In this document: positions 1 through 64,000 of the stretch, piece after piece
Layout: each line of letters starts with the position of its first letter
Numbering within the stretch: the stretch's first letter is position 1
Assembly (NCBI GenBank): GCA_001600815.1
Contig: BCKZ01000007.1
Span: 854,059 to 918,058 of the forward strand
Reading direction: 5' to 3'
DNA: 64,000 bases
Source of the DNA: Alloascoidea hylecoeti
Taxonomy: Eukaryota
The notes under the pieces: model-generated
What the model was told of the DNA's origin: nothing
The model's input: the letters and a program-made list of their open reading frames with translations, nothing else
Databases searched by the model: none
Made by a program: the position numbers and the translations under genes

Positions 1-3000
1 ATTCGTTATTTCTAACCCCTTTGTCTCATTGATTTTTTCTAGATCATTATCACAGAGATTAGATTGTCTTTAATTTTATGTTCTGGATGGGTGGGCCATG
101 GGCCCAGAATCGAAACCCCAAAAAAAAGAGTGTTTCTGTTTATGTCAAATTTATTGTTAATATTAAATATTAAATATTAAACATTATATAAATTATATAT
201 TTTTTTCAATTAATCTACTATACAATGTAGCTATTAACTTTACAATTTCTATACGGCTTTAGAGTTATTATGATTTATTAAGAAGGGGCCCTGGAATAAA
301 GTTGTTGTAATTGTAATTGTCATCGACTTATCTTACACCCGAAACCCTATTAGAGCCATTCGTTTCAAACTCTAATCAAAATCAAAAGGATATCCTGATC
401 CATATTTCTCTATAATAACGAATAATATTAATCGTTTATTCATTAATCATATCCATTTAATTCATTAATTAGGTTTATATTAACGTACTACCTATTACCT
501 AATGAAAATAAATAATTATATTATATTAACATTTAGCTGCAGCTGTTAACTTTATAAATAGATACTGGTATATTATTAGATAAGCTTTGCAATTAGTTAC
601 ATACTCATGGTTATTAGTACCCAATTTCCAACAAAATAAACTTAGGTTAAGACGAGTAATAGATGTTTTTGTATTCTACATATATATAATCAACTACATA
701 GGAGCAATTGCAATTGAAATTGAGTGTCTTGAATCGACGTAATTATATATCATTTAAGATCATCCGAGTATTCACAATTTCACACCAATTGATGCAAATG
801 AGAATTAAAGTGAATGCAGCTGCAGTTATCTGCAACCGTCCGTACTCGTTTGATTTTATATACCTGTGTTTCTTATTTATTTACGAATGAAATGATAAGA
901 AATTTTATTTATGCTATATGTATTATATATATTTATCTACTTTCTCGTGATCCACGCTTGCAATTGGTTGTAGGCATGGATTTCAAACGCTGATTACGTT
1001 TATAATTTTCAATTTTCAAGCTTCATTTTGAAAAACCTGTACCCTTGTAAGAAGCCTATAACCTTCTTTGAAAAATTAAAAAATGCAGTGTATGAAAAAC
1101 ACATAATTAATTAATGCAATTGTTTTTAATTATCAATCAAAAATAAAAAGCAAACACAATATTAATTACCATATAAAATCAATTTCAAACGGATTTTATT
1201 GATATAATATTTTATTTATATTTCTTATGATTCATTATAAATAATATGTGGATCCGATTTCCTCATTCATATAAATCATCACATCAACTGATAGGTGGTG
1301 TGGCTGTTGGATCATCGTACCTAAAATTCTGCATTCCAGGCCACCTGCAAGACAATATTTACGTACACGCAGTATAAGAGGTTCGTAATTCTGCAAATCA
1401 TTTCCAACATCATAAATTTAGAATTAATATATTCCAGTCTTCTTAAGTTCTTATCGATATCTTATAAAAATAATGATATTCAAAAATTTCTCGGTATTCG
1501 AGAAGAAATATGATGCATAAGCGATCATTGGAATTAAGAAATTTCTCGGTTGCGGTAAGTATATAAGTTTATATGTCGATCACCACCTTCCTATATATTG
1601 AATTAAGTTTGCCGTTAGAAAAAACATTTAAAAAGTGCTCAACTGCATTGGTGCATAAACCTTCAAGGAACCACAACCTTTTTGTATTGTGTATACCAAA
1701 TATTAATAAAACCTCTTCACAATCGATCCACAGTTAGCTATCTACGTTGGTATCCCCACTAGTTCACAGCATGCAAGTCATATAGATAAAACTTAGCTTG
1801 TGGTATTATGAGAAATCAGTATAGAATCTATAGATAAGAAAATATATAAATGTAAATAAACCATTTCATTTTCAACTTTTCGTATAAGTTTGTGTTTTGG
1901 TATCTAACATCTTTGAAACAATTAATACTTTATAATACTTTATAATTGTCGTGCTTATATACAGTTGACGTTTTAAAAATTTTTGTGTAATAGCTTTAAA
2001 TCTACTAATATAGAGAACATATGATGATGTTGATGACCTCAGTTACAATCGCTTTATAAATTTATATGTTTAATAGATAAGACCAATTTTATGATTGAGT
2101 ATATGTGGGTTAACTTTATAATACATTGACAGCTTGGGGATTATGATGAAAAGGGATTAAGCTTGGTATTTATAGTTTTTGAAACTTAAAATCAAGAAAA
2201 GTAAGTTTCCTAAAACTAAGGAATGTGTTCGAAGGAATTTCCGAAACCTATATGATATCAACGTTAAATATAAACATGGTATTAACCATGAAAATTTTCA
2301 AAATCCGTTAAACTCGTTCTCCTTCTTCAAATCTCACATGTTATCAAAACAATCTTAATATTGTTAACCTTATATTCCCCTCTGTGGATAATTATAACCA
2401 ATAAATACGACGCTCAAATTTAGTTGTTAAACTTTAAATTTTGCAATTGTTCCTAATGGTTTATTCATAATTAATAATTTCAATTTCAAGGTAAAGTATT
2501 ACCTGGAGTCGGAGTTATGAAGTAACCATTAATCATTCTTACTTACAGCAGCTGGCAAGTGTACAATTTTAGTATTTTTTTGAATAACATTTAGTCTATT
2601 AATTAAAGTATATAACTTATATTACAGAATTCAGAGTAATACAGACAAAATATATACATGCTACTTCTGCGTGTACAGCGTTACTCAACATTTGACAGAT
2701 ATAATTTTTTACTTGGTAGAGTCAGGTAGACCATATACACTTATTACCATTGCCATCAAAATGTACTATTGATATATGTGCACCTACATTATTAGCATTT
2801 TTTAACTTATATATACTTATATTAACTGCTTGAACTTTCCTATCGGATACCCTTAATTTGAACATTTCCGATCATTGAAATTGGTAAAAAAAATAGAACA
2901 TGAATAATTTATTATCTATTTATAATATTGAACACATTTTTAAATTTTTGATGTAACCATATATGTAAGGGTTCAAATAACTCCATGAACTATACATCAG

Positions 3001-4760
3001 CAAAATTTTTACCATTATATTAAATTATAATTATAATAAATTTATAACTAGCTCCTCACGTCTGCCGATAGCACGCCATGTTATATATAGATCATGGTAT
3101 ATAGGATAACATTAATTTATGCTTATGTATCGTATATACTTATAAACCATATATGATAATATTAATGTGGGTTATATCGTTAGAGTCTTACTTGAATTGC
3201 CAATTGATTCTTGACACTTAGTAATACCGAGTGTCATAAAATTCAAATCCAACGGCTGCAGCTTAATTATAATATAAACTTATTGGTGGGTGAAGATTCT
3301 GAAGAAGAGTTAGATTAGTGCCAAAACGATGCATACGATCATCTTCGGCTCATTTAATTTAACCTTTAATTATTGAAGATTAAATATCTTACATTGAAAA
3401 TTATAATACCAGCAATGAATATGAAAATAATAATGGCATACGCATATTTATATAATTATAATTATATGTATCTAGTCTAGACTTTATAAAGCAACCAATG
3501 AGGAATAATAGTAAAGCAATTGGAGGAAGAAAAGTATTTAGTTGGATCTTTTGCTATTTAACGTGTGGATATTAATAGTAAGTCTATTATTAATATTGAC
3601 TATGTAATAAATATAGTACGCGTAAAGTATCAATGATGGCCGTATAGAGAAAATTAAAGCTAAAGCACAATAGTTCGGATCAATTAAAATATAATCTGTA
3701 TATGTAGTGGTATTTTTGCATAGTTTGAAACATCAAGCACTTCAGACAATACAAGTATTGAAGACATTTTCTTTTATTAATAAATATGGTTATATTAGGC
3801 AAGTTTTTCAGCCTTTTGGGAAACTGTCATTTCTGGTTAAGGGAATTTACATCTGAGGGTTGTACTTTCGATTGGTTTATTCGTCATCGGATCATTTAAT
3901 CTAAGACATTCATTCTTAAATGGGAATGAAAGGCTTAAACGTGATTTTCCACAAAACCTTCTTTTTACAAAAAATCGTGATAAACCTCTAATGTGGTGAG
4001 AACTAGGTGTAATTACACATATATTAGTATAGTACATCTTCTAATTCATTATATATATGAGCAATTTTTGTTCATTATGTACCCCATATTGATACTATTG
4101 TGCATTTAATTACCAATTGAAATGAATGTTATATATAATCGGTATATATAACATATAATAACATATAATAATTGATATAATTAATGAACGAGAGGTTTGT
4201 ATTATGGGGCTCACAGGGCCGGTGATCGGTATGAATAGATTACTGACTCGACAGATGGCCACAATACTCAATTCCGTTGAAATTTATTTCCGGTTGCGTT
4301 CATAATTATATAATATATGTTCATGGTATATTATATAGACCCATCCATTGTTTATATATGCTATACATGTATACATCTTCTGAAACTTTCCATTTATTGG
4401 TTTAAGCGTATGTCTCTCATGTTACACCCTTATCAGTGTGAGCACTGTGAGGAATCCGAGGATCTAATTAAGCTCTAAATGTCTTTCAGTTTAATTATAT
4501 TGTATATTATTAGAATTTAAGTAAAATATATTAACAATACACTAAAACTATATATAGCTTTATGACATATATGCTAGTACTATCTAGTTAGTGTTTTGGA
4601 AAATGTATTGATTTCATACCATGGCCATGGATAAATTTCTTCTCTTTGCATTCATACTTTTGTATGTTGCTGATACGAAATTGGAAATAAAAATGTTCTG
4701 GTTTCTGTGAATCATGATCATGAAGAGCCATGAAAAAAATTCCTGTCTTATAGCTAAATA

Positions 4761-5473
4761 GTTACCGGTAAACAGTCGCGATATGCATTGAAGAAAGAAT
4801 CCCGCTTCTCTAGCAGCTTTTTAAGAAACTAGAGTTCGTGGAATATAACGTTATATCTCACATAACGCATTATATTGTACCACACACATAGCATTGTCTC
4901 GGACATGGTACCGGAGGCTTTCAAAAGGTTCTATATATTCACTTAAATTTATGAATTTGATACCGTGCTACACGTTGCTTTAATTTCAACCTTCCGGTTT
5001 TTAAATGCGGTTAAAAATACAGTATGAAAGGGGTTTTTAAAGAAAGAGTATTTTGGGGTTAAGTTATCGTGGTGCACGTGTATGAAGTTAACCACATCCT
5101 TAATTTTATTTTTGTTGCGTAATCATTATGTAATGGAAAGAATACTTATTCTGTATTGTATTTATCTATAAACCTCAAAAAAATACTGTTATAATGGAGT
5201 TACGGATAAACAGTTGTGATACGCAGTTTAGAATGAATTTCGCTTCTTTAGCGGCTTTTTAAGAAACTACAGTTTGTGATATAACGTTATACCTCACATA
5301 ACGCATATAAGATATATTGTACCACACATACATAGCGCGATGTCTCGGGAGGCTTTTGTGTGTAAAGATATCGTGATATTGTAGCTACCACACCCCCAAA
5401 TTTATTTTTTCTATAACAATTATGTAATGAAAGGGATATATTTATTTTGGATCTTATTTATCTATAAACCTCA
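4761..5473 (+). repeat. Diverged tandem duplication (copy 1 ~4761-5177, copy 2 ~5199-5473)
   Basis: Colinear shared blocks: CGCTTCT.TAGC.GCTTTTTAAGAAACTA, ATATAACGTTATA.CTCACATAACGCAT, TATATTGTACCACACA, ATTATGTAATG and TATTTATCTATAAACCTCA. Copy 2 is shorter internally. Confidence 0.85.
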
Positions 5474-6229
5474 CGCCAAAGATCTCATCTATATGAGGTC
5501 TGAGGCCCGAGGTCATAGTCAACGTTAACATACAGAGAATAATAAATAGCGCTTTGAAAGTAGCACAATATTTTACAGTATATGCACAAAATTTAAAAAC
5601 TTCCAATTGATAGACCTGTAGCTATAAGCTTACCCACGTAGGTCTTTACATAGAAACATATGATTATTATGTAATTTAATAGAGAGAGATTAGAAACTGG
5701 ATTGGATTGTATAAAAGGATTCTTTAGGATATATAGATAATTGGTCACATTATTCAATACGTAAGTATGGTATTTTTAATGGTATGACACCATTTTTGTA
5801 ATTATATCCGGATTGTATATGCATAGACATTCATCAAGCTTTTGACATCCTCGATTAATACAGTACGAAAGTTATACTGGATATTGAGGTGTTTCGATTT
5901 CGATAGGTTTCGAAATGAGCTCGAAAGTATTATATGTAGATTCCTATTTTGAGGTTGTTGTTCATCAATATGATGAATAAATTATCTGACATATTCAAAA
6001 AAGTTGCAAAATGGTACGTATAGTTAGCTATTTCTATGTGACAATGAGAAAGAAAGTGGGTTAATAATCCTTTTGCCCAGAATTCATATGAATGTTTGGT
6101 ATTCTCTTAATTGATACATCGATATTTTCAACTTATTAATAATGAAAATTTAAACCACCTATGTATACCTATCGCTAATTTACCTTATATATGAGAAAAC
6201 TAATTGGAATATATAAATCTGATCCCCAT

Positions 6230-7175
6230 GTAGATGTAAATCTTATAGTAGGGAAGCTCAAATAATATAATACAGCTATACAATCAAAATGAAGCGTAAT
6301 CACCACCATAAGATAATAAAAAAAGTTCATATTTCAGATGATTAATATTATAACTTATGAGATTATTACAGGGTAAGTTTTGTAACAGCCGCAAGAGCCT
6401 ATATCATAAGAAACACAAAAGTAAAAACATTTTTTAAAAAATTTAACAAAATTATTTATTGTCTATCGATATCTACAAGGTACTCAATTAATTCCATCGA
6501 AGTGGGATACAGGAGAATCTGGTATTATTTTTTATATATTTTTACAAGCATTTTGTATAGCTTAATAGTTGAAATACTTCGTAAAGATGGAGGTATGTTC
6601 TCCGAATCATTCACCATTTCTCCAATTTAATCAAGGTTAAGAATAGTCTAAATAGGTGTAATATTGACAAGCCACTTGCATTAACTCTAGGAGACTTCGA
6701 TAGTTTCCGGTGAATTGAGTGCTTGGTGTGGCACATATCCAGTAGTAGCACAGACAGGACTTAAACATATATGCAGCAGATGGGCAATTGCAATCTTCTT
6801 ACCAGAAATCGAATATTCTTAAAACGAATCGGCCAACCACTTCATATTTTGTTTATCAGCCTATTTAGTGAGTCGTCCGTAAGCAACGGACGTATTCTAC
6901 CTTCTGAGTGACACCAAAGGTTTGTAAAATCTAAAAAATATATTAACAGATTCTCCTGTCCCACCTAAGATGCGTACCTTTTATATAAAATGACAACAAT
7001 TTTGTTAAATTTTAAAACTTTTGTGCTTCTTATGATATGTTATCACGATTATTAACATTTTGGCGGTTATTATGAAACTTACCCTATACTTGAACTTGCA
7101 ACAATTCCTCGATAAGTTTACTTATCTGATTGTAGCTATAATTACTAACTTACTATATTTATAGATTTAGCTATT
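6230..7175. repeat. Long imperfect inverted repeat (foldback), arms ~6230-6557 and ~6912-7175
   Basis: AGGGTAAGTTT (6370) / AAACTTACCCT (7075); TATCATAAGAAACACAAAAG / CTTTTGTGCTTCTTATGATA; AAAATTTAACAAAATT / AATTTTGTTAAATTTT; ACAGGAGAATCTG / CAGATTCTCCTGT. All blocks are in mirror order. Confidence 0.85.
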
Positions 7176-8401
7176 TATTTAGAGAATGCATCTATATGTC
7201 TCTAGTGGACTCTCTACAATTTACAACGAATTGTATTAAATATCTTATGGTCAAGAAATGCTAAGTCCTTCTAGACCATTCCCTATAACTCCGTTAACAA
7301 TGGTATCATTAATATTATGCCTAATTATAGAGGTCAATGGTATTAATTATAAGCTTAAACTATAGCTAACGGTGGAACATCTTTTCTCTCTATGGCCAAT
7401 TCCGTGAAACAAGCATAATTCCTGTATTAAGTATATGTCAGCTATTATCATATGGAGTACCTTCAACATATGTCAAGATCATCTTATATTTTTGATCACA
7501 TATAATTATATGGATATAAATTTATAGCTAGATATCTCCGGCAGTATGTTCAAATGGTGTAATTACTTAAAATTAATATTTCAATTGCTTGTCCTCGACA
7601 TTACAGGTTATATCCTTGAATAAAAATAAACAAAAAATTAAATTTTATGTATCGAATCTTGAGGGGGAGATACGCGTGGGTTTTTATTTTTATTACATAT
7701 ATCTTCTGCACAGAGCAGTTTTGAGCCAATATTTCCCTCTGAAAATGAGGGGCTTATATAATCTTTGTAAGCATCGATCATTCAAATTGGTATTAAAAAG
7801 CGTGTAGAACAGCCAAACGACTTATCTGCTTTTTAAAGACTGATAAGTTGATATTATGCATACTAAATGGAGTATGGAGCGGTTATCTACCAACCTGAAA
7901 CCATACGATAAGGTACTTTCCATTGCATATATCGTATTATATCCACTTCATACTTTTTGTGAATCCGAATTTCGAAGTAATTCAGTTGAGAGATCGTGCG
8001 ACTTTTTGGCGTAACGGGTTCTATTAGGCAGGTTAATAATATGAAAAAAAGATTATAGATACTCAAAATTTACGAATATATTTTGCATATAATTATAAGA
8101 TTGTTAGATGGTTACCGCTAGATAATAATAGCTATGTGCATCTCATTTAGTATTATTTTTTTAATTAATATTACAATCGTATTCGTTACTATAATTATTT
8201 ATAACTTTAGGGGTATAACTTAGCTAGTAAATTATATAATGAAAGAAGATATAGAATTCGAAAATACGTATACAATATAACCAGCTGCAAAATATTTAGG
8301 TAATAGGAATTCGAAGAGAAAAGTCAATTGGAACCTTTTATGATATATGCAAACATTTACTATTGAAAATTACATATAATATCATTATTAATGTTTTAGA
8401 G

Positions 8402-10072
8402 TTATATCCTAATTCGAATTCTACCATCTATAGCTAATGATGGTGATATATCAGAAGATTCTGATGGATTCTGATCATTTATATCATGTTTTGCTATTTT
8501 CGAATCCGAGACTTTCGATTGAAGCATATTGTCTTGAATTGGAAACTCCAATTGCAAGTTCATATCAATTGATGAGGTAGGGGTAATGGGTTGAAATTGA
8601 TGCTCATGCTCCTCATCAGTTATACTATCATTATCCCCATTTTTTATCGGATTTTCTGACAACAATCCGCAGTCATAATTATCATGATCTGCAGACCCTT
8701 TGAAAACACTGGAGCTCATAAAATTACTTTCATCTGTAGATTCTCTGGCTATAGATCTTGACATTTCTATATTTTTCTTCTGAAGTCCTGATATTTCATC
8801 CTGTAATCGTAATACTTCTTTCTCTAATCTTTTCCCAAATACATCAATATAATATGTCGCACCATTATAAGCAGCAACTGAAAATATCATAGTTAGAAAC
8901 AGAGTAGATAAGTAAATGTTTGAATACCAAATTGGGCATAATAACATTGTACTTAATTGATAACCAAATTGAATAAAAGAGAATGCAATTACTGGGTATG
9001 GTTCAGGTAAGCTATTAACATATCTTCCTATAGGCTTCTTAGCATATGCCTTTCTCAACCACTCAAATGATGTAATAGTCCCTGCTTTAATCTTATCCTT
9101 ACTTTTAATGGTGATGAAATAATGATAAGAAAATTGCCAGATAAAATAACAAATACTAGTCCAAATCATTCCATACATAAATCTCCAATGAATAACTTTA
9201 TTGGCTCCTAAGAATCTTGCTGCTTTATAATCTGGAGACAATTCATGTGTGATAACATGAAAAGTAACTGGAGGTAATATATGAATATAAGTACTTGTTA
9301 ATTTATCAAGTGAATGAAGTACAAGAGAATTTCTCCAAGTAATAACAGCCCATGATAATGTTCCAAAAGTTAAAGCATAACAACTAATAAATAATTTTTG
9401 TGACATTGGAAACACCCATATAAACAATAAGCATAAAACATTAACAAAATAACATAAGTCTGCTAAAAAAAAATGATATAGTTTCTTCTTATATGTATAT
9501 ATTCTAATAGGCATTAGTATGATGAGTTCGACTGTATATAAAATATGGAACCAATTGGGCCAATGACCAATAACATAACCACATAAGAAAATATTAAATA
9601 ATGAACAAGCAAATGAAATCTTTTCTGTAATGGATACGGCATTTGCACTACTAAGTCTCTTATCAAGTCTATCGATTTGAGTAGTGAATTGTTTAAGTAA
9701 ATACTCAATATCTTCTTCGTGTTCTTTCAATAGACGTTTCTGTTTACTAGCCAACTTCTTGAACTTTATGGATCTATTTTTCACTGATGTGTTTATTTTC
9801 TTTGATATATTTAAAGTGTTAAATGTATCAAAGAAGTCACGGACCCCAAAGCGGTCCAATTGAAATAGTGGTTCATCTAATGAAAACAATGAAACTGAAG
9901 AGGATCTTCTAGAGTATTGAGAGGTCTCAGTACTATAACTAATATCAGAACCAGGGGTCGAAGGATTTGAGTTCGGTACGGACAATGGGGTCGAAAATAT
10001 CCAATTCTTCCGTAGGTCTTCATCGATAGCTTCATTCACATGTGTGTGAGTATTGTCTTTGTCAATGCCCAT
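8402..10072 (-). CDS. GPC1: Glycerophosphocholine acyltransferase (DUF2838)
   Basis: Multi-TM ORF with HFFLADLCYFVN, FGTLSWAVITWRNSLVLHSLDKLTS.YIHILPP and YNGATYYIDVFG motifs. The first ATG is at 10072 (the ORF track starts at a GTG). Confidence 0.88.
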   Translation of the reverse strand: MGIDKDNTHTHVNEAIDEDLRKNWIFSTPLSVPNSNPSTPGSDISYSTETSQYSRRSSSVSLFSLDEPLFQLDRFGVRDFFDTFNTLNISKKINTSVKNRSIKFKKLASKQKRLLKEHEEDIEYLLKQFTTQIDRLDKRLSSANAVSITEKISFACSLFNIFLCGYVIGHWPNWFHILYTVELIILMPIRIYTYKKKLYHFFLADLCYFVNVLCLLFIWVFPMSQKLFISCYALTFGTLSWAVITWRNSLVLHSLDKLTSTYIHILPPVTFHVITHELSPDYKAARFLGANKVIHWRFMYGMIWTSICYFIWQFSYHYFITIKSKDKIKAGTITSFEWLRKAYAKKPIGRYVNSLPEPYPVIAFSFIQFGYQLSTMLLCPIWYSNIYLSTLFLTMIFSVAAYNGATYYIDVFGKRLEKEVLRLQDEISGLQKKNIEMSRSIARESTDESNFMSSSVFKGSADHDNYDCGLLSENPIKNGDNDSITDEEHEHQFQPITPTSSIDMNLQLEFPIQDNMLQSKVSDSKIAKHDINDQNPSESSDISPSLAIDGRIRIRI

Positions 10073-10776
10073 TTGTGTCACTTTTTTAAAATAGAATATA
10101 TTATAGAGATGACATTCAAAATTTCGAACTGGGTATCTATTTATATTCCATGCTTAACCCCACAAAGAACGCAATTGATTAATGGAAATAGGAATAATTA
10201 TGAAGAATAAGTCCGAGCTGGAGAATGTGTTGGCAAATTAAATTTGGAGGGTTTAAGAAATTGTTGAATACCATTCAGGGTCATGTTGGGTGTCTTCATT
10301 TAATTGTAGTTACATGTGATACATGTATCATGGCCATGTCTATTGTAATATGAAATTAAGAAGATGACCTCGTAAATAACAAAAATTTCACTCAACATTA
10401 ATATTTCAATATTTCCATTGTTGATTCATCGATGCTAGCACCTAAAAGATTATTCCTTTTTGTATTTAACTACACTAAATAGTTAGGACATGGGCACAAT
10501 TTTTTGAATGTAATTATAGGGTTAATTATTAGAAAGCTGTAATTTATCAAGAGCCATAAAATCTAAAAAAGTTACAAGGGCAAAAAAATAAGTGTTAAAA
10601 TTTAATGTCAGCTTTAAAACGAATGTAAGTTATAAATTTAGAACTAAAGTAGCAACTAGAATATCATTAACAATTGCAAGAAGATACATAAATAACCGAA
10701 ATCATAGCGACATCTAAATCGCGATCGTATATCAGACACAAAATCTTTCAATAAAATATCAATTAATTATTATTAA

Positions 10777-11955
10777 TTATTTATGTGCTTCTAAATCATC
10801 AGGTTCTGCAGAAATCTCAGCTTCAGCATCTTGTTTCAAAGTTTGTAATTGGGGTAATAATTGCGACAAAGATTCAAAAGCAGTCTTATGGAACTTTAAT
10901 TGTGCTTCAACTATTATAGATAATAGACCAATTGATTCAGCAGGTTCAATTAAATTTTTCATGGCAGTTGTAGCAATAGTAGTAGCAGCGACAAATTCAT
11001 CTTCCGCTGCTTCCAAATCCAAACGAATAGTCTCTTGTTTTTCTGGTTTAGAATTCTTTGCTTCAAATCGAAGATTATCGAATTCTAATCTAGCCACTCT
11101 AACTTTTTTTCTTTTTGATTCAGCGTCAGCAAATCCAATAGATATAGCTTTATGAATTCCTTGATTAAAGTTTGTACTAATAAGTTCGTCTTGAATTAAT
11201 CTAGCTTGACCGATAGAATCTTCAGTTTCGCCAATCTTAGATAGTGCTTCAGATAAGATGGAGGTTTCATCTTGTAATTCAGCCCTTGATGTAAGTACAA
11301 CTCTACTGATAGCATGATTTAAAGTTTTTGGGTTCTGATTTGTAGAAGTATTCAAAATGGCTTCAGCTTCAGCTGCAGAGTTAGCAGTAGATAATCCTTG
11401 GACTTTAGAAGAAAAAGATTTTGAAAAATCGGAAAAGGTTTCGCGCTAGTTATTATTAGTCTTTTGGCACACGATCAAATAAATGAATGGAAGACTTACC
11501 AGATTGGATGGATAATCATAAGCTTCAGAATCATAAACGGAGCTGAACCAATAATGAGTTAATAAATAATTTTGAAACGGCAGGCAGGACCAAGAAAGAA
11601 CAATTGCATGCAATCTAAGATATCAAATCATAATGTTTGAACTTACGTGACAGAGACCAGTTTTTTATAGACAATTTTTAAAGTATCAACTTTCTTTTCA
11701 AGATCAAGGTATTCCTGAGGTAATTCACTCTAGCAAACAGTTAGTGGTTTCATTAAAAGAAAAAAAATAAGTTGCCACACAGATGCATACTATCTCATCA
11801 GCATTGCCCAACTTTTCCTGAACCATTCTTGTTGTGCGCTTGGCAATTGGGGTGATGGTTGCACCAATTCCCTGGAGCTCTCTCAGTCCCTCATTGAGAC
11901 CTCCTTGTAAGTTATTGGTAAGACTCTGGAAGGTTTGTCCGAAATTGAAAGCCAT
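10777..11955 (-). CDS. GVP36: BAR-domain protein Gvp36, 4 exons (11955-11791, 11729-11647, 11542-11500, 11445-10777)
   Basis: Introns GTATGC..TAG, GTAAGT..CAG and GTAAGT..TAG splice in frame to give ...VQEKLGNADEI-SELPQEYLDLEKKVD...YDYPSNLRETF...PKTLNHAISR...LEAAEDEFV. Confidence 0.88.
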
Positions 11956-12146
11956 GATGTGTAAAATGGAAGGTGTAGATTTCAAACAAACTAAGAAACA
12001 AAAAAAAACGGAGGTGTGAGAAAGCCGGGTGACTCTGATCATGTGACCCGTTATCGTATTACTCAGAAATTGTGCAATATTAGTAATCCTGCATTATAAT
12101 ACAACAAAACAATCCTACCCTGCTACTCCAATACAATAATCTTCTG

Positions 12147-12920
12147 ATGCCTGTCAACGATCATACTTCCCTAGTGTTAATCCATTACTCAAGCCTCACT
12201 GATACTTTACAAGGAATATCAATCAAATATGGCGTAGAAATGTCCCTTCTGAAACAAGCAAACCGAATATGGAGGGATGTCGATGTTTGCTTAAAGAAGT
12301 TCCTTTTTATTCCTCTTGATCCCCTAGTCTTAAAAACTAACAAAAATATGATATATCAACCGTTAAATAGTACTTCTTCAGCAAGTGGCACGGAAGAATT
12401 TCTTTTGGAAACTTTTGGATCCATAGAAAAGGATAATATTGATATGAATAGTCTTTCCCGGAATCAGCTTTCCACTTATAAACCACAACAATTACTACAA
12501 CAAATTCATCAAATAGTAAACAATGACATCCAAGAACAACTTCTCTTAAAGGAACGGAAAGCTCAGTTTACAATATGTGGATATTGTCTCGATGGTGATT
12601 TTGCTCGGATACTTGGTCATGTGCCCATGAAATATTTAGGTTATTTCCAATCAACAAACCCACGGCCGCCAAGCCGTGCTGAAATTTTAAACATAGAGCA
12701 AAGCTTGAACGAATACAAGCGTTGGCTTCCTAACGATAATACAAAAGATCATAGTTTCGTTAATCAACATGATGTATATGGTAGTGAAACATTTTCAAAT
12801 TATGGGCATTTGGATTCATTTTATGACATTTTGTTTTCAATATTTACTAGTTTACAATCATGTATTTTTAAAGGAAAAGACTTGGGAGATGAAATTGAAT
12901 TAAGAAAGAAAAATGTTTGA
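12147..12920 (+). CDS. LysM-domain protein, divergent from GVP36
   Basis: The N-terminal IHYSSLTDTLQGISIKYGVEMSLLKQANRIW...LFIP matches the LysM pattern. No signal peptide is evident. Confidence 0.75.
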   Translation: MPVNDHTSLVLIHYSSLTDTLQGISIKYGVEMSLLKQANRIWRDVDVCLKKFLFIPLDPLVLKTNKNMIYQPLNSTSSASGTEEFLLETFGSIEKDNIDMNSLSRNQLSTYKPQQLLQQIHQIVNNDIQEQLLLKERKAQFTICGYCLDGDFARILGHVPMKYLGYFQSTNPRPPSRAEILNIEQSLNEYKRWLPNDNTKDHSFVNQHDVYGSETFSNYGHLDSFYDILFSIFTSLQSCIFKGKDLGDEIELRKKNV

Positions 12921-12994
12921 ATTAGAAGCTTAAGGTTTATTTGATTTGTTATTCAAACGTAGAGGATGTGCCATTTACTGATGTGGGTGTTTAT

Positions 12995-13069
12995 TTTTTT
13001 GTTTTTTGTTTTTTGTTTTTTGTTTTTTGTTTTTTGTTTTTTGTTTTTTGTTTTTTGTTTTTTGTTTTG
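12995..13069 (+). repeat. (TTTTTTG)n microsatellite, about 10 copies
   Basis: Read directly from the sequence. Confidence 0.95.
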
Positions 13070-13810
13070 ATGCTATGTATTATGGTAGAGTTTAAATTGA
13101 TCATTTGCTTTCAGTTTTTCATATTTAATTGTAATCATACTTTGCTATAACTTATTATTTAGCTACTATTATAGACAGTATTAGACACACGCCATAATAT
13201 ACTTTTATAATGTAGACAATATATAAATATTAACACTTGCGTAATCTCAATAAAACCCAGTCTTTCTTCATTAGTGATTCATCACCGATATCCATTTGAA
13301 GCTTATCGAAAATTTCCATAATATCTCCGGATCCCCGATTAATTCATAACTTTAATCCTTCCCTTTCTGTCACATAAGTTTAATGTCTTTAAACGTGTCA
13401 TATAAATACACATATACGGAGCAGTGAACACCTTCAATCATTTATACATCGATTGGTTTCAAATTATGGCCATCAATATTAATGTTGTTTCTGAGAAAGA
13501 CATATTTTGATTTGAAGTGGAATCCTGTTAGAATTCATGCAGATATGCCTATTTTGGTCGTGTCAGCAGTCTCGGGTTTACGCACGACTTTATTATGCCA
13601 TTTAATGAATAAAATGGGTATCCCGGTTATAATTATATGATATGGAGTCTACTACGGATATTTTGTTTTTTTGGGATATATTAATCGTGCTGGGCTTATA
13701 CGCAGTTGTAGTGTACCATTCCAAGTTAGCAGGTACATTTATAAACAATCTTTCAAGTAGCTATTACCATTTGAATTCAATAGTTAGATATTTAGTATAA
13801 CTTGACTTGA

Positions 13811-14226
13811 AATATTCTAGCAACAAATACATGTACACTTATATTAAAGTCAGGAAAATCTTTCTTCTCTTATACATTAGTATTGTATAATACTTACAGG
13901 TAGTTAGTATTTTGTATTGTTATTATATATTGAGTGGAATCATTATAGACTATTTAGGTTACAGCTTATATTTATATATTTAGTAATCGGATTAATGAAA
14001 TAAAGAAGGATAAATGGATGTGGTTTAGTAATAGGGGCTAAAGACTAAGAGCTCATTTAAACGAGTTAATAATCTTCCTAATATAGTTATAAATTATTAT
14101 TAAGAGTGAGAAAATAAAAGTTTCCACTTACATTCGAAAATTGATTGACCGCCGAGAAAATTAACGAACCATCAGAAACTTTGCTTGAATTATAATTAAC
14201 CACAGTCTGAAATTAACAGGCACATA
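13811..14226 (+). repeat. Left arm of long inverted repeat (partner 18870-19315)
   Basis: 14086-14226 is a near-identical reverse complement of 18870-19007 (few substitutions, one 3-bp indel). 13811-13874 matches 19261-19314. Confidence 0.9.
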
Positions 14227-14978
14227 CCTAATTTTAGAGATGAAAGGACATTTTGAATAGAGAAGTCGGTATATCAAGTGAAATATTTAGTCTACTACAA
14301 GTTTCCATCTGTACAGTACAGTAGTTGAGAACCAGAAAAGTCATTATAGTAGACATTTGAAAGAGTTCTCTATTTTTGGTTACCTTATTGATTATTGTGC
14401 TTTCAGACATTTTTGATAGAGATGCTTTTATTTTCCCACGGGACCCGGTTTATATTAAGCTACACGAAAGATACAAATAGTTTGTATACCTGAGATGTAG
14501 TCTTTTCTAAAACATCTAACTTGATTAATATATAAGTTATATAAGCCCCAAGAAGTTTGGTACCCCAAATCTAAGCATTGAATGGGTTTAAAGAAGATAT
14601 CAACACCAGTTTAACAGAGCTCTGAAAGTGATATCAATACTTGAAAAGGAGAAAGATGGTGGGAAAGATCAGGAAAATCTTTTGGGAAGGGAACAGAACT
14701 TCTCTTCAACTTGTTGAACACGAAGTAACCAAAATTTAAAGTTAATGGTTTGTGAATTAATTGGTTATATTTGTTATTCAGAGAGAAAAGATAATATCCC
14801 TCAATCTTCATCTCAAATGCTATTCCATAAATTTTATCTAGAATCAAGCATTAATGTTTTATGGGTGGAAAAGAAAAGAAAATTTTAAATTCTTATCAAC
14901 ATCAATATCACCCTCGATTATTCATATATTCAAATACTATTTTAGGATATATATATAATAAATATTTAATCTTTAAAT

Positions 14979-16328
14979 CTACAATAAAAGAGATTCTTTT
15001 CCTTCCTTTGAAACAATGGATTTGACTCCTTTATAACCGTTAAATGTAGCTTCTGTTCTTTCTCCAAATCCAGCGAAATCAATAGGAGGAATTCCCTTCA
15101 AGAATCGTTTAGATTGTTCCCTTACATATGAAATATTCCCTTCTGTTTTAGGAACCGATGCAATATAAACCACAGCTGCAACTTCATCACCTCTATGCTC
15201 TACTTCAACAGCATGAATCATATCACAATGCCACCAAACGGTATCACCAGGGTTGACATCTGGAATTGGTATCAAACATTCTTCAAGACGAAGATGGGGG
15301 TGTGATACAGATGACAGATATTGCGATTGATCAGCCCAAGTACCTGGAAACCAAGCTTTCTCCATATCAATTTCCCAATTTTCGGGGTCTAAATATGCTG
15401 GGTCTTCTGGGGATTTCTTGGCAGTGAAAAATGGTCTTAATAAAATATAAGCAATAGTGATCTTAACAAATGGATATAGACAAATACCACCTCGTTTCTC
15501 ACCAATATGACTTAAAGCTGTCCAACCTTGAAATGTTCTGAAAACTCTAGAATGTGGGAAGAATCGAGATCCAGGAAACAATTCTTGATTTGCCGATTGT
15601 CTATGTTCTAGGTCAAACATATCCAAATCTTCAGGATGTCCAGACCAAACTGCATCATAACATGACTTATATGTTGGATCGACCCATCTGGTGAGACTTC
15701 CAGCGTCCACATGAGGGCCAATTCCAATCATAGGCTTACCAGGTTGCCTTAATCTGATTGCATCGGCATATGTTAAAGGTTCAACAAGGTGCTTGTTTTC
15801 TCCGGTAATGTTTCTAATCCATAACTCATTCAGCCATTTTTGAAGTTTAAGATGGTCTGGTTTAGAACGAAGAGTTACTTGAGTAGGTGACCAACAAACA
15901 TTCAAAATACATGGATTATCAATTGGTCTACCATCAATTTGATCTTTATTGTCTTTTTGATATTTAAGTGCATCTTCTAATAAACCTGTAATTTCATCAT
16001 CATCAACAACATTTCTAACAATTAAGCATCCCGCTTCTCTCAACTTTTCGGTTTTCTTTGTATCTTTACTAATTTCATCTAAATCTGCAAACTCAATAAC
16101 AGGAATCGCGGACTTCTTCTCCCTGGCAAGTTTTTCAGTTAGAAACTTTAATTCATTGCAAGTTTTAATCCATGATTTCATAAGATTTCTTGTTCCATAT
16201 TCGTTAATAATGTCCTGGAGGTATCCACGATACTCTTCATGATGTTTCATAGCAACTGGATCGCGCTCAGTGTATTGAGGCCAATGAGCATTTGCAATGC
16301 TAATTGGATTTGGAATTGAAGCGGTCAT
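14979..16328 (-). CDS. DUF1479 (YbiU/Gig2-like) protein, putative 2OG-Fe(II) oxygenase fold
   Basis: Motifs PLTYADAIRLRQPG, GPHVDAGSLTRW, RVFRTFQGWTALS, YILLRPFF, HPHLRLE and PGDTVWWHCDMIHAVE (HxD...H triad). Intronless. Confidence 0.85.
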   Translation of the reverse strand: MTASIPNPISIANAHWPQYTERDPVAMKHHEEYRGYLQDIINEYGTRNLMKSWIKTCNELKFLTEKLAREKKSAIPVIEFADLDEISKDTKKTEKLREAGCLIVRNVVDDDEITGLLEDALKYQKDNKDQIDGRPIDNPCILNVCWSPTQVTLRSKPDHLKLQKWLNELWIRNITGENKHLVEPLTYADAIRLRQPGKPMIGIGPHVDAGSLTRWVDPTYKSCYDAVWSGHPEDLDMFDLEHRQSANQELFPGSRFFPHSRVFRTFQGWTALSHIGEKRGGICLYPFVKITIAYILLRPFFTAKKSPEDPAYLDPENWEIDMEKAWFPGTWADQSQYLSSVSHPHLRLEECLIPIPDVNPGDTVWWHCDMIHAVEVEHRGDEVAAVVYIASVPKTEGNISYVREQSKRFLKGIPPIDFAGFGERTEATFNGYKGVKSIVSKEGKESLLL

Positions 16329-17681
16329 ATTGATTTCTCTTATAACTTAAGTAATATTGATCTTACAATTAATACTTTAATAAAAATTGTAATTGAAAAT
16401 AAACAGGAAAATGAAAGGATTTATATATAAATTTTGATGATTATCTTATAACACTGAGATTATAAATTTTTCAAAAAAAGCTATAACTTATAATGAAACT
16501 TAATTATTATAATTATATATATCAGTTTAAGGTTAAAATTTACCCCAGAAAACCCCGTGTGTTAATAGTTAACATTGCATATCCAACTCTAATAAATAGA
16601 ATATAATAATAAATTATAAAGTGAAAGACAGATCAAACGCTGAAATAATAGTTCTCTGCATTCCCACATTCGTAAGCATTTCCCTAAATGATCAAGCTGC
16701 AGATTCTAGTTGTTATGGATGCGGAATACCTTCCTGAAAGAGTAATTGAGCAAAACAAAATCATTTTCACTATTCACCAATATCCTTTATTCGGTCTAAT
16801 CAGTTTGGTATTATCCAATTAAAGGGGGTTATTTCAATTTTTGTGAATAAAAAAATGAAACCGTTATCTCCTTACATTTTCAATGTGAATTAATACTAAA
16901 TTATGATCGATGATATCATAATTCATGAATAACATGTCGGTATATACATACTATTTAATGAGTTTGATTATAAAGACCCCCACTTAATCAAGAAGGATCT
17001 GCATTATATAGCTATACACGGATATTTACTTCTAAATCAGGTGCTAATATTCTAGGCTTGAATGATTTAGTTATTGATGCATTATTATATCGATTTTAGA
17101 GTTGGACGGTTTTGAATTAATCCGAAAAACCTTGACATAACCGAGTATATGTATTTGTGCTACAGATTTGTTTTCCTATAATTATCTATACTAGATTTAT
17201 CTTTCAATTAGTTTCTATAATAATAAAGACTATATTATTTATAACCTTACATATATATTCTCCTAGATTTACAATAGATAAACGAGATAGCTTTTTAACC
17301 CAACCTGATTTTATCTTATTGTACAGCTTACAAGTCAAAAAATATATTAAACAGTCAAATAAATATATGCAATTCATGTAAAGGTTAGTCAGGCTGAATG
17401 AACAGATTATATATTATAATTAGCTATTGTTTTTGATACCTTTTTACTTTAGATTCAGCTGTAAAACAAAAAAATAAAGACAAAAAATGAATAAAAAGAG
17501 TTGCAAAGCTTTCTCTCGACAATCATATAAAAGGAAACAACAACAAATTTAAATAGTCGGTTGCACTCATAATTCAAGCTTAAGCGTATCTTAAAAGGCT
17601 TGTATCAATGTTTCGTAAATATCAACTAAATTTATAAATTTAATTCAAACAAAACAAATTAAATCTTTATAGTATGTATCA

Positions 17682-17997
17682 TTATAAGGGGTTGACTTCA
17701 AGGTTGTAATCATTCCTTCTTGCAGCTTCTCTAAATTCAACTGAGGAAGTTAAAGATTTTATCACATTGTCAGGTTTTTGAAGTTTGTTTGTGCTTAAAG
17801 GACCATACTGCTAAGCAGACTTTCTGTATTCAGCAAATGTAGATGAAGAAGGTTGAGAAGTTTCAGTTTTAAAAGTTTTGCCAGATTTTGATTCTGTATA
17901 GCATATTGTAACGGATGAAAATAGATGAGTGAGTTAGCTTGACTAATCTTGGTGTGAAGCATTTGGTAGTAGTAGAACCCATTGCAGAAAGTACCAT
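17682..17997 (-). pseudogene. Disrupted small mitochondrial protein gene, DPI8(YJL133C-A)/KGD4-like motif
   Basis: Reconstruction: MVLSAMGSTTTKCFTPRLVKLTH/LFSSVTICYTESKSGKTFKTETSQPSSSTFAEYRKSA*QYGPLST...NPL*. This needs removal of a 4-bp ACTC duplication, and there is an in-frame TAG at 17811-17813 inside the FxEYRxxAxxYGPL motif. Confidence 0.6.
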
Positions 17998-18379
17998 TAG
18001 GTTTTTGAATCGATTGCTAAATGAATATCAATATTATATACATATATACCTAGATATGAATATAAGAAGAGGGGGAAAAGGGGTTTACCACTTTATAGAT
18101 AGATTCACAGCTGTGTTTCATGCTTCAGAGAATAGTTTATTTTTTGAAAATGCTATTGAATTTATACATTACGTTATCATACTTAATTAAAAGTGGCATG
18201 GTTGATTTATAATAGAATTTCAATTGCAATGATATTAGAGTATTTTTCGTCGGATTAAAGGTTAAATACAATTGAGGCATAAAAACTGCAGAAGTTCTAT
18301 CATTTGTGCTGGCATTTCCAATATAATAATTATAGACTGATGATACAATGGGGATATAGAAAGAGGATCTTAAAAGTTA

Positions 18380-18776
18380 AAAGGATCCCAGCTTTAGAAG
18401 TCTCTAAAGAATCATTGAATGAACCCATCCTTTTAAAACTTATAGAAAATACCTAAAGAATTCAACTGGTCCATCATGTCAAAATCAATAGAAACACCTG
18501 AATTGAATCGTGATTTATATCCAATGAAGTTAAGAAATGTTTTGGATCTTGACAGGCATTATAAGAAATGGGCTGGCGAGTATACCGGTATACTAGGTAG
18601 GGATCCTAATCTAAAGAAATACAGAGTATTATAAGGCAAGAATTACCAATGAGGAAAGAAAGAAGACGATTACAGCAGAGGTCTTGAACGATGAGAATAT
18701 TCAAAAACTTTTCAAAGGGAAATATAATGAAATTTAAGCTGAGTCTAGGAAAATATTTTACAAGAATTCGAAGTGA
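18380..18776 (+). pseudogene. FCF2: FCF2 (pre-rRNA processing) pseudogene
   Basis: ETPELNRDLYPMKLRNVLDLDRHYKK, then a frameshift, then NTEYYKARITNEERKKTITAEVLNDENIQKLFKGKYNEI*. This follows the Fcf2 domain pattern (TPELKRDL..LK.R.VLDPKRHYKK...EFY.SR....RKKT..EE.L.D....YFKRKY.EIQ). Confidence 0.8.
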
Positions 18777-18869
18777 CAAATATATCAGTCGTGCTACTAT
18801 TACTTTAAATTGATTTTCAATAAATTTAATTTTCAGTATGTCTATAAATGCGAATGTTCAGGAGAAAGA

Positions 18870-19315
18870 TATGTGCCTGTTAATTTCAGACTGTGGTTAA
18901 TTATAATTCAAGCAAAGTTTCTGATGGTTCTTTAATTTTCTCGGCGGTCAATCAATTTTCGAATGTAAGTGGAAACTATTTTCTCACTCTTAATCATAAT
19001 TTACAACCAATTACGTTTTCTTAATTTCCTTTCCTTTTTAATTCTACTTTATGCCAAATATTCTATTGGTCAGAAGATTAGGAGCTAAACGACATTGAAT
19101 AATTATAATGAATAGCTACTCAGATATGATTAATATAATTTAGATTCCTATTAATTTGTAGAAGAAGAAAGTGATAATTAGGTTGAAAAAGGTTTAAATT
19201 GTAAAAGTATCTTTTTTCACCTTATCATTTTATTATGAAGCATACCAAACTATGCTCATCTATAAGAGAATAACTATTTTCCTGGCTTTAACAAGTGTAT
19301 TTGTTCTAGAATATA
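18870..19315 (-). repeat. Right arm of long inverted repeat (partner 13811-14226)
   Basis: TATGTGCCTGTTAATTTCAGACTGTGGTTAATTATAATTCAAGCAAAGTTTCTGATGGTTC is the exact reverse complement of the left-arm segment ending at 14226. Confidence 0.9.
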
Positions 19316-19747
19316 TGATGGTTGTTCCACATTTTTTCCTTCCCCTAATGCGCCTCCTTGGCTCTTAACTGAATCGAGCCACTAGTGAAAGAGGATGTGC
19401 ACCTAGTACATCATGAATGAAATGATACTTGCTAATGAGCGATCAAAAATTGCTTATTATATTTGATATTCATTATGCATACGTTAAAAAAAATTCAATG
19501 AGTACGATATTTTCGAAAGATAATTACCGGGTATAACCTCCTTCATTAGTTTGTTGATTAGCTATATGATTAAATATTGATTGCAAAGATATATATATAT
19601 ATATCATAAGTATAGTAAGACATTATTATTAACTGTAAAAAGGGCATTACCTATACCGTATATATCATTTACATTTGTTTATAGATAATCTTGATTCGAA
19701 CACGATCTAAAGCCCATAAAATATATGAGTTAGTATATGATTGGGAA

Positions 19748-22243
19748 TTATTTAATATCTAGTCCAACTTGTAACATCATTGAAGAGCAGTCGCTCTTAT
19801 TAGCAGAGTTAGGTTGTATAATAGACCTTGTTTTATAATCATAACTTAACCTGCTATTCAATAACGAGCTAATCCTTCCAGAATTTATGTTTAAATTTAC
19901 TTTTCGATTTATTCTAGGGGGCATTCTTAATTCTTCGGTTGCTAAAGGTTTTATTATTTCACGATCAAAGGAAGGTAAATAAATCACAGTTTCTTCAAGG
20001 TCGTTTTCTTCATCAAACTCAAAATCAGATTCACTATCTTCATCACTTATATTTTCTTCTTCAGAAGTTTGATCTCCAAAGGGAAGACCTGTAATATCAA
20101 TGATGTATTCTAAAACTCTAGTCCACTCTCCAACCAGATATAAATTATCAGGGGACATAATGGAAGGAGGAGATATTTTTCCATCAATACCTATATTTGA
20201 ATCATCGAATCCCACCTGAATAACATACGTATTATTTAATTTTGTTGTTTGTAATTTATTGTAAAATTTCGAAATGGCACCGAAGTTTGATATAATAAAA
20301 TTAAAGGAGTTGTTGTTGTTCTCGTTCTTGTTTTCAAATATAGAAGACATTACATCACTAAAAGGCTGAAGCTTTTGTTTCATGGATGATTTATCTCCTA
20401 TTTTTTGTAGAAGAGTCTCCCATCCTAAGTCATTTGATTTTATTGGAGCCTGTTGATAATACACATTAGCATTGCTACCGTCGTGTCGTCTGCCTGTACT
20501 TAGAGTGACAGAGAGTAGATCATTTTCTTTAAGTTGTGTTAAGATTGCTCTAATATTATTCGAGACAATAAGGCTATCTGATGGAGTATATGAATGATTA
20601 ATATAAAAATAATATACCTTTTCATTTGTATTAATTAAATTTTGTGAATTAGCAACAACATTATTACTAGAGGCATCAGGTGTTTTACTAATAATAGATT
20701 TTGATCCAGACTCTAGGAAATTCATTGGTGATTTTGGAGTCCCGTATCGTTCTAATGTATCAATATCTAAGGTTGCAGTGGTTTCATAGTACTCAAACTT
20801 TTGTCCTTGATAACGTAATGCTAAAGACCATCTTTGCAATACAGAATCAACTTTGGAAGATAGGTATAATTCTGGAAGGAAAGGTGAATTAATTTTCAAT
20901 TGTATAACATCTTCGTGACCGATAGGAACTGTTACCGACATTCCTTCTTTATCAATCATAGCAACACCTTTGATGTGGTATGAAGCTTTATCGTTTGTGG
21001 TGCAAGATTCAGATAAATTTTTATTCAAGGGTTCAATCATGAGTAAAGAGTTGGTAAATAATACACATATTAAGGTCTGAAATTCGTCAATAGTTTCTCC
21101 AACTTTTAAAATATCGATTAATCGAAGTTCTTGAAATAAATTTGTATCTAATTCATACCAATCTTCAATTCCATCCAATAATGCTTTGCGAACATTTTCT
21201 CGTAGCTTTTTTATTTTCTGAGAACCAATTAATGATAATGAATCATCAGACAAGTTTTTCGTCCTTAAGCTTTGAAATGATAATACTGGTGGTGGAAGAC
21301 TATTAATATCTTGATATACAACTTCCTTTTCTGTCTCTACACCATGCACTTTGATAGGTGTTTCAGTATTTGTAAATTTATATCTTCTGTCTTTGATATT
21401 CGGTATAGGACTAGTAAATGATCTTTGAATTTGCTGTTTTTCTCTTTGAAACGAAAATGAATATGAATGTGTAGACGAAGGAATTTCACCGTTATGAAGA
21501 TCAGGTAATAAAGGTGTAGTTGATGTCTTTTTACTTGATAATAAATTATTCAGCCTTTCTGGGTCATAATGAGTTGTATGATCATGTCCACCAAAAACAT
21601 TAGACTTATTTGTGAGCACCTTCGTCATTATCTCTTCAAAGAATTCACTATTCACGGGTACCAAACTCGTTTCATTCCCACAATCAGGGCAGTGTGGTAG
21701 TATATGATTAGAATTTAAATAAGAAGATGGATTTGAATTGGGATTGCTATTGTTGAAGTTAGATTTAACCAGATAGGTAAAACAATGCTCATGAGAACAA
21801 TGTCCACATTCACATTGGATTGGTTTTTCACCATCCATCATTGTCACTAACGACTCTTTACATATACAACAGTTTTGCCTCATTATATTCTTCCTCTTTC
21901 CCATTTTCTTCCTTTGTTCGCTAGATGAATAACTGTGAGAGAAAGTATTACTCCTATCAGATGAGCCGTAAATAGGATTTGGTTTCCCAGGATAGCGACT
22001 ATAAATCTCAGAAGATAACATCTCTGTTGAGCTTTTAAAAGTAAAACTATCTTCAGATCCTATGGAATTGGTTGATGTTGGTGTTTGCGGTTGGATAAAT
22101 TCAAGTGAAAAAGAATTACCACTTACCCGCGGGGATATCTTCAAATCTCTGATACTTGGTTTCTTTGGAGAAATATCAGTCATAGAATCCGGAGATTTCT
22201 TTTGAAATTTGCTTGCAATTTTAGAAAGCATAGAATATGACAT
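19748..22243 (-). CDS. Far1/Ste5-family scaffold (RING-H2 + PH + degenerate vWA)
   Basis: RING-H2 CCICKESL...CECGHCSHEHCF...CPDC, PH-like ELRLIDILKVG...CVLFTNSLLMIE...QRWSLAL, a vWA-like C-terminal region and an acidic tail. Confidence 0.75.
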   Translation of the reverse strand: MSYSMLSKIASKFQKKSPDSMTDISPKKPSIRDLKISPRVSGNSFSLEFIQPQTPTSTNSIGSEDSFTFKSSTEMLSSEIYSRYPGKPNPIYGSSDRSNTFSHSYSSSEQRKKMGKRKNIMRQNCCICKESLVTMMDGEKPIQCECGHCSHEHCFTYLVKSNFNNSNPNSNPSSYLNSNHILPHCPDCGNETSLVPVNSEFFEEIMTKVLTNKSNVFGGHDHTTHYDPERLNNLLSSKKTSTTPLLPDLHNGEIPSSTHSYSFSFQREKQQIQRSFTSPIPNIKDRRYKFTNTETPIKVHGVETEKEVVYQDINSLPPPVLSFQSLRTKNLSDDSLSLIGSQKIKKLRENVRKALLDGIEDWYELDTNLFQELRLIDILKVGETIDEFQTLICVLFTNSLLMIEPLNKNLSESCTTNDKASYHIKGVAMIDKEGMSVTVPIGHEDVIQLKINSPFLPELYLSSKVDSVLQRWSLALRYQGQKFEYYETTATLDIDTLERYGTPKSPMNFLESGSKSIISKTPDASSNNVVANSQNLINTNEKVYYFYINHSYTPSDSLIVSNNIRAILTQLKENDLLSVTLSTGRRHDGSNANVYYQQAPIKSNDLGWETLLQKIGDKSSMKQKLQPFSDVMSSIFENKNENNNNSFNFIISNFGAISKFYNKLQTTKLNNTYVIQVGFDDSNIGIDGKISPPSIMSPDNLYLVGEWTRVLEYIIDITGLPFGDQTSEEENISDEDSESDFEFDEENDLEETVIYLPSFDREIIKPLATEELRMPPRINRKVNLNINSGRISSLLNSRLSYDYKTRSIIQPNSANKSDCSSMMLQVGLDIK

Positions 22244-22473
22244 TTTGATACAAGTTAATATATTTTGAGAAGAGATTATTCAAATTGATTAGGTGAAAAA
22301 CTCTAGAGCCGAAACATAACGGAAACGGACATATCTATTAAGATTATTGAACTCCCGTTTCAAACGGCATTATACGTTCTTGTTTGGGGTATATATGGAC
22401 GATACTGGAATATACTTAAGTGTGTGTAAATATAATACTGATACATAACTATAACATTAAATCATTAAATATT

Positions 22474-25400
22474 CTATATCAATCCCCAACCTTGAACAAA
22501 CTTCTTCACTAATCCACTTCTAATAACATCGTCACATTGTAACAAACAAGGTGCCACTATCTCAGTTAATGAAGTGTCAAAAATTGGAGTTTTGAAATTT
22601 TGGCGGTTGTTATATAATTTATCAAAATGGTCCAGAAGTTTAATAGTGGGATTAATTTTAGCATCATTTGGACTTTTTTCTAATAAATTCAGCCATTCAC
22701 TGATCCCAACAACCTCGAAATCCAGACCAGCATCCTTCTTTAATGTCGGCAGTAGGTCTCTTGTCCAATCAACTAGTTTGGGCGTTGTAACATTGTAAAC
22801 AACATCTGCTCCATTAATAGTCTTACCCAAACTCTTTTCTTTTGCTTCTCCCTCAAACAATATATCTAATAAAACATCGGCTACGACGTCAACCGGTGTC
22901 CATGATAGAGTTTCAGTAAGTGCTGGAAGTGCCTTCAAAACTTTAGCACTCTGAATCATCAAAGGATAGGCCTCAGTATTATTCCAAATACCATTTTCGG
23001 TGTCACCCACAATCTGTCCAATACGAGCAGATCTTGCATATATTCCCGTCTGGCTACAGGCATTCCTAATAATATGCTCGCTTGCCAGTTTTGACTGGCC
23101 GTAGCCCATTGGAGCAGCTGATCTGGAGATATCATCCATTATTGCTTCAGGAATTGGCGTTGTTGGACACATCAAAGCGCTAGAAATAGAGGAACAGAAA
23201 ATAAACTTGGCTGGAGTTGATCTCTTAGAACTCAATGCTAACTTAATTAAATCAGAAACAGCTTTAATATGCGGTTCAAAAAATGCTAAGCTATAATTGA
23301 AATTGACAGGCCAAGCACAATGAATAATTGATGAAAGTGATTCAAGCATTTCGGGTTCGAATGATAACAAACAATCTTTAACATTTCCATCTTTTCCAAG
23401 TTCAAAAGGTATTCCCACAATTCTATCAACGATCTTTTCATTAGTCAGATCTATTCCCCTGATTTTAAGGCTTTTCAATATCCGATCTTGTGCTTCTTCT
23501 TTACTGCCTGCTCTCACTATACAATAAACCTTCTTGACCTTATACGATAATAATAAATCCCTCAAAACAAAAGCACCTAGAGAACCAGTAGCTCCGGTTA
23601 AAAGAACAACTTCAGAACTATTATCAGCCGTGTATGGATATCTATTTCCATCTGAAACCCTTATGCCAGAGAAGTCAGAATATTTCTCAATTAGATTTTT
23701 GACTGTTAGTCCAGATTGTTGAGAATTTGGTTTCAGGCTACAATCTAGTGTCATATCACCTGAATGTGTCAGTGAATAAATATAGAATGCAAGGTCTTTG
23801 ATAGTGGGATATTCATAGATGGCTGTTCGTTTTAAATCACTATACAACATTTTGTGTAGTTCACCCCAAACAGCAATAGCCTGTAAACTGTCAACACCAG
23901 CTTTAAATAGATCTAATTCTGACGACTCTATTGAAACACCCACTTCGTTGAGCGTGTTCATGATATAGTCATTTATTTCTTTCAGGCTCATTCCTGAAGC
24001 CTTATTTAAATACATAGTAGCAGCTTGAGACTCTACTTCGTTGTATTTCTTATCAATTTCCTCAGCAAATTCTTTATAGAACATTCGCCTTTTAATGGAT
24101 CCTTTATCTGCATAGGGATATGCGACATCATATGGAAGGACTATTACCATATCCTTTAATATTCGTGAGAATTTTTCAACTTTTTCATTTGTATCAGCAA
24201 TCATGGGCCATATTTTCTCCAAAAATTCATCTGTGTCATCTTCCTTATGGGCTGGAATAATGAAAATACCAGGAATAGCTTTTCCTATTCCAAACACAAC
24301 ACATTCCTTTATTAAAGGACTTTGTCTAATTCGATATTCTATTGGAAGAGTCAAAACCTTTTCGCCAGTTGATAATGTGACTCTATCGTCTTTTCGCCCT
24401 TCGTATTTATACCAATCATGATCAGGGTGCTTTATAAAAAGATCACTAGTATCCCATCCACCATCGTCACTATTGCACAGACAACGCATGGGGAAATCCT
24501 CTTTCAAATGAAGTTCAAAAGTCCCATCCCCTTGATCAACAAATGAAACGTATTCCTCAAGACCATGAAGTGGGGTGTACCACTCCCAATCCATATCAGT
24601 TTTACGATAACTAGACATGACAACACCACCTTCTGTCGATCCATACATGCAATGAAATCTTGTGTTAGAAGTAAATAACATTTCATCGCCAATCTCTTTT
24701 GATATTTTACCACCGCTCATACCAACGAAATGCAATTTTTTCAAAGCATTCATACCTTCTTCCATCTTCAACATTTCCATGACTGTATATGGAACCATAA
24801 TAGCATTTTTTATACTTGGTTGACTGATTATTGTTTTGGTAACATTATTCGGAGTCAATGGTTGACAGAAATTGAAAAAAAAAACGGTATCACGCTGGCC
24901 AAATCGTCCTTCATAGCCATGAGTTCCAAGCATATGAAATATTGGAGCTGTTACAATCATGTCTCCAGTTAAATCATTGGAAAGGTACTTTATGAGCTGC
25001 AAAACAAATTGGTTAGATTGCGCAACTAATTTGGGGAATCCTGTTGAACCTGATGAATGGGCAAAGTAAGCTGCTCTAGTACTTAAACCCTTATTATCTT
25101 CATGAGATGCAGAGAAGTTAATTGCATTTGCAATATTTTCCATGCTGCTGAATTCTTCAAAATAAACAGCTTTAACGGCTTCAATACTAGGATCTGTATC
25201 ATTACATTCGTTAACGACTTCGGCATAGCCTTCATAAAGTAGTCTTTTGGGACCCTGGAAATCATCTAGAAGCTTCGATACAATTTCCCCTGTTAATCTT
25301 GGTGATGTTAAAAGAGGAGAATAACCTAAACGATATAGAGCTTGTTGATTCACAAGCAACCTGATACCAGCAGGGACCAGAACGCTAACACCAACATTCC

Positions 25401-25626
25401 ATGTGTTTCTGTCTTCCAAACAAACAGGAGGAAACCCACGTTTACTAAGCAATGTTGCACATGAATCAATCCACTGGTTGAATTCTGTAGCAGAAACTGG
25501 TCTATAATCCACAAGTGTTTCATCGTTGATAGGAATTTGAAGTAATGGCTTTGATCCATAATGTTCAGGTAGTGCTCTCAGAAACTCATCGTAAGTAAAT
25601 AGATCATCAAGGCGAATACTCGTCAT
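22474..25626 (-). CDS. NRPS-like adenylation-thiolation-reductase (A-T-R; carboxylic acid reductase-like) enzyme
   Basis: A domain HSSGSTGFPK, YGSTEGG, DTSDLF, GRKDD..GEKV and ADKGSIKR; T domain LFKAGVDSLQA; R domain LLTGATGSLG and YGQSK. 1050 aa, intronless, shorter than Lys2. Confidence 0.92.
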   Translation of the reverse strand: MTSIRLDDLFTYDEFLRALPEHYGSKPLLQIPINDETLVDYRPVSATEFNQWIDSCATLLSKRGFPPVCLEDRNTWNVGVSVLVPAGIRLLVNQQALYRLGYSPLLTSPRLTGEIVSKLLDDFQGPKRLLYEGYAEVVNECNDTDPSIEAVKAVYFEEFSSMENIANAINFSASHEDNKGLSTRAAYFAHSSGSTGFPKLVAQSNQFVLQLIKYLSNDLTGDMIVTAPIFHMLGTHGYEGRFGQRDTVFFFNFCQPLTPNNVTKTIISQPSIKNAIMVPYTVMEMLKMEEGMNALKKLHFVGMSGGKISKEIGDEMLFTSNTRFHCMYGSTEGGVVMSSYRKTDMDWEWYTPLHGLEEYVSFVDQGDGTFELHLKEDFPMRCLCNSDDGGWDTSDLFIKHPDHDWYKYEGRKDDRVTLSTGEKVLTLPIEYRIRQSPLIKECVVFGIGKAIPGIFIIPAHKEDDTDEFLEKIWPMIADTNEKVEKFSRILKDMVIVLPYDVAYPYADKGSIKRRMFYKEFAEEIDKKYNEVESQAATMYLNKASGMSLKEINDYIMNTLNEVGVSIESSELDLFKAGVDSLQAIAVWGELHKMLYSDLKRTAIYEYPTIKDLAFYIYSLTHSGDMTLDCSLKPNSQQSGLTVKNLIEKYSDFSGIRVSDGNRYPYTADNSSEVVLLTGATGSLGAFVLRDLLLSYKVKKVYCIVRAGSKEEAQDRILKSLKIRGIDLTNEKIVDRIVGIPFELGKDGNVKDCLLSFEPEMLESLSSIIHCAWPVNFNYSLAFFEPHIKAVSDLIKLALSSKRSTPAKFIFCSSISSALMCPTTPIPEAIMDDISRSAAPMGYGQSKLASEHIIRNACSQTGIYARSARIGQIVGDTENGIWNNTEAYPLMIQSAKVLKALPALTETLSWTPVDVVADVLLDILFEGEAKEKSLGKTINGADVVYNVTTPKLVDWTRDLLPTLKKDAGLDFEVVGISEWLNLLEKSPNDAKINPTIKLLDHFDKLYNNRQNFKTPIFDTSLTEIVAPCLLQCDDVIRSGLVKKFVQGWGLI

Positions 25627-28600
25627 TTTAATTATAAATTTTAAGGTAAAAAATTGAATATGAGGTTGAAGATTTAATGGGAATTACACATTATATATCT
25701 TTATTGTTCTATGCTACGGCTGCAGAACAATATTTCTACAACTCCAATTTTTAGCTGCAATCTCCATGGTTAGAATTTAAAATATCGCGATATTCTGCAA
25801 TAACACCTGAGATATTTACATAAATTAGATAGCCTCGGTACGACAGTGCCCTAAAAATTTAATGTTTCATACACCATCAGACAATTGCAAATTATTATAT
25901 AAACTTCTATCTGAGATTGTACTGTACATAAATACAAATATGAAGTTTAAGGACTCACGATATCGTTAGATATAAAAACTGATCTACACATAGATTGTTA
26001 ATTGCAAATTCAATCGTGGTGATCAACATCTGCTAAATGAAAGATTACTCGTTAACGTTGATAGATATTGTAGACCACTACTATCGAGTTTTTATTCTTT
26101 TAAATATTAATTTATTATGGCATATGATAATCGAATTTGATTTTAAAGGCTACTTTTAATTATTGTTTCTCTATCAATATACGTAGTGAAACAGAAGTAC
26201 GCGTGTGAAAGACAACAATGAACATTGGAAAGTAGGCTTTTTAGCCAATTATAACTATTAACTGTAATGTAGTGTATAATATTATTAATCTTAAGGTTAT
26301 AGCTACCTATATCTAGATTCTATAATCATAATAAAACTACTATATATACTCATTAATTATAGAGAATGATCCAGTACTGGTGAAAGTGAAACTTATCAAT
26401 AAGTTAATCATGTAGGTCTATAACAATAAGAATGTCAATTGCAACGTACATATTAACTCTTGTTTAATCTTGACATAAGCTTATATTTTCAATTATAATC
26501 AACAACTTGGATCGGAAAACAAAACAGGTGCATTGGAAATTTGGAATAGGAGGAATTTTTGATTATATAATTAAGTTTATATTGAATTATTATTGATCTA
26601 GCCTTTAAAAAGTCTCTTTCTCTGGAACTTAGTAATATCAATTGCGAAACGATTCATAAATTCAGTTGAATAAGCGCGCCCATATTTTTGATTACGTATG
26701 CTACACTATTGCACCACTGCACACTACTAGCACTAGCTGGTAAAACGGGTTTCCGCCTTTAGTACTATAGTTGCTTGAGATGTCATTAATGATATAACAT
26801 TAATATACTATGAGTTGGAGAGCTCCATTCAATCTATAATTCGGTGGGGCCTCGCCGGTTTCGAATTTATAAGTAATTTAGTGCTTAATATATTAATTTA
26901 TTAACATTAATACTTATATTACAATTGCAATTGCAAAGATTTTAATTGCGTAGCAGAAGAATATAGGCTTATATTAATTATAAAAGTTGTTAACCTTGGT
27001 ATTAGGGCTTTGTATCCCAATTCAATGCCATAATTGAGTAGATACAATTGCAAGCTTGATCCGTGATGAATATTATTACTGATCATCAAGTGATTTTTAT
27101 TTTGGCTATTATGATTGCATCTCGTATAACTGAATGTACCTTGTATACCAAATTTTAAATAAGGAGATTCAATATAATCGACACAGGTATACAGCTGCAC
27201 TAGCGCTATAGTAAAGAAGTTCTCAATCTTCTGAGAATATTCAATTCCATTATATTTATATTAGAGGAATCTGAAGATGAAAATACCAATGAGGTCAAGG
27301 ATGTTAAGGATGAATCCTATACATATGATCTCAAAAGATTATATATTATTAATTACCATTTGAAACTATGACATCCTATATGTCTATCTATACATGTATA
27401 GCTGAGCTTAATTATAAGTTACTTTGAATTATATTTGGGATAAATGATATACACACATATTTATAATTAACAATTGAAAATTAAATTTAAACAAAAGGAG
27501 GGTCAAAAATATCATATTGGGCTTTAAGTTAAGAATACTTGTAAGTTGTGACTTATAAGCTGCTTATATTATATTATACATATCCCATTGCTTACGTATA
27601 TATAAAAGTAACTAGTATTAATGATAATCACTATATCAATAGTTCTATATAGTTAATCAAATTAAATAATAAGCATAATCACAGCTAAATTATAATATGA
27701 TTATTAGTTTAAATTTTATTGCGAAATTATAGCAAGCTAGTACGTAAATAATTAATCCATCAAATATCAATATTAATGAGTTTGTTACTGTTAATTAATA
27801 TAATCATAGCTATTTTAATCACTTTATCTGTATATAGCTAAAAAAAATATAAAATATTTACAATTAATGGATCAATTATTGACTGGAATTCAATCAACTT
27901 TAAATTTAAATTTCCGATCGGAAGATAGTACCATCATGATCATGATTGTGAGTAATGAACAAATAGTTCAAATGATTATAATTACAATTGTAATATAAAT
28001 CTCACAATATTAATATTAATTGGTAATTTGGAATATGTTTCGAGTTCAGCTAGAACAGAAGAAAAATAAAACCGCTCATTATTGTTAACGTCATATTTTT
28101 TTTTTTTTATATAGATTTGCTATAATTTTACCTCGGTTAAAACTTAACATATATACCGGTCCTATAGGCCTATATGAATATATAACTACATGTATGATTA
28201 ATAGATAACAAAATAACAAGACTGTCTTACAATTAACTGAAACCAAATAAATATAATTATATAATAACCGTGGATGGACCATAATAGTCAGCTGGGCTTT
28301 CAACGTTAACGTTAACTTTATATTTGAATTCAGAATTGCATATAGAGAACATGAAAATATTTATTATCAAAATTTGACAATCTTCCAATATATCTGCGAG
28401 TTATCCCACAAAGCAATCTCTATAAAACGATATATTTCCACTGTGAATTTGGAGGACTTCGGCAGATGTGTGGGTGTTGTATCGACATAGGATAATCTTT
28501 TGAAGATACTTAGTGTACGCTCAGGCTTAAAGTTAAATGATAATTAGCCAATTTTACAATATAATTTGGTGGAAATTAACTAACCACTTACATGTATGCA

Positions 28601-29036
28601 TAACATTGAATACCAGTTTTATATACAAAAAGATAAATAGCTCTATAGCTACACTATATCATGATGTCATAACGACATTCCTCAGGTTACTGAGCTAAAT
28701 TGACACAAAATATGTATGAAAGGTGTATAGCTTTGGCAGTACATGTAAACAAATTATGAAGCGAATTATATTGTGAAAAAATTCCGAATATAATTTCATA
28801 TTTTCACACCAATACTTCACAATTCCTTTGTGTATATAAAATGGCACCTAAGCCATTTCTTGTGATTATGGATCTTGAGCATCTAGTATTCATCACTTTA
28901 ATTTTGGTCCAAGAAAAGACCGTTTTCATTTACTTGTAAAAGTGGTTTGGCATATATTTTACCCGGACATGGCGAATATATGGCCACGGTGTTTTATCTT
29001 GAACAACTACTTTTATTACACAAATATTTATTCAAA

Positions 29037-29467
29037 ATGGTATGCTTAGCCTATTACATTGAAATACCGAAGAGTTTGACAACAATGGTTCAGTTACAAT
29101 ATATATTAACTAGTGACTAGGCTCAAACACCAAGACAGCGCATTGCTAATGAGAAATACGCCAAAAAAATTCAGAAGCAACATGGAAAGAAACACGTTGA
29201 GAAAAATACAACTAAGATGCCTATATCAAAAGGATGGTTTGGTAAGTAGAATATATCTTCAATTCAGCTGTTTGTCCCAGTTTTGGTATATGTTTTGTGT
29301 GTGGTTGTCAAATAATAATATACAATTGCAATAGCAAGATGCCCTTTATGTGAAACAACATGAATAAAAAATCAATAAATTATTAACATTGTTTCTTAGC
29401 TCTTTTGGCGTTCTTAATTGCTGGAGGCGGTGTCTTTGAAATCCTTCGACTTTTTGGGTTGTTTTAA
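29037..29467 (+). CDS. YSY6: RAMP4/Ysy6 ribosome-associated ER membrane protein, 3 exons (29037-29039, 29121-29241, 29400-29467); missed by the ORF track
   Basis: Introns GTATGC..TAG and GTAAGT..TAG give MAQTPRQRIANEKYAKKIQKQHGKKHVEKNTTKMPISKGWFALLAFLIAGGGVFEILRLFGLF*. Confidence 0.9.
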
Positions 29468-29753
29468 AAAAGATTTATAAAATTTGTTAATAGACGTGTA
29501 TTTCAACTTGATTGTTTTATTCTTTTTTTTTTTGTTATGTTTAATTGAATACAGTGTTTTGCGTTCATATCGACCACTTGTTGACCTGTATATTCGCCCA
29601 CATGTTAAATTAATAATTTGACCATATGGTGTAAAAAAATTCGATAATATCTTGTAATTGCGGCCACATGTAAATATTGTTGCATGTTATAATGTTGATA
29701 TTGTAATTTTTGAAAGGATATAAGGATGGTTCACTGGCTATGGAATTATTAAA

Positions 29754-29876
29754 CAAAACATGCTCAAGACCGGCCTTTCAAAAACTTGAAGGGCGTTAAA
29801 ATTTCAATGGGGAAATATCTTTCTTCTAATATAACACCCTTCAAGATTTTGAAGGACTGGTATTGAGTATGTTTTG
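29754..29876. repeat. Imperfect palindrome with ~50-bp arms (MITE-like hairpin)
   Basis: CAAAACATGCTCAAGACCGGCCTTTCAAAAACTTGAAGGGCGTTA versus the reverse complement of TAACACCCTTCAAGATTTTGAAGGACTGGTATTGAGTATGTTTTG. Confidence 0.85.
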
Positions 29877-30108
29877 CTGTAAAGGTGGCCGAAATTGAGT
29901 GAGATGACTGGTCGAATATTATTGCATCGTGTTGCCGAATTATTAGCTGAATGTAGACGAATACATTAGTGCAAAACAGAGCTTAAAAATATGGCACGTG
30001 ACATACACGTGCTTATAACTGACCAACCAGCGGGTCTGAATTATATCACAGTAATGCTTTTAACTCTGAATTATTTGAAATCTCCTACCAGCCGGCTGAA
30101 GTCAAAAA

Positions 30109-31242
30109 ATGCTCAAGTATACAACAAATTTGGTGAGAACCACAGGTTCTTTGGCTTCGATAGCAAGCAAACGAACTGTCTACAATAGTGCTCTCACTAG
30201 TGATATTAACATCACGAAAACAGGTAAAACTCTTCTTTCTGTAGGTTCTGGAGGAAGGTCTTCAAGAACTGGTTATACTGCAACTGTTTTTGGTGCCAGT
30301 GGCTTCATTGGTAGATATTTAACCAGTAAACTAGCTCGACATGGTACTATCACTGTGATTCCATTTAGGGACGAAATGAAGAAAAGATTTTTAAAAGTTT
30401 CTGGAGATTTAGGTGTTGTAAACTTTTTGGAATTTGATATTAGGAATCTGGAATCAATTGATGAAGCATGCCGTCATTCAGATATTGTCTTCAATTTAAT
30501 GGGAACGGAGGTTGATTCAAAGAATTTCACATATAATGATGTTAATATTGAAGGTGCTAGAAGAGTTGCACAAGCTGCCAAAGACAATGGTGTTCCAAGA
30601 TTGGTTCATGTTTCTTCTTATAATGCTGACATCAATTCAACCTCGGAATTTTATTCATCAAAGGGATATGGTGAGTTAGTAGTCAAAGATATATTCCCTG
30701 ATGCTACTATTGTCAGACCAGGCCCTGTTTATGGAAGAGAAGATCATTTGCTTAATGAAATAGCTCCTCCACGATTATTTTCATGCAATAATGATCAAGC
30801 TTCAATTTACCCAGTTCATGTTATGGATATTGCAAGAGCATTGGAAATTATCGGTTACAATGATGCAACAGCTGGCCAAACTTTTGAATTATCTGGTCCA
30901 GAAAAATATACCATTAGAGAACTTGCCAACTATGTCTGTAATGTAAGTTTAAGAGAATACTCTGTTATGGATGTACCAAAACCTGTTATGAAAGCAGCTG
31001 CTCTCCTTTTAAATAAAATTGTTTACTGGAGAACAATCACTCCTGATCTTGTTGAAAGGCAATTCATTGATCAAGTAATTGATCCAAGCGCAAAGACGTT
31101 CACTGATTTGGGTATGACAAGTGCTAAATTTGATGAATGGATCTTCCATTATTGCAAATACTTAAGACCACAATATAATTTGCATGATTTACCACCAACA
31201 GAGCAAGAATTGAAAGAATTGAAAGCGCAGGCATTGTCCTAA
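30109..31242 (+). CDS. NDUFA9: NADH:ubiquinone oxidoreductase 39/40-kDa subunit (NDUFA9/NUEM)
   Basis: Presequence followed by GGRSSRTGYTATVFGASGFIGRY and LKVSGDLG; atypical SDR fold. Confidence 0.95.
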   Translation: MLKYTTNLVRTTGSLASIASKRTVYNSALTSDINITKTGKTLLSVGSGGRSSRTGYTATVFGASGFIGRYLTSKLARHGTITVIPFRDEMKKRFLKVSGDLGVVNFLEFDIRNLESIDEACRHSDIVFNLMGTEVDSKNFTYNDVNIEGARRVAQAAKDNGVPRLVHVSSYNADINSTSEFYSSKGYGELVVKDIFPDATIVRPGPVYGREDHLLNEIAPPRLFSCNNDQASIYPVHVMDIARALEIIGYNDATAGQTFELSGPEKYTIRELANYVCNVSLREYSVMDVPKPVMKAAALLLNKIVYWRTITPDLVERQFIDQVIDPSAKTFTDLGMTSAKFDEWIFHYCKYLRPQYNLHDLPPTEQELKELKAQALS

Positions 31243-31426
31243 TAGATAAATATATTTCATTTGAATCCAGGGGGACTGAATATAACTATATTATTACGGA
31301 GAAAAAGCAAACATTTCAAGAAAAAAAATAGAATATTTAAGGGTACTTTAACGTTGCATATGTAACCTCGATATTTATTGATTCATCATATCTATATATT
31401 AATAATGATAATATATAAAAGTTTTA

Positions 31427-32277
31427 TTACTCTAGATTCGTATAGAAGACTTTATAAGCATTATCTAAATCAAATAGTAATTGCCGGGCATCTTCGTCAC
31501 TAATGTTTTCATTTGCTTTCATTTGATTTAATTTAATTAGCCATTGTACGATTTTACCTCTTCCCTCGAAATCTTGATTCGTTACCTTGTTAACACTGGT
31601 AATCAGTTCACTTAACAATGGATGAAGTTGATCCTTTGCTTTGTAGTTAAGTTTTAAAGCATCCATACAAGTGATAAAGTTCTATCATACTAAGGTTAGT
31701 TAATAGTTCAAATGATTATACGGGTAGAAGGTTGACTTACACCTGTAGCTTCAGCAACTGCTCTTGCTGAGGCACCATTTCCACCTCCGCCAACCGTTTT
31801 CCCATTACCTACTGAAACTGGCTGGATTGATTGTTCAACAGTTGCAGGTACACCAATCTTTAGTCTAGAGGTTGCTGAAGGATAGTCGATCTTTTAATAA
31901 AAGTTAATACATTTAAGAATGAAATATATCTTAGAAACAATACAACTTACATTATATTTCTCTTTAAACTTCTCTAGACTTTCAAATTCACTTGCAACAT
32001 TCTCATTTTTTAAAAGTGTATTCCACTGTGCTAATAATCTCAAACAAGTTGAAGTATATTCATCATGATCTTTAATTATATCTCTAATATAACATTTTTC
32101 TAGAAAATCTAATGTAACGATTATACTGTAAAGTTCAGCTAAGGATTCATATATTTCTCGTTGTTGAGTTGATTCATATAACTTTAAAGGTTCATCGAGG
32201 TTTATTTTCGACCGAGTAATTGTAGAAAATGATGGATGGGAGAGTGTTGAGGTTGGGGCGTAGGGGGGGATAGACAT
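31427..32277 (-). CDS. VPS28: ESCRT-I subunit Vps28, 3 exons (32277-31951, 31890-31741, 31681-31427)
   Basis: ESLAELYSIIVTLDFLEKCYIRD / RLKIGVPATVE...AVAEATG / NFITCMDALKLNYKAKDQLHPLL. Introns are GTAAGT..AAG and GTAAGT..TAG. Confidence 0.95.
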
Positions 32278-33361
32278 TTAGCTATGGATATTGAATAAAG
32301 AAGTTTATCTTGATGCTATATCTAGAAGTTTGGAGGTTGGGCTTGAATTGAGAAGCAGCCAATTTTGGCGTGAAAATAAGAGTGAACATTGACACCTCAG
32401 TGCAAGAGCTATTCGAGATAAATTTACAATTGCAATTGAACTTATTCATTCACACTATTACTGGTATAATCTAAAAAAAGAGAGTAAATATATTCTAATT
32501 TTACAATGCTAACTTAATAAAATATAAAATTTATTTAAACAATACAGCCCTCTCTATAATATTATATTTCCCCATTAAAAATTCAAATATAAAAATAACC
32601 AAAAAATAAAAATTGAAATTCTCGGAATAAACTGTGCATCATCATATATTTATATGAATCTTTTCTTTTCTTGTACTTTTTAAAATCCATCCGAGGTATT
32701 GCAATATATCATATCATACACATGCCCCATAATCAAAAGATAACAATAATTAAAAAAAAAAAAAAAAGATAGAAAAAGAGAGATAGAAAAAGAAAGAATA
32801 TGAGATAGAAAAAGAAAGAATATGAGATATAAAATATCAATAAAAAATATATCTAAAAATATAGTTAATATAATATGCAAACATGATAATAATTTTAAAC
32901 AACCAAAAATATAAAATGAAACAAACCCATAATTATGTGAGAAACAAAACCATGAAAATTTTAGTATGGAATCATCATATCATATCATATTAACTTTAAC
33001 AATAATTGTATGAATAAATAAAAAGATTAATCAATAAAAAAATAAAAAGAGAAGTGGAACATTGACAAACAGATATGACAAATATGTTGTTGTGTATAAT
33101 ATAATAAGTAAACTAGCAAAACAAAAAAAAAATCAACTTTAAACAGAACAAAAATTCAAAATAAATAAACTTACTTATGAATAATAAGAAAGTTCAAATT
33201 TTTTTCTTTTTGATATCAAAAAAAAAATGAGTAAATAGCAAGCTTTGAGGAAAGTAGAATATTAATAAAACATGAGTAGACTGTGCTCACATTCCGAAAT
33301 AATTGAGTTCAGGAGAAAATCCAAAGGTCGAAAAATGAACAGCAAAAATTAGAGAAGAAGT

Positions 33362-35344
<1,983 letters not shown>

Positions 35345-35488
35345 TTAGAAAAGTGAAAAAATTTGTGAAAAAAAAAAGAAAAGGTAGTGGCAAAAACGGT
35401 CGTTGTGTATTGTGCGTTTGTGGTACAATTGCATACGCCGTTGGCACGTTTATGCGCTTATATAACTTTTACATAACTTCTAAATTTA

Positions 35489-36837
35489 TCATCTTTCCAA
35501 TGCTCCTTTTGAAGGAAATGACGGAAATAAACTGGGATCTTTTGCCCTCGGCTCTTCTTGGAAATACCAATGTTTTAGGGCCTCTTTGGCAGTTATCCGC
35601 TTTGACGGGTCCATTGTTAATAATCTGTCTAGTAAATTCTTAGTTCCATCAGATAACGATGAAGATATGGTATCACTAACCAAACGTAATATTGCGTTAT
35701 CGTGATTGTGTCCATGTTTTAAGAACGTTTGATTGACCAGCCTGCTGTCAAACGTTTCACTGTAGTTTTTCCAGTGTAAATCCGATGGAATACCCAACTT
35801 ATCGAAGATTTTGCTTAATTGATCTAGTTCATTAGTACCCGAGAAGAGCGGTTTCTTAGTTATCAATTCGGCAAATATACAACCAACAGACCACATGTCA
35901 ATAGCAGAGGAATAATCAGTTTGCTGGTTTTTATTTTGATATTCATTCAATAATAATTCAGGTGCGCTGAAAAGGGAAAATGTTAGAATTAATTACAAGT
36001 ATATTTGATAAGGTATTCTTACTTACCGATACCAAAGAGATACCACCAATGATGTTTTATTAACCTCATGCTTGCTCATGAAACGGCTTAACCCAAAGTC
36101 GGCAATTTTAAGATATCCATCATTTGTAAGTAATAAGTTTGATGTTTTTAAATCTCGATGTACAAATGAACAAGAATGAATTTCAGCTACTCCACTTAAC
36201 AATTGATACATTAATGCTTTGATCTCCGATGCAAGGAAAGGGGTACTCATTTCAGCTATTAAAGAACGTAAATCATGTTGGATGAAGTCCATAACGATGT
36301 AAACACTATATTTTTAAAATCAAAGTGTCAAGTTAGTATGATATTATCTGAAAATATGATGATATATGCTTACTCTGATGGTTTATTCCCAATGACAATC
36401 TCCCTTAAATTTACGATATTCTTATGCTTAAACCTCAACAATGCTGCAATTTCCCGTAAACTAGAAATGCAAAACTCTGAGCTGTGTCTATTAACCTTCA
36501 GTTTCTTTAAAGCAATTATATCTCCAGTTATTTTGTCCTTGGCTCTAGTCACTATTCCATAGGTACCCTCCTCGATAAAATTAAGTCGTTCATATCGAGA
36601 TATAGACCCACATGGCTTAAATGATCCAGAAGGTAAATTTATTATATATTTTTCTTCAAACTCTCGATCTAGGATTAATGGGGGTTGTTCATCTTCTATT
36701 GTTATTATCTCTGAAGCCTTTTTATTATTGATATTATCCTTTTTATTTTCATGTTTCTGTTTCTTTTTGGGTCGTGATTGGTCTATAACAGTATTTGAAC
36801 TTGCCCATCTTGTTTTTTTAAGGGTAGAATTATCCAT
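35489..36837 (-). CDS. CDK11/PITSLRE-like protein kinase, 3 exons (36837-36374, 36305-36027, 35966-35489)
   Basis: YERLNFIEEGTYGIV, ALKKLK...FCISSLREI, HRDLKTSNLL, DFGLSR, VSLWYRAPELLL and the C-terminal PSLFPSFPSKG typical of CDK11. Introns are GTAAGC..TAG and GTAAGT..CAG. Confidence 0.85.
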
Positions 36838-37063
36838 TTCTTGTTTTCAACTCCTGATCATGAACAGCCAGACTCTGATATTTACTTAATTATTCATGTA
36901 TTTATGTATTCGTGGGTAAGTTTTAATTTTTATAGATGTCATCAAAATGGTGCATGCAGACCCAAAAGAACTGAAAAAAATTACACACTTTAAAATTCAA
37001 GCGTTATTTGATTTTTTTGTCCTCTCCGGAGTTCTATGTAAGCAACCACATTTTTCATTGGGA

Positions 37064-38416
37064 ATGAGGAAAACATGTCCTAGCTTTTTAAAAACTGCTT
37101 ATTCTGGTGTAAAGTTAAAACAAACAAACAGATTTAAACTCATTAATCCCGGAGGTCCAAGATATATTTCAAGCAATTATCATTACTCACGAACATACAC
37201 TTCAACAATATCTCCGCTGTTGAAGAAGAATTTAGAGCAAAATATAGGATATAGAGGCTCCAAATCTATCAGTTATTCATCACTTCTACGAAAAACTGAT
37301 CCAGATGCTGATTCAAATGAAATAAACGACGGCGTTGCTAAATCATTAGATGATACAATGCTAGAGCGAAGCCTTTCAACCAAACCAGTTGCAACTCTTG
37401 AAAGACTTCGATGTACAGTATTTGACTCGACTGGAAACGTTACTGTTGTATCTGGTGAATTTAATAGATCAGAACTCCTTTCAAAGCACGGTTTACTTCC
37501 ACGCGATTTAAGGAAAATTGATAAAGTTGGGAATGAAATTGTTCCTACTATTCTAGTTCGAACAAACTCAATATTAATAAGTTTATTACACATAAGAGCA
37601 TTAATTAAAGCTGATATGGTTATATTATTTAATTTGCTTGGTTCAACTGATAGCCATACACAAAGTGTATTTATGTATGATTTGGAAGGAAAATTAAAAC
37701 AATCATCTCAAGAACATTCTAATTCATTGCCATACGAATTTTGTGCATTGGAAGCTGTTTTCATAAGTGTAATTCAATCATTGGATGCAGAAATGAGAGT
37801 TCATACTACTGTTATAAATGGTATATTGGCAGAATTGGAAGATCATATTGATAGAGAAAAGTTACGATTCTTATTAATACAAAGTAAAAAATTAACAACT
37901 TTTTTTCAAAAGACAACTTTAATAAGAGATATTTTGGATGATTTGTTGGAACAAGATGATGATTTAGCTGAAATGTATCTAACAGAAAAGTCGAAAGGAA
38001 TTCCAAGAGATACTCATGATCATGCAGAGGTTGAAATGTTATTAGAAACATACTATAAACATTGTGATGAAATTGTTCAAACAGTTGGAAATTTAATATC
38101 AAATATTAGAAGCACTGAAGAGATCGTTAATATTATTTTGGATTCTAATAGAAATAGATTAATGTTATTGGGATTACGATTCTCAATCGGTACTTTAGCA
38201 TTAGGTGTTGGGACGTTTATTGCTTCATTATATGGAATGAATTTAAAGAATTTTATAGAAGAGTCTGATTTTGCATTTTTTGGAGTAAGTGCGGTTTGTG
38301 GTATTATAACGATAGCCGTACTGTTGCATAGTTTGAAGATTTTAAGAGGTATGCAGAAAGTAACGATGATGGACAAAAGTTCTAAAGGGAAGCGGAAAAA
38401 GAGGATGAATATTTGA
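37064..38416 (+). CDS. MRS2: Mitochondrial CorA-family Mg2+ transporter (Mrs2/Mfm1-Lpe10)
   Basis: LRCTVFD, HGLLPRDLRKID, LPYEFCALEA and YGMNLKN motifs with two TM helices. The start could instead be the upstream ATG at 36947. MRS2 versus MFM1 paralogue is not resolved. Confidence 0.85.
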   Translation: MRKTCPSFLKTAYSGVKLKQTNRFKLINPGGPRYISSNYHYSRTYTSTISPLLKKNLEQNIGYRGSKSISYSSLLRKTDPDADSNEINDGVAKSLDDTMLERSLSTKPVATLERLRCTVFDSTGNVTVVSGEFNRSELLSKHGLLPRDLRKIDKVGNEIVPTILVRTNSILISLLHIRALIKADMVILFNLLGSTDSHTQSVFMYDLEGKLKQSSQEHSNSLPYEFCALEAVFISVIQSLDAEMRVHTTVINGILAELEDHIDREKLRFLLIQSKKLTTFFQKTTLIRDILDDLLEQDDDLAEMYLTEKSKGIPRDTHDHAEVEMLLETYYKHCDEIVQTVGNLISNIRSTEEIVNIILDSNRNRLMLLGLRFSIGTLALGVGTFIASLYGMNLKNFIEESDFAFFGVSAVCGIITIAVLLHSLKILRGMQKVTMMDKSSKGKRKKRMNI

Positions 38417-38578
38417 TATAACTTAATACCCATAAACATGTGAAATTTATCATTGAATTACCTGTCGCATTTGTATATATTGACTATAAACTGTATATAA
38501 TATTAACATAAATCAATTATATCGTATAGTTTTAAGATTTCTTTCTTATTTATAGAGTTTTTAAATTTTGATATTGTG

Positions 38579-38586
38579 CCGGGTAA
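38579..38586 (+). promoter_or_regulatory. Reb1-like site CCGGGTAA upstream of NUG1 (also at 28959, 41171, 52315; variant at 50121)
   Basis: The exact TTACCCGG/CCGGGTAA octamer lies ~60-100 bp upstream of the YSY6, NUG1, TMA20/kinase and RPS1 starts. Binding is inferred from the S. cerevisiae Reb1 motif. Confidence 0.6.
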
Positions 38587-38663
38587 CTTTTCACTAATAT
38601 GAATATTTTTTCAAGTTTTTTCATCTAAAATTTTGATAATATTTTGATAATTCTTCAGCAAAA

Positions 38664-40156
38664 ATGAGAGTGAGAAGTAAGTGATATTTTATTATATTTT
38701 TGTATATCCACCTCTCTAACTTCGCTTTTTAGAACCTACAAGTAAGAGAAGGAGTACCAAAATGGTACAAGGTCTAAAGAAAAAAGTAGCAGCTCATCAC
38801 AGGAAACAAAAAAAGTTAGCAAAGAAGGACCCAACATGGAGATCCAATCTTAAGAAAGATCCAGGTATCCCTGCTTCTTTCCCCTATAAAGAACAAATTT
38901 TGCAGGAGATTGAACAACAAAGAGAAGAAGATGAATTAGCAGAAGAAAAACGTAAAGCTGAAAGGGATGCAAAAAGAGAAGCCAAAAAGGCTGAAAAAGA
39001 AAAGTTTATATCAAAGGAGGATAAAGATGTCGATATGGACGAAGAAAATCCATTAGGTGCTTTGTTAGAGTCAGCTAAACAAGTTGAAGCTACACAAACT
39101 GGAAATGATAGTACCGAGGTTGACGCTCAGATAAATGATGACGATGATATAGAAGTAACTGAATATGATGTGATGGAAGTGGGTGAAGACGATGATGATG
39201 ATGATTTGGACTTTTCACAAAACATTGTTGATAAAGTACTAGATGTTTCGGATATTATATTATATATTCTTGATGCTAGAAATCCAGAAGCAACAAGATC
39301 AAAAAAAGTTGAAGATGCAGTTTTAGAATCAAAAGATAAACGGTTAATTTTCATATTAAATAAAATTGATTTAGTTGAAACTTCGGTATTAAAACAATGG
39401 ACTGAATATCTGGAAAAATCATTTCCTACAATACCTCTAATCTCTTCATCACCAGCGGTGAATGCAACTGTTTTTGAACATCCTTCATTATCAACTAATG
39501 GCAAAGCATCATCTTTATTAAATGCATTAAAGAATTATTCAGCCAAATCTAAAAATGTATTGGCTGTTGGTGTATTGGGTTATCCAAATGTTGGAAAATC
39601 TTCTGTTATCAATTCTCTTCTCTCCAGAAAAATACATCCAACTAACGAACAAGCAGGAACTACAACAGCAATAAGAGAAGTTACATTCGATGACTTCATA
39701 TTTTTTGACTCTCCTGGTATTGCCTTCCCTGTTGAAGAAAAAGAAGCAGATGAAGAAGCAAGATTAACATCATTAGGAGCTTTACCGTTAGGATATGTCA
39801 CTAACCCAGCACCTGCTGTCACTTTACTTTTGAAAACTATATCGAAAAATCCTGGTTTAATGAATAAATTTAAGGATTATTATGATTTACTTCCTGTGGC
39901 ATCTCAAGCAATAACCGAATTCACAAAGGAAGTTTTAATTCAGGTAGCTAGAAATAAAGGTAGAATAGGAAAGAAAGGAGTTCCAAATTCTACAGCCGCT
40001 GCTGGTTTAGTGCTCCAAGATTGGAGAGAAGGTAGAATTGTCGGATGGTCTAATCCTGAATCAGTCAAAGACATTGATCCAGTGGATAATAAACGGAAAA
40101 AGTTGATTCAAAAATGGAATAAAGAGTTCAAATTAAAGCCTTTATGGAACAATTAA
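38664..40156 (+). CDS. NUG1: Nucleolar circularly permuted GTPase Nug1, 2 exons (38664-38676, 38733-40156)
   Basis: Spliced start MRVRKPTSKRRSTKM; motifs KKDPGIPASFPYKE, ILDARNP, LNKIDL, GYPNVGKSSVINSL and DSPG. Confidence 0.93.
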
Positions 40157-40294
40157 TTAGAAATTTAATCAATCTGAGTAGCATTGATATTATTGTGTAC
40201 ACTAGCATTTTATATCGTTTACTAAAAATTTTCAGTCAAGTTTATAAGAAATTTTATATAATAACTATCATTAAAATTGGATACAATATTTTGT

Positions 40295-41105
40295 TTAATC
40301 AGTAGGTAAATTCCACTATAGTTGTAGATATTAGTTATGTTATAAGATCATACATAGATTCAAAAAAATGAACTTACCAAACCATCACCAAAATAGCAAA
40401 TAACCTCCACACCAATACCTTTATTTGTCGCCTTTATGTCTTCAGTACTCATTATCAATTTACCAATTGCCAACGCTGTTTCTTTACCCTCGGCATATAT
40501 GGCAACGATAGTACCAACTGGCAATCCAGGAGCATCTGGCAATTTGGCGCCAGGTGAAGTCAATCCTGGACACATAATATTTGCACCTCCTAAGATAAAT
40601 TTAATTGCGCCACGGTCGACCTTCACAGATGGGAAACAACTAGGATCTGACCAGACACATTAACAGTTAGTAATAGATTAAAGTCAACATCATTAACAGC
40701 CTTGACATACATTTATGAACCATTTTTATACTGGGTATTAATTCCTCGTTGAAATGTTGGGATAACACAATTTCACCATTAAGTGAATAGATGGTGATCT
40801 TATCCTCACTATATTAAGACCTCAATCGTTAGCTACCCACTAGATAAAAAAATAACAGATAATAGATTAAAATTATAATCATACCATTTCAATTGAACGA
40901 TCTGGCTCTTCTTAGGGATTAAATCATCAATAACAGGTGCAAGGTCTTCAAACTGTGATACTAGTTTGGTTTTCAAACCTCTTTGTACAGATGATTTGAT
41001 ATTTGAGCGAGAGTGAACGTCCTCCCTTGTAAATCTATACCATAAACAGGTTAGTTTCAGTAACAAATATATAGAAAAATGTAAGTATATATACTTTTTA
41101 AACAT
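40295..41105 (-). CDS. TMA20: Translation machinery-associated protein Tma20 (MCT-1), 5 exons (41105-41095, 41034-40885, 40808-40711, 40646-40378, 40315-40295)
   Basis: [25 protein letters not shown]...[28 protein letters not shown]...FGDGLWNLPTD*. Four GT-AG introns keep the frame. Confidence 0.93.
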
Positions 41106-41271
41106 GTCTCGGTATTTGATATAGGAATAATAATTCCTTTTTGAATATTTAATTTTGATGAAATTTAGAATTACCCGGCTTGATCAGTTCAAAATGATAA
41201 TAATAATAATAATAACAATAAACAATAAACAATTATTAACTACTGTAGAAATATTTTGAGGCCCAGTTGTT

Positions 41272-42987
41272 ATGGCATCTCATCGCGAATATAGTGCTGG
41301 GCAATTTACTTTGTATGAGGAGTTAGGAAGAGGGAGTTTTGGTGTGGTTTATAGGGGGATTGATAATCTAACTGGTAATATCGTTGCAGTCAAACAAATA
41401 GACTTGGAATCAAGTGATGATGATATTGAAGAGATTCAAAAGGAAATCGCAATATTAAGGACATGTAGACATCCGAATATAACAAAATACTATGGTTGTT
41501 TTGTTAAAGGTTATAAACTATGGATCATTATGGAATGTCTTAGTGGTGGTTCATGTTTGGATCTGTTACAGTCAGGATCAATTGATGAATCAGGTATCGC
41601 TATCATTTGTAAAGGTTTAGTACAAGCTTTAATTTATCTACATGAAAATGGAAAGATACACAGGGATATTAAAGCTGCTAATGTTCTGCTCTCATCCAAA
41701 GGAGAGGTCAAAGTTGGAGATTTCGGTGTCGCTACTCAACTGTCTAATAACTTATCAAGAAGAAACACGTTTGTTGGTACACCAGTATGTATATTCTATT
41801 AATACTCAAATCTTGGAAAAATATGCTAATTATATGTTAGTTTTGGATGTCACCAGAGGTAATATTGCAAGAAACTTATAATTATAAAGCAGATATATGG
41901 TCTCTGGGAATAACCGCAATGGAATTAGCATTAGGCAAACCGCCATTATCCAATATTCACCCAATGAAGGTATTATTCTTAATTCCCGAATCAGATCCAC
42001 CTAGATTACCAAGGAATAAATATTCTGCTGAATTTTGTGATTTTGTTAGTTCATGTTTACAAAAGAATCCTCACAATCGATTATCTGCTAAAAAATTAAT
42101 AAGTCATCCTTTTATAACGAATGCCGGAGGAATATCGAGGATGAAACAAATAATTGAGAAAAATAAAAGTCATGGTCCCTCAAGTACTCCTAAGAAGATG
42201 TACGTGCCAACAGTGTGAGTAAATACATTTATTATTACAATTGAGGGAATCTCTTAACATAACACTAACAATCAATAACATAGCCAAAGTAAAGATGAAT
42301 CATTAGATTCAATCAACACGAGTCAAATTGATTGGGATCTTGGAACCGTGAAAACTAAAACTATTAAATCTAGTACCATTCGTAATGAAAAGAATATAAA
42401 GGAACCCGAAACGATACAATTAAATAAAATAGATAAAGTATTTCAAGAAAACTTACAAACCTTCAAAAATAATAATAGAGTAAAATTTAATAACACAGTA
42501 ACTGAATTTCGATCATCTTCAAAAGTTGGTTCATCACCCTTAAAGAATCATGATCATGAACATACCCATGATATTTTTATATCGGAACAACTTAATAAGG
42601 TAATGGTGCAAAGCATAGAACAATTTAAACGAGAATCTGATTTATCTAGAGCAATTAATGAAGATGAACTTTTAAATAAGTTAAATGACTTTATGAAGCT
42701 TTTTGAAGAAATGGATCCAATGATCCTTTTAGATTTATTCAAAATAACTATTCAAAATGTTAAAAGGTATGTTTCATAATTAACTGTTTTTGATACGTAT
42801 ATTTTCGGAATTAGTCTAATAGATTATATCAATATTTAGGGATCCTATATTGTTTCCAAAATTGATACAGACGGATGAAAATAATAGTATTGGTCTTGAA
42901 CGTCAAGTGAATACGAGAAATAGGGACCGTGTCGAAGAGTTATTATTAAGTAGATGGGTACAAGGAATGAAATTGAATAAAAAGTGA
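41272..42987 (+). CDS. STE20/GCK-family kinase, Sid1/Sps1-like, 4 exons (41272-41784, 41841-42214, 42284-42766, 42840-42987)
   Basis: ELGRGSFGVVY, DIEEIQKEI, IHRDIKAAN, DFGVATQL, RRNTFVGTP/FWMSPEVI, DWDLGTVK and a C-terminal VEELLLSRWVQG. Confidence 0.85.
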
Positions 42988-43294
42988 CATGATTTTAAAG
43001 AAAAGAATTATTAATACAAAAACATATAGCTTTTATACACTTATATTTATATTGAATTGTTCATTAAAAGCATATTGTATTTAATCGCGATAACAATCGA
43101 TTCTATTAACTTCTTTCCTTTCAGATAGCCATATAAAAGTTGATAGATAAGTCTTGGGGCAGGAATTATTAACATATATAACTGGTTAATGAGTATTATC
43201 TCGTGAATTTCCAAAGAAACGGAGAAAACAGATAGCTAATTGACTTCGAGAATCATTATTTAATTGATAAGTATCATGCTATACCTTCTATTTT

Positions 43295-44143
43295 TCAGTC
43301 AATTTTTGACTCAGTAGATTTTTCTCTTCTTCTTTTACTCCGTGATTTGTCATAATCTCCATCTCTCAATTTATCTCTTGGTTTATGCCTATAAGCAGAC
43401 CTTTCATCCTTTTCGTTCCTGTGTGAGCTCCTATGTGAGCTACTGTGAGAACTCCTATGCGAACTCCTATGCGAACTTCTATGCGAACTTTTGTGTGAAT
43501 TTCTATGAGTATGTGAGCGATCACCAGAACAAAAAGATGAACTCTCATTCCTTTTTTTATCTTCCAAATAACCTTTCATTGGATCCTCGAGATCAGGATC
43601 CACTTCCTTATTAGTATTAAGTTGGGTATTGTCCCTCGTAGGCTCTTCTGCTTCTGACTCAACAACCATTATATCTTCTTCACTTTCACCTTCCTGTAGC
43701 TTATAACGCGTATGATCAACTTTAATAGTTCTATCCAATATCTGTGCTCCATTTAGGTTATCAACAGCTAAAATTGTTGATCTTTGATCTTCATATTTTA
43801 AGAAAGCGAACCCCTTTGAACGCCCAGTCGTTTTATCGCGAACTAACTTTAGCACCACTGGACAGCCATATTGAGAGAATATAGTTAATATATCGCCTTC
43901 TGTTAATTCTAGAGGTAATGAACCAATATCTTTATGCATTCATGTTAGAAAAGGTTTGTCAAATGAGGGAAAGCGAACATAAACATACATATAAAAGCGG
44001 TGTCTTTATACTGATTGTGCCAAGAGCCTTGGTGCCCTATACCTCGATCCACTTCCAGTTGACTAAGTTGTGTGGCAGACTTAAAACTAAACAAAATTGT
44101 TAGTGTGTGTCTCTGAAAATAATTTTAGATTGACTTACCTCAT
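43295..44143 (-). CDS. IST3: RES/U2 snRNP RRM protein Ist3/Snu17 (RBMX2), 3 exons (44143-44139, 44086-43989, 43929-43295)
   Basis: [35 protein letters not shown]...[24 protein letters not shown]...VDH, followed by an HRSS-repeat tail. Confidence 0.93.
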
Positions 44144-44211
44144 TGATATAAAATTGATGGGATGGAGGTTTCTAAATATTTTATTAAGCAGTGAGAACTT
44201 TCTTTTGAACC

Positions 44212-45024
44212 ATGTTTCCATGGCCATACGCATACGCCTACACAGCATACAAAGTAACATCTATGGTCGGCCTTCCCAGTGTACCAAATCTCAATCTCAT
44301 GTCATCGGATAAAACCTCTACAAGCCTTCCGAAAGATGACTTTCTCAAGTGTATCAATAGAGACCCTTTGTATCCCAATTATGCCTATGAAAACTCCATA
44401 GACTCAAAACCATTACTACCAAAACCTGAAAAATGGAACGGACATGTTGACACATTACAAGCATTTATAGGCAGAGCTGAACGTTATTTGAACAGTTTTG
44501 CCCCGAGATTGACTGCACCGGTTGCGTTGCAATTATATCTGGACTTGTTGCCACTGGAAGTAGCTGCTGCGATAGAAGACGGTTCATTGCCTAGCAATTT
44601 TTTCGTTTCGAATGTTTTCACCACTCCACAAGACATATCTGATAGGTTACGTTATATATATAAGCCCTCTTACGAACTATTTACAAAATCGTATGAACAA
44701 AAATTAAGAAAACTTAGTATGGAGTTTTCAAATTCAGAAGATACACAAACACCAAATACAAATACTCAACAATTACAATTAGAAAATTATGCACAGTCAC
44801 ATTTTCTGATTAGTAGGTTCTTAAAAAACACTGATCGATTTTTTATAGATTCATTTATGGAAGGATTAAATGATAATTTGAAAGACAAATACTTGGAACT
44901 GTCAAAAAGTGAATCTAGTTATTTGGAATTTCTTCACAAAATTATCGCCACCGAAAAATTGTCAAACGATGATTCTGCATATGAAAAAATTGACTCGCGA
45001 TCGAGCTTAGATTTAAAGAAATAA
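44212..45024 (+). CDS. Stand-alone Ty3/gypsy Gag (capsid)-like protein; alternative start at 44263
   Basis: LPKPEKWNGHVDTLQAFIGRAERYLN resembles the capsid N-terminal P.P.KF.G....FL...E.YF motif. LENYAQSH...FIDSFMEGLNDNLKD resembles the MHR/CTD Y...F...F..GL pattern. No pol or LTR is visible. Confidence 0.6.
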   Translation: MFPWPYAYAYTAYKVTSMVGLPSVPNLNLMSSDKTSTSLPKDDFLKCINRDPLYPNYAYENSIDSKPLLPKPEKWNGHVDTLQAFIGRAERYLNSFAPRLTAPVALQLYLDLLPLEVAAAIEDGSLPSNFFVSNVFTTPQDISDRLRYIYKPSYELFTKSYEQKLRKLSMEFSNSEDTQTPNTNTQQLQLENYAQSHFLISRFLKNTDRFFIDSFMEGLNDNLKDKYLELSKSESSYLEFLHKIIATEKLSNDDSAYEKIDSRSSLDLKK

Positions 45025-45696
45025 TTAATGATTTGTGATGTTATACGGAATAAGTAGTAAAGTAGTATATTATGTTGTAACATATACTAGCTATAGTAAA
45101 CTAATAGATGAATGATGAGAATAGTCTTTATGATTAGATTAATATAATGAGTGTCCCTCTAATTATAATTGTTGCGAAATAATGCCGCATATTGCTACAC
45201 CATAGTTCGCGATTTGCTTGGCCGGTGATTCGGTATTAATTTAATGGGCTGAATAATTCATTGGCTGTCAATCACATATAGCTGGCTGTAGTTATAGGTT
45301 TGGGACCAATAGCTTTATGCTCGCATCCGTTCTCTATTCTGCATTGTTTTTTGCTGGTAGCTGGCAGTAATCGATTACATATTGTGAGAGTAAATGCTAT
45401 TGTAATTACCTGATTAGGATCAGTGAACATTGAACAGGCTAGCGAACTACACTCACTACATGTTAATGTTAATTTAATGATGTATTCTTACACGATATAT
45501 ATTTAATGACTTTATTAAAATGAGGTATAAAAACCATTTTATTGTAAAATTAATGGGTAACATTGAAGTTTATTCAACTGATATGCATTTCATTTAACTA
45601 ATTATTTATTAACATGAATGACTGTAAACCTGAGATAAATTATCAGAAAATTGCAAGCCATTATAAGAGTATATTTTAAAAATCAACCAGCTTTAT

Positions 45697-46719
45697 CTAT
45701 AAACTGATTCCTAGTAAGGAAAGAGAAACTGAAATGCTTAAAGTAACTCCAATGCTCTTCAATAGAGTAGCAACAACAGCGGTAACATCAAGAAGTTCAT
45801 AAGCATATGAAACAACAGTGAGTGTACCAGTAACACATGTATTAACAGCTGCTCCAAAATTATTACCACTGATAACGGCTCCTCCAGTCAAATCATCAGA
45901 TTCTAAAGCTGTTTCAACATCAACAAAAACATTGGCTTCAACAAGAACTTGAGCACTTTCCAATACATTAATACATTTAGGTACGACGTTGAAATAATTG
46001 TTGAAACAATGTGCTTTTCCAAATCTAATTAGAGGAGCATGTGATGCCAAGTTATTGAAGTAATTGAAAGCAAGAGTAACAGCTAAATGTCCACTAACTT
46101 CAGATGCAATATCATCAACATGACCAATGGTACAAGCGTTATAGTGATCATGAATACTGTTATAAGATAATGTAATGTAATCTGAAGCATGTAAAATATC
46201 AATTAAACCACCATAATAGTCTTCACCGTGAAGTTGATCAGAAGATAAATCACAATGATCAATCCAAACATTGGTACTTGTCGAAATTTCAATTGCACTA
46301 CCAGTAGCTGCAAGAACCTTTTTAATTGTTAGGTTTCTTATAATGACATCACTAACGCTATTGATAAGGAAACCAACACCGGTAAGAACAACATCAGTAG
46401 AAGACGCGATAATAGTCTTACTTCCAGCAACTGTAATAATAACATCATCAGAAATTGATTCAGTAATGACAATAATTAACTTTTCAGTGGATTTTGCATA
46501 AGTCTCTAAATCGGCTAAAGTAGAAACAGTAACCGTCTCACCACCATAACCACCAACTGTACCACCATTCAAAGAAGCATAACCAAAAGCTGATTCAGTA
46601 AGAAGAGTAGAGGAAGAGCCAGATGATGTAGTACAAGTTGAGCATCTTTTTTCTAAAGCTAATGGAGAAGCTAAAGCTGCAGCTGCGTAAAAGAGAGATG
46701 TGATTGAGAAAAATTTCAT
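45697..46719 (-). CDS. Secreted polysaccharide lyase family 1 (pectate lyase) homologue with substituted active site
   Basis: Signal peptide MKFFSITSLFYAAAALASP and Kex2-like KR; motifs FGYASLNGGTVGG, VIIRNL, NVWIDHCDLS and HCFNNYF; hydrophobic C-terminus. Confidence 0.88.
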   Translation of the reverse strand: MKFFSITSLFYAAAALASPLALEKRCSTCTTSSGSSSTLLTESAFGYASLNGGTVGGYGGETVTVSTLADLETYAKSTEKLIIVITESISDDVIITVAGSKTIIASSTDVVLTGVGFLINSVSDVIIRNLTIKKVLAATGSAIEISTSTNVWIDHCDLSSDQLHGEDYYGGLIDILHASDYITLSYNSIHDHYNACTIGHVDDIASEVSGHLAVTLAFNYFNNLASHAPLIRFGKAHCFNNYFNVVPKCINVLESAQVLVEANVFVDVETALESDDLTGGAVISGNNFGAAVNTCVTGTLTVVSYAYELLDVTAVVATLLKSIGVTLSISVSLSLLGISL

Positions 46720-49326
46720 TGCTAAATCAATTAAACGAATGTTGTATGATAGAATAAATATCGAGGAAAATAACACTCTTTATATACACAATTGAATACT
46801 AAAACTATTCTACAATGAACAAGAAGATATATGCTCCATACTGACATCCTTAGTTATGCAAATCATATATAATTGCATTACCACCTTGATATACAAGTCA
46901 GGCAAGAAACAACTGCAATTGCATTTTAGAGAATGTACGTTTTCATTTACAAATCCATATACTAGCCTGTCCCACTTTGACATAGCCCAATTACAATAGT
47001 TGGTTGGAATACATGGCATGATGATTATATTATTAATACAAGCTGTAGTTGGCCATAAATCCAAACGGTATTGTTCATTTTCAACTATATAATAATTAAG
47101 GAACAACAACTGCAGCTGTCTAATAACATTTAATAGTATTAATGATTATATGAGTACTTTCCAATAACTTAATATATACGTTTAACACCGCCTAATAAAT
47201 TAGAAGAGCTGCTCAATTATAATCTTTTATGTGGCAAGTTTTCAATTAAATGAAAAATTACAAAAACTTAGAGTTATTCTGAACATTTAGCTTGTATGAT
47301 TATATTGTATTTAATAGTATGTAGTTCAATTTATAAAGATAGGTTAGGTCTAGGGAGATATCTACTACGTTTTTAACTGAACTATAGGGTAGCTAGTACT
47401 AGTTGACCCTGGAGATCTAGAGTTGACGTTAGGGTCGAAGTTTACCAAATATTTATTAGTTTGTTGTGATACATATGCAGATACACTGATACACTGTTCT
47501 TTTGCAGAATTAGGGATGTTATTTTACGAAAAACATTTAAAGTCTTAAATTCATAAATTTGACTTTAGCTATATGACATAACCTATACCTAGGGCGTTTG
47601 AAACTAAACTCCGACCGTGTGTCCGACAATCCCGGATGTGAAAATATAGCGTTATACTTGTCATCTTAGGAATCAGTTAGGATACGGATGTGCTTAGATA
47701 CCAATTAAACCGAACAATGATCATTATATAAGCCTTATAAGGATTATCACGCATATGTCTTACTAAAAAATACCTCTTAGTGGGCTCTTAGTGATGGATT
47801 TGGGCGTGAATAGATCCAGAATATATTAACCATTAACTTAGTTATGTGGTTCATAATTGGTCAGTATTTATTGTCATCTTATAATATTAAGTAGAATATA
47901 TATAAGTATAAATTTATAATTCGATTTGTCTTGTCATCCACAAAATAATTGTAACTGTTTATAAATGAACGATTTATTCACTGCAGTTATTATATCGAAT
48001 TATATGGTGGTAATCACCTTTAAATAGAATAGAAGATATCATTACATTAGCAAGACCTTGACAAACATAAAAATACATTAAAAAACATGTCTTTCTATAT
48101 GCTGAAAATTTTATATAAATAAAATGACAATTGCAATTAGGACCGAAATAACGATTATCCAATAGACCACCATGCATTCTTGAGTAAGTCTAGATCCTCA
48201 TGATCAACGTTAACTTGCAATTGTATATTTTTAATAATCATAAAGAATATATTGCAATTGTATATGGAAATTAAGAGCCATATACGTTTAAATACCTATG
48301 ATTAGTATTAAATTTTACGAAGCTTAAGCTTATATTTGTAATTAAATTTTATAAAGGTTGGACATATCGATTACCTCCTCGAGCTTACTCGAAAAAAATT
48401 AAGATATGAGGCATTTTGGGATCATCCTCCAAATTGATGGCTTAGCAGAGAGCTAATATATCTATATGGAATAGAATGCTTTTTGAACGGTCAAAATAAA
48501 CTATGCAGATTATTAAATAACGTGTCCATTTACGCTGATCCGTTAATTATATGTAATGAACATATATATTACTATTTCATGTGGTATATACCGTATTATA
48601 TATAACTTCCTTTAAATTTTAAAAAGAGATTAACCTTAGGGAATAATCTGCCTTAATTTTTCAATTAATTGCAATCGTGATCTAAAGTTAGCCTTCAATA
48701 ATTGGAATGATAAGTTTGGAGTTGCATATATTAAGATCTTACAATCAAATTGAAAGCCTTTAGAATTTTATGACTTTGAAAAATCTAGGTCTTAAAGAAC
48801 TACTGAATAGTTTTAAGATTCAACTTAATGAATTAAGTGAAGGTAATTAACAATAAAATCCTGAATTTGAACGTATCAAGCTAGTTGTAATTAAAGTATT
48901 CTAGTTATGGCAGTTATATGCATGTTAAAACTTAAGGTAGGACCCTGCATATAATTATATCTACTTCTTCAAATTGCCAAAAATACTTGTATCATGTGGC
49001 CTAATATTTAGTTCAATAGGTAGCCGGAATTATAAGTCGGATGACAGTCTATATGTCAAACCGGAGAAGTTTATGAAATGAGAAATTAAAGTTGTATTTG
49101 CTATATTTATAAGATATATATATAATTCAAATTCCTGGTCATAATAATAGTTATGAAAACTCCTGTAAGATTTTATATAAAATAACTTTATGATCTCCCC
49201 CAGTTTGTATGCCCAATTGCAACTAAATTGATATATGTTTGAAATAACTACATGACTAAGTTAGCCAAGAAGATGGCTATAAGACCGTCAGAAAAAACGT
49301 AAATGATATTTGAGATGAAAGATAAT

Positions 49327-49983
49327 TTAAGCAAAGTCACCATATAATCCAATGACAGCAATCACCGTAGCTATACTAGAAACACCAGTAGTAAAATAAA
49401 AGTAATTTTGTAAAGAATTCAAATTTTGGCCAATTATTTGTTTGGCTAAAACTTCCTCTGCTTCACCAATGGTAACTTCGTCAGATGTATTTGAAGTAGT
49501 TGGATGAGCATCATCTTCATGATCAGATCCAAGAGTTTGGTAGACCGAATTATCAAGCGTTGATCTTTCCTCAATTTTAACCTTTTCGGTTTTCTTTGTT
49601 GGTTTAGGTTTAACTGATCTAATGGCTGAATCTTGAGAAGAAATAGTTTTAACCAATGGAAGTATTTTTAAAAATCCAAAACTAGCAATCAGTGGAACAG
49701 ATAAAGATGAGTAGATTAAATAAGGATGTCTACCTTGTTTGGAAGCAGTGGCAAAAGCACCAAAGAGAGTTATAAAAGAAACAGATGATAAGATTCCAAA
49801 GATTTTACCACTTTTACAAAAGAGTTTTTGTAAATAGCTTTTAGTGTCATTGATGCTAAGGGATGCTGAAAATGATTTGATATGTGGGATGATTATTGAC
49901 GAATAGGTCAAGTAAGAACCCGATAGGAGACCGAGGAAGGTTGTACCTATGATCTTGGATGCCACGAGGTGTGGACAAGGCAT
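49327..49983 (-). CDS. ATG33: Mitochondrial outer-membrane Atg33/Scm4-family protein
   Basis: KIIGTTFLGLLSG, GRHPYLIY, LDNSVY..LG and a C-terminal IGLYGD. Confidence 0.75.
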   Translation of the reverse strand: MPCPHLVASKIIGTTFLGLLSGSYLTYSSIIIPHIKSFSASLSINDTKSYLQKLFCKSGKIFGILSSVSFITLFGAFATASKQGRHPYLIYSSLSVPLIASFGFLKILPLVKTISSQDSAIRSVKPKPTKKTEKVKIEERSTLDNSVYQTLGSDHEDDAHPTTSNTSDEVTIGEAEEVLAKQIIGQNLNSLQNYFYFTTGVSSIATVIAVIGLYGDFA

Positions 49984-50344
49984 TTGAATATATAAACGTG
50001 TTATTCTCTTGATTTGTTGATTGATTGACTCTTTAAGATAAAGAGGAAATAGCAGCGAAAGTCAGAAGCTAAAATAAACAAGTAAAAGTGGCAAATTGTT
50101 ATAACTGGAGAGCAGATCGGGCGGGTAACATCTCTGTTTTACCTGTACATTTTGGTTTAATGTTAATATGGCTTATTAGATGAATAGATCATTAAATAAT
50201 CAGCATATTCAAGTGACTAAATTTCATCATTTGGAGGTACTTTCCAATTCGTAGCTATTCAGAACCTCATAATCGCTATTTGTGTGGAGTCTTTTGATGC
50301 ATGTTACCAAACTCTGTCTTGCGATTGGCCGATGCCCAGGCCTA

Positions 50345-50407
50345 CCGTTTACGGCCCGTGCTCCTATTTACCCCCTCTCACCATGACTCATGTCATCATG
50401 TATAAAA
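50345..50407 (+). promoter_or_regulatory. ILV5 promoter: Leu3-type site, Gcn4 site and TATA box
   Basis: CCG-N4-CGG (CCGTTTACGG, 50345-50354), ATGACTCAT (50383-50391) and TATAAAA (50401). Confidence 0.75.
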
Positions 50408-50485
50408 GGACCCTTTTTTCACTTTTCTTTTTCACTTCTTTCTTAAGCTCAATTATTCTTCAATTCATCCTTTTGATACATAGAA

Positions 50486-51688
50486 ATGTCTTTCAGAACT
50501 CCTGCTGCTCGTATTGCTCGTCTTACCGCCACTAAATTGACTGCAAACACCATCTCAAAGAGATCTTTTGCTGCATTGGCCAGATCTACTATTAGACCAA
50601 CTGTCGCAAACCAAGCTGTTTCTTCAGTTGCTACTAGAGGTCTCAAGACAATTAACTTCGCTGGTACTGAAGAAGTTGTTCATGAACGTGCTGACTGGCC
50701 CCGTGAGAAATTACTCGACTACTTTAAGAATGACACATTAGCCTTAATTGGTTATGGTTCCCAAGGTTATGGTCAGGGTCTCAACTTGAGAGATAATGGT
50801 CTTAATGTTATCATTGGTGTTAGAAAGGATGGTGCTTCTTGGAAAGCCGCTATCGAAGATGGTTGGGTTCCAGGTGAGAATCTTTTCGATGTCCATGAGG
50901 CCATTAAGAAGGGTTCTATCGTTATGAACCTTTTGTCTGATGCTGCTCAATCTGAAACCTGGGACTCAATTAAACCCCTTTTAACAAAAGGAAAGACTCT
51001 TTACTTCTCCCATGGATTTTCTCCGGTTTTCAAAGACTTGACTCATGTTGTTCCACCAACTGACATTGATGTTATCCTTGTCGCTCCAAAGGGTTCCGGC
51101 AGAACCGTCAGATCCTTGTTCAAAGAAGGTCGTGGTATCAACTCTTCATATGCTATTTTCCAAGATGTTACAGGAAAGGCAGAGGAAAAGAGTGTCGCTT
51201 TAGCTGTTGCCATTGGTTCCGGTTATGTTTACCAAACTACATTCCAAAAGGAAGTTTATTCTGACTTGTACGGTGAACGTGGTTGTTTAATGGGTGGTAT
51301 TCACGGTATGTTCTTAGCCCAATACGAAGTCTTACGTGAAAATGGACATTCTCCTTCTGAAGCTTTCAACGAAACTGTTGAGGAAGCAACACAATCCTTG
51401 TATCCATTGGTTGGTAAATATGGTATGGATTATATGTATGATGCTTGTTCTACCACTGCTAGACGTGGTGCTTTAGATTGGTATCCAATTTTCAAGAAGG
51501 CTTTGAAACCAGTTTTCGAAGACTTATATGCTTCTACTAAAAATGGTACTGAAACTCAAAGATCTTTGGACTTCAATTCTCAATCTGACTACAGAGCTAA
51601 ATTAGAAGAAGAACTAGAAACCATTAGAAGTATGGAAATCTGGAGAGTTGGTAAGGAAGTTAGAAAACTCAGACCTGAGAATAATTAA
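50486..51688 (+). CDS. ILV5: Ketol-acid reductoisomerase, mitochondrial
   Basis: ALIGYGSQGYGQGLNLRDNG, APKGSGRTVR, SDLYGERGCLMG and CSTTARRGA. Confidence 0.98.
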   Translation: MSFRTPAARIARLTATKLTANTISKRSFAALARSTIRPTVANQAVSSVATRGLKTINFAGTEEVVHERADWPREKLLDYFKNDTLALIGYGSQGYGQGLNLRDNGLNVIIGVRKDGASWKAAIEDGWVPGENLFDVHEAIKKGSIVMNLLSDAAQSETWDSIKPLLTKGKTLYFSHGFSPVFKDLTHVVPPTDIDVILVAPKGSGRTVRSLFKEGRGINSSYAIFQDVTGKAEEKSVALAVAIGSGYVYQTTFQKEVYSDLYGERGCLMGGIHGMFLAQYEVLRENGHSPSEAFNETVEEATQSLYPLVGKYGMDYMYDACSTTARRGALDWYPIFKKALKPVFEDLYASTKNGTETQRSLDFNSQSDYRAKLEEELETIRSMEIWRVGKEVRKLRPENN

Positions 51689-52384
51689 ATTGGATAGAAA
51701 GGATAAAACAAAGAATAGATTGTTTATATATTGCTGCTCTTGTTAATTTTTTCTTTACTCATTATTATATTTTATGTTATCTGTTTTATTTTTGACGATT
51801 TTTTGAACACATGAAAATGACCAAACGAATGGTCTTTTATGTTTATCTTTACATATGTACTTGTATTTATCATTGGTTAATAAAAATGTCATGACAATTT
51901 ATTAGACCTGTTAAAGTTCTTAAAACCTGTAAATGTCACTGTAGTTAGATCTCATGGATGCGAAATATATCATTTTTTACACTCAAATTTTAAATCTTAA
52001 GATTTTCTTCTAGGATATAATTATTCTAACTTCTGAGACCTTATCGGAGAAGAGCGGCCTGCCACTGTTTAACTCTATCGGCAGCTAATCTTTTGTGAAT
52101 AATCATTTGAGCCCAATTATCTATGATTACATAAATGTAGTAATCTGATTCGGCGTTAAATTCAATATAAAATCAATAGATTTTCAGTGTTGTGAAAAAT
52201 TGGGCATCGCCAGTTTCCTGATTTAGAAAGACAGTCACAAAAACTGGAGAATATTACAGAACGACTGTGTATATCAAGGAACGTATTCTCCAAAATAATT
52301 ATGACGAGTTAAAGCCGGGTAAATTGTGAATGAAAAACAAGATTTTGAAATACTTTTCATTATACAAACAACAAGAAATCCAAT

Positions 52385-53152
52385 ATGGCTGTAGGTAAAA
52401 ATAAGAGGCTCAGCAAAGGAAAGAAAGGTCTTAAGAAGAAGGTTGTCGACCCATTCACAAGAAAAGACTGGTTTGATATCAAGGCCCCATCTACATTTGA
52501 AAACAGAAATGTTGGTAAGACTCTCGTCAATAGATCCACTGGTTTGAAGAACTCAGCAGATGCTTTGAAGGGACGTATTCTTGAGGTTTGTCTTGCTGAT
52601 TTACAAGGACAAGAGGATCACTCTTTCCGTAAAGTTAAGCTCCGTGTTGATGAAGTTCAAGGAAAGAATTTACTTACCAATTTCCACGGTTTGGACTTTA
52701 CCTCTGACAAGCTACGTTCATTGGTTAGAAAATGGCAAACTTTGATTGAGGTTAACGTCACTGTCAAGACTACAGATGACTACTATTTGAGAATCTTTGT
52801 TATTGCTTTCACCAAGAGATTACCTAACCAAATTAAGAAGACCACATATGCCCAATCTTCTCAAATCCGTCAAATTAGAAAGAAGGCCACTGAAATTATC
52901 ACCCGTGAAGTTTCATCTGTTACTTTAGCTCAATTAACTTCTAAATTGATTCCAGAAGTTATCGGACGTGAGATTGAAAAATCAACAAATGGTATTTATC
53001 CATTACAAAATGTTCATGTCCGTAAAGTTAAATTATTAAAACAACCAAAATTTGACTTGGGCTCTTTATTAGCTTTACACGGTGAAGGTTCTTCCGAAGA
53101 TACTGGTAAGAAAGTTAAGGGATTTAAAGAACAAGTTTTAGAATCTGTTTAA
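52385..53152 (+). CDS. RPS1: 40S ribosomal protein eS1 (S3Ae)
   Basis: [35 protein letters not shown]...; full length. Confidence 0.98.
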
Positions 53153-53789
53153 ATTTAAATAAAATAATGATATAATGAATTAATCAATTGGTTGTTTATT
53201 AACTTGTACTCTAAATTCCTATCTCTTTAATCTATTATTTCTTCCTATATCATTATACAATAGAATATTTTGTTCAACAACGTAATAGTAATAAAGAGTC
53301 ACTTTTGGTGTCCATTTGTTCCGTATTAATACTTGTCAGGATTCTAATGAATAGAATCCAAGATTTTTAAGATTGTACCATGTTTAATTAATTAATATTT
53401 TTCTTTTCCTTTGTCCAAAAACACACCTACCTGACTATTATACAATATGTGGAAGCAGTGTGAAAATTTGACATACGAGAGTAGGAACAATTAGTGCATC
53501 TATCATATATCATCCGCTTGTTAAATTCTTATACCACGATACTTGAACCGCCGGAAAATAACAGTATATACCGTAAAAGTTACCTCAACAAGTCAACAGA
53601 AGAAATGATGAGTTTATTACCCAAGATATATAACACTAAAAACCTTAAAAGAAAAGTATAATTTATTACACAGCGTACATTTAAGAGATAATGACTTGTG
53701 TTATGGCTTAAAGTTTATACATCAAATTGTTTTAGTACTAGTATCCTTTGACGATTCTATATCTTCAGACAAATACCCAGAGACTTCAG

Positions 53790-54475
53790 CCGTATGCATA
53801 CTATTAAAACTTAAACACTTAAGCTTCGTTACAATCGCGTGTAAAGCTCTATTTATATAAAATAACTTAGTTCGCTCCCTGTTTGTTTTAGCTTTACAGG
53901 GCCTTCTAATTAATACAGTAATAGGGAAAAATTTTGAATCTAATATGATACTACTTAATTTAGGCCATTCTGACTACTTATTATCGGTCATCTACTAACT
54001 TATTCTTCGACCCCATTATTCGGGTTGATACGATCCGGAATATGCATGCAGGGATATAGAACAAAAAAGTTTTGAGAGTGACCAAAAATTAGTAGTTAGA
54101 ATGGCCTAAAGTAAGTGGTATCACTCCATTCGTTCCAAAGTTGTCTAGTTTGACGGATGTGTTCCTCAGTCAACTATTTATCAATAGATAAAAGATCACC
54201 ACACAAAAAGAAATGATGTAAGGGAAACTGTGGGCGCATTTTTGTGTGACGCAAAAAATAGTTGACAAACTAGTTTGGAACTGATCATCATACATTACAT
54301 TAGATTCAAACGTGTTTCTTACCCCCCGTGAGAGTATAACAATTTTTCTTTTTAACCTCTTGTGCGATTTGTATCATGATGGGGGTAGCGATTATAGCGA
54401 AACTTAACTAACACGTATAAAAAGCTTCTCATTCTAATATACGGTCATTTAGATTTTTCATTCTATATTTTTGTA
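53790..54475 (+). ncRNA. Candidate large structured non-coding RNA (identity, strand and ends uncertain)
   Basis: Nested helices: 53819-38/54388-407, 53840-48/53890-98, 53933-44/54299-310, 53946-90/54079-123, 54132-79/54255-81 and 54320-26/54381-87. Sm-like ATTTTTG at 54467. No ORF. Confidence 0.4.
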
Positions 54476-54881
54476 CTTCGCGACTTCATTACAAAAATGT
54501 GAAATTTAAAGTAATATTGTTCGTCATGTTTAAGTACTTTTAGACGAAACGGTTACATAACTATGTATATAACACTGGTTGCCACACACTTTTCTGAGGA
54601 TATTATCATTGTTAGTAATAAATTATACTGAACTTGACCCTTATAATCAAGATATATTATACGTTGTTTTTACTTATTTCATTTACTCTATTATTATTTC
54701 AGTAGTAGAATTAAAAGATATTTATATGACTACTACTGAACGAATGATCCGTATACCTTATATATTGCACTAGTGTTACATATAGTCCCAATTCATTATT
54801 ATTTTCAAAACTTTAGCTTTATGATTGAAAGAACTATCTTCTTAATTGTAAATATAAAAACACAAATTAGTTTTTATACTT

Positions 54882-55832
54882 TTATTCCGAACTTGAAACG
54901 ACCCGAATAGTAGACTTTGCCCCTGCCCTTGGTGTTGAACATGGTCTTTGAACTGGCCATGAGACAGGCCTTGAGGCTGGACGTGAGAGTGGACGTGATT
55001 TTGACCTTGGGACAGGCCTTGAGATAGACTTGGATGCTGGTCTTGTTGCCGGTCGTGAGGTTGGCCTTGAGGTTGGCCTTGAGGTTGGCCTTGAAGTTGG
55101 CCTTGAGCTCGGCCTCGAACTTGACCTTGAGTGTGTCTTGGAATTTTCCTGTTTGACCGAATTCTCTGGTGAATTTATTGAATTTATTGAAGTTATTGGT
55201 GATATTGGCGATATTGAAGTTACTGGAGTTATATTTATAGGATTTAAATATGATGTTGAAACAGAACTTGAAACAGATATAGATCTTCTATGCCTATGAT
55301 CATTAATAAGATCAATTTTTTTTTTCTGATTGCGTACTTTATCATAATACTTTCTGCAATTCAAAGGCATATCTCTTACCCAATCCAAAAAATAAGCTTT
55401 ATGATCAAATGATTCAATCAAATTTTTATAGTTTCTTATAAATTCCAATGCCGGTACATTATTACAGGCATCTTCTAATGCCATATAAACTGATTTTGAA
55501 TCAAAAGGTTTACCAGTTAATTCCTTTTCAATATCATTACTAAAATTTCTAGCTGATATCATACCATCATATTTAAAGGGTGGGAATTTATAACTGACTG
55601 AAACAAGTTTGGAATTTGATGATGATGCTGATGGGTTTGAATATGATATGGTCCGTGTGTAAACACTTAATTTTTCTATTCGTTCTAATAATCGTTTATT
55701 TACCGCAGCTGAGTCTTGCAATATCTTTTCTATCCTCTCATTTGACTCCGCTACTCTCCTAACGGATTTAGATAATTCGGTGAGTTGTAGGGTGTTTTCA
55801 TCGATTAGTATCACCTCTTGATTTGAAGGCAT
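54882..55832 (-). CDS. Uncharacterised protein: coiled coil, possible Gag-capsid-like core, basic SRP(T/S) repeat tail
   Basis: Intact 316-aa ORF with an upstream TATA-like sequence; FPPFKYDGMISARNFSNDIE; a 12-bp repeat encodes (SRPT)n. Confidence 0.6.
   Translation of the reverse strand: MPSNQEVILIDENTLQLTELSKSVRRVAESNERIEKILQDSAAVNKRLLERIEKLSVYTRTISYSNPSASSSNSKLVSVSYKFPPFKYDGMISARNFSNDIEKELTGKPFDSKSVYMALEDACNNVPALEFIRNYKNLIESFDHKAYFLDWVRDMPLNCRKYYDKVRNQKKKIDLINDHRHRRSISVSSSVSTSYLNPINITPVTSISPISPITSINSINSPENSVKQENSKTHSRSSSRPSSRPTSRPTSRPTSRPTSRPATRPASKSISRPVPRSKSRPLSRPASRPVSWPVQRPCSTPRAGAKSTIRVVSSSE
55057..55128 (+). repeat. 12-bp coding minisatellite GAGGTTGGCCTT
   Basis: Three perfect copies plus degenerate ones. 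Confidence 0.9.
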
Positions 55833-57678
55833 TTCAGACGGAACGGTACTAATTTGAACGGAGCTTCTAGCTGTTGTGTTAGTAAGTAAGATATGAAAAA
55901 TTATAAACTGTAAGAGTGCTGGTAATAAATTAATATTGCGTTTAATTATATATTTATATTTACCTTCGGAATAAATTTCTGAACATTTTTGTAAGGATTA
56001 TTTATAAGGAGAGGAATGAGTTTTCTATCTACTTAATATATAAATAATATTAATATACTATTTTTATCCACAACCAGATTATATAAATTAGCTAAGATAT
56101 GATTAAATGGTAGCTGATTAAAGCCACAAACGTGTGCTGGTCAAAAGTTTAAAATGCGACTCAGGATTTATCTTTCTATATAAATTCTGTTTTTCCCTAA
56201 CAGGATCATCTACTTCCTTTGGATTCAATCAGTAATCACATGTAATTGTGATAGTCCATGCATAAACATGGCTAACACGAATTCTCGAGCTCATGAATAT
56301 CCCGGAACTCTCAAATTTGTTTTAGCTTGTTTCTTCAGCCTCTGAAATTTGCCTCTGAAACCTGTCACCAAAAGTATTCCAAAGCCATGGCATCCGCATT
56401 TTATGTTGACATCACACACACGGAAGTAAAAAAGAGGATGGATGGTTCGGTGTTGTCTAGGTACCAAATGATAAGACCAAATTAGATGATCATCTTAAGC
56501 CTTCAATAATAGTAGTTCTGGAACTTGCAATACCTAGCATGATAGCTAGTACTAACAATAAAACAGCTACATTTGAGACGTAACTAGCTGTTTAACAATA
56601 TGATGCGCATAGCCATGAACTCACACTGACATAATCATAACAACATGGCCGAGGTACACCTTTTGCCGATGGCTGTGAAATCAAAGATCTAGATAAAGAG
56701 CATATTGAATGTGAACTTTCTACTGTGTCTAGTATTTGTCCACAGAACAACCCTACGTCAACAACATGAATCATGACCATGACAAAGATATGGTTTTATC
56801 CAAAAGTACAACTGATCATATCTACCATTCAATATTATATAATAACGTCGCTATATGCTTCCTAGAAATTAGAATTGATTGTCAAATTGATGAAAAAGAT
56901 AACCATGGCATGGTATAGAACGAGAACAATATTAATTCCCCACAAGTTACAGTCTATTCTTCAGTTGCAACCAACCTACGTAGCCTCATAATATGTGCGT
57001 ACTGGCCAAGGTTTCAACAATAGCAAAGCTTAATTTTTTCGAAACATCATCCAAAAATATTCTATAGCCAGGCCTAATTATACACCTGTAGTTCAACTTC
57101 AGAGTCTTCAGGCCACGGACATGGATAGTCGACGCCACCATCATATATTAATGTTAGTCATATTCATAAACGCCATTAATATGATGTAGTCGTAAAAATT
57201 GACAGATCGCTCCAGCCAATATTTAAGCTTATTATTTAATTAATTAACCTTTGTATTTGAATTCATCCATTATTTTTGGTATTTCCGGAACACGTATATT
57301 TATGAATCATAGTATTTCCATACGTATATTTTTGTTCCGCAGCTTTCTTTTGAATGAGTTCGTTCTCTCAATCTCGATATATCATGATCATTCAAAAAAC
57401 TTACTAGAGATATATAGTAATCAACTTGGATTATCTGAATATTTAAGACACAAACTAGGAAGGAATGTAAGATTTTAGTAGCTCAGCTGGTAGATCAATT
57501 ACATGTAGGTCCAGCAGAGTATTTCACTAACTACACTTAAGTTATATTAACTGAATATTTTAAAAAACTAAAACAATATACATTAATCAAAGTTAAAAAC
57601 ATAAAAAATAATCTCTTAATTATAATACCATATCATCATAAACCAATAAACAAAAAAAGTATAAATATAAAGATGAAT

Positions 57679-59109
57679 TTAGAGACCAGAACCGCCAAAG
57701 ATAACAATATTGATGACACTTAAAATTTCGCCAACCCTCTTATTTATGAACCCGAAGCATTTAACTGAATCATTTGTGAAACAAGACGGGAAAAATGCTG
57801 CAATATTAAGGAAGAAATCAAGTCCCAAGAAGAAGAAAAGAGCAATGAACCTTGAAATAATGCTAATGAGATGAGGTGATGGTGGGGAAAGTTTGAATCC
57901 ACCAGGGAATACTATAAGACCGTCACTTGGCAAAGATCCAACAGGGCTGGAATTTGGAAGTGGGATTGGAAATGGAAATGGTAAGCTACTAGGGAATGGG
58001 AATGGTAAACCATTACCGGCAGAAGGAGCTGGGAATGGAAGGCCACCAGTTGGGAATGGGAATGGCAAACCACCAGTTGGGATTGAGAATGGTAAACCAG
58101 TAGCAGTATTGTCAACTTTATTAAATTCATCAACTGTGGCTAACATCTTAGAATTTCCAGGAACTTGAAAGGTATAATAGGATGCATGACTGTTATAAAG
58201 TGCAGTTAACGCACCGAAAATGTTTCCGAGTGAGAGGTCTGGTGGGTTTAGGTTCTCTAATCCGTCACAAGTCAAAGCACCTGGAGCACAGACAACTACA
58301 TTGTTTGTACGAACAGGAAATTGTTCATTGTTGAGAAATATCTTCAAACCGTTTGGTGCATAATTATCGGTGGGTAAGGCGGTAACAATATCAAAGTCAT
58401 GAGTGTGACGAATGAAACCGGAGACAATTCCTTGAGAAAGTTTTTCAAATGCGTCGTTGTGGTTGAAGACGTTATCAATCAATTGAGATAAACCGCTGTC
58501 ACCAAATCTTGGTGAGCCATAAGTAATGACTTTTGTGTTATATCCTGATCTGGCCAACTCTAAACCTGATAAGCCTGCAATTGGCCCACCAATTGAATGT
58601 CCAAGAACTGTAATATTTAAACCGTGAATTTTTCCAGAGATATCAGCAACCACCTGTTCAATTTCTTTCCAAATATTCTGGAAAGCCGCAAATGCGCCAG
58701 AATGCACAAGAGCATCAATAGTTTGTGTAATGTTTCCGGATGGTGTGTATGGAATCAATTTTTTTGCTTCATCACTTAAATAATCTGATAATCCTGCTGC
58801 ACTTGTAAATGAAATGGTAAGTTCCTTTGCTGCATTGTTCAAGTAAAATCCTGCGGAAATACCCAAAGGAGAAGCATTGTCAATGACATGAGTTAGAGAT
58901 ATTTGATCAACGCTAGGATAATGGGAAAGAAGCTCCGACGGAACAGCATAGTCGCCAGGATTGGCAGCAGAGTAACCTTTACTTTGAATTTCGGCATAAG
59001 CTTGTAAAGCTTCAAGAGCGCTTGCACCCTTATTTGAAAGCAAAAAAGAACCGTCTGCTAAAACAGTAGTGAAAAAAAGTATTGACGATGCAATTGATAA
59101 GAGTTTCAT
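57679..59109 (-). CDS. Secreted class-3 lipase with Pro/Gly/Phe-rich linker and hydrophobic C-terminal segment
   Basis: Signal MKLLSIASSILFFTTVLA; motifs VHSGAF, VLGHSIGG, TYGSPRFGD, THDFDIVTALP and HASYY. Confidence 0.85.
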   Translation of the reverse strand: MKLLSIASSILFFTTVLADGSFLLSNKGASALEALQAYAEIQSKGYSAANPGDYAVPSELLSHYPSVDQISLTHVIDNASPLGISAGFYLNNAAKELTISFTSAAGLSDYLSDEAKKLIPYTPSGNITQTIDALVHSGAFAAFQNIWKEIEQVVADISGKIHGLNITVLGHSIGGPIAGLSGLELARSGYNTKVITYGSPRFGDSGLSQLIDNVFNHNDAFEKLSQGIVSGFIRHTHDFDIVTALPTDNYAPNGLKIFLNNEQFPVRTNNVVVCAPGALTCDGLENLNPPDLSLGNIFGALTALYNSHASYYTFQVPGNSKMLATVDEFNKVDNTATGLPFSIPTGGLPFPFPTGGLPFPAPSAGNGLPFPFPSSLPFPFPIPLPNSSPVGSLPSDGLIVFPGGFKLSPPSPHLISIISRFIALFFFLGLDFFLNIAAFFPSCFTNDSVKCFGFINKRVGEILSVINIVIFGGSGL

Positions 59110-60339
59110 AACTATAATCAATTATTATTGTTTATTATAATTATACTTAATATTAAAATATAAGGGAATTTCATTCTTTTTATAAAGATTCTTTTTAATC
59201 TATGCAGGAATTAAGTAACAATACAATATATAAAGGAAATATAATCCTCCAATTTCACGTTTTTGATATTTGTGCATCTCATATTCTTGTAATTATGGTG
59301 TATACATTTGATATATAATGATCGCACTATGCATATAGCTGGATTCATTTAAAATTTAGATCTGGAAAATGAAGTATCAATGTATCATTGATAAAATTCT
59401 TCAACATTTGCATGTGTTCCAGCGGTATATATTACCATTTTAATTATATTCCATCCAGTTGCACGTGGAGGTCAACTTAAAGAGGTTTACAGTTTCTCTT
59501 ACTTTTAACTATAATTAAGTGATACACCAAAATATATCATAACATGTTTCGCTTTGCAATATGAAATGAAATCAAGAATTGAATCAAAATTTTAAGGTGG
59601 AAAAATATAATTATAGAGAAGTATTATTAACATTAGCGAATTATCATTTATTTGTATGTCAATCTCAATGGTTATTGTATATAAATCTTCTAGAGTTAAT
59701 GCCATATTTAACCCATACTACCTAATGTTGTGTTGGCCTACATGAATTCAAATAACGTTGGCACAAGAGACATCTATTAAAAGGAATTTATTACTATGAA
59801 CTGCGCATTGAATAACATAATCTGAACCATAATTGAGAGCTTACTATTTTTTCATATCATTGAAAAAGCTTAAATTGAAAAAACATGTAACTTATACCGG
59901 TAGAATATCACTCCAGTAAAAGAATAAAAGAATAAAAGAATAATAATAAAATACCGGGCTAGGTATAAACTATTTAAAGTTTACATCATGATCAGAAAGA
60001 TGAGTTCGCGAGTGCCTATAATTCAACAGGTTATGAATATGTGATTATAAGTAAATTGGGGAGCGTAAATGATTATACCTAGCATTTATACACAAATGTA
60101 TGAATATATGAGCTTCTGTAATATTATTAATGATATAGGTATAAAGGTTTATATATCTGCAAATGTCTATTAATGGCCCGCCGGGGATTTATGTGCATCA
60201 CTTCAGTTCATCTGCATGCATATGCGTATCAAAATTTGTGCAACATACATATTGTGCTGGTACTCCCAAAGGCCTTTATTCATACTACAATGTCACTTTC
60301 ACTGTTATTGTCCTTGTTGTTACTGTCGCATTATATTTG

Positions 60340-60650
60340 ATATAATGCAACATATAGAATGGTATCATGAATTAGAGTTTCTATACCAAATTGCAATACA
60401 ATATTGCTATACTAAAATAGCAGACTATATTCCGTAAATATTGGGTGTATTGTGCTTTGAAGCACTAAAGAGGAGGTTGAAAAGTATCTACGACAAGAAG
60501 ACAATAAAATCCCCACCAACCACCGACTTAAAAAAGAAAGGATTTGAATTCAATATACTAGAAGAAAACCGCTGAAGCTATAAACCTCAAAAATATTCGA
60601 TCGGCTTTCGTAACAACATAAATTAACCCTTTTAATCCCCTATCAAAGTT
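60340..60650 (+). mobile_element. Degenerate pogo/Fot1-type (DDE_1, Tc1-mariner superfamily) transposase fragment
   Basis: ILGVLCFEALKRR...LKKKGF...SYKPQ/NIRSAFVTT*INPFNP parallels PLDV.CF.PLKR...DK.DF...AFT..NI.SAF..TGI.PFNP with similar spacing. It contains stops and a frameshift. Confidence 0.65.
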
Positions 60651-63600
60651 TGGACAGGTGGTTTGGGTGGGTGAAAAAGAGAGGTAAACAAATCGAGAGA
60701 AATTTCATTTAATATGAGGATTTACTTGCAGAATGTAAATCCACCGCGTCTGTAAAAGAAATTTCTGTAGCATAGCTGGAAAAATCGAAAACATGTGAGG
60801 TATCTGATGTTTTTGAATTATGCATCTGGACAAACCACTTCAATTTGAATCAGGAGGGTTTCTCATCTTATGCTTCCACCACAGTGCTCAAAAATCCTTT
60901 AAAATATTCAAACAGGAGTTCAGACTTCAGGGAATGGAAGGACACTAATTACACAAAACTATCTGCAGATAACAAAGAGAAGTGTGTGTCAGAATATTAG
61001 ACCTAGTGTGCTCAATACACAAACGTAGAAACACAACCACATACTACACCAAACTTTGCAAATGAAATATAGAGCATATATTAATTACAAGATTAAGTAG
61101 ATTTTGTCAATACAATTTTTTTATATTTGTTGGTGGATTTAAAATTCGTGGTTGAAATGTAACAGTTTTGGGTTTCTCGTACCGTTAATCCTTCTCGTTT
61201 CCTTAGACCGACGGTAAAGAGTAAATATTCCCTTGTATTAGTCTGCGGTATATGTGTGAATGTTGTTTCACCATTTTGTGGAGCACATAGTTTGTTGCTC
61301 GAGTGTAAAATAAATCGTTATTTTTTTTCTTTTGATTTCGTCGTCAAATTCAGCATATTTGCGGAAGTATTTTAACCACTTTAGATAATAAAACTTGCGT
61401 TGCTACAGTGGCACATATTTGGTTAAACTCTTCGTGAAACATTTCGTCATTTGGATGACATTAAATTTGGCTATTTCGTTTCCTACTGTGGATATTACAA
61501 ATATTTCGTTATAATTATATCGCTTGAGATTTTCAAAAACCTTTCCCCGAATAAGTCTGAAGACTTTATAAGCTTTTATTTGAGATAATTACGTTACATT
61601 AGATATATATTAATCGGTAAAACTGATAGAGTAAAAAAGATAAAGTAAATAGTATATTAAATAGGAATAAGAAAAAGTAGAGAGTTAAATCCAATGGATT
61701 TAACTGTCTTATATATGTAACTATATAGGCTAAATAATAATAAGGAGGTGGCAATAATATTAAGGGGCTTGCTGTAGTATATGAATGACCACGTAACCCC
61801 TGCATATCTAATATGCAAGGCATGTAGTTTAATATAAATCTGAAACATATGTAGATCATTTGATGATTGATCTGCACTGCATATCGGATATGTAAGCATG
61901 AAATAAGTTAATTAAAATTGAAATAACAACAATATAATCTCCTATATCGATATTCGATCCTCAACGATCATTCATTACAATTCGTAGAACTCCGTGCGTG
62001 TATCTGTACTCTGTACTATCTCTGTAGTTGGATTCGATCCAACGTACGGTATGTGCATCGTGAAATATCACGATCTATTTTATCACAGCATATGAAACAC
62101 TTTAAACTGTTGTGAAATAATAGCAGTTATAATAATTCTAAATCCGATATATTGAGAATTTATAATGTGCATGTACACATATGTGTTAGAAATATACACT
62201 GTATTTTTTTTTCACGTGTATTTCATAGTATACGCGTACTAATAACTATCCATTCGTTAATTATTAATGTGTTAATTGAAATGACAGATGTAGTATTCCT
62301 CGCTATAGCTAAACTAACAATTGCAATTTGCAAATGCTAACATTGCAACATTAATTATAATAAATGTTGAAAATATGAAATTTAACTAAAAGATTAGTTG
62401 ATCTTGCCATACTATAGCCAGATATAAGGCTTATATTAGTTCTTTGAGTTTGAGTGTATTATAATGGGTGCCCACTGCCTACCCATTTTTAATCCACAAA
62501 TTACTTGTAATAACATATACTGTTGTGATGACTTTTAATTAAAGCCAAATGACCCAATCTTTTGTTCCTCAGAAATTAACTTATAATTTCCAAGATGCTG
62601 AAAATACACACACCAAGGTGGCAAACCACCAATATGATAAATTTTCTTCAAATTATATCTTCAGATTCCTAGAATGGATCATAAATCCCATTTTTTAAAT
62701 AATTTATCGCACAGTTTTCGAGAAACTTGCGTTTTAATATTTTTTTATTTGAGTGTTAACGTTAGTGTGATCATGATCAAAGGTTGACATTTACCTAGAT
62801 AAAAGAATTCCTCCAACTATTATGGTATAGTTATTGTAGTAAAATTAATGTATATAAATTATTTTGCGCGAGGAAGTGAAGTAATATATCACCAATTTAT
62901 TTCTTACTTGATTGAAGTCGGATCTAGGGTATAATTTCTGGAATCGTTAATTCCCGTATGTATTTTATCAACAAATAAACTTGTTTAGCTTTGTGTTAGT
63001 GTATAATTTCTTATTAGTAACATGACGCACTTGAATCTTTTATTATTAGTCTCTTTAATCTGATTTCAGGTTGTCTTTATCATTTGCATGTTATATAAAT
63101 AAAGATATAGATCTAGAAGTTACTAACATCGGTAGCTATATCATGTAGAGCCACAAGGGTAAATCTTGTACGACTTATTGAAAATCAAAGTAAACGTTTA
63201 CCAACCCCATATAAATATCCATAATTCCAGTTAGTTAAAAGATCAGATTATTGGTTATCATTTAATTTTACAATTAGTCATCATTATTAGTTCTAAGGAT
63301 TTTTAAATCTTTCCGGAATACTAATAAAATGAAGACATTAATTAATTTATTAATAAATGAATAAATAAATAAATTAATAGAGATGGACGTAGCAGTCACA
63401 TAAGATAGCTGATATTACAATAATCAGTAAAAACCAAATTACTCAAAAAAGAAGATTGAGATCCGTTATTGATGCATTGTAATTAACTTCATTTATGTAG
63501 GTTTCGTTAAATTTGTTAATATTTTCCCTGAAGTTTGAATAAATAAATCTCGGAAAAAAAGCTTAAATGGTATAATATGACATTGGTATATCATATAGTT

Positions 63601-63889
63601 TAAATACACTATTATTATTTTTCTCTGAAGCATATGGAGGTAGCTAATAATTAGCTATATAGTTTTGATATCGATGAACAGATCATAAAACGCCCATTGA
63701 TTAATTCATTTAGCTGATATTACTTGAAAATAACGATACATTTTCTTTTAACTATTAATTATAAACAAGTTATATATATAAATTTTATTAGTTACAAAAG
63801 TATATATTCTTAAACAATATATACTTTCTATTAAGATATATATATTTTGAATCATGTCGTTGAAAGTTATAATTATATGTATAAGGGAG

Positions 63890-64000
63890 AATTAATGATG
63901 AGTTAGTATTAGTGATCATGAATTTGTATTAGTATGAATATTAATGAATTTGTATAAGTATTATGTAGTGAATAAGTATTAGTGAATCAGTATTAGTGAA
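63890..64000 (+). repeat. Degenerate minisatellite, unit ~GTATTAGTGAAT, running off the window end
   Basis: GTATTAGTGA recurs at ~63906, 63977 and 63990, with GAATTTGTAT variants between. Confidence 0.6.

Follow-up and report, generated by a model that had tools for sequence, protein, structure and literature searches.

We identified a 5.5-kb segment (13811–19315) in the budding yeast Alloascoidea hylecoeti (contig BCKZ01000007.1) in which two inverted arms flank a 4.6-kb interior. Judged by alignment, this interior is a mosaic of three blocks copied at the DNA level: FCF2–MED8, a DPI8-like gene, and a Gig2-like/DUF1479 gene with its promoter. Positions refer to the window, the whole 64,000-nucleotide stretch of DNA analyzed, and genome searches covered 24.8 Mb. 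We rate the chances as slightly better than even that the segment is the scar of a one-off rearrangement, in which templated insertion and/or a staggered-break inversion produced a local inverted duplication that was later hit by repeats and whose core was homogenized by gene conversion.

The segment as observed is genuine, but the earlier description of its arms needs correction. Contigs from three sequencing runs, possibly the sources of this very DNA, show an identical filled site with the same junctions and include one 4.7-kb contig of the interior, so an assembly artifact is an unlikely source; the run contigs end at the core of the arms, and run X5 gives mere scraps of the locus. The setting is a repeat-dense intergenic patch, bordered by GPC1, GVP36, and a LysM gene on one side and a Far1-like gene on the other, with five repeat families packed within the segment and no Rfam match in 12900–19800. 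A homologue search with the Far1-like flank protein returned that protein as its sole match and thus no relative's locus for synteny, and two metagenome scans gave no relatives' copies of the locus. The name Far1-like comes from the earlier note; Pfam assigns the protein no family.

Inverted arms and the repeats within them

The earlier note described inverted arms of ∼420–450 bp, nearly identical over the inner ∼140 bp and diverged but colinear farther out. Two separate parts of the arms indeed match in inverted orientation. The left core (14086–14229, plus strand) and the right core (18867–19007 within 18845–19007, minus strand) form a 144-bp match with 95% identity including gaps, 137 of the 141 aligned bases being identical and 4 mismatched; the right arm has 22 further bases of repeat family E that are absent from the left. 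The outer pieces (13812–13886, plus strand, and 19249–19314, minus strand) match over 75 bp at 76% including gaps, with 57 of 66 aligned bases identical and 9 mismatched. Core and outer piece each outscored all 500 of 500 shuffles. The intervening middles (13887–14085 and 19008–19248) show chance-level likeness, a score reached by 83 of 500 shuffles. The near-identity of the inner part therefore stands, whereas a continuous, colinear outer part is not confirmed.

The arms are patchworks of other sequences. The left middle is occupied by repeat A (13894–14084, minus strand), a dispersed element of ∼195 bp with its own ends; it occurs at five other genomic places, with 82–83% identity at C11 and C20, and its copy on C32 is followed closely downstream by the remnant of a DDE_1 transposase (pogo/Fot1-type). 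The right middle is unlike it, and 19186–19273 matches the tandemly repeated family D, found at three other places; the left outer piece is part repeat D end and part sequence private to the locus. Repeat B (14245–14435, plus strand, ∼190 bp, at least 12 other places) adjoins the left core where the latter is cut at 14229, and repeat C (17093–17410, plus strand, ∼310 bp, 19 matches spread over some 15 other loci) lies between two pieces of FCF2 in the interior.

By its alignments, the core is a remnant of the dispersed repeat E; the end that is constant in this family points toward the interior and has been cut off. The left core is 64–80% identical to other copies of repeat E, of which 21 were aligned. 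Using eight repeat copies as queries, the missing end was not found elsewhere in 12900–19800, and the junction expected from a simple inversion is thus not seen. A pattern search with the outer piece gave two genomic places in 24.8 Mb, both at this locus, and among the best candidates scored in the genome DNA searches there was no further strong copy of the core and no paired arm copies, with other cargo or otherwise. The arms are consequently more than a pair of common solo repeats, as they hold sequence found only here, and the inverted duplication of such locus-specific sequence at both segment ends is as expected for a staggered-break inversion scar.

Interior mosaic and the Gig2-like gene

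The copy of FCF2 is represented by a 5' piece (17029–17088, plus strand, 85% identical to the parent) and a pseudogenized 3' part (18323–18773, plus strand, 71–75% identical to C7:988.3–988.9k) that carries frameshifts and deletions and matches PF08698 in two frames, in agreement with the broken FCF2 gene reported before. Colinear with these pieces is a 59-bp piece of MED8 (18778–18836, plus strand, 78%), the neighbor of FCF2 at the donor locus (C7:988–989.5k), which lies 115 kb from the segment. Nested inside the FCF2 copy is a pseudogene with its 3' and 5' noncoding flanks (17415–18243, minus strand), a decayed DNA-level copy of C25:21.4–22.3k with 64% identity overall and 74% in the best part. 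This is the broken DPI8/KGD4-like gene of the earlier note; we take the name DPI8-like to be appropriate, Pfam giving the parent gene no family. The inclusion of noncoding flanks and of a piece of the donor's neighbor gene indicates copying at the DNA level and counters a retrocopy origin of the blocks. Intact parents exist elsewhere, in keeping with the proposed capture of host loci; rather than being neighbors, the FCF2 parent is on C7 and the DPI8-like parent on another contig, C25. A control of eight window genes outside the arms, in which all 11 of 11 duplicate matches were open reading frames without stops, does not favor a general background of pseudogenes.

The third block (14932–16961, minus strand) contains the Gig2-like/DUF1479 gene and ∼630 bp upstream of it. 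The gene (14979–16328, minus strand) is intact and intronless, as previously noted, and its 449-aa product matches PF07350 with 394.5 bits against a cut-off of 27 (6e-118; profile positions 12–407 of 408). It is the sole PF07350 locus found in the genome, and no second intact copy was found. The protein retains the conserved His-x-Asp...His motif as His206-Val-Asp and His371, which we take to be the Fe(II) triad of 2-oxoglutarate oxygenases. A decayed twin of the block (C7:445649–446651 and C7:472706–472992) is split by a 27-kb inversion, both halves covering window positions 15580–15608. The split twin suggests a second case of inversion-associated inverted duplication in the genome.

In a quick tree, the Gig2-like protein groups with proteins from Pezizomycotina, the clade's other named members all coming from that group, and Gig2-family proteins of Trichomonascus, Lipomyces, Limtongia, and Sugiyamaella form a separate clade. 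Joining the protein to four yeast proteins was rejected by an AU test (P = 3e-51; quick tree, 29 rows), contrary to what a canonical yeast Gig2 orthologue, clustering with its Saccharomycotina counterparts, would give. The grouping and the test suggest an old horizontal transfer of the gene from filamentous ascomycetes. Compared with the Gig2-like/DUF1479/YbiU family (Candida albicans Gig2; PDB 6AKZ), the window protein is alike in its full-length PF07350 match and its histidine–aspartate motif but differs in sitting within the Pezizomycotina clade.

Origin of the segment

The favored reading would start from a ∼0.45-kb stretch of old repeat remnants (pieces of D and E plus private sequence), which is now duplicated in inverted orientation around the 4.6-kb mosaic. 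The interior blocks may be copy-paste templated insertions made where double-strand breaks were repaired; the nesting of the DPI8-like block inside the FCF2 copy calls for two steps or more. The inverted duplication would be the breakpoint scar, left by this repair or by an inversion with staggered breaks. Later arrivals would be repeats A, B, and C, with A taking over the left middle, and gene conversion through recombination between the arms may have homogenized the 144-bp core. The uneven identity of the arms, with few mismatches in the core, many in the outer piece, and an unrelated middle, fits conversion together with later insertion. The FCF2 and DPI8-like copies presumably decayed because their parents are intact. 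Of the two Gig2 copies, selection probably kept the one in the window; its twin decayed and was cut by the 27-kb inversion. The segment would have no machinery of its own and would at most flip passively by homologous recombination. Support for a scar comes from the privacy of the arms to this locus, from the inward-facing and missing fixed end of repeat E, and from inversions and local inverted pairs elsewhere in the genome, namely the split Gig2 twin and inverted pairs >300 bp apart in 10 of the 52 stretches examined, a biased sample. It is weakened by the counterparts that all three interior gene blocks have elsewhere, as Pack-type capture would give, and by ends that allow a reading as TAG...CTA next to a 5/8 direct repeat.

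A rival account, which draws on these last observations, sees the segment as an ancient Pack-TIR element of hAT-like or Mutator-like type that survives as a singleton, with TAG...CTA termini, a decayed 8-bp target-site duplication, and long composite terminal inverted repeats (TIRs); it would have captured and moved the Gig2, FCF2–MED8, and DPI8-like DNA, and the rest of its family would have decayed beyond detection. A mosaic from three loci enclosed by inverted arms suits such an element, as does an interior of pieces copied at the DNA level from several host loci. The putative target duplication (13810–13817 against 19309–19316) presupposes ends at 13818 (TAG) and 19308 (CTA) and has TA in its middle, and Buster-type hAT elements prefer nnnTAnnn targets. 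Yet the same 8-mer matches 7/8 in inverted orientation and is inseparable from the inverted repeat itself, and for a single preselected pair of ends a direct match of at least 5/8 arises by chance with a probability of about 0.05. Scanning the outer ends for target-site duplications of at least 8 bp with at most one mismatch found none, in agreement with the earlier inspection by eye; the single 5-bp AT-rich match there and the one 8-mer with one mismatch and one 5-mer at the core ends are read as chance among the 650 and 625 end pairs tried. Six-frame Pfam searches of 16330–18870 detected no transposase family, as the earlier note had stated. Genome-wide, the MULE transposase domain PF10551 had no candidates, although absence from a draft genome is no proof. 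In favor of an element, the genome contains one hAT relic, two long hAT-derived open reading frames, and remnants of pogo-type and Tc1-type elements. None of the three PF05699 loci found, however, has sequence in common with the arms. Against the element we further place the lack of any second copy with these ends in the genome searches, the middle of ∼200–240 bp that is unrelated between the arms and on the left consists of repeat A, and the patchwork nature of the arms, assembled from pieces of other repeat families and with the end of E turned inward. Known yeast hAT elements, moreover, have TIRs of 18–28 bp and 8-bp target duplications (PMC4316626). The label of a Pack-MULE or other TIR element, given to the segment before, is accordingly not retained, and we regard the singleton element as unlikely. 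Similarly improbable, in our estimate, is the fuller version in which a gene-capturing hAT-like element assembled the three loci and relocated a horizontally acquired oxygenase, the carried copy remaining the sole working one as the donor decayed.

The remaining explanations dispense with a mobile unit. Two independent remnants of E (and D) could lie inverted 4.6 kb apart by chance and have been homogenized by gene conversion, with a native Gig2 gene and pseudogenes as unrelated bystanders between them. The dispersal of repeat E with further inverted pairs on C5, the crowding of repeat families in the segment, and the weak alignment (64%) of the whole core to one long repeat E copy are compatible with this, but the outer match consists of locus-private sequence at a similar distance from the core on both sides (199 bp on the left and 241 bp on the right), which calls for a longer duplication or a long conversion tract; we find the coincidence rather doubtful. 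A functional flip-flop segment kept by selection, switching through recombination in the 144-bp core, would explain why the core is conserved far beyond its surroundings, and flip-flop between inverted repeats reportedly occurs at the MAT loci of methylotrophic yeasts (10.1101/2025.09.09.675088). However, the Gig2 gene and at least 630 bp upstream lie wholly inside the arms, so that flipping would not rejoin promoter and gene; the six-frame Pfam scan (16330–18870) and the Rfam search revealed no recombinase gene or RNA family in the segment, and conversion alone accounts for the core identity. Selection for switching thus appears very improbable. Hardly credible is a centromere-type inverted-repeat locus, as in Komagataella phaffii and Candida tropicalis, that gathered pseudogenes and repeats: inverted repeats around a few kilobases with repeat debris recall such loci, but an intact gene sits in the middle, the matching arm parts total only ∼220 bp, and the GC content does not dip compared with that elsewhere in the window.

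Comparison with known systems

If the segment is a scar, it would represent natural, fixed DNA-level copying from several loci in a yeast by a process described in repair mutants (PMC11724301), and an oxygenase gene of probably foreign origin may have been moved by the rearrangement. The genome stands out among Saccharomycotina for its wealth of old dispersed repeats, MITE-like elements, and inverted duplications at a local scale. If instead the Pack-TIR reading were true, transposon gene capture would extend to budding yeasts, a group in which class II elements are scarce (PMC4316626) and for which our literature search found no report of Pack-TYPE capture. Pack-MULE, Pack-CACTA, and Pack-hAT elements resemble the segment as transposase-free stretches with multilocus gene pieces between inverted ends (PMC8903248). 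Their definition requires a target-site duplication and TIRs in common with an autonomous family, singletons being filtered as likely false (PMC8903248), whereas the ends here are private, interrupted, and built of other repeats, and lack a clean duplication. Class II elements and MITEs known in Saccharomycotina include the hAT elements Rover and Roamer with the mRover1 MITEs (PMC4316626) and the ITm element Dici of Diutina (PMC13469147). Both groups are linked with inversions at element pairs but, unlike the segment, have short TIRs (18–28 bp, and 8 or 33 bp, respectively) and clear target duplications; the word "captured" is absent from the main text of the former article and "capture" and "cargo" from that of the latter.

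Other likenesses are found among rearrangements. In Drosophila, inverted duplications were present at 17 of 29 inversion breakpoints (Ranz et al. 2007, PMC1885836). Such staggered-break inversions share with our segment the inverted duplication of nonfamily sequence at both ends and the lack of a clean target-site duplication, the difference being that here a mosaic of loci copied from elsewhere makes up the interior. Copy-paste, complex multifragment insertions at double-strand breaks have been described in dna2, rad27, and RPA mutants of Saccharomyces cerevisiae (PMC11724301), and they are alike in taking up DNA from far-off loci, among them essential genes, in joining several fragments, and in giving inverted duplications. 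They are a precedent for the scar reading but an imperfect one, since those reported arose in repair mutants and their inverted pieces are far shorter (median 50–150 bp; PMC11724301), whereas the blocks here measure 0.8–2 kb, have become fixed in the genome of a natural yeast, and include one with a predicted working gene.

The inverted arms and their ends

The segment at 13811..19315 is real, yet the earlier note over-read it as a captured cargo between colinear arms. Self-BLAST recovered an inverted core match (14086-14229 / 18867-19007; 137/141 aligned bases identical) and an inverted outer match (13812-13886 / 19249-19314; 57/66), each scoring above 500/500 shuffles. To that extent the arms stand; their middles showed no similarity beyond chance (83/500 shuffles reached the score), and neither did the flanks inside and outside the arms (240/500 and 311/500). 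The left middle is repeat A (13894-14084), a ~195-bp unit with its own ends and five other genomic places, the copy on contig C32 sitting ahead of a DDE_1 transposase remnant; at its end the right middle carries part of family D, which is tandemly repeated. The core is a fragment of dispersed family E, 64–80% in alignment with other E copies. Among 21 aligned copies, E has one fixed end and ragged opposite ends; the fixed end, absent in both arms, would point to the interior, the reverse of how TIRs flank a cargo. At up to 3 mismatches, a pattern of 31 letters taken from the outer piece matched the genome only in the two arms. The arms are therefore a patchwork of repeat remnants that was duplicated once, locally and in inverted orientation, and interrupted afterwards, with a core far more similar than the remainder; we infer that gene conversion explains the core identity. 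Contigs of three runs, all possible sources of this DNA, carry both junctions and the 4.7-kb interior, and end at the core.

A scan for direct repeats of at least 8 bp with at most one mismatch flanking the outer ends found none. With the ends placed at TAG (13818) and CTA (19308), the flanking 8-mers match at 5/8 positions directly, for which chance is ~0.05 for one chosen end pair, and at 7/8 inverted; this would fit a palindromic target and, equally, an inverted repeat extending a few bases. The genome search for a MULE domain gave 0 candidates, and the three hAT-domain loci found, of which one is a relic and the others are long, diverged ORFs, showed no sequence in common with the arms. 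Fetched stretches L122 (5893-8913, contig C11) and L124 (5379-8732, C33) hold intact 1000–1100-aa ORFs with a hAT dimerisation domain, likely domesticated hAT transposases, in which terminal repeats were not seen.

Copied host DNA in the interior

Three blocks, FCF2-MED8, DPI8-like and Gig2, make up the mosaic interior. The FCF2-MED8 pieces (17029-17088, 18323-18773 and 18778-18836) are colinear with an intact locus ~115 kb distant on the same contig (C7:988-989.5k). The first two of these are separated by repeat C (17093-17410) and by 830 bp copied, both flanks included, from a gene that we take to be DPI8-like and whose intact parent is on C25; the parent matched no Pfam family. The two intact parents, being on C7 and C25, are thus not neighbours. 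The nesting of one copy in the other needs at least two events. Because flanks and a MED8 piece were copied too, copying was at the DNA level rather than by retrocopying. Repeat B (14245-14435) also lies in the interior. Six-frame Pfam searches of 16330-18870 found Fcf2 only, and Rfam gave 0 matches in 12900-19800.

The third block (14932-16961) comprises the intact Gig2 gene (14979-16328, minus strand) and ~630 bp upstream. Its decayed twin is split into C7:445649-446651 (stretch L034) and C7:472706-472992 (L035), in opposite orientations 27 kb apart; both pieces cover window 15580-15608 (~30 bp), which fits an inversion that duplicated a few bases where the DNA broke. Some 2 kb from the second piece is a remnant of a Tc1-type transposase. 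In the genome, PF07350 was found at a single locus, the window copy.

Origin of the oxygenase gene

The host assembly has 24.8 Mb in 136 contigs, and the window occupies C7:854059-918058. The named top matches of the window Nug1 protein in the protein collection are Saccharomycotina, all at most 48% identical, so the host is a long-branched budding yeast without a close relative in that collection. For Gig2, organism names are attached to 97 of the best 119 of 1149 non-self matches; every one of the 97 comes from a genus that we place in Pezizomycotina, with identities of up to 50%. C. albicans Gig2 (6AKZ) scored 183 bits versus 440–458 for the best mould proteins, with the same program on different databases. 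Quick trees of 70 and 29 rows place the protein within a 99-supported clade whose other named members are Pezizomycotina only, on a long end branch with an unsettled placement at the clade's base. The proteins of Trichomonascus, Lipomyces, Limtongia and Sugiyamaella group in a separate 99-supported clade. Joining it with these four was rejected (AU p 3e-51), ruling out a canonical yeast orthologue; a canonical yeast-type Gig2 was not found in the genome. Old horizontal transfer is the simplest reading, making the gene a transfer candidate, with hidden paralogy and losses as a possible alternative. Third-position GC is 0.24, the same as the neighbours' 0.21–0.31.

Genome context, mechanism and known systems

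Inverted pairs more than 300 bp apart occurred in 10 of 52 fetched stretches of at least 8 kb (502 kb), a biased sample picked for repeats or paralogues. Among them, L080:1077-7884 (C5:421-428k) holds a 603-bp inverted pair of long E copies (67%) with outward fixed ends, flanking 5.7 kb in which the ORFs by eye resemble host genes; no TSD was seen by eye, and the pair is a better-shaped long-TIR candidate than the window segment. Another, L093:5818-9815 (C28:209-213k), has a broken inverted duplication in three pieces (75–88%) around an 831-codon ORF that by eye looks like a GH3 beta-glucosidase. Stretches L043:3931-9335, L041:8944-9901, L040:3969-4529 and L047 contain a pair of inverted paralogues (1.6 kb, 85%) as well as long palindromes (964 bp, 97%; 570 bp, 89%). 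This genome seems rich in fold-back duplications. For eight genes that lie in the window beyond the arms, duplicates had open frames in 11/11 matches, with no pseudogenes, so the idea that decayed copies are common genome-wide is unsupported.

Other window repeats include a MITE-like element (6401-7038; ~150-bp diverged inverted ends, dozens of copies, 47/48 listed matches), short inverted-repeat elements at 29549-29966, with many partial genome-wide matches, and 53946-54123, a stretch at 60436-61176 with 12 matches elsewhere (67–72%), two of them near family E or other repeats, and a ~330-bp repeat at about 61600-61940, solo-LTR-like by size and the youngest observed (at least 13 copies at 99–100% identity). 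Intact paralogues of the NRPS-like A-T-R (adenylation, carrier, reductase) gene adjoining the segment (22474-25626) are present on C12 and C5, with more matches on C75 and C18. RPS1 (S3Ae) has three intact genes (52349-53152, C22:354k, C10:112k) with 99% identical proteins, and the pectate lyase, lipase, DEAD-box and GPC1-like genes have intact paralogues too.

We lean, by a modest degree, towards the segment being a scar of copy-paste break repair and/or staggered-break inversion, plus later repeats, conversion and selection. Copy-paste insertions at double-strand breaks would have assembled the mosaic, and either that repair or an inversion from staggered breaks would have produced the inverted duplication; A, B and C would be later arrivals, conversion may have maintained the core similarity, and selection may have retained Gig2 alone. 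As precedents, PMC1885836 gives inverted duplications at the breakpoints of 17/29 Drosophila inversions, and PMC11724301 describes copy-paste and multi-fragment insertions in yeast repair mutants. An extinct singleton Pack-TIR element, which the enclosed host genes would suit and the reversed E orientation would not, is unlikely. Somewhat less likely again are unrelated remnants made alike by conversion, a reading against which the private outer piece speaks. A functional flip-flop segment, close to the invertible segment proposed earlier, is improbable, and a centromere more improbable still.

Pack-TYPE elements are defined in plants by TIRs and TSDs, singletons being discarded as likely false (PMC8903248); a literature search, with most subscription papers outside its scope, found no such report for Saccharomycotina. 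Resembling Pack-type capture in outcome, the segment differs in having no family TIRs, continuous TIRs or cognate transposase, and on these counts the proposed Pack-MULE or Pack-TIR membership is not supported. It is an inverted duplication specific to this locus, enclosing copied host DNA together with an oxygenase gene that is probably foreign.

Follow-up and report, generated by a model that had tools for sequence, protein, structure and literature searches.

Organisation of the locus

The window, i.e. the whole stretch of 64 kb of DNA analysed here, has a G+C content of 32% and the appearance of an ordinary yeast chromosome. Among the genes it carries are an MRS2-like transporter, a GNL3L/Grn1-type GTPase, a ketol-acid reductoisomerase (ILV5-like), ribosomal protein S3Ae (RPS1-like), an intron-split kinase, an IST3-like gene and a pectate lyase. 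Situated between the last two is an intact open reading frame (ORF) of 270 codons, which an earlier note on this DNA had described as a capsid-like gene. The features of the locus are as follows.

36370-36837, minus strand: protein-kinase gene (Pkinase), split over several ORFs
41272-42218, plus strand: protein-kinase gene (Pkinase), split over several ORFs
43295..44143, minus strand: IST3-like RRM gene, two introns, 246 aa (splice model and RRM match)
44143-44139, minus strand: IST3-like exon 1, 5 nt (ATGAG), ATG at 44143 (splice model)
44138-44087, minus strand: IST3-like intron 1, 52 nt, GTAAGT...CACTAAC...TAG (splice model)
44086-43989, minus strand: IST3-like exon 2 (splice model)
43988-43930, minus strand: IST3-like intron 2, 59 nt, GTATGT...TTCTAAC...AAG (splice model)
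43929-43295, minus strand: IST3-like exon 3 (splice model)
44144..44211, no strand: gap of 68 bp between the divergent start codons, with TATAAAA at 44146-44152 (plus strand)
44212..45024, plus strand: the ORF, 270 aa, intact from ATG to stop (ORF listing and translation)
44263, plus strand: ATG of the in-frame alternative start Met18, product of 253 aa
44299, plus strand: ATG of the in-frame alternative start Met30, product of 241 aa
44398..44952, plus strand: conserved core of the ORF, residues 63-247, aligning with residues 14-201 of the homologue P0002
45025..45696, no strand: 672 bp of intergenic DNA between the ORF and the pectate-lyase stop, without remnant of pol, protease or LTR
45697-46719, minus strand: pectate lyase, 340 aa, secreted-looking (PF00544, E 1.7e-37)

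The IST3-like product carries an RNA-recognition motif (PF00076, RRM_1, E 7.5e-17), and the gene is named for its presumed similarity to Ist3/Snu17 of S. cerevisiae. A simple ORF call yields a product of 214 aa and misses the first 33 codons. The elements CACTAAC and TTCTAAC within the two introns have the look of branch points. Near the 3' end of the gene, a 12-nt tandem repeat (43419-43490, 5 copies, 71-100% identity) encodes the (S/H)HRSS tail of the protein; an RS-like C-terminal extension of this kind is not known from S. cerevisiae Ist3. The two protein-kinase genes (Pkinase, E 1.8e-45 and 6.5e-10) are presumably split by introns as well, and by the standards of budding yeasts the genome looks fairly rich in introns. 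The pectate lyase directly downstream of the ORF is an unusual enzyme in this group, although it fits the wood-decay label of metagenome runs associated with this DNA.

With the IST3-like gene rebuilt, the head-to-head arrangement and the distance of about 70-120 bp given in the earlier note are borne out: the IST3 ATG lies 68 bp from the first ATG of the ORF, 119 bp from Met18 and 155 bp from Met30. A promoter serving one of the two genes must overlap the 5' end of its neighbour, and the 68-bp divergent region would act as a bidirectional promoter. Just past the stop codon of the ORF, elements of the type TAG...TATGT resemble, by eye, the yeast terminator consensus. Among the sequencing runs listed for this DNA, none that contains the stretch is an RNA run. 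Three metatranscriptome runs, belonging to a study with a DNA run that does contain it, contributed 0 contigs over 43200-45300, a result that has no bearing on expression.

Coding capacity and homologues of the ORF

The translation of the 270-aa ORF includes LLPKPEKWNGHVDTLQAFIGRAERYL and LENYAQSHFLISRFLKNTDRFFIDSFMEGL, the motif blocks that had been quoted as capsid-like, and the reading frame is intact over the 253-270 aa reported before (270 aa from the first ATG, 253 aa from Met18). At the local stop frequency of 0.073 per codon, the probability of 270 open codons is 1.4e-9. Codon choice scores 0.11 in frame, whereas the two remaining frames score -0.10 and -0.02. In view of the open-frame probability, the in-frame codon choice and the existence of the homologue P0002, the ORF is almost certainly a real gene. 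Nevertheless, among the 17 window genes for which codon choice was scored it ranks last (0.14-0.47 for the others). CTG, which this yeast may read as leucine or as serine, accounts for 4 of its 35 leucine codons, whereas the figure for 16 further genes of the window is 26 of 695. One of the CTG codons of the ORF falls on an invariant leucine (LYLD).

An exhaustive phmmer search of 1,835,955,588 representative proteins returned two matches at E <= 0.001, P0001 and P0002. P0001 (81 aa) is 100% identical to residues 1-79 of the ORF and represents this gene in truncated form; past residue 79 it closes with two residues unrelated to the ORF. It sits on a contig of 11,697 bp and is also the sole public record of the gene. 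The full 270-aa sequence is absent from the protein collection, so that in public data the gene seems either to have escaped annotation or to be interrupted by the end of a contig. P0002 (263 aa) is a homologue from another organism with 31% identity (phmmer E 7.7e-10), aligned over ORF residues 63-247. Its 90% cluster holds two members, P0002 itself and P0003 (271 aa), both nameless and each found on one contig, of 5,253 bp and 2,111 bp, respectively.

The alignment of the ORF family, designated A1 and used as the profile in later searches, contains 69 invariant columns at 31-34% identity. They cluster in two blocks, LPKP..(W).G...TL..FI....RYL.SF.PRLT...ALQLYLD.LP and L..YA..H ... D.F...F..GL...L..KY, which in the core take the form of the motifs LPKPxxW[ND]G...TLxxFI...RYLxSFxPRLT...ALQLYLD and L(E/D)xYAxxH...FxxGLxxxLxxKY. 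Insertions and deletions are positioned between predicted helices, and the first ~56 residues of the ORF show no conservation. Conservation of length together with the 69 invariant columns suggests that the protein sequence is under constraint.

Beyond this family, neither paralogues nor Gag-Pol forms were found in searches of 1.84e9 and 5.8e9 proteins. Word-indexed searches with the ORF and with A1, the latter extended to proteins of 476-2000 aa, turned up no protein other than P0002, and no relative was recovered by metagenome scans with A1 and the degenerate pattern F.PRLT...ALQLYLD or by a viral-contig scan with A1. The gene stands alone and is probably single-copy. The narrow distribution of the family is weak evidence, since most yeast genomes lack deposited proteins.

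Possible relationship to Ty3/gypsy Gag

The earlier note had taken the capsid identity of the ORF to be visible in its sequence. Profile searches do not bear this out. The ORF matches 0 Pfam families at E <= 1; at E <= 10 nothing but the unrelated families Cas6_C and SFTA2 came up, whether the query was the full ORF, its core or halves, P0002 or P0003. The ORF falls short of the gathering scores of PF03732 and PF19259, by which Ty3/gypsy Gag is recognised. Against 177,635 PDB sequences, the A1 profile gave two unrelated matches (E 0.42 and 0.61) and no capsid. For direct comparison, Ty3/gypsy elements were taken from IMG/VR via conserved RNase H and RT motifs, and seven of them were confirmed by Pfam (L002, L003, L004, L005, L007, L009 and L010). 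When the A1 HMM was run against the seven Gags together with 162 decoys (140 shuffles as well as 22 ORFs of the window), no real Gag did better than E 3, and seven shuffled decoys ranked above the best of them. The RT-motif scan yielded mostly records of ~7-8 kb resembling plant pararetroviruses, which were screened by A1 HMM and phmmer only; the best E was 0.71 (HMM) and 0.29 (phmmer) for the ORF family against 749 ORFs of 92 loci, and 0.2 against the ORFs of 12 further loci. Alignment of A1 with a six-Gag alignment by hhalign gave a P of 0.19. The ORF is not filed here as a member of the Ty3/gypsy Gag capsid family.

The same tests were applied to the genuine elements. One of the seven (L005) has a Gag above the Pfam gathering score. 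The Gags of L010 and L003 remain below it, and L007 matches only PNMA, below the cut-off. For L002, L004 and L009, no Gag family reaches E <= 0.001, even though their polyproteins, with RT, RNase H and integrase, are complete. Even the Pfam-positive Gag of L005 is missed by the other six (phmmer best E 0.53, hhalign P 0.18). Because genuine Gags fail these tests, such sequence comparisons cannot decide Gag membership, and the negative results lower the claim of membership only a little.

A different picture emerges from protein language model features. In the ESM Atlas, the nearest clusters of the ORF are those of Retrotrans_gag (top score 0.94, 15 of 30 matches, recognition 2466), and other rows carry Ty3_capsid, DUF4939 and DUF1759. 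DUF4939, the family carried by RTL/LDOC1-type proteins, makes up 15% of one neighbour cluster. For P0002, Retrotrans_gag is likewise nearest (0.94, 14 of 30 matches, recognition 3019), and for both proteins the ten best family-bearing matches fall into one clan, although one third of shuffled proteins also get 10 of 10 matches in one clan. By its Atlas neighbours the ORF would be placed next to Ty3/gypsy Gag, which is a lead, short of proof. For both proteins only 128 of 256 features are shared, as is typical of chance matches or distant relatives. This level of sharing and the behaviour of the shuffled proteins speak for an alternative view, in which the ORF encodes a lineage-restricted, fast-evolving helical yeast protein unrelated to retrotransposons and the Atlas neighbours reflect a generic helical, eukaryote-like style. 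However, two proteins with 31% identity reach the same family at 0.94, each with a recognition value above the 2300 mark, which is less readily reconciled with that view.

The motif order of the ORF, Px(x)W[DN]G, LxxFI...YL, (I/F)(Y/F)KP, LxxYAxxH and FxxGLxxxL, is compatible with a parallel to the conserved columns of six gypsy Gags (W..W...e.y; ty..l..L...f; F...Q..E.v..f; i.D..I.G). The local hhalign alignment lays A1 on the same N-terminal stretch of these Gags, without significance.

Structure prediction with AlphaFold2 yielded an all-helical core with eight helices between residues 79 and 249 (~170 residues) at low confidence (pLDDT 38.6 and 47.4 for the models). The number of predicted core helices is compatible with that of a Ty3-type capsid. 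A Foldseek search of the PDB with a low-confidence model returned nothing at E <= 0.001 and no capsid among the top 50, an absence that with such models is not evidence for a different fold. Against BFVD, the alignment-based model found Gag at ranks 1, 4, 6 and 36 of the top 50; these matches are retroviral or metaviral, including ORF1 of a Penicillium metavirus, and none reaches E <= 0.001. Three further matches, presumably from plant pararetroviruses, comprise two coat proteins (ranks 19 and 24) and an uncharacterized protein (rank 37). The single-sequence model gave 0 Gags in the top 50 of the same database and likewise no match at E <= 0.001. Homodimer prediction for residues 60-255 without an alignment scored 0.00 in two of two runs, i.e. 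'no answer'.

The capsid-like character claimed in the earlier note is therefore supported in part: the language-model neighbours point to Gag, and the motif order and the helix count are compatible with it, but there is no Pfam or HMM similarity and no significant Foldseek match to capsids; what had been assumed to be evident is a lead, short of a finding. A capsid ancestry of the ORF is plausible and unproven, its support coming from the protein language model and from motif patterns. The view that the protein is unrelated to retrotransposons is favoured by the lack of any profile, PDB or fold match to a Gag, by the ordinary housekeeping genes around the ORF and by the single homologue cluster among 1.84 billion proteins. 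On the other hand, the conserved motifs occur in the order and with the spacing seen in real gypsy Gags, and the controls weaken the negative matches, as three of seven genuine elements lack a Gag family and one of seven passes Pfam. All in all, we consider an unrelated protein possible, though somewhat doubtful.

Origin of the gene and comparison with known systems

If the ORF descends from a gag gene, the remainder of the element has left no trace in the surrounding DNA. The ORF protein has one cysteine and contains neither a D[ST]G motif nor a CCHC knuckle. Both motifs are likewise missing from all three frames of 44900-45700, in which no open stretch exceeds 43 codons. Direct repeats longer than 29 nt are absent within 38-52 kb, which leaves no LTR-like repeat and none of the flanking LTR remnants that had been named as contrary evidence. 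No tRNA gene was found in the window. A tblastn search of the 64 kb with six gypsy polyproteins gave 18 HSPs with a best E of 0.54 and no pol remnant. One of the HSPs places residues 94-122 of the L004 Gag inside the ORF (44902-44991, E 4.1); it was judged a chance match, because an N-terminal segment of Gag is paired with the C-terminus of the ORF. No retrotransposon was found anywhere in the window. The motif, repeat and tblastn scans thus agree with the earlier statement that zinc knuckle, protease, pol and LTR are missing, and, provided that a Gag origin is accepted, the gene is a gag-only gene, free of pol, LTRs and other element parts.

Alternatively, the ORF could be no host gene but what remains of the gag of a defunct LTR retrotransposon, in which case P0002 would be the gag of a related element, not an orthologue, and silent on selection by the host. 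The codon usage of the ORF would suit such a relic, as no other gene scored in the window has poorer codon choice and its CTG share (4 of 35 leucine codons versus 26 of 695 in 16 other genes) is out of line with its neighbours; moreover, the 5,253-bp contig of P0002 is about the size of an LTR element. However, pol, protease, zinc knuckle and LTR traces are absent in 64 kb, and with 672 bp to the next gene a clean deletion of pol would be needed that left gag with 270 open codons, which if unconstrained have a probability of 1.4e-9. Neither a multi-copy family nor Gag-Pol relatives occur among the 1.84 billion proteins, and the P0002 cluster has only two members. A relic of this kind is accordingly regarded as improbable. 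An untranslated frame, open by chance within the upstream regulatory region of IST3, is a very remote prospect: the unconserved first ~56 residues do overlap the necessary location of the IST3 promoter and the full 270-aa protein is missing from the public collection, but the open-frame probability of 1.4e-9, a length-matched homologue with 69 invariant columns and the superiority of the in-frame codon choice over the other two frames all stand against it.

Our tentative preference, held at a little under an even chance, is that the ORF is a Gag-derived, stand-alone host gene. It would represent a highly diverged capsid region of Ty3/gypsy-type Gag (CA, with N- and C-terminal lobes) and encode a helical product of ~240-270 aa. 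It would have shed its LTRs, pol, protease and the zinc knuckle of the nucleocapsid while being retained by the host and transcribed from the short divergent region common with IST3. Its product may still self-associate via the CA-like lobes. The host could use it in one of two ways: the protein may co-assemble with, and hence poison, the Gag of a resident retrotransposon, as Ty1 p22/p18 and Drt2 do, or it may form particles of its own. The step to a restriction factor is unlikely at best. Taken as a whole, the proposal that this is the first Ty3/gypsy capsid gene co-opted by a budding yeast, i.e. a two-lobed CA without nucleocapsid that is conserved between species, uses a region common with the splicing-factor gene IST3 and acts as a trans-dominant inhibitor of Ty3-like assembly or forms host particles, is a long shot.

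In the available passages on the Ty3 capsid, CA consists of a four-helix N-terminal domain and a five-helix C-terminal domain, which follow an unstructured N-terminus, and its identity to Arc amounts to only 10-14% (PMC6525542). As far as this description goes, the ORF resembles Ty3/gypsy Gag in its all-helical core, with eight predicted helices after an unconserved N-terminus, and in its motif order. It differs in having no significant profile or fold match, no zinc knuckle, no protease, no pol and no LTRs.

Closer in terms of host are Drt2 and Ty1 p22/p18 of Saccharomyces cerevisiae, for which the consulted part of the literature describes a capsid fragment that takes part in particle assembly and blocks it (PMC10951436). 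Like these, the ORF is a yeast chromosomal reading frame, in its case of possible Gag descent, without the rest of an element. In contrast to the ORF, whose hints are of the Ty3/gypsy type and which would comprise both lobes if it is a Gag, Drt2 and p22 derive, by the same account, from a Ty1/copia-type Gag and correspond to the C-terminal domain of CA alone. Furthermore, DRT2 is placed there in a recognisable Ty1' relic locus, whereas no relic surrounds the ORF. If the ORF is Gag-derived, the mechanism of Drt2 and p22 would be the most economical model for such a protein.

Among fungi, Crtg12-14 are described as co-opted, single-copy, gag-only genes (Wang and Han 2021, PMC8321522). According to the portions of that study at hand, Crtg12 and Crtg13 stem from Ty1/copia and Crtg14 from Bel-Pao, and their hosts are Dothideomycetes-type families and Tremellales/Trichosporonales; these portions report three deep gag co-options in fungi, none of them derived from Ty3/gypsy and none in budding yeasts (PMC8321522). 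Likewise, the literature listings and abstracts surveyed contain no report of a Ty3/gypsy-derived host capsid gene in Saccharomycotina. The ORF would share with Crtg12-14 the origin of a single-copy fungal gene from gag alone. The status of those genes is backed, in the same portions of the study, by synteny, selection and expression.

Domesticated retrotransposon capsid genes are known mainly from animals, namely Arc, PEG10/RTL and PNMA. The concept of a capsid-only, host-driven gene is common to these and the ORF, and DUF4939 is found among the Atlas neighbours of the latter. Nevertheless, the animal genes belong to another kingdom, their domains are recognised by Pfam and their capsids are proven to assemble, whereas the ORF is a candidate that matches no Pfam family at E <= 1.

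As it stands, the ORF is an orphan gene of plausible ancestry whose capsid link is unproven. Domesticated gag genes are already known, and the ORF, if Gag-derived, adds another of that kind. As many true Gags escape Pfam and pairwise HMM tools, stand-alone capsid genes may be under-counted. A Ty3-type capsid host gene in a budding yeast would, if true, extend the list of captured capsids to a genetically tractable group, in which restriction and particle formation can be addressed by direct tests.
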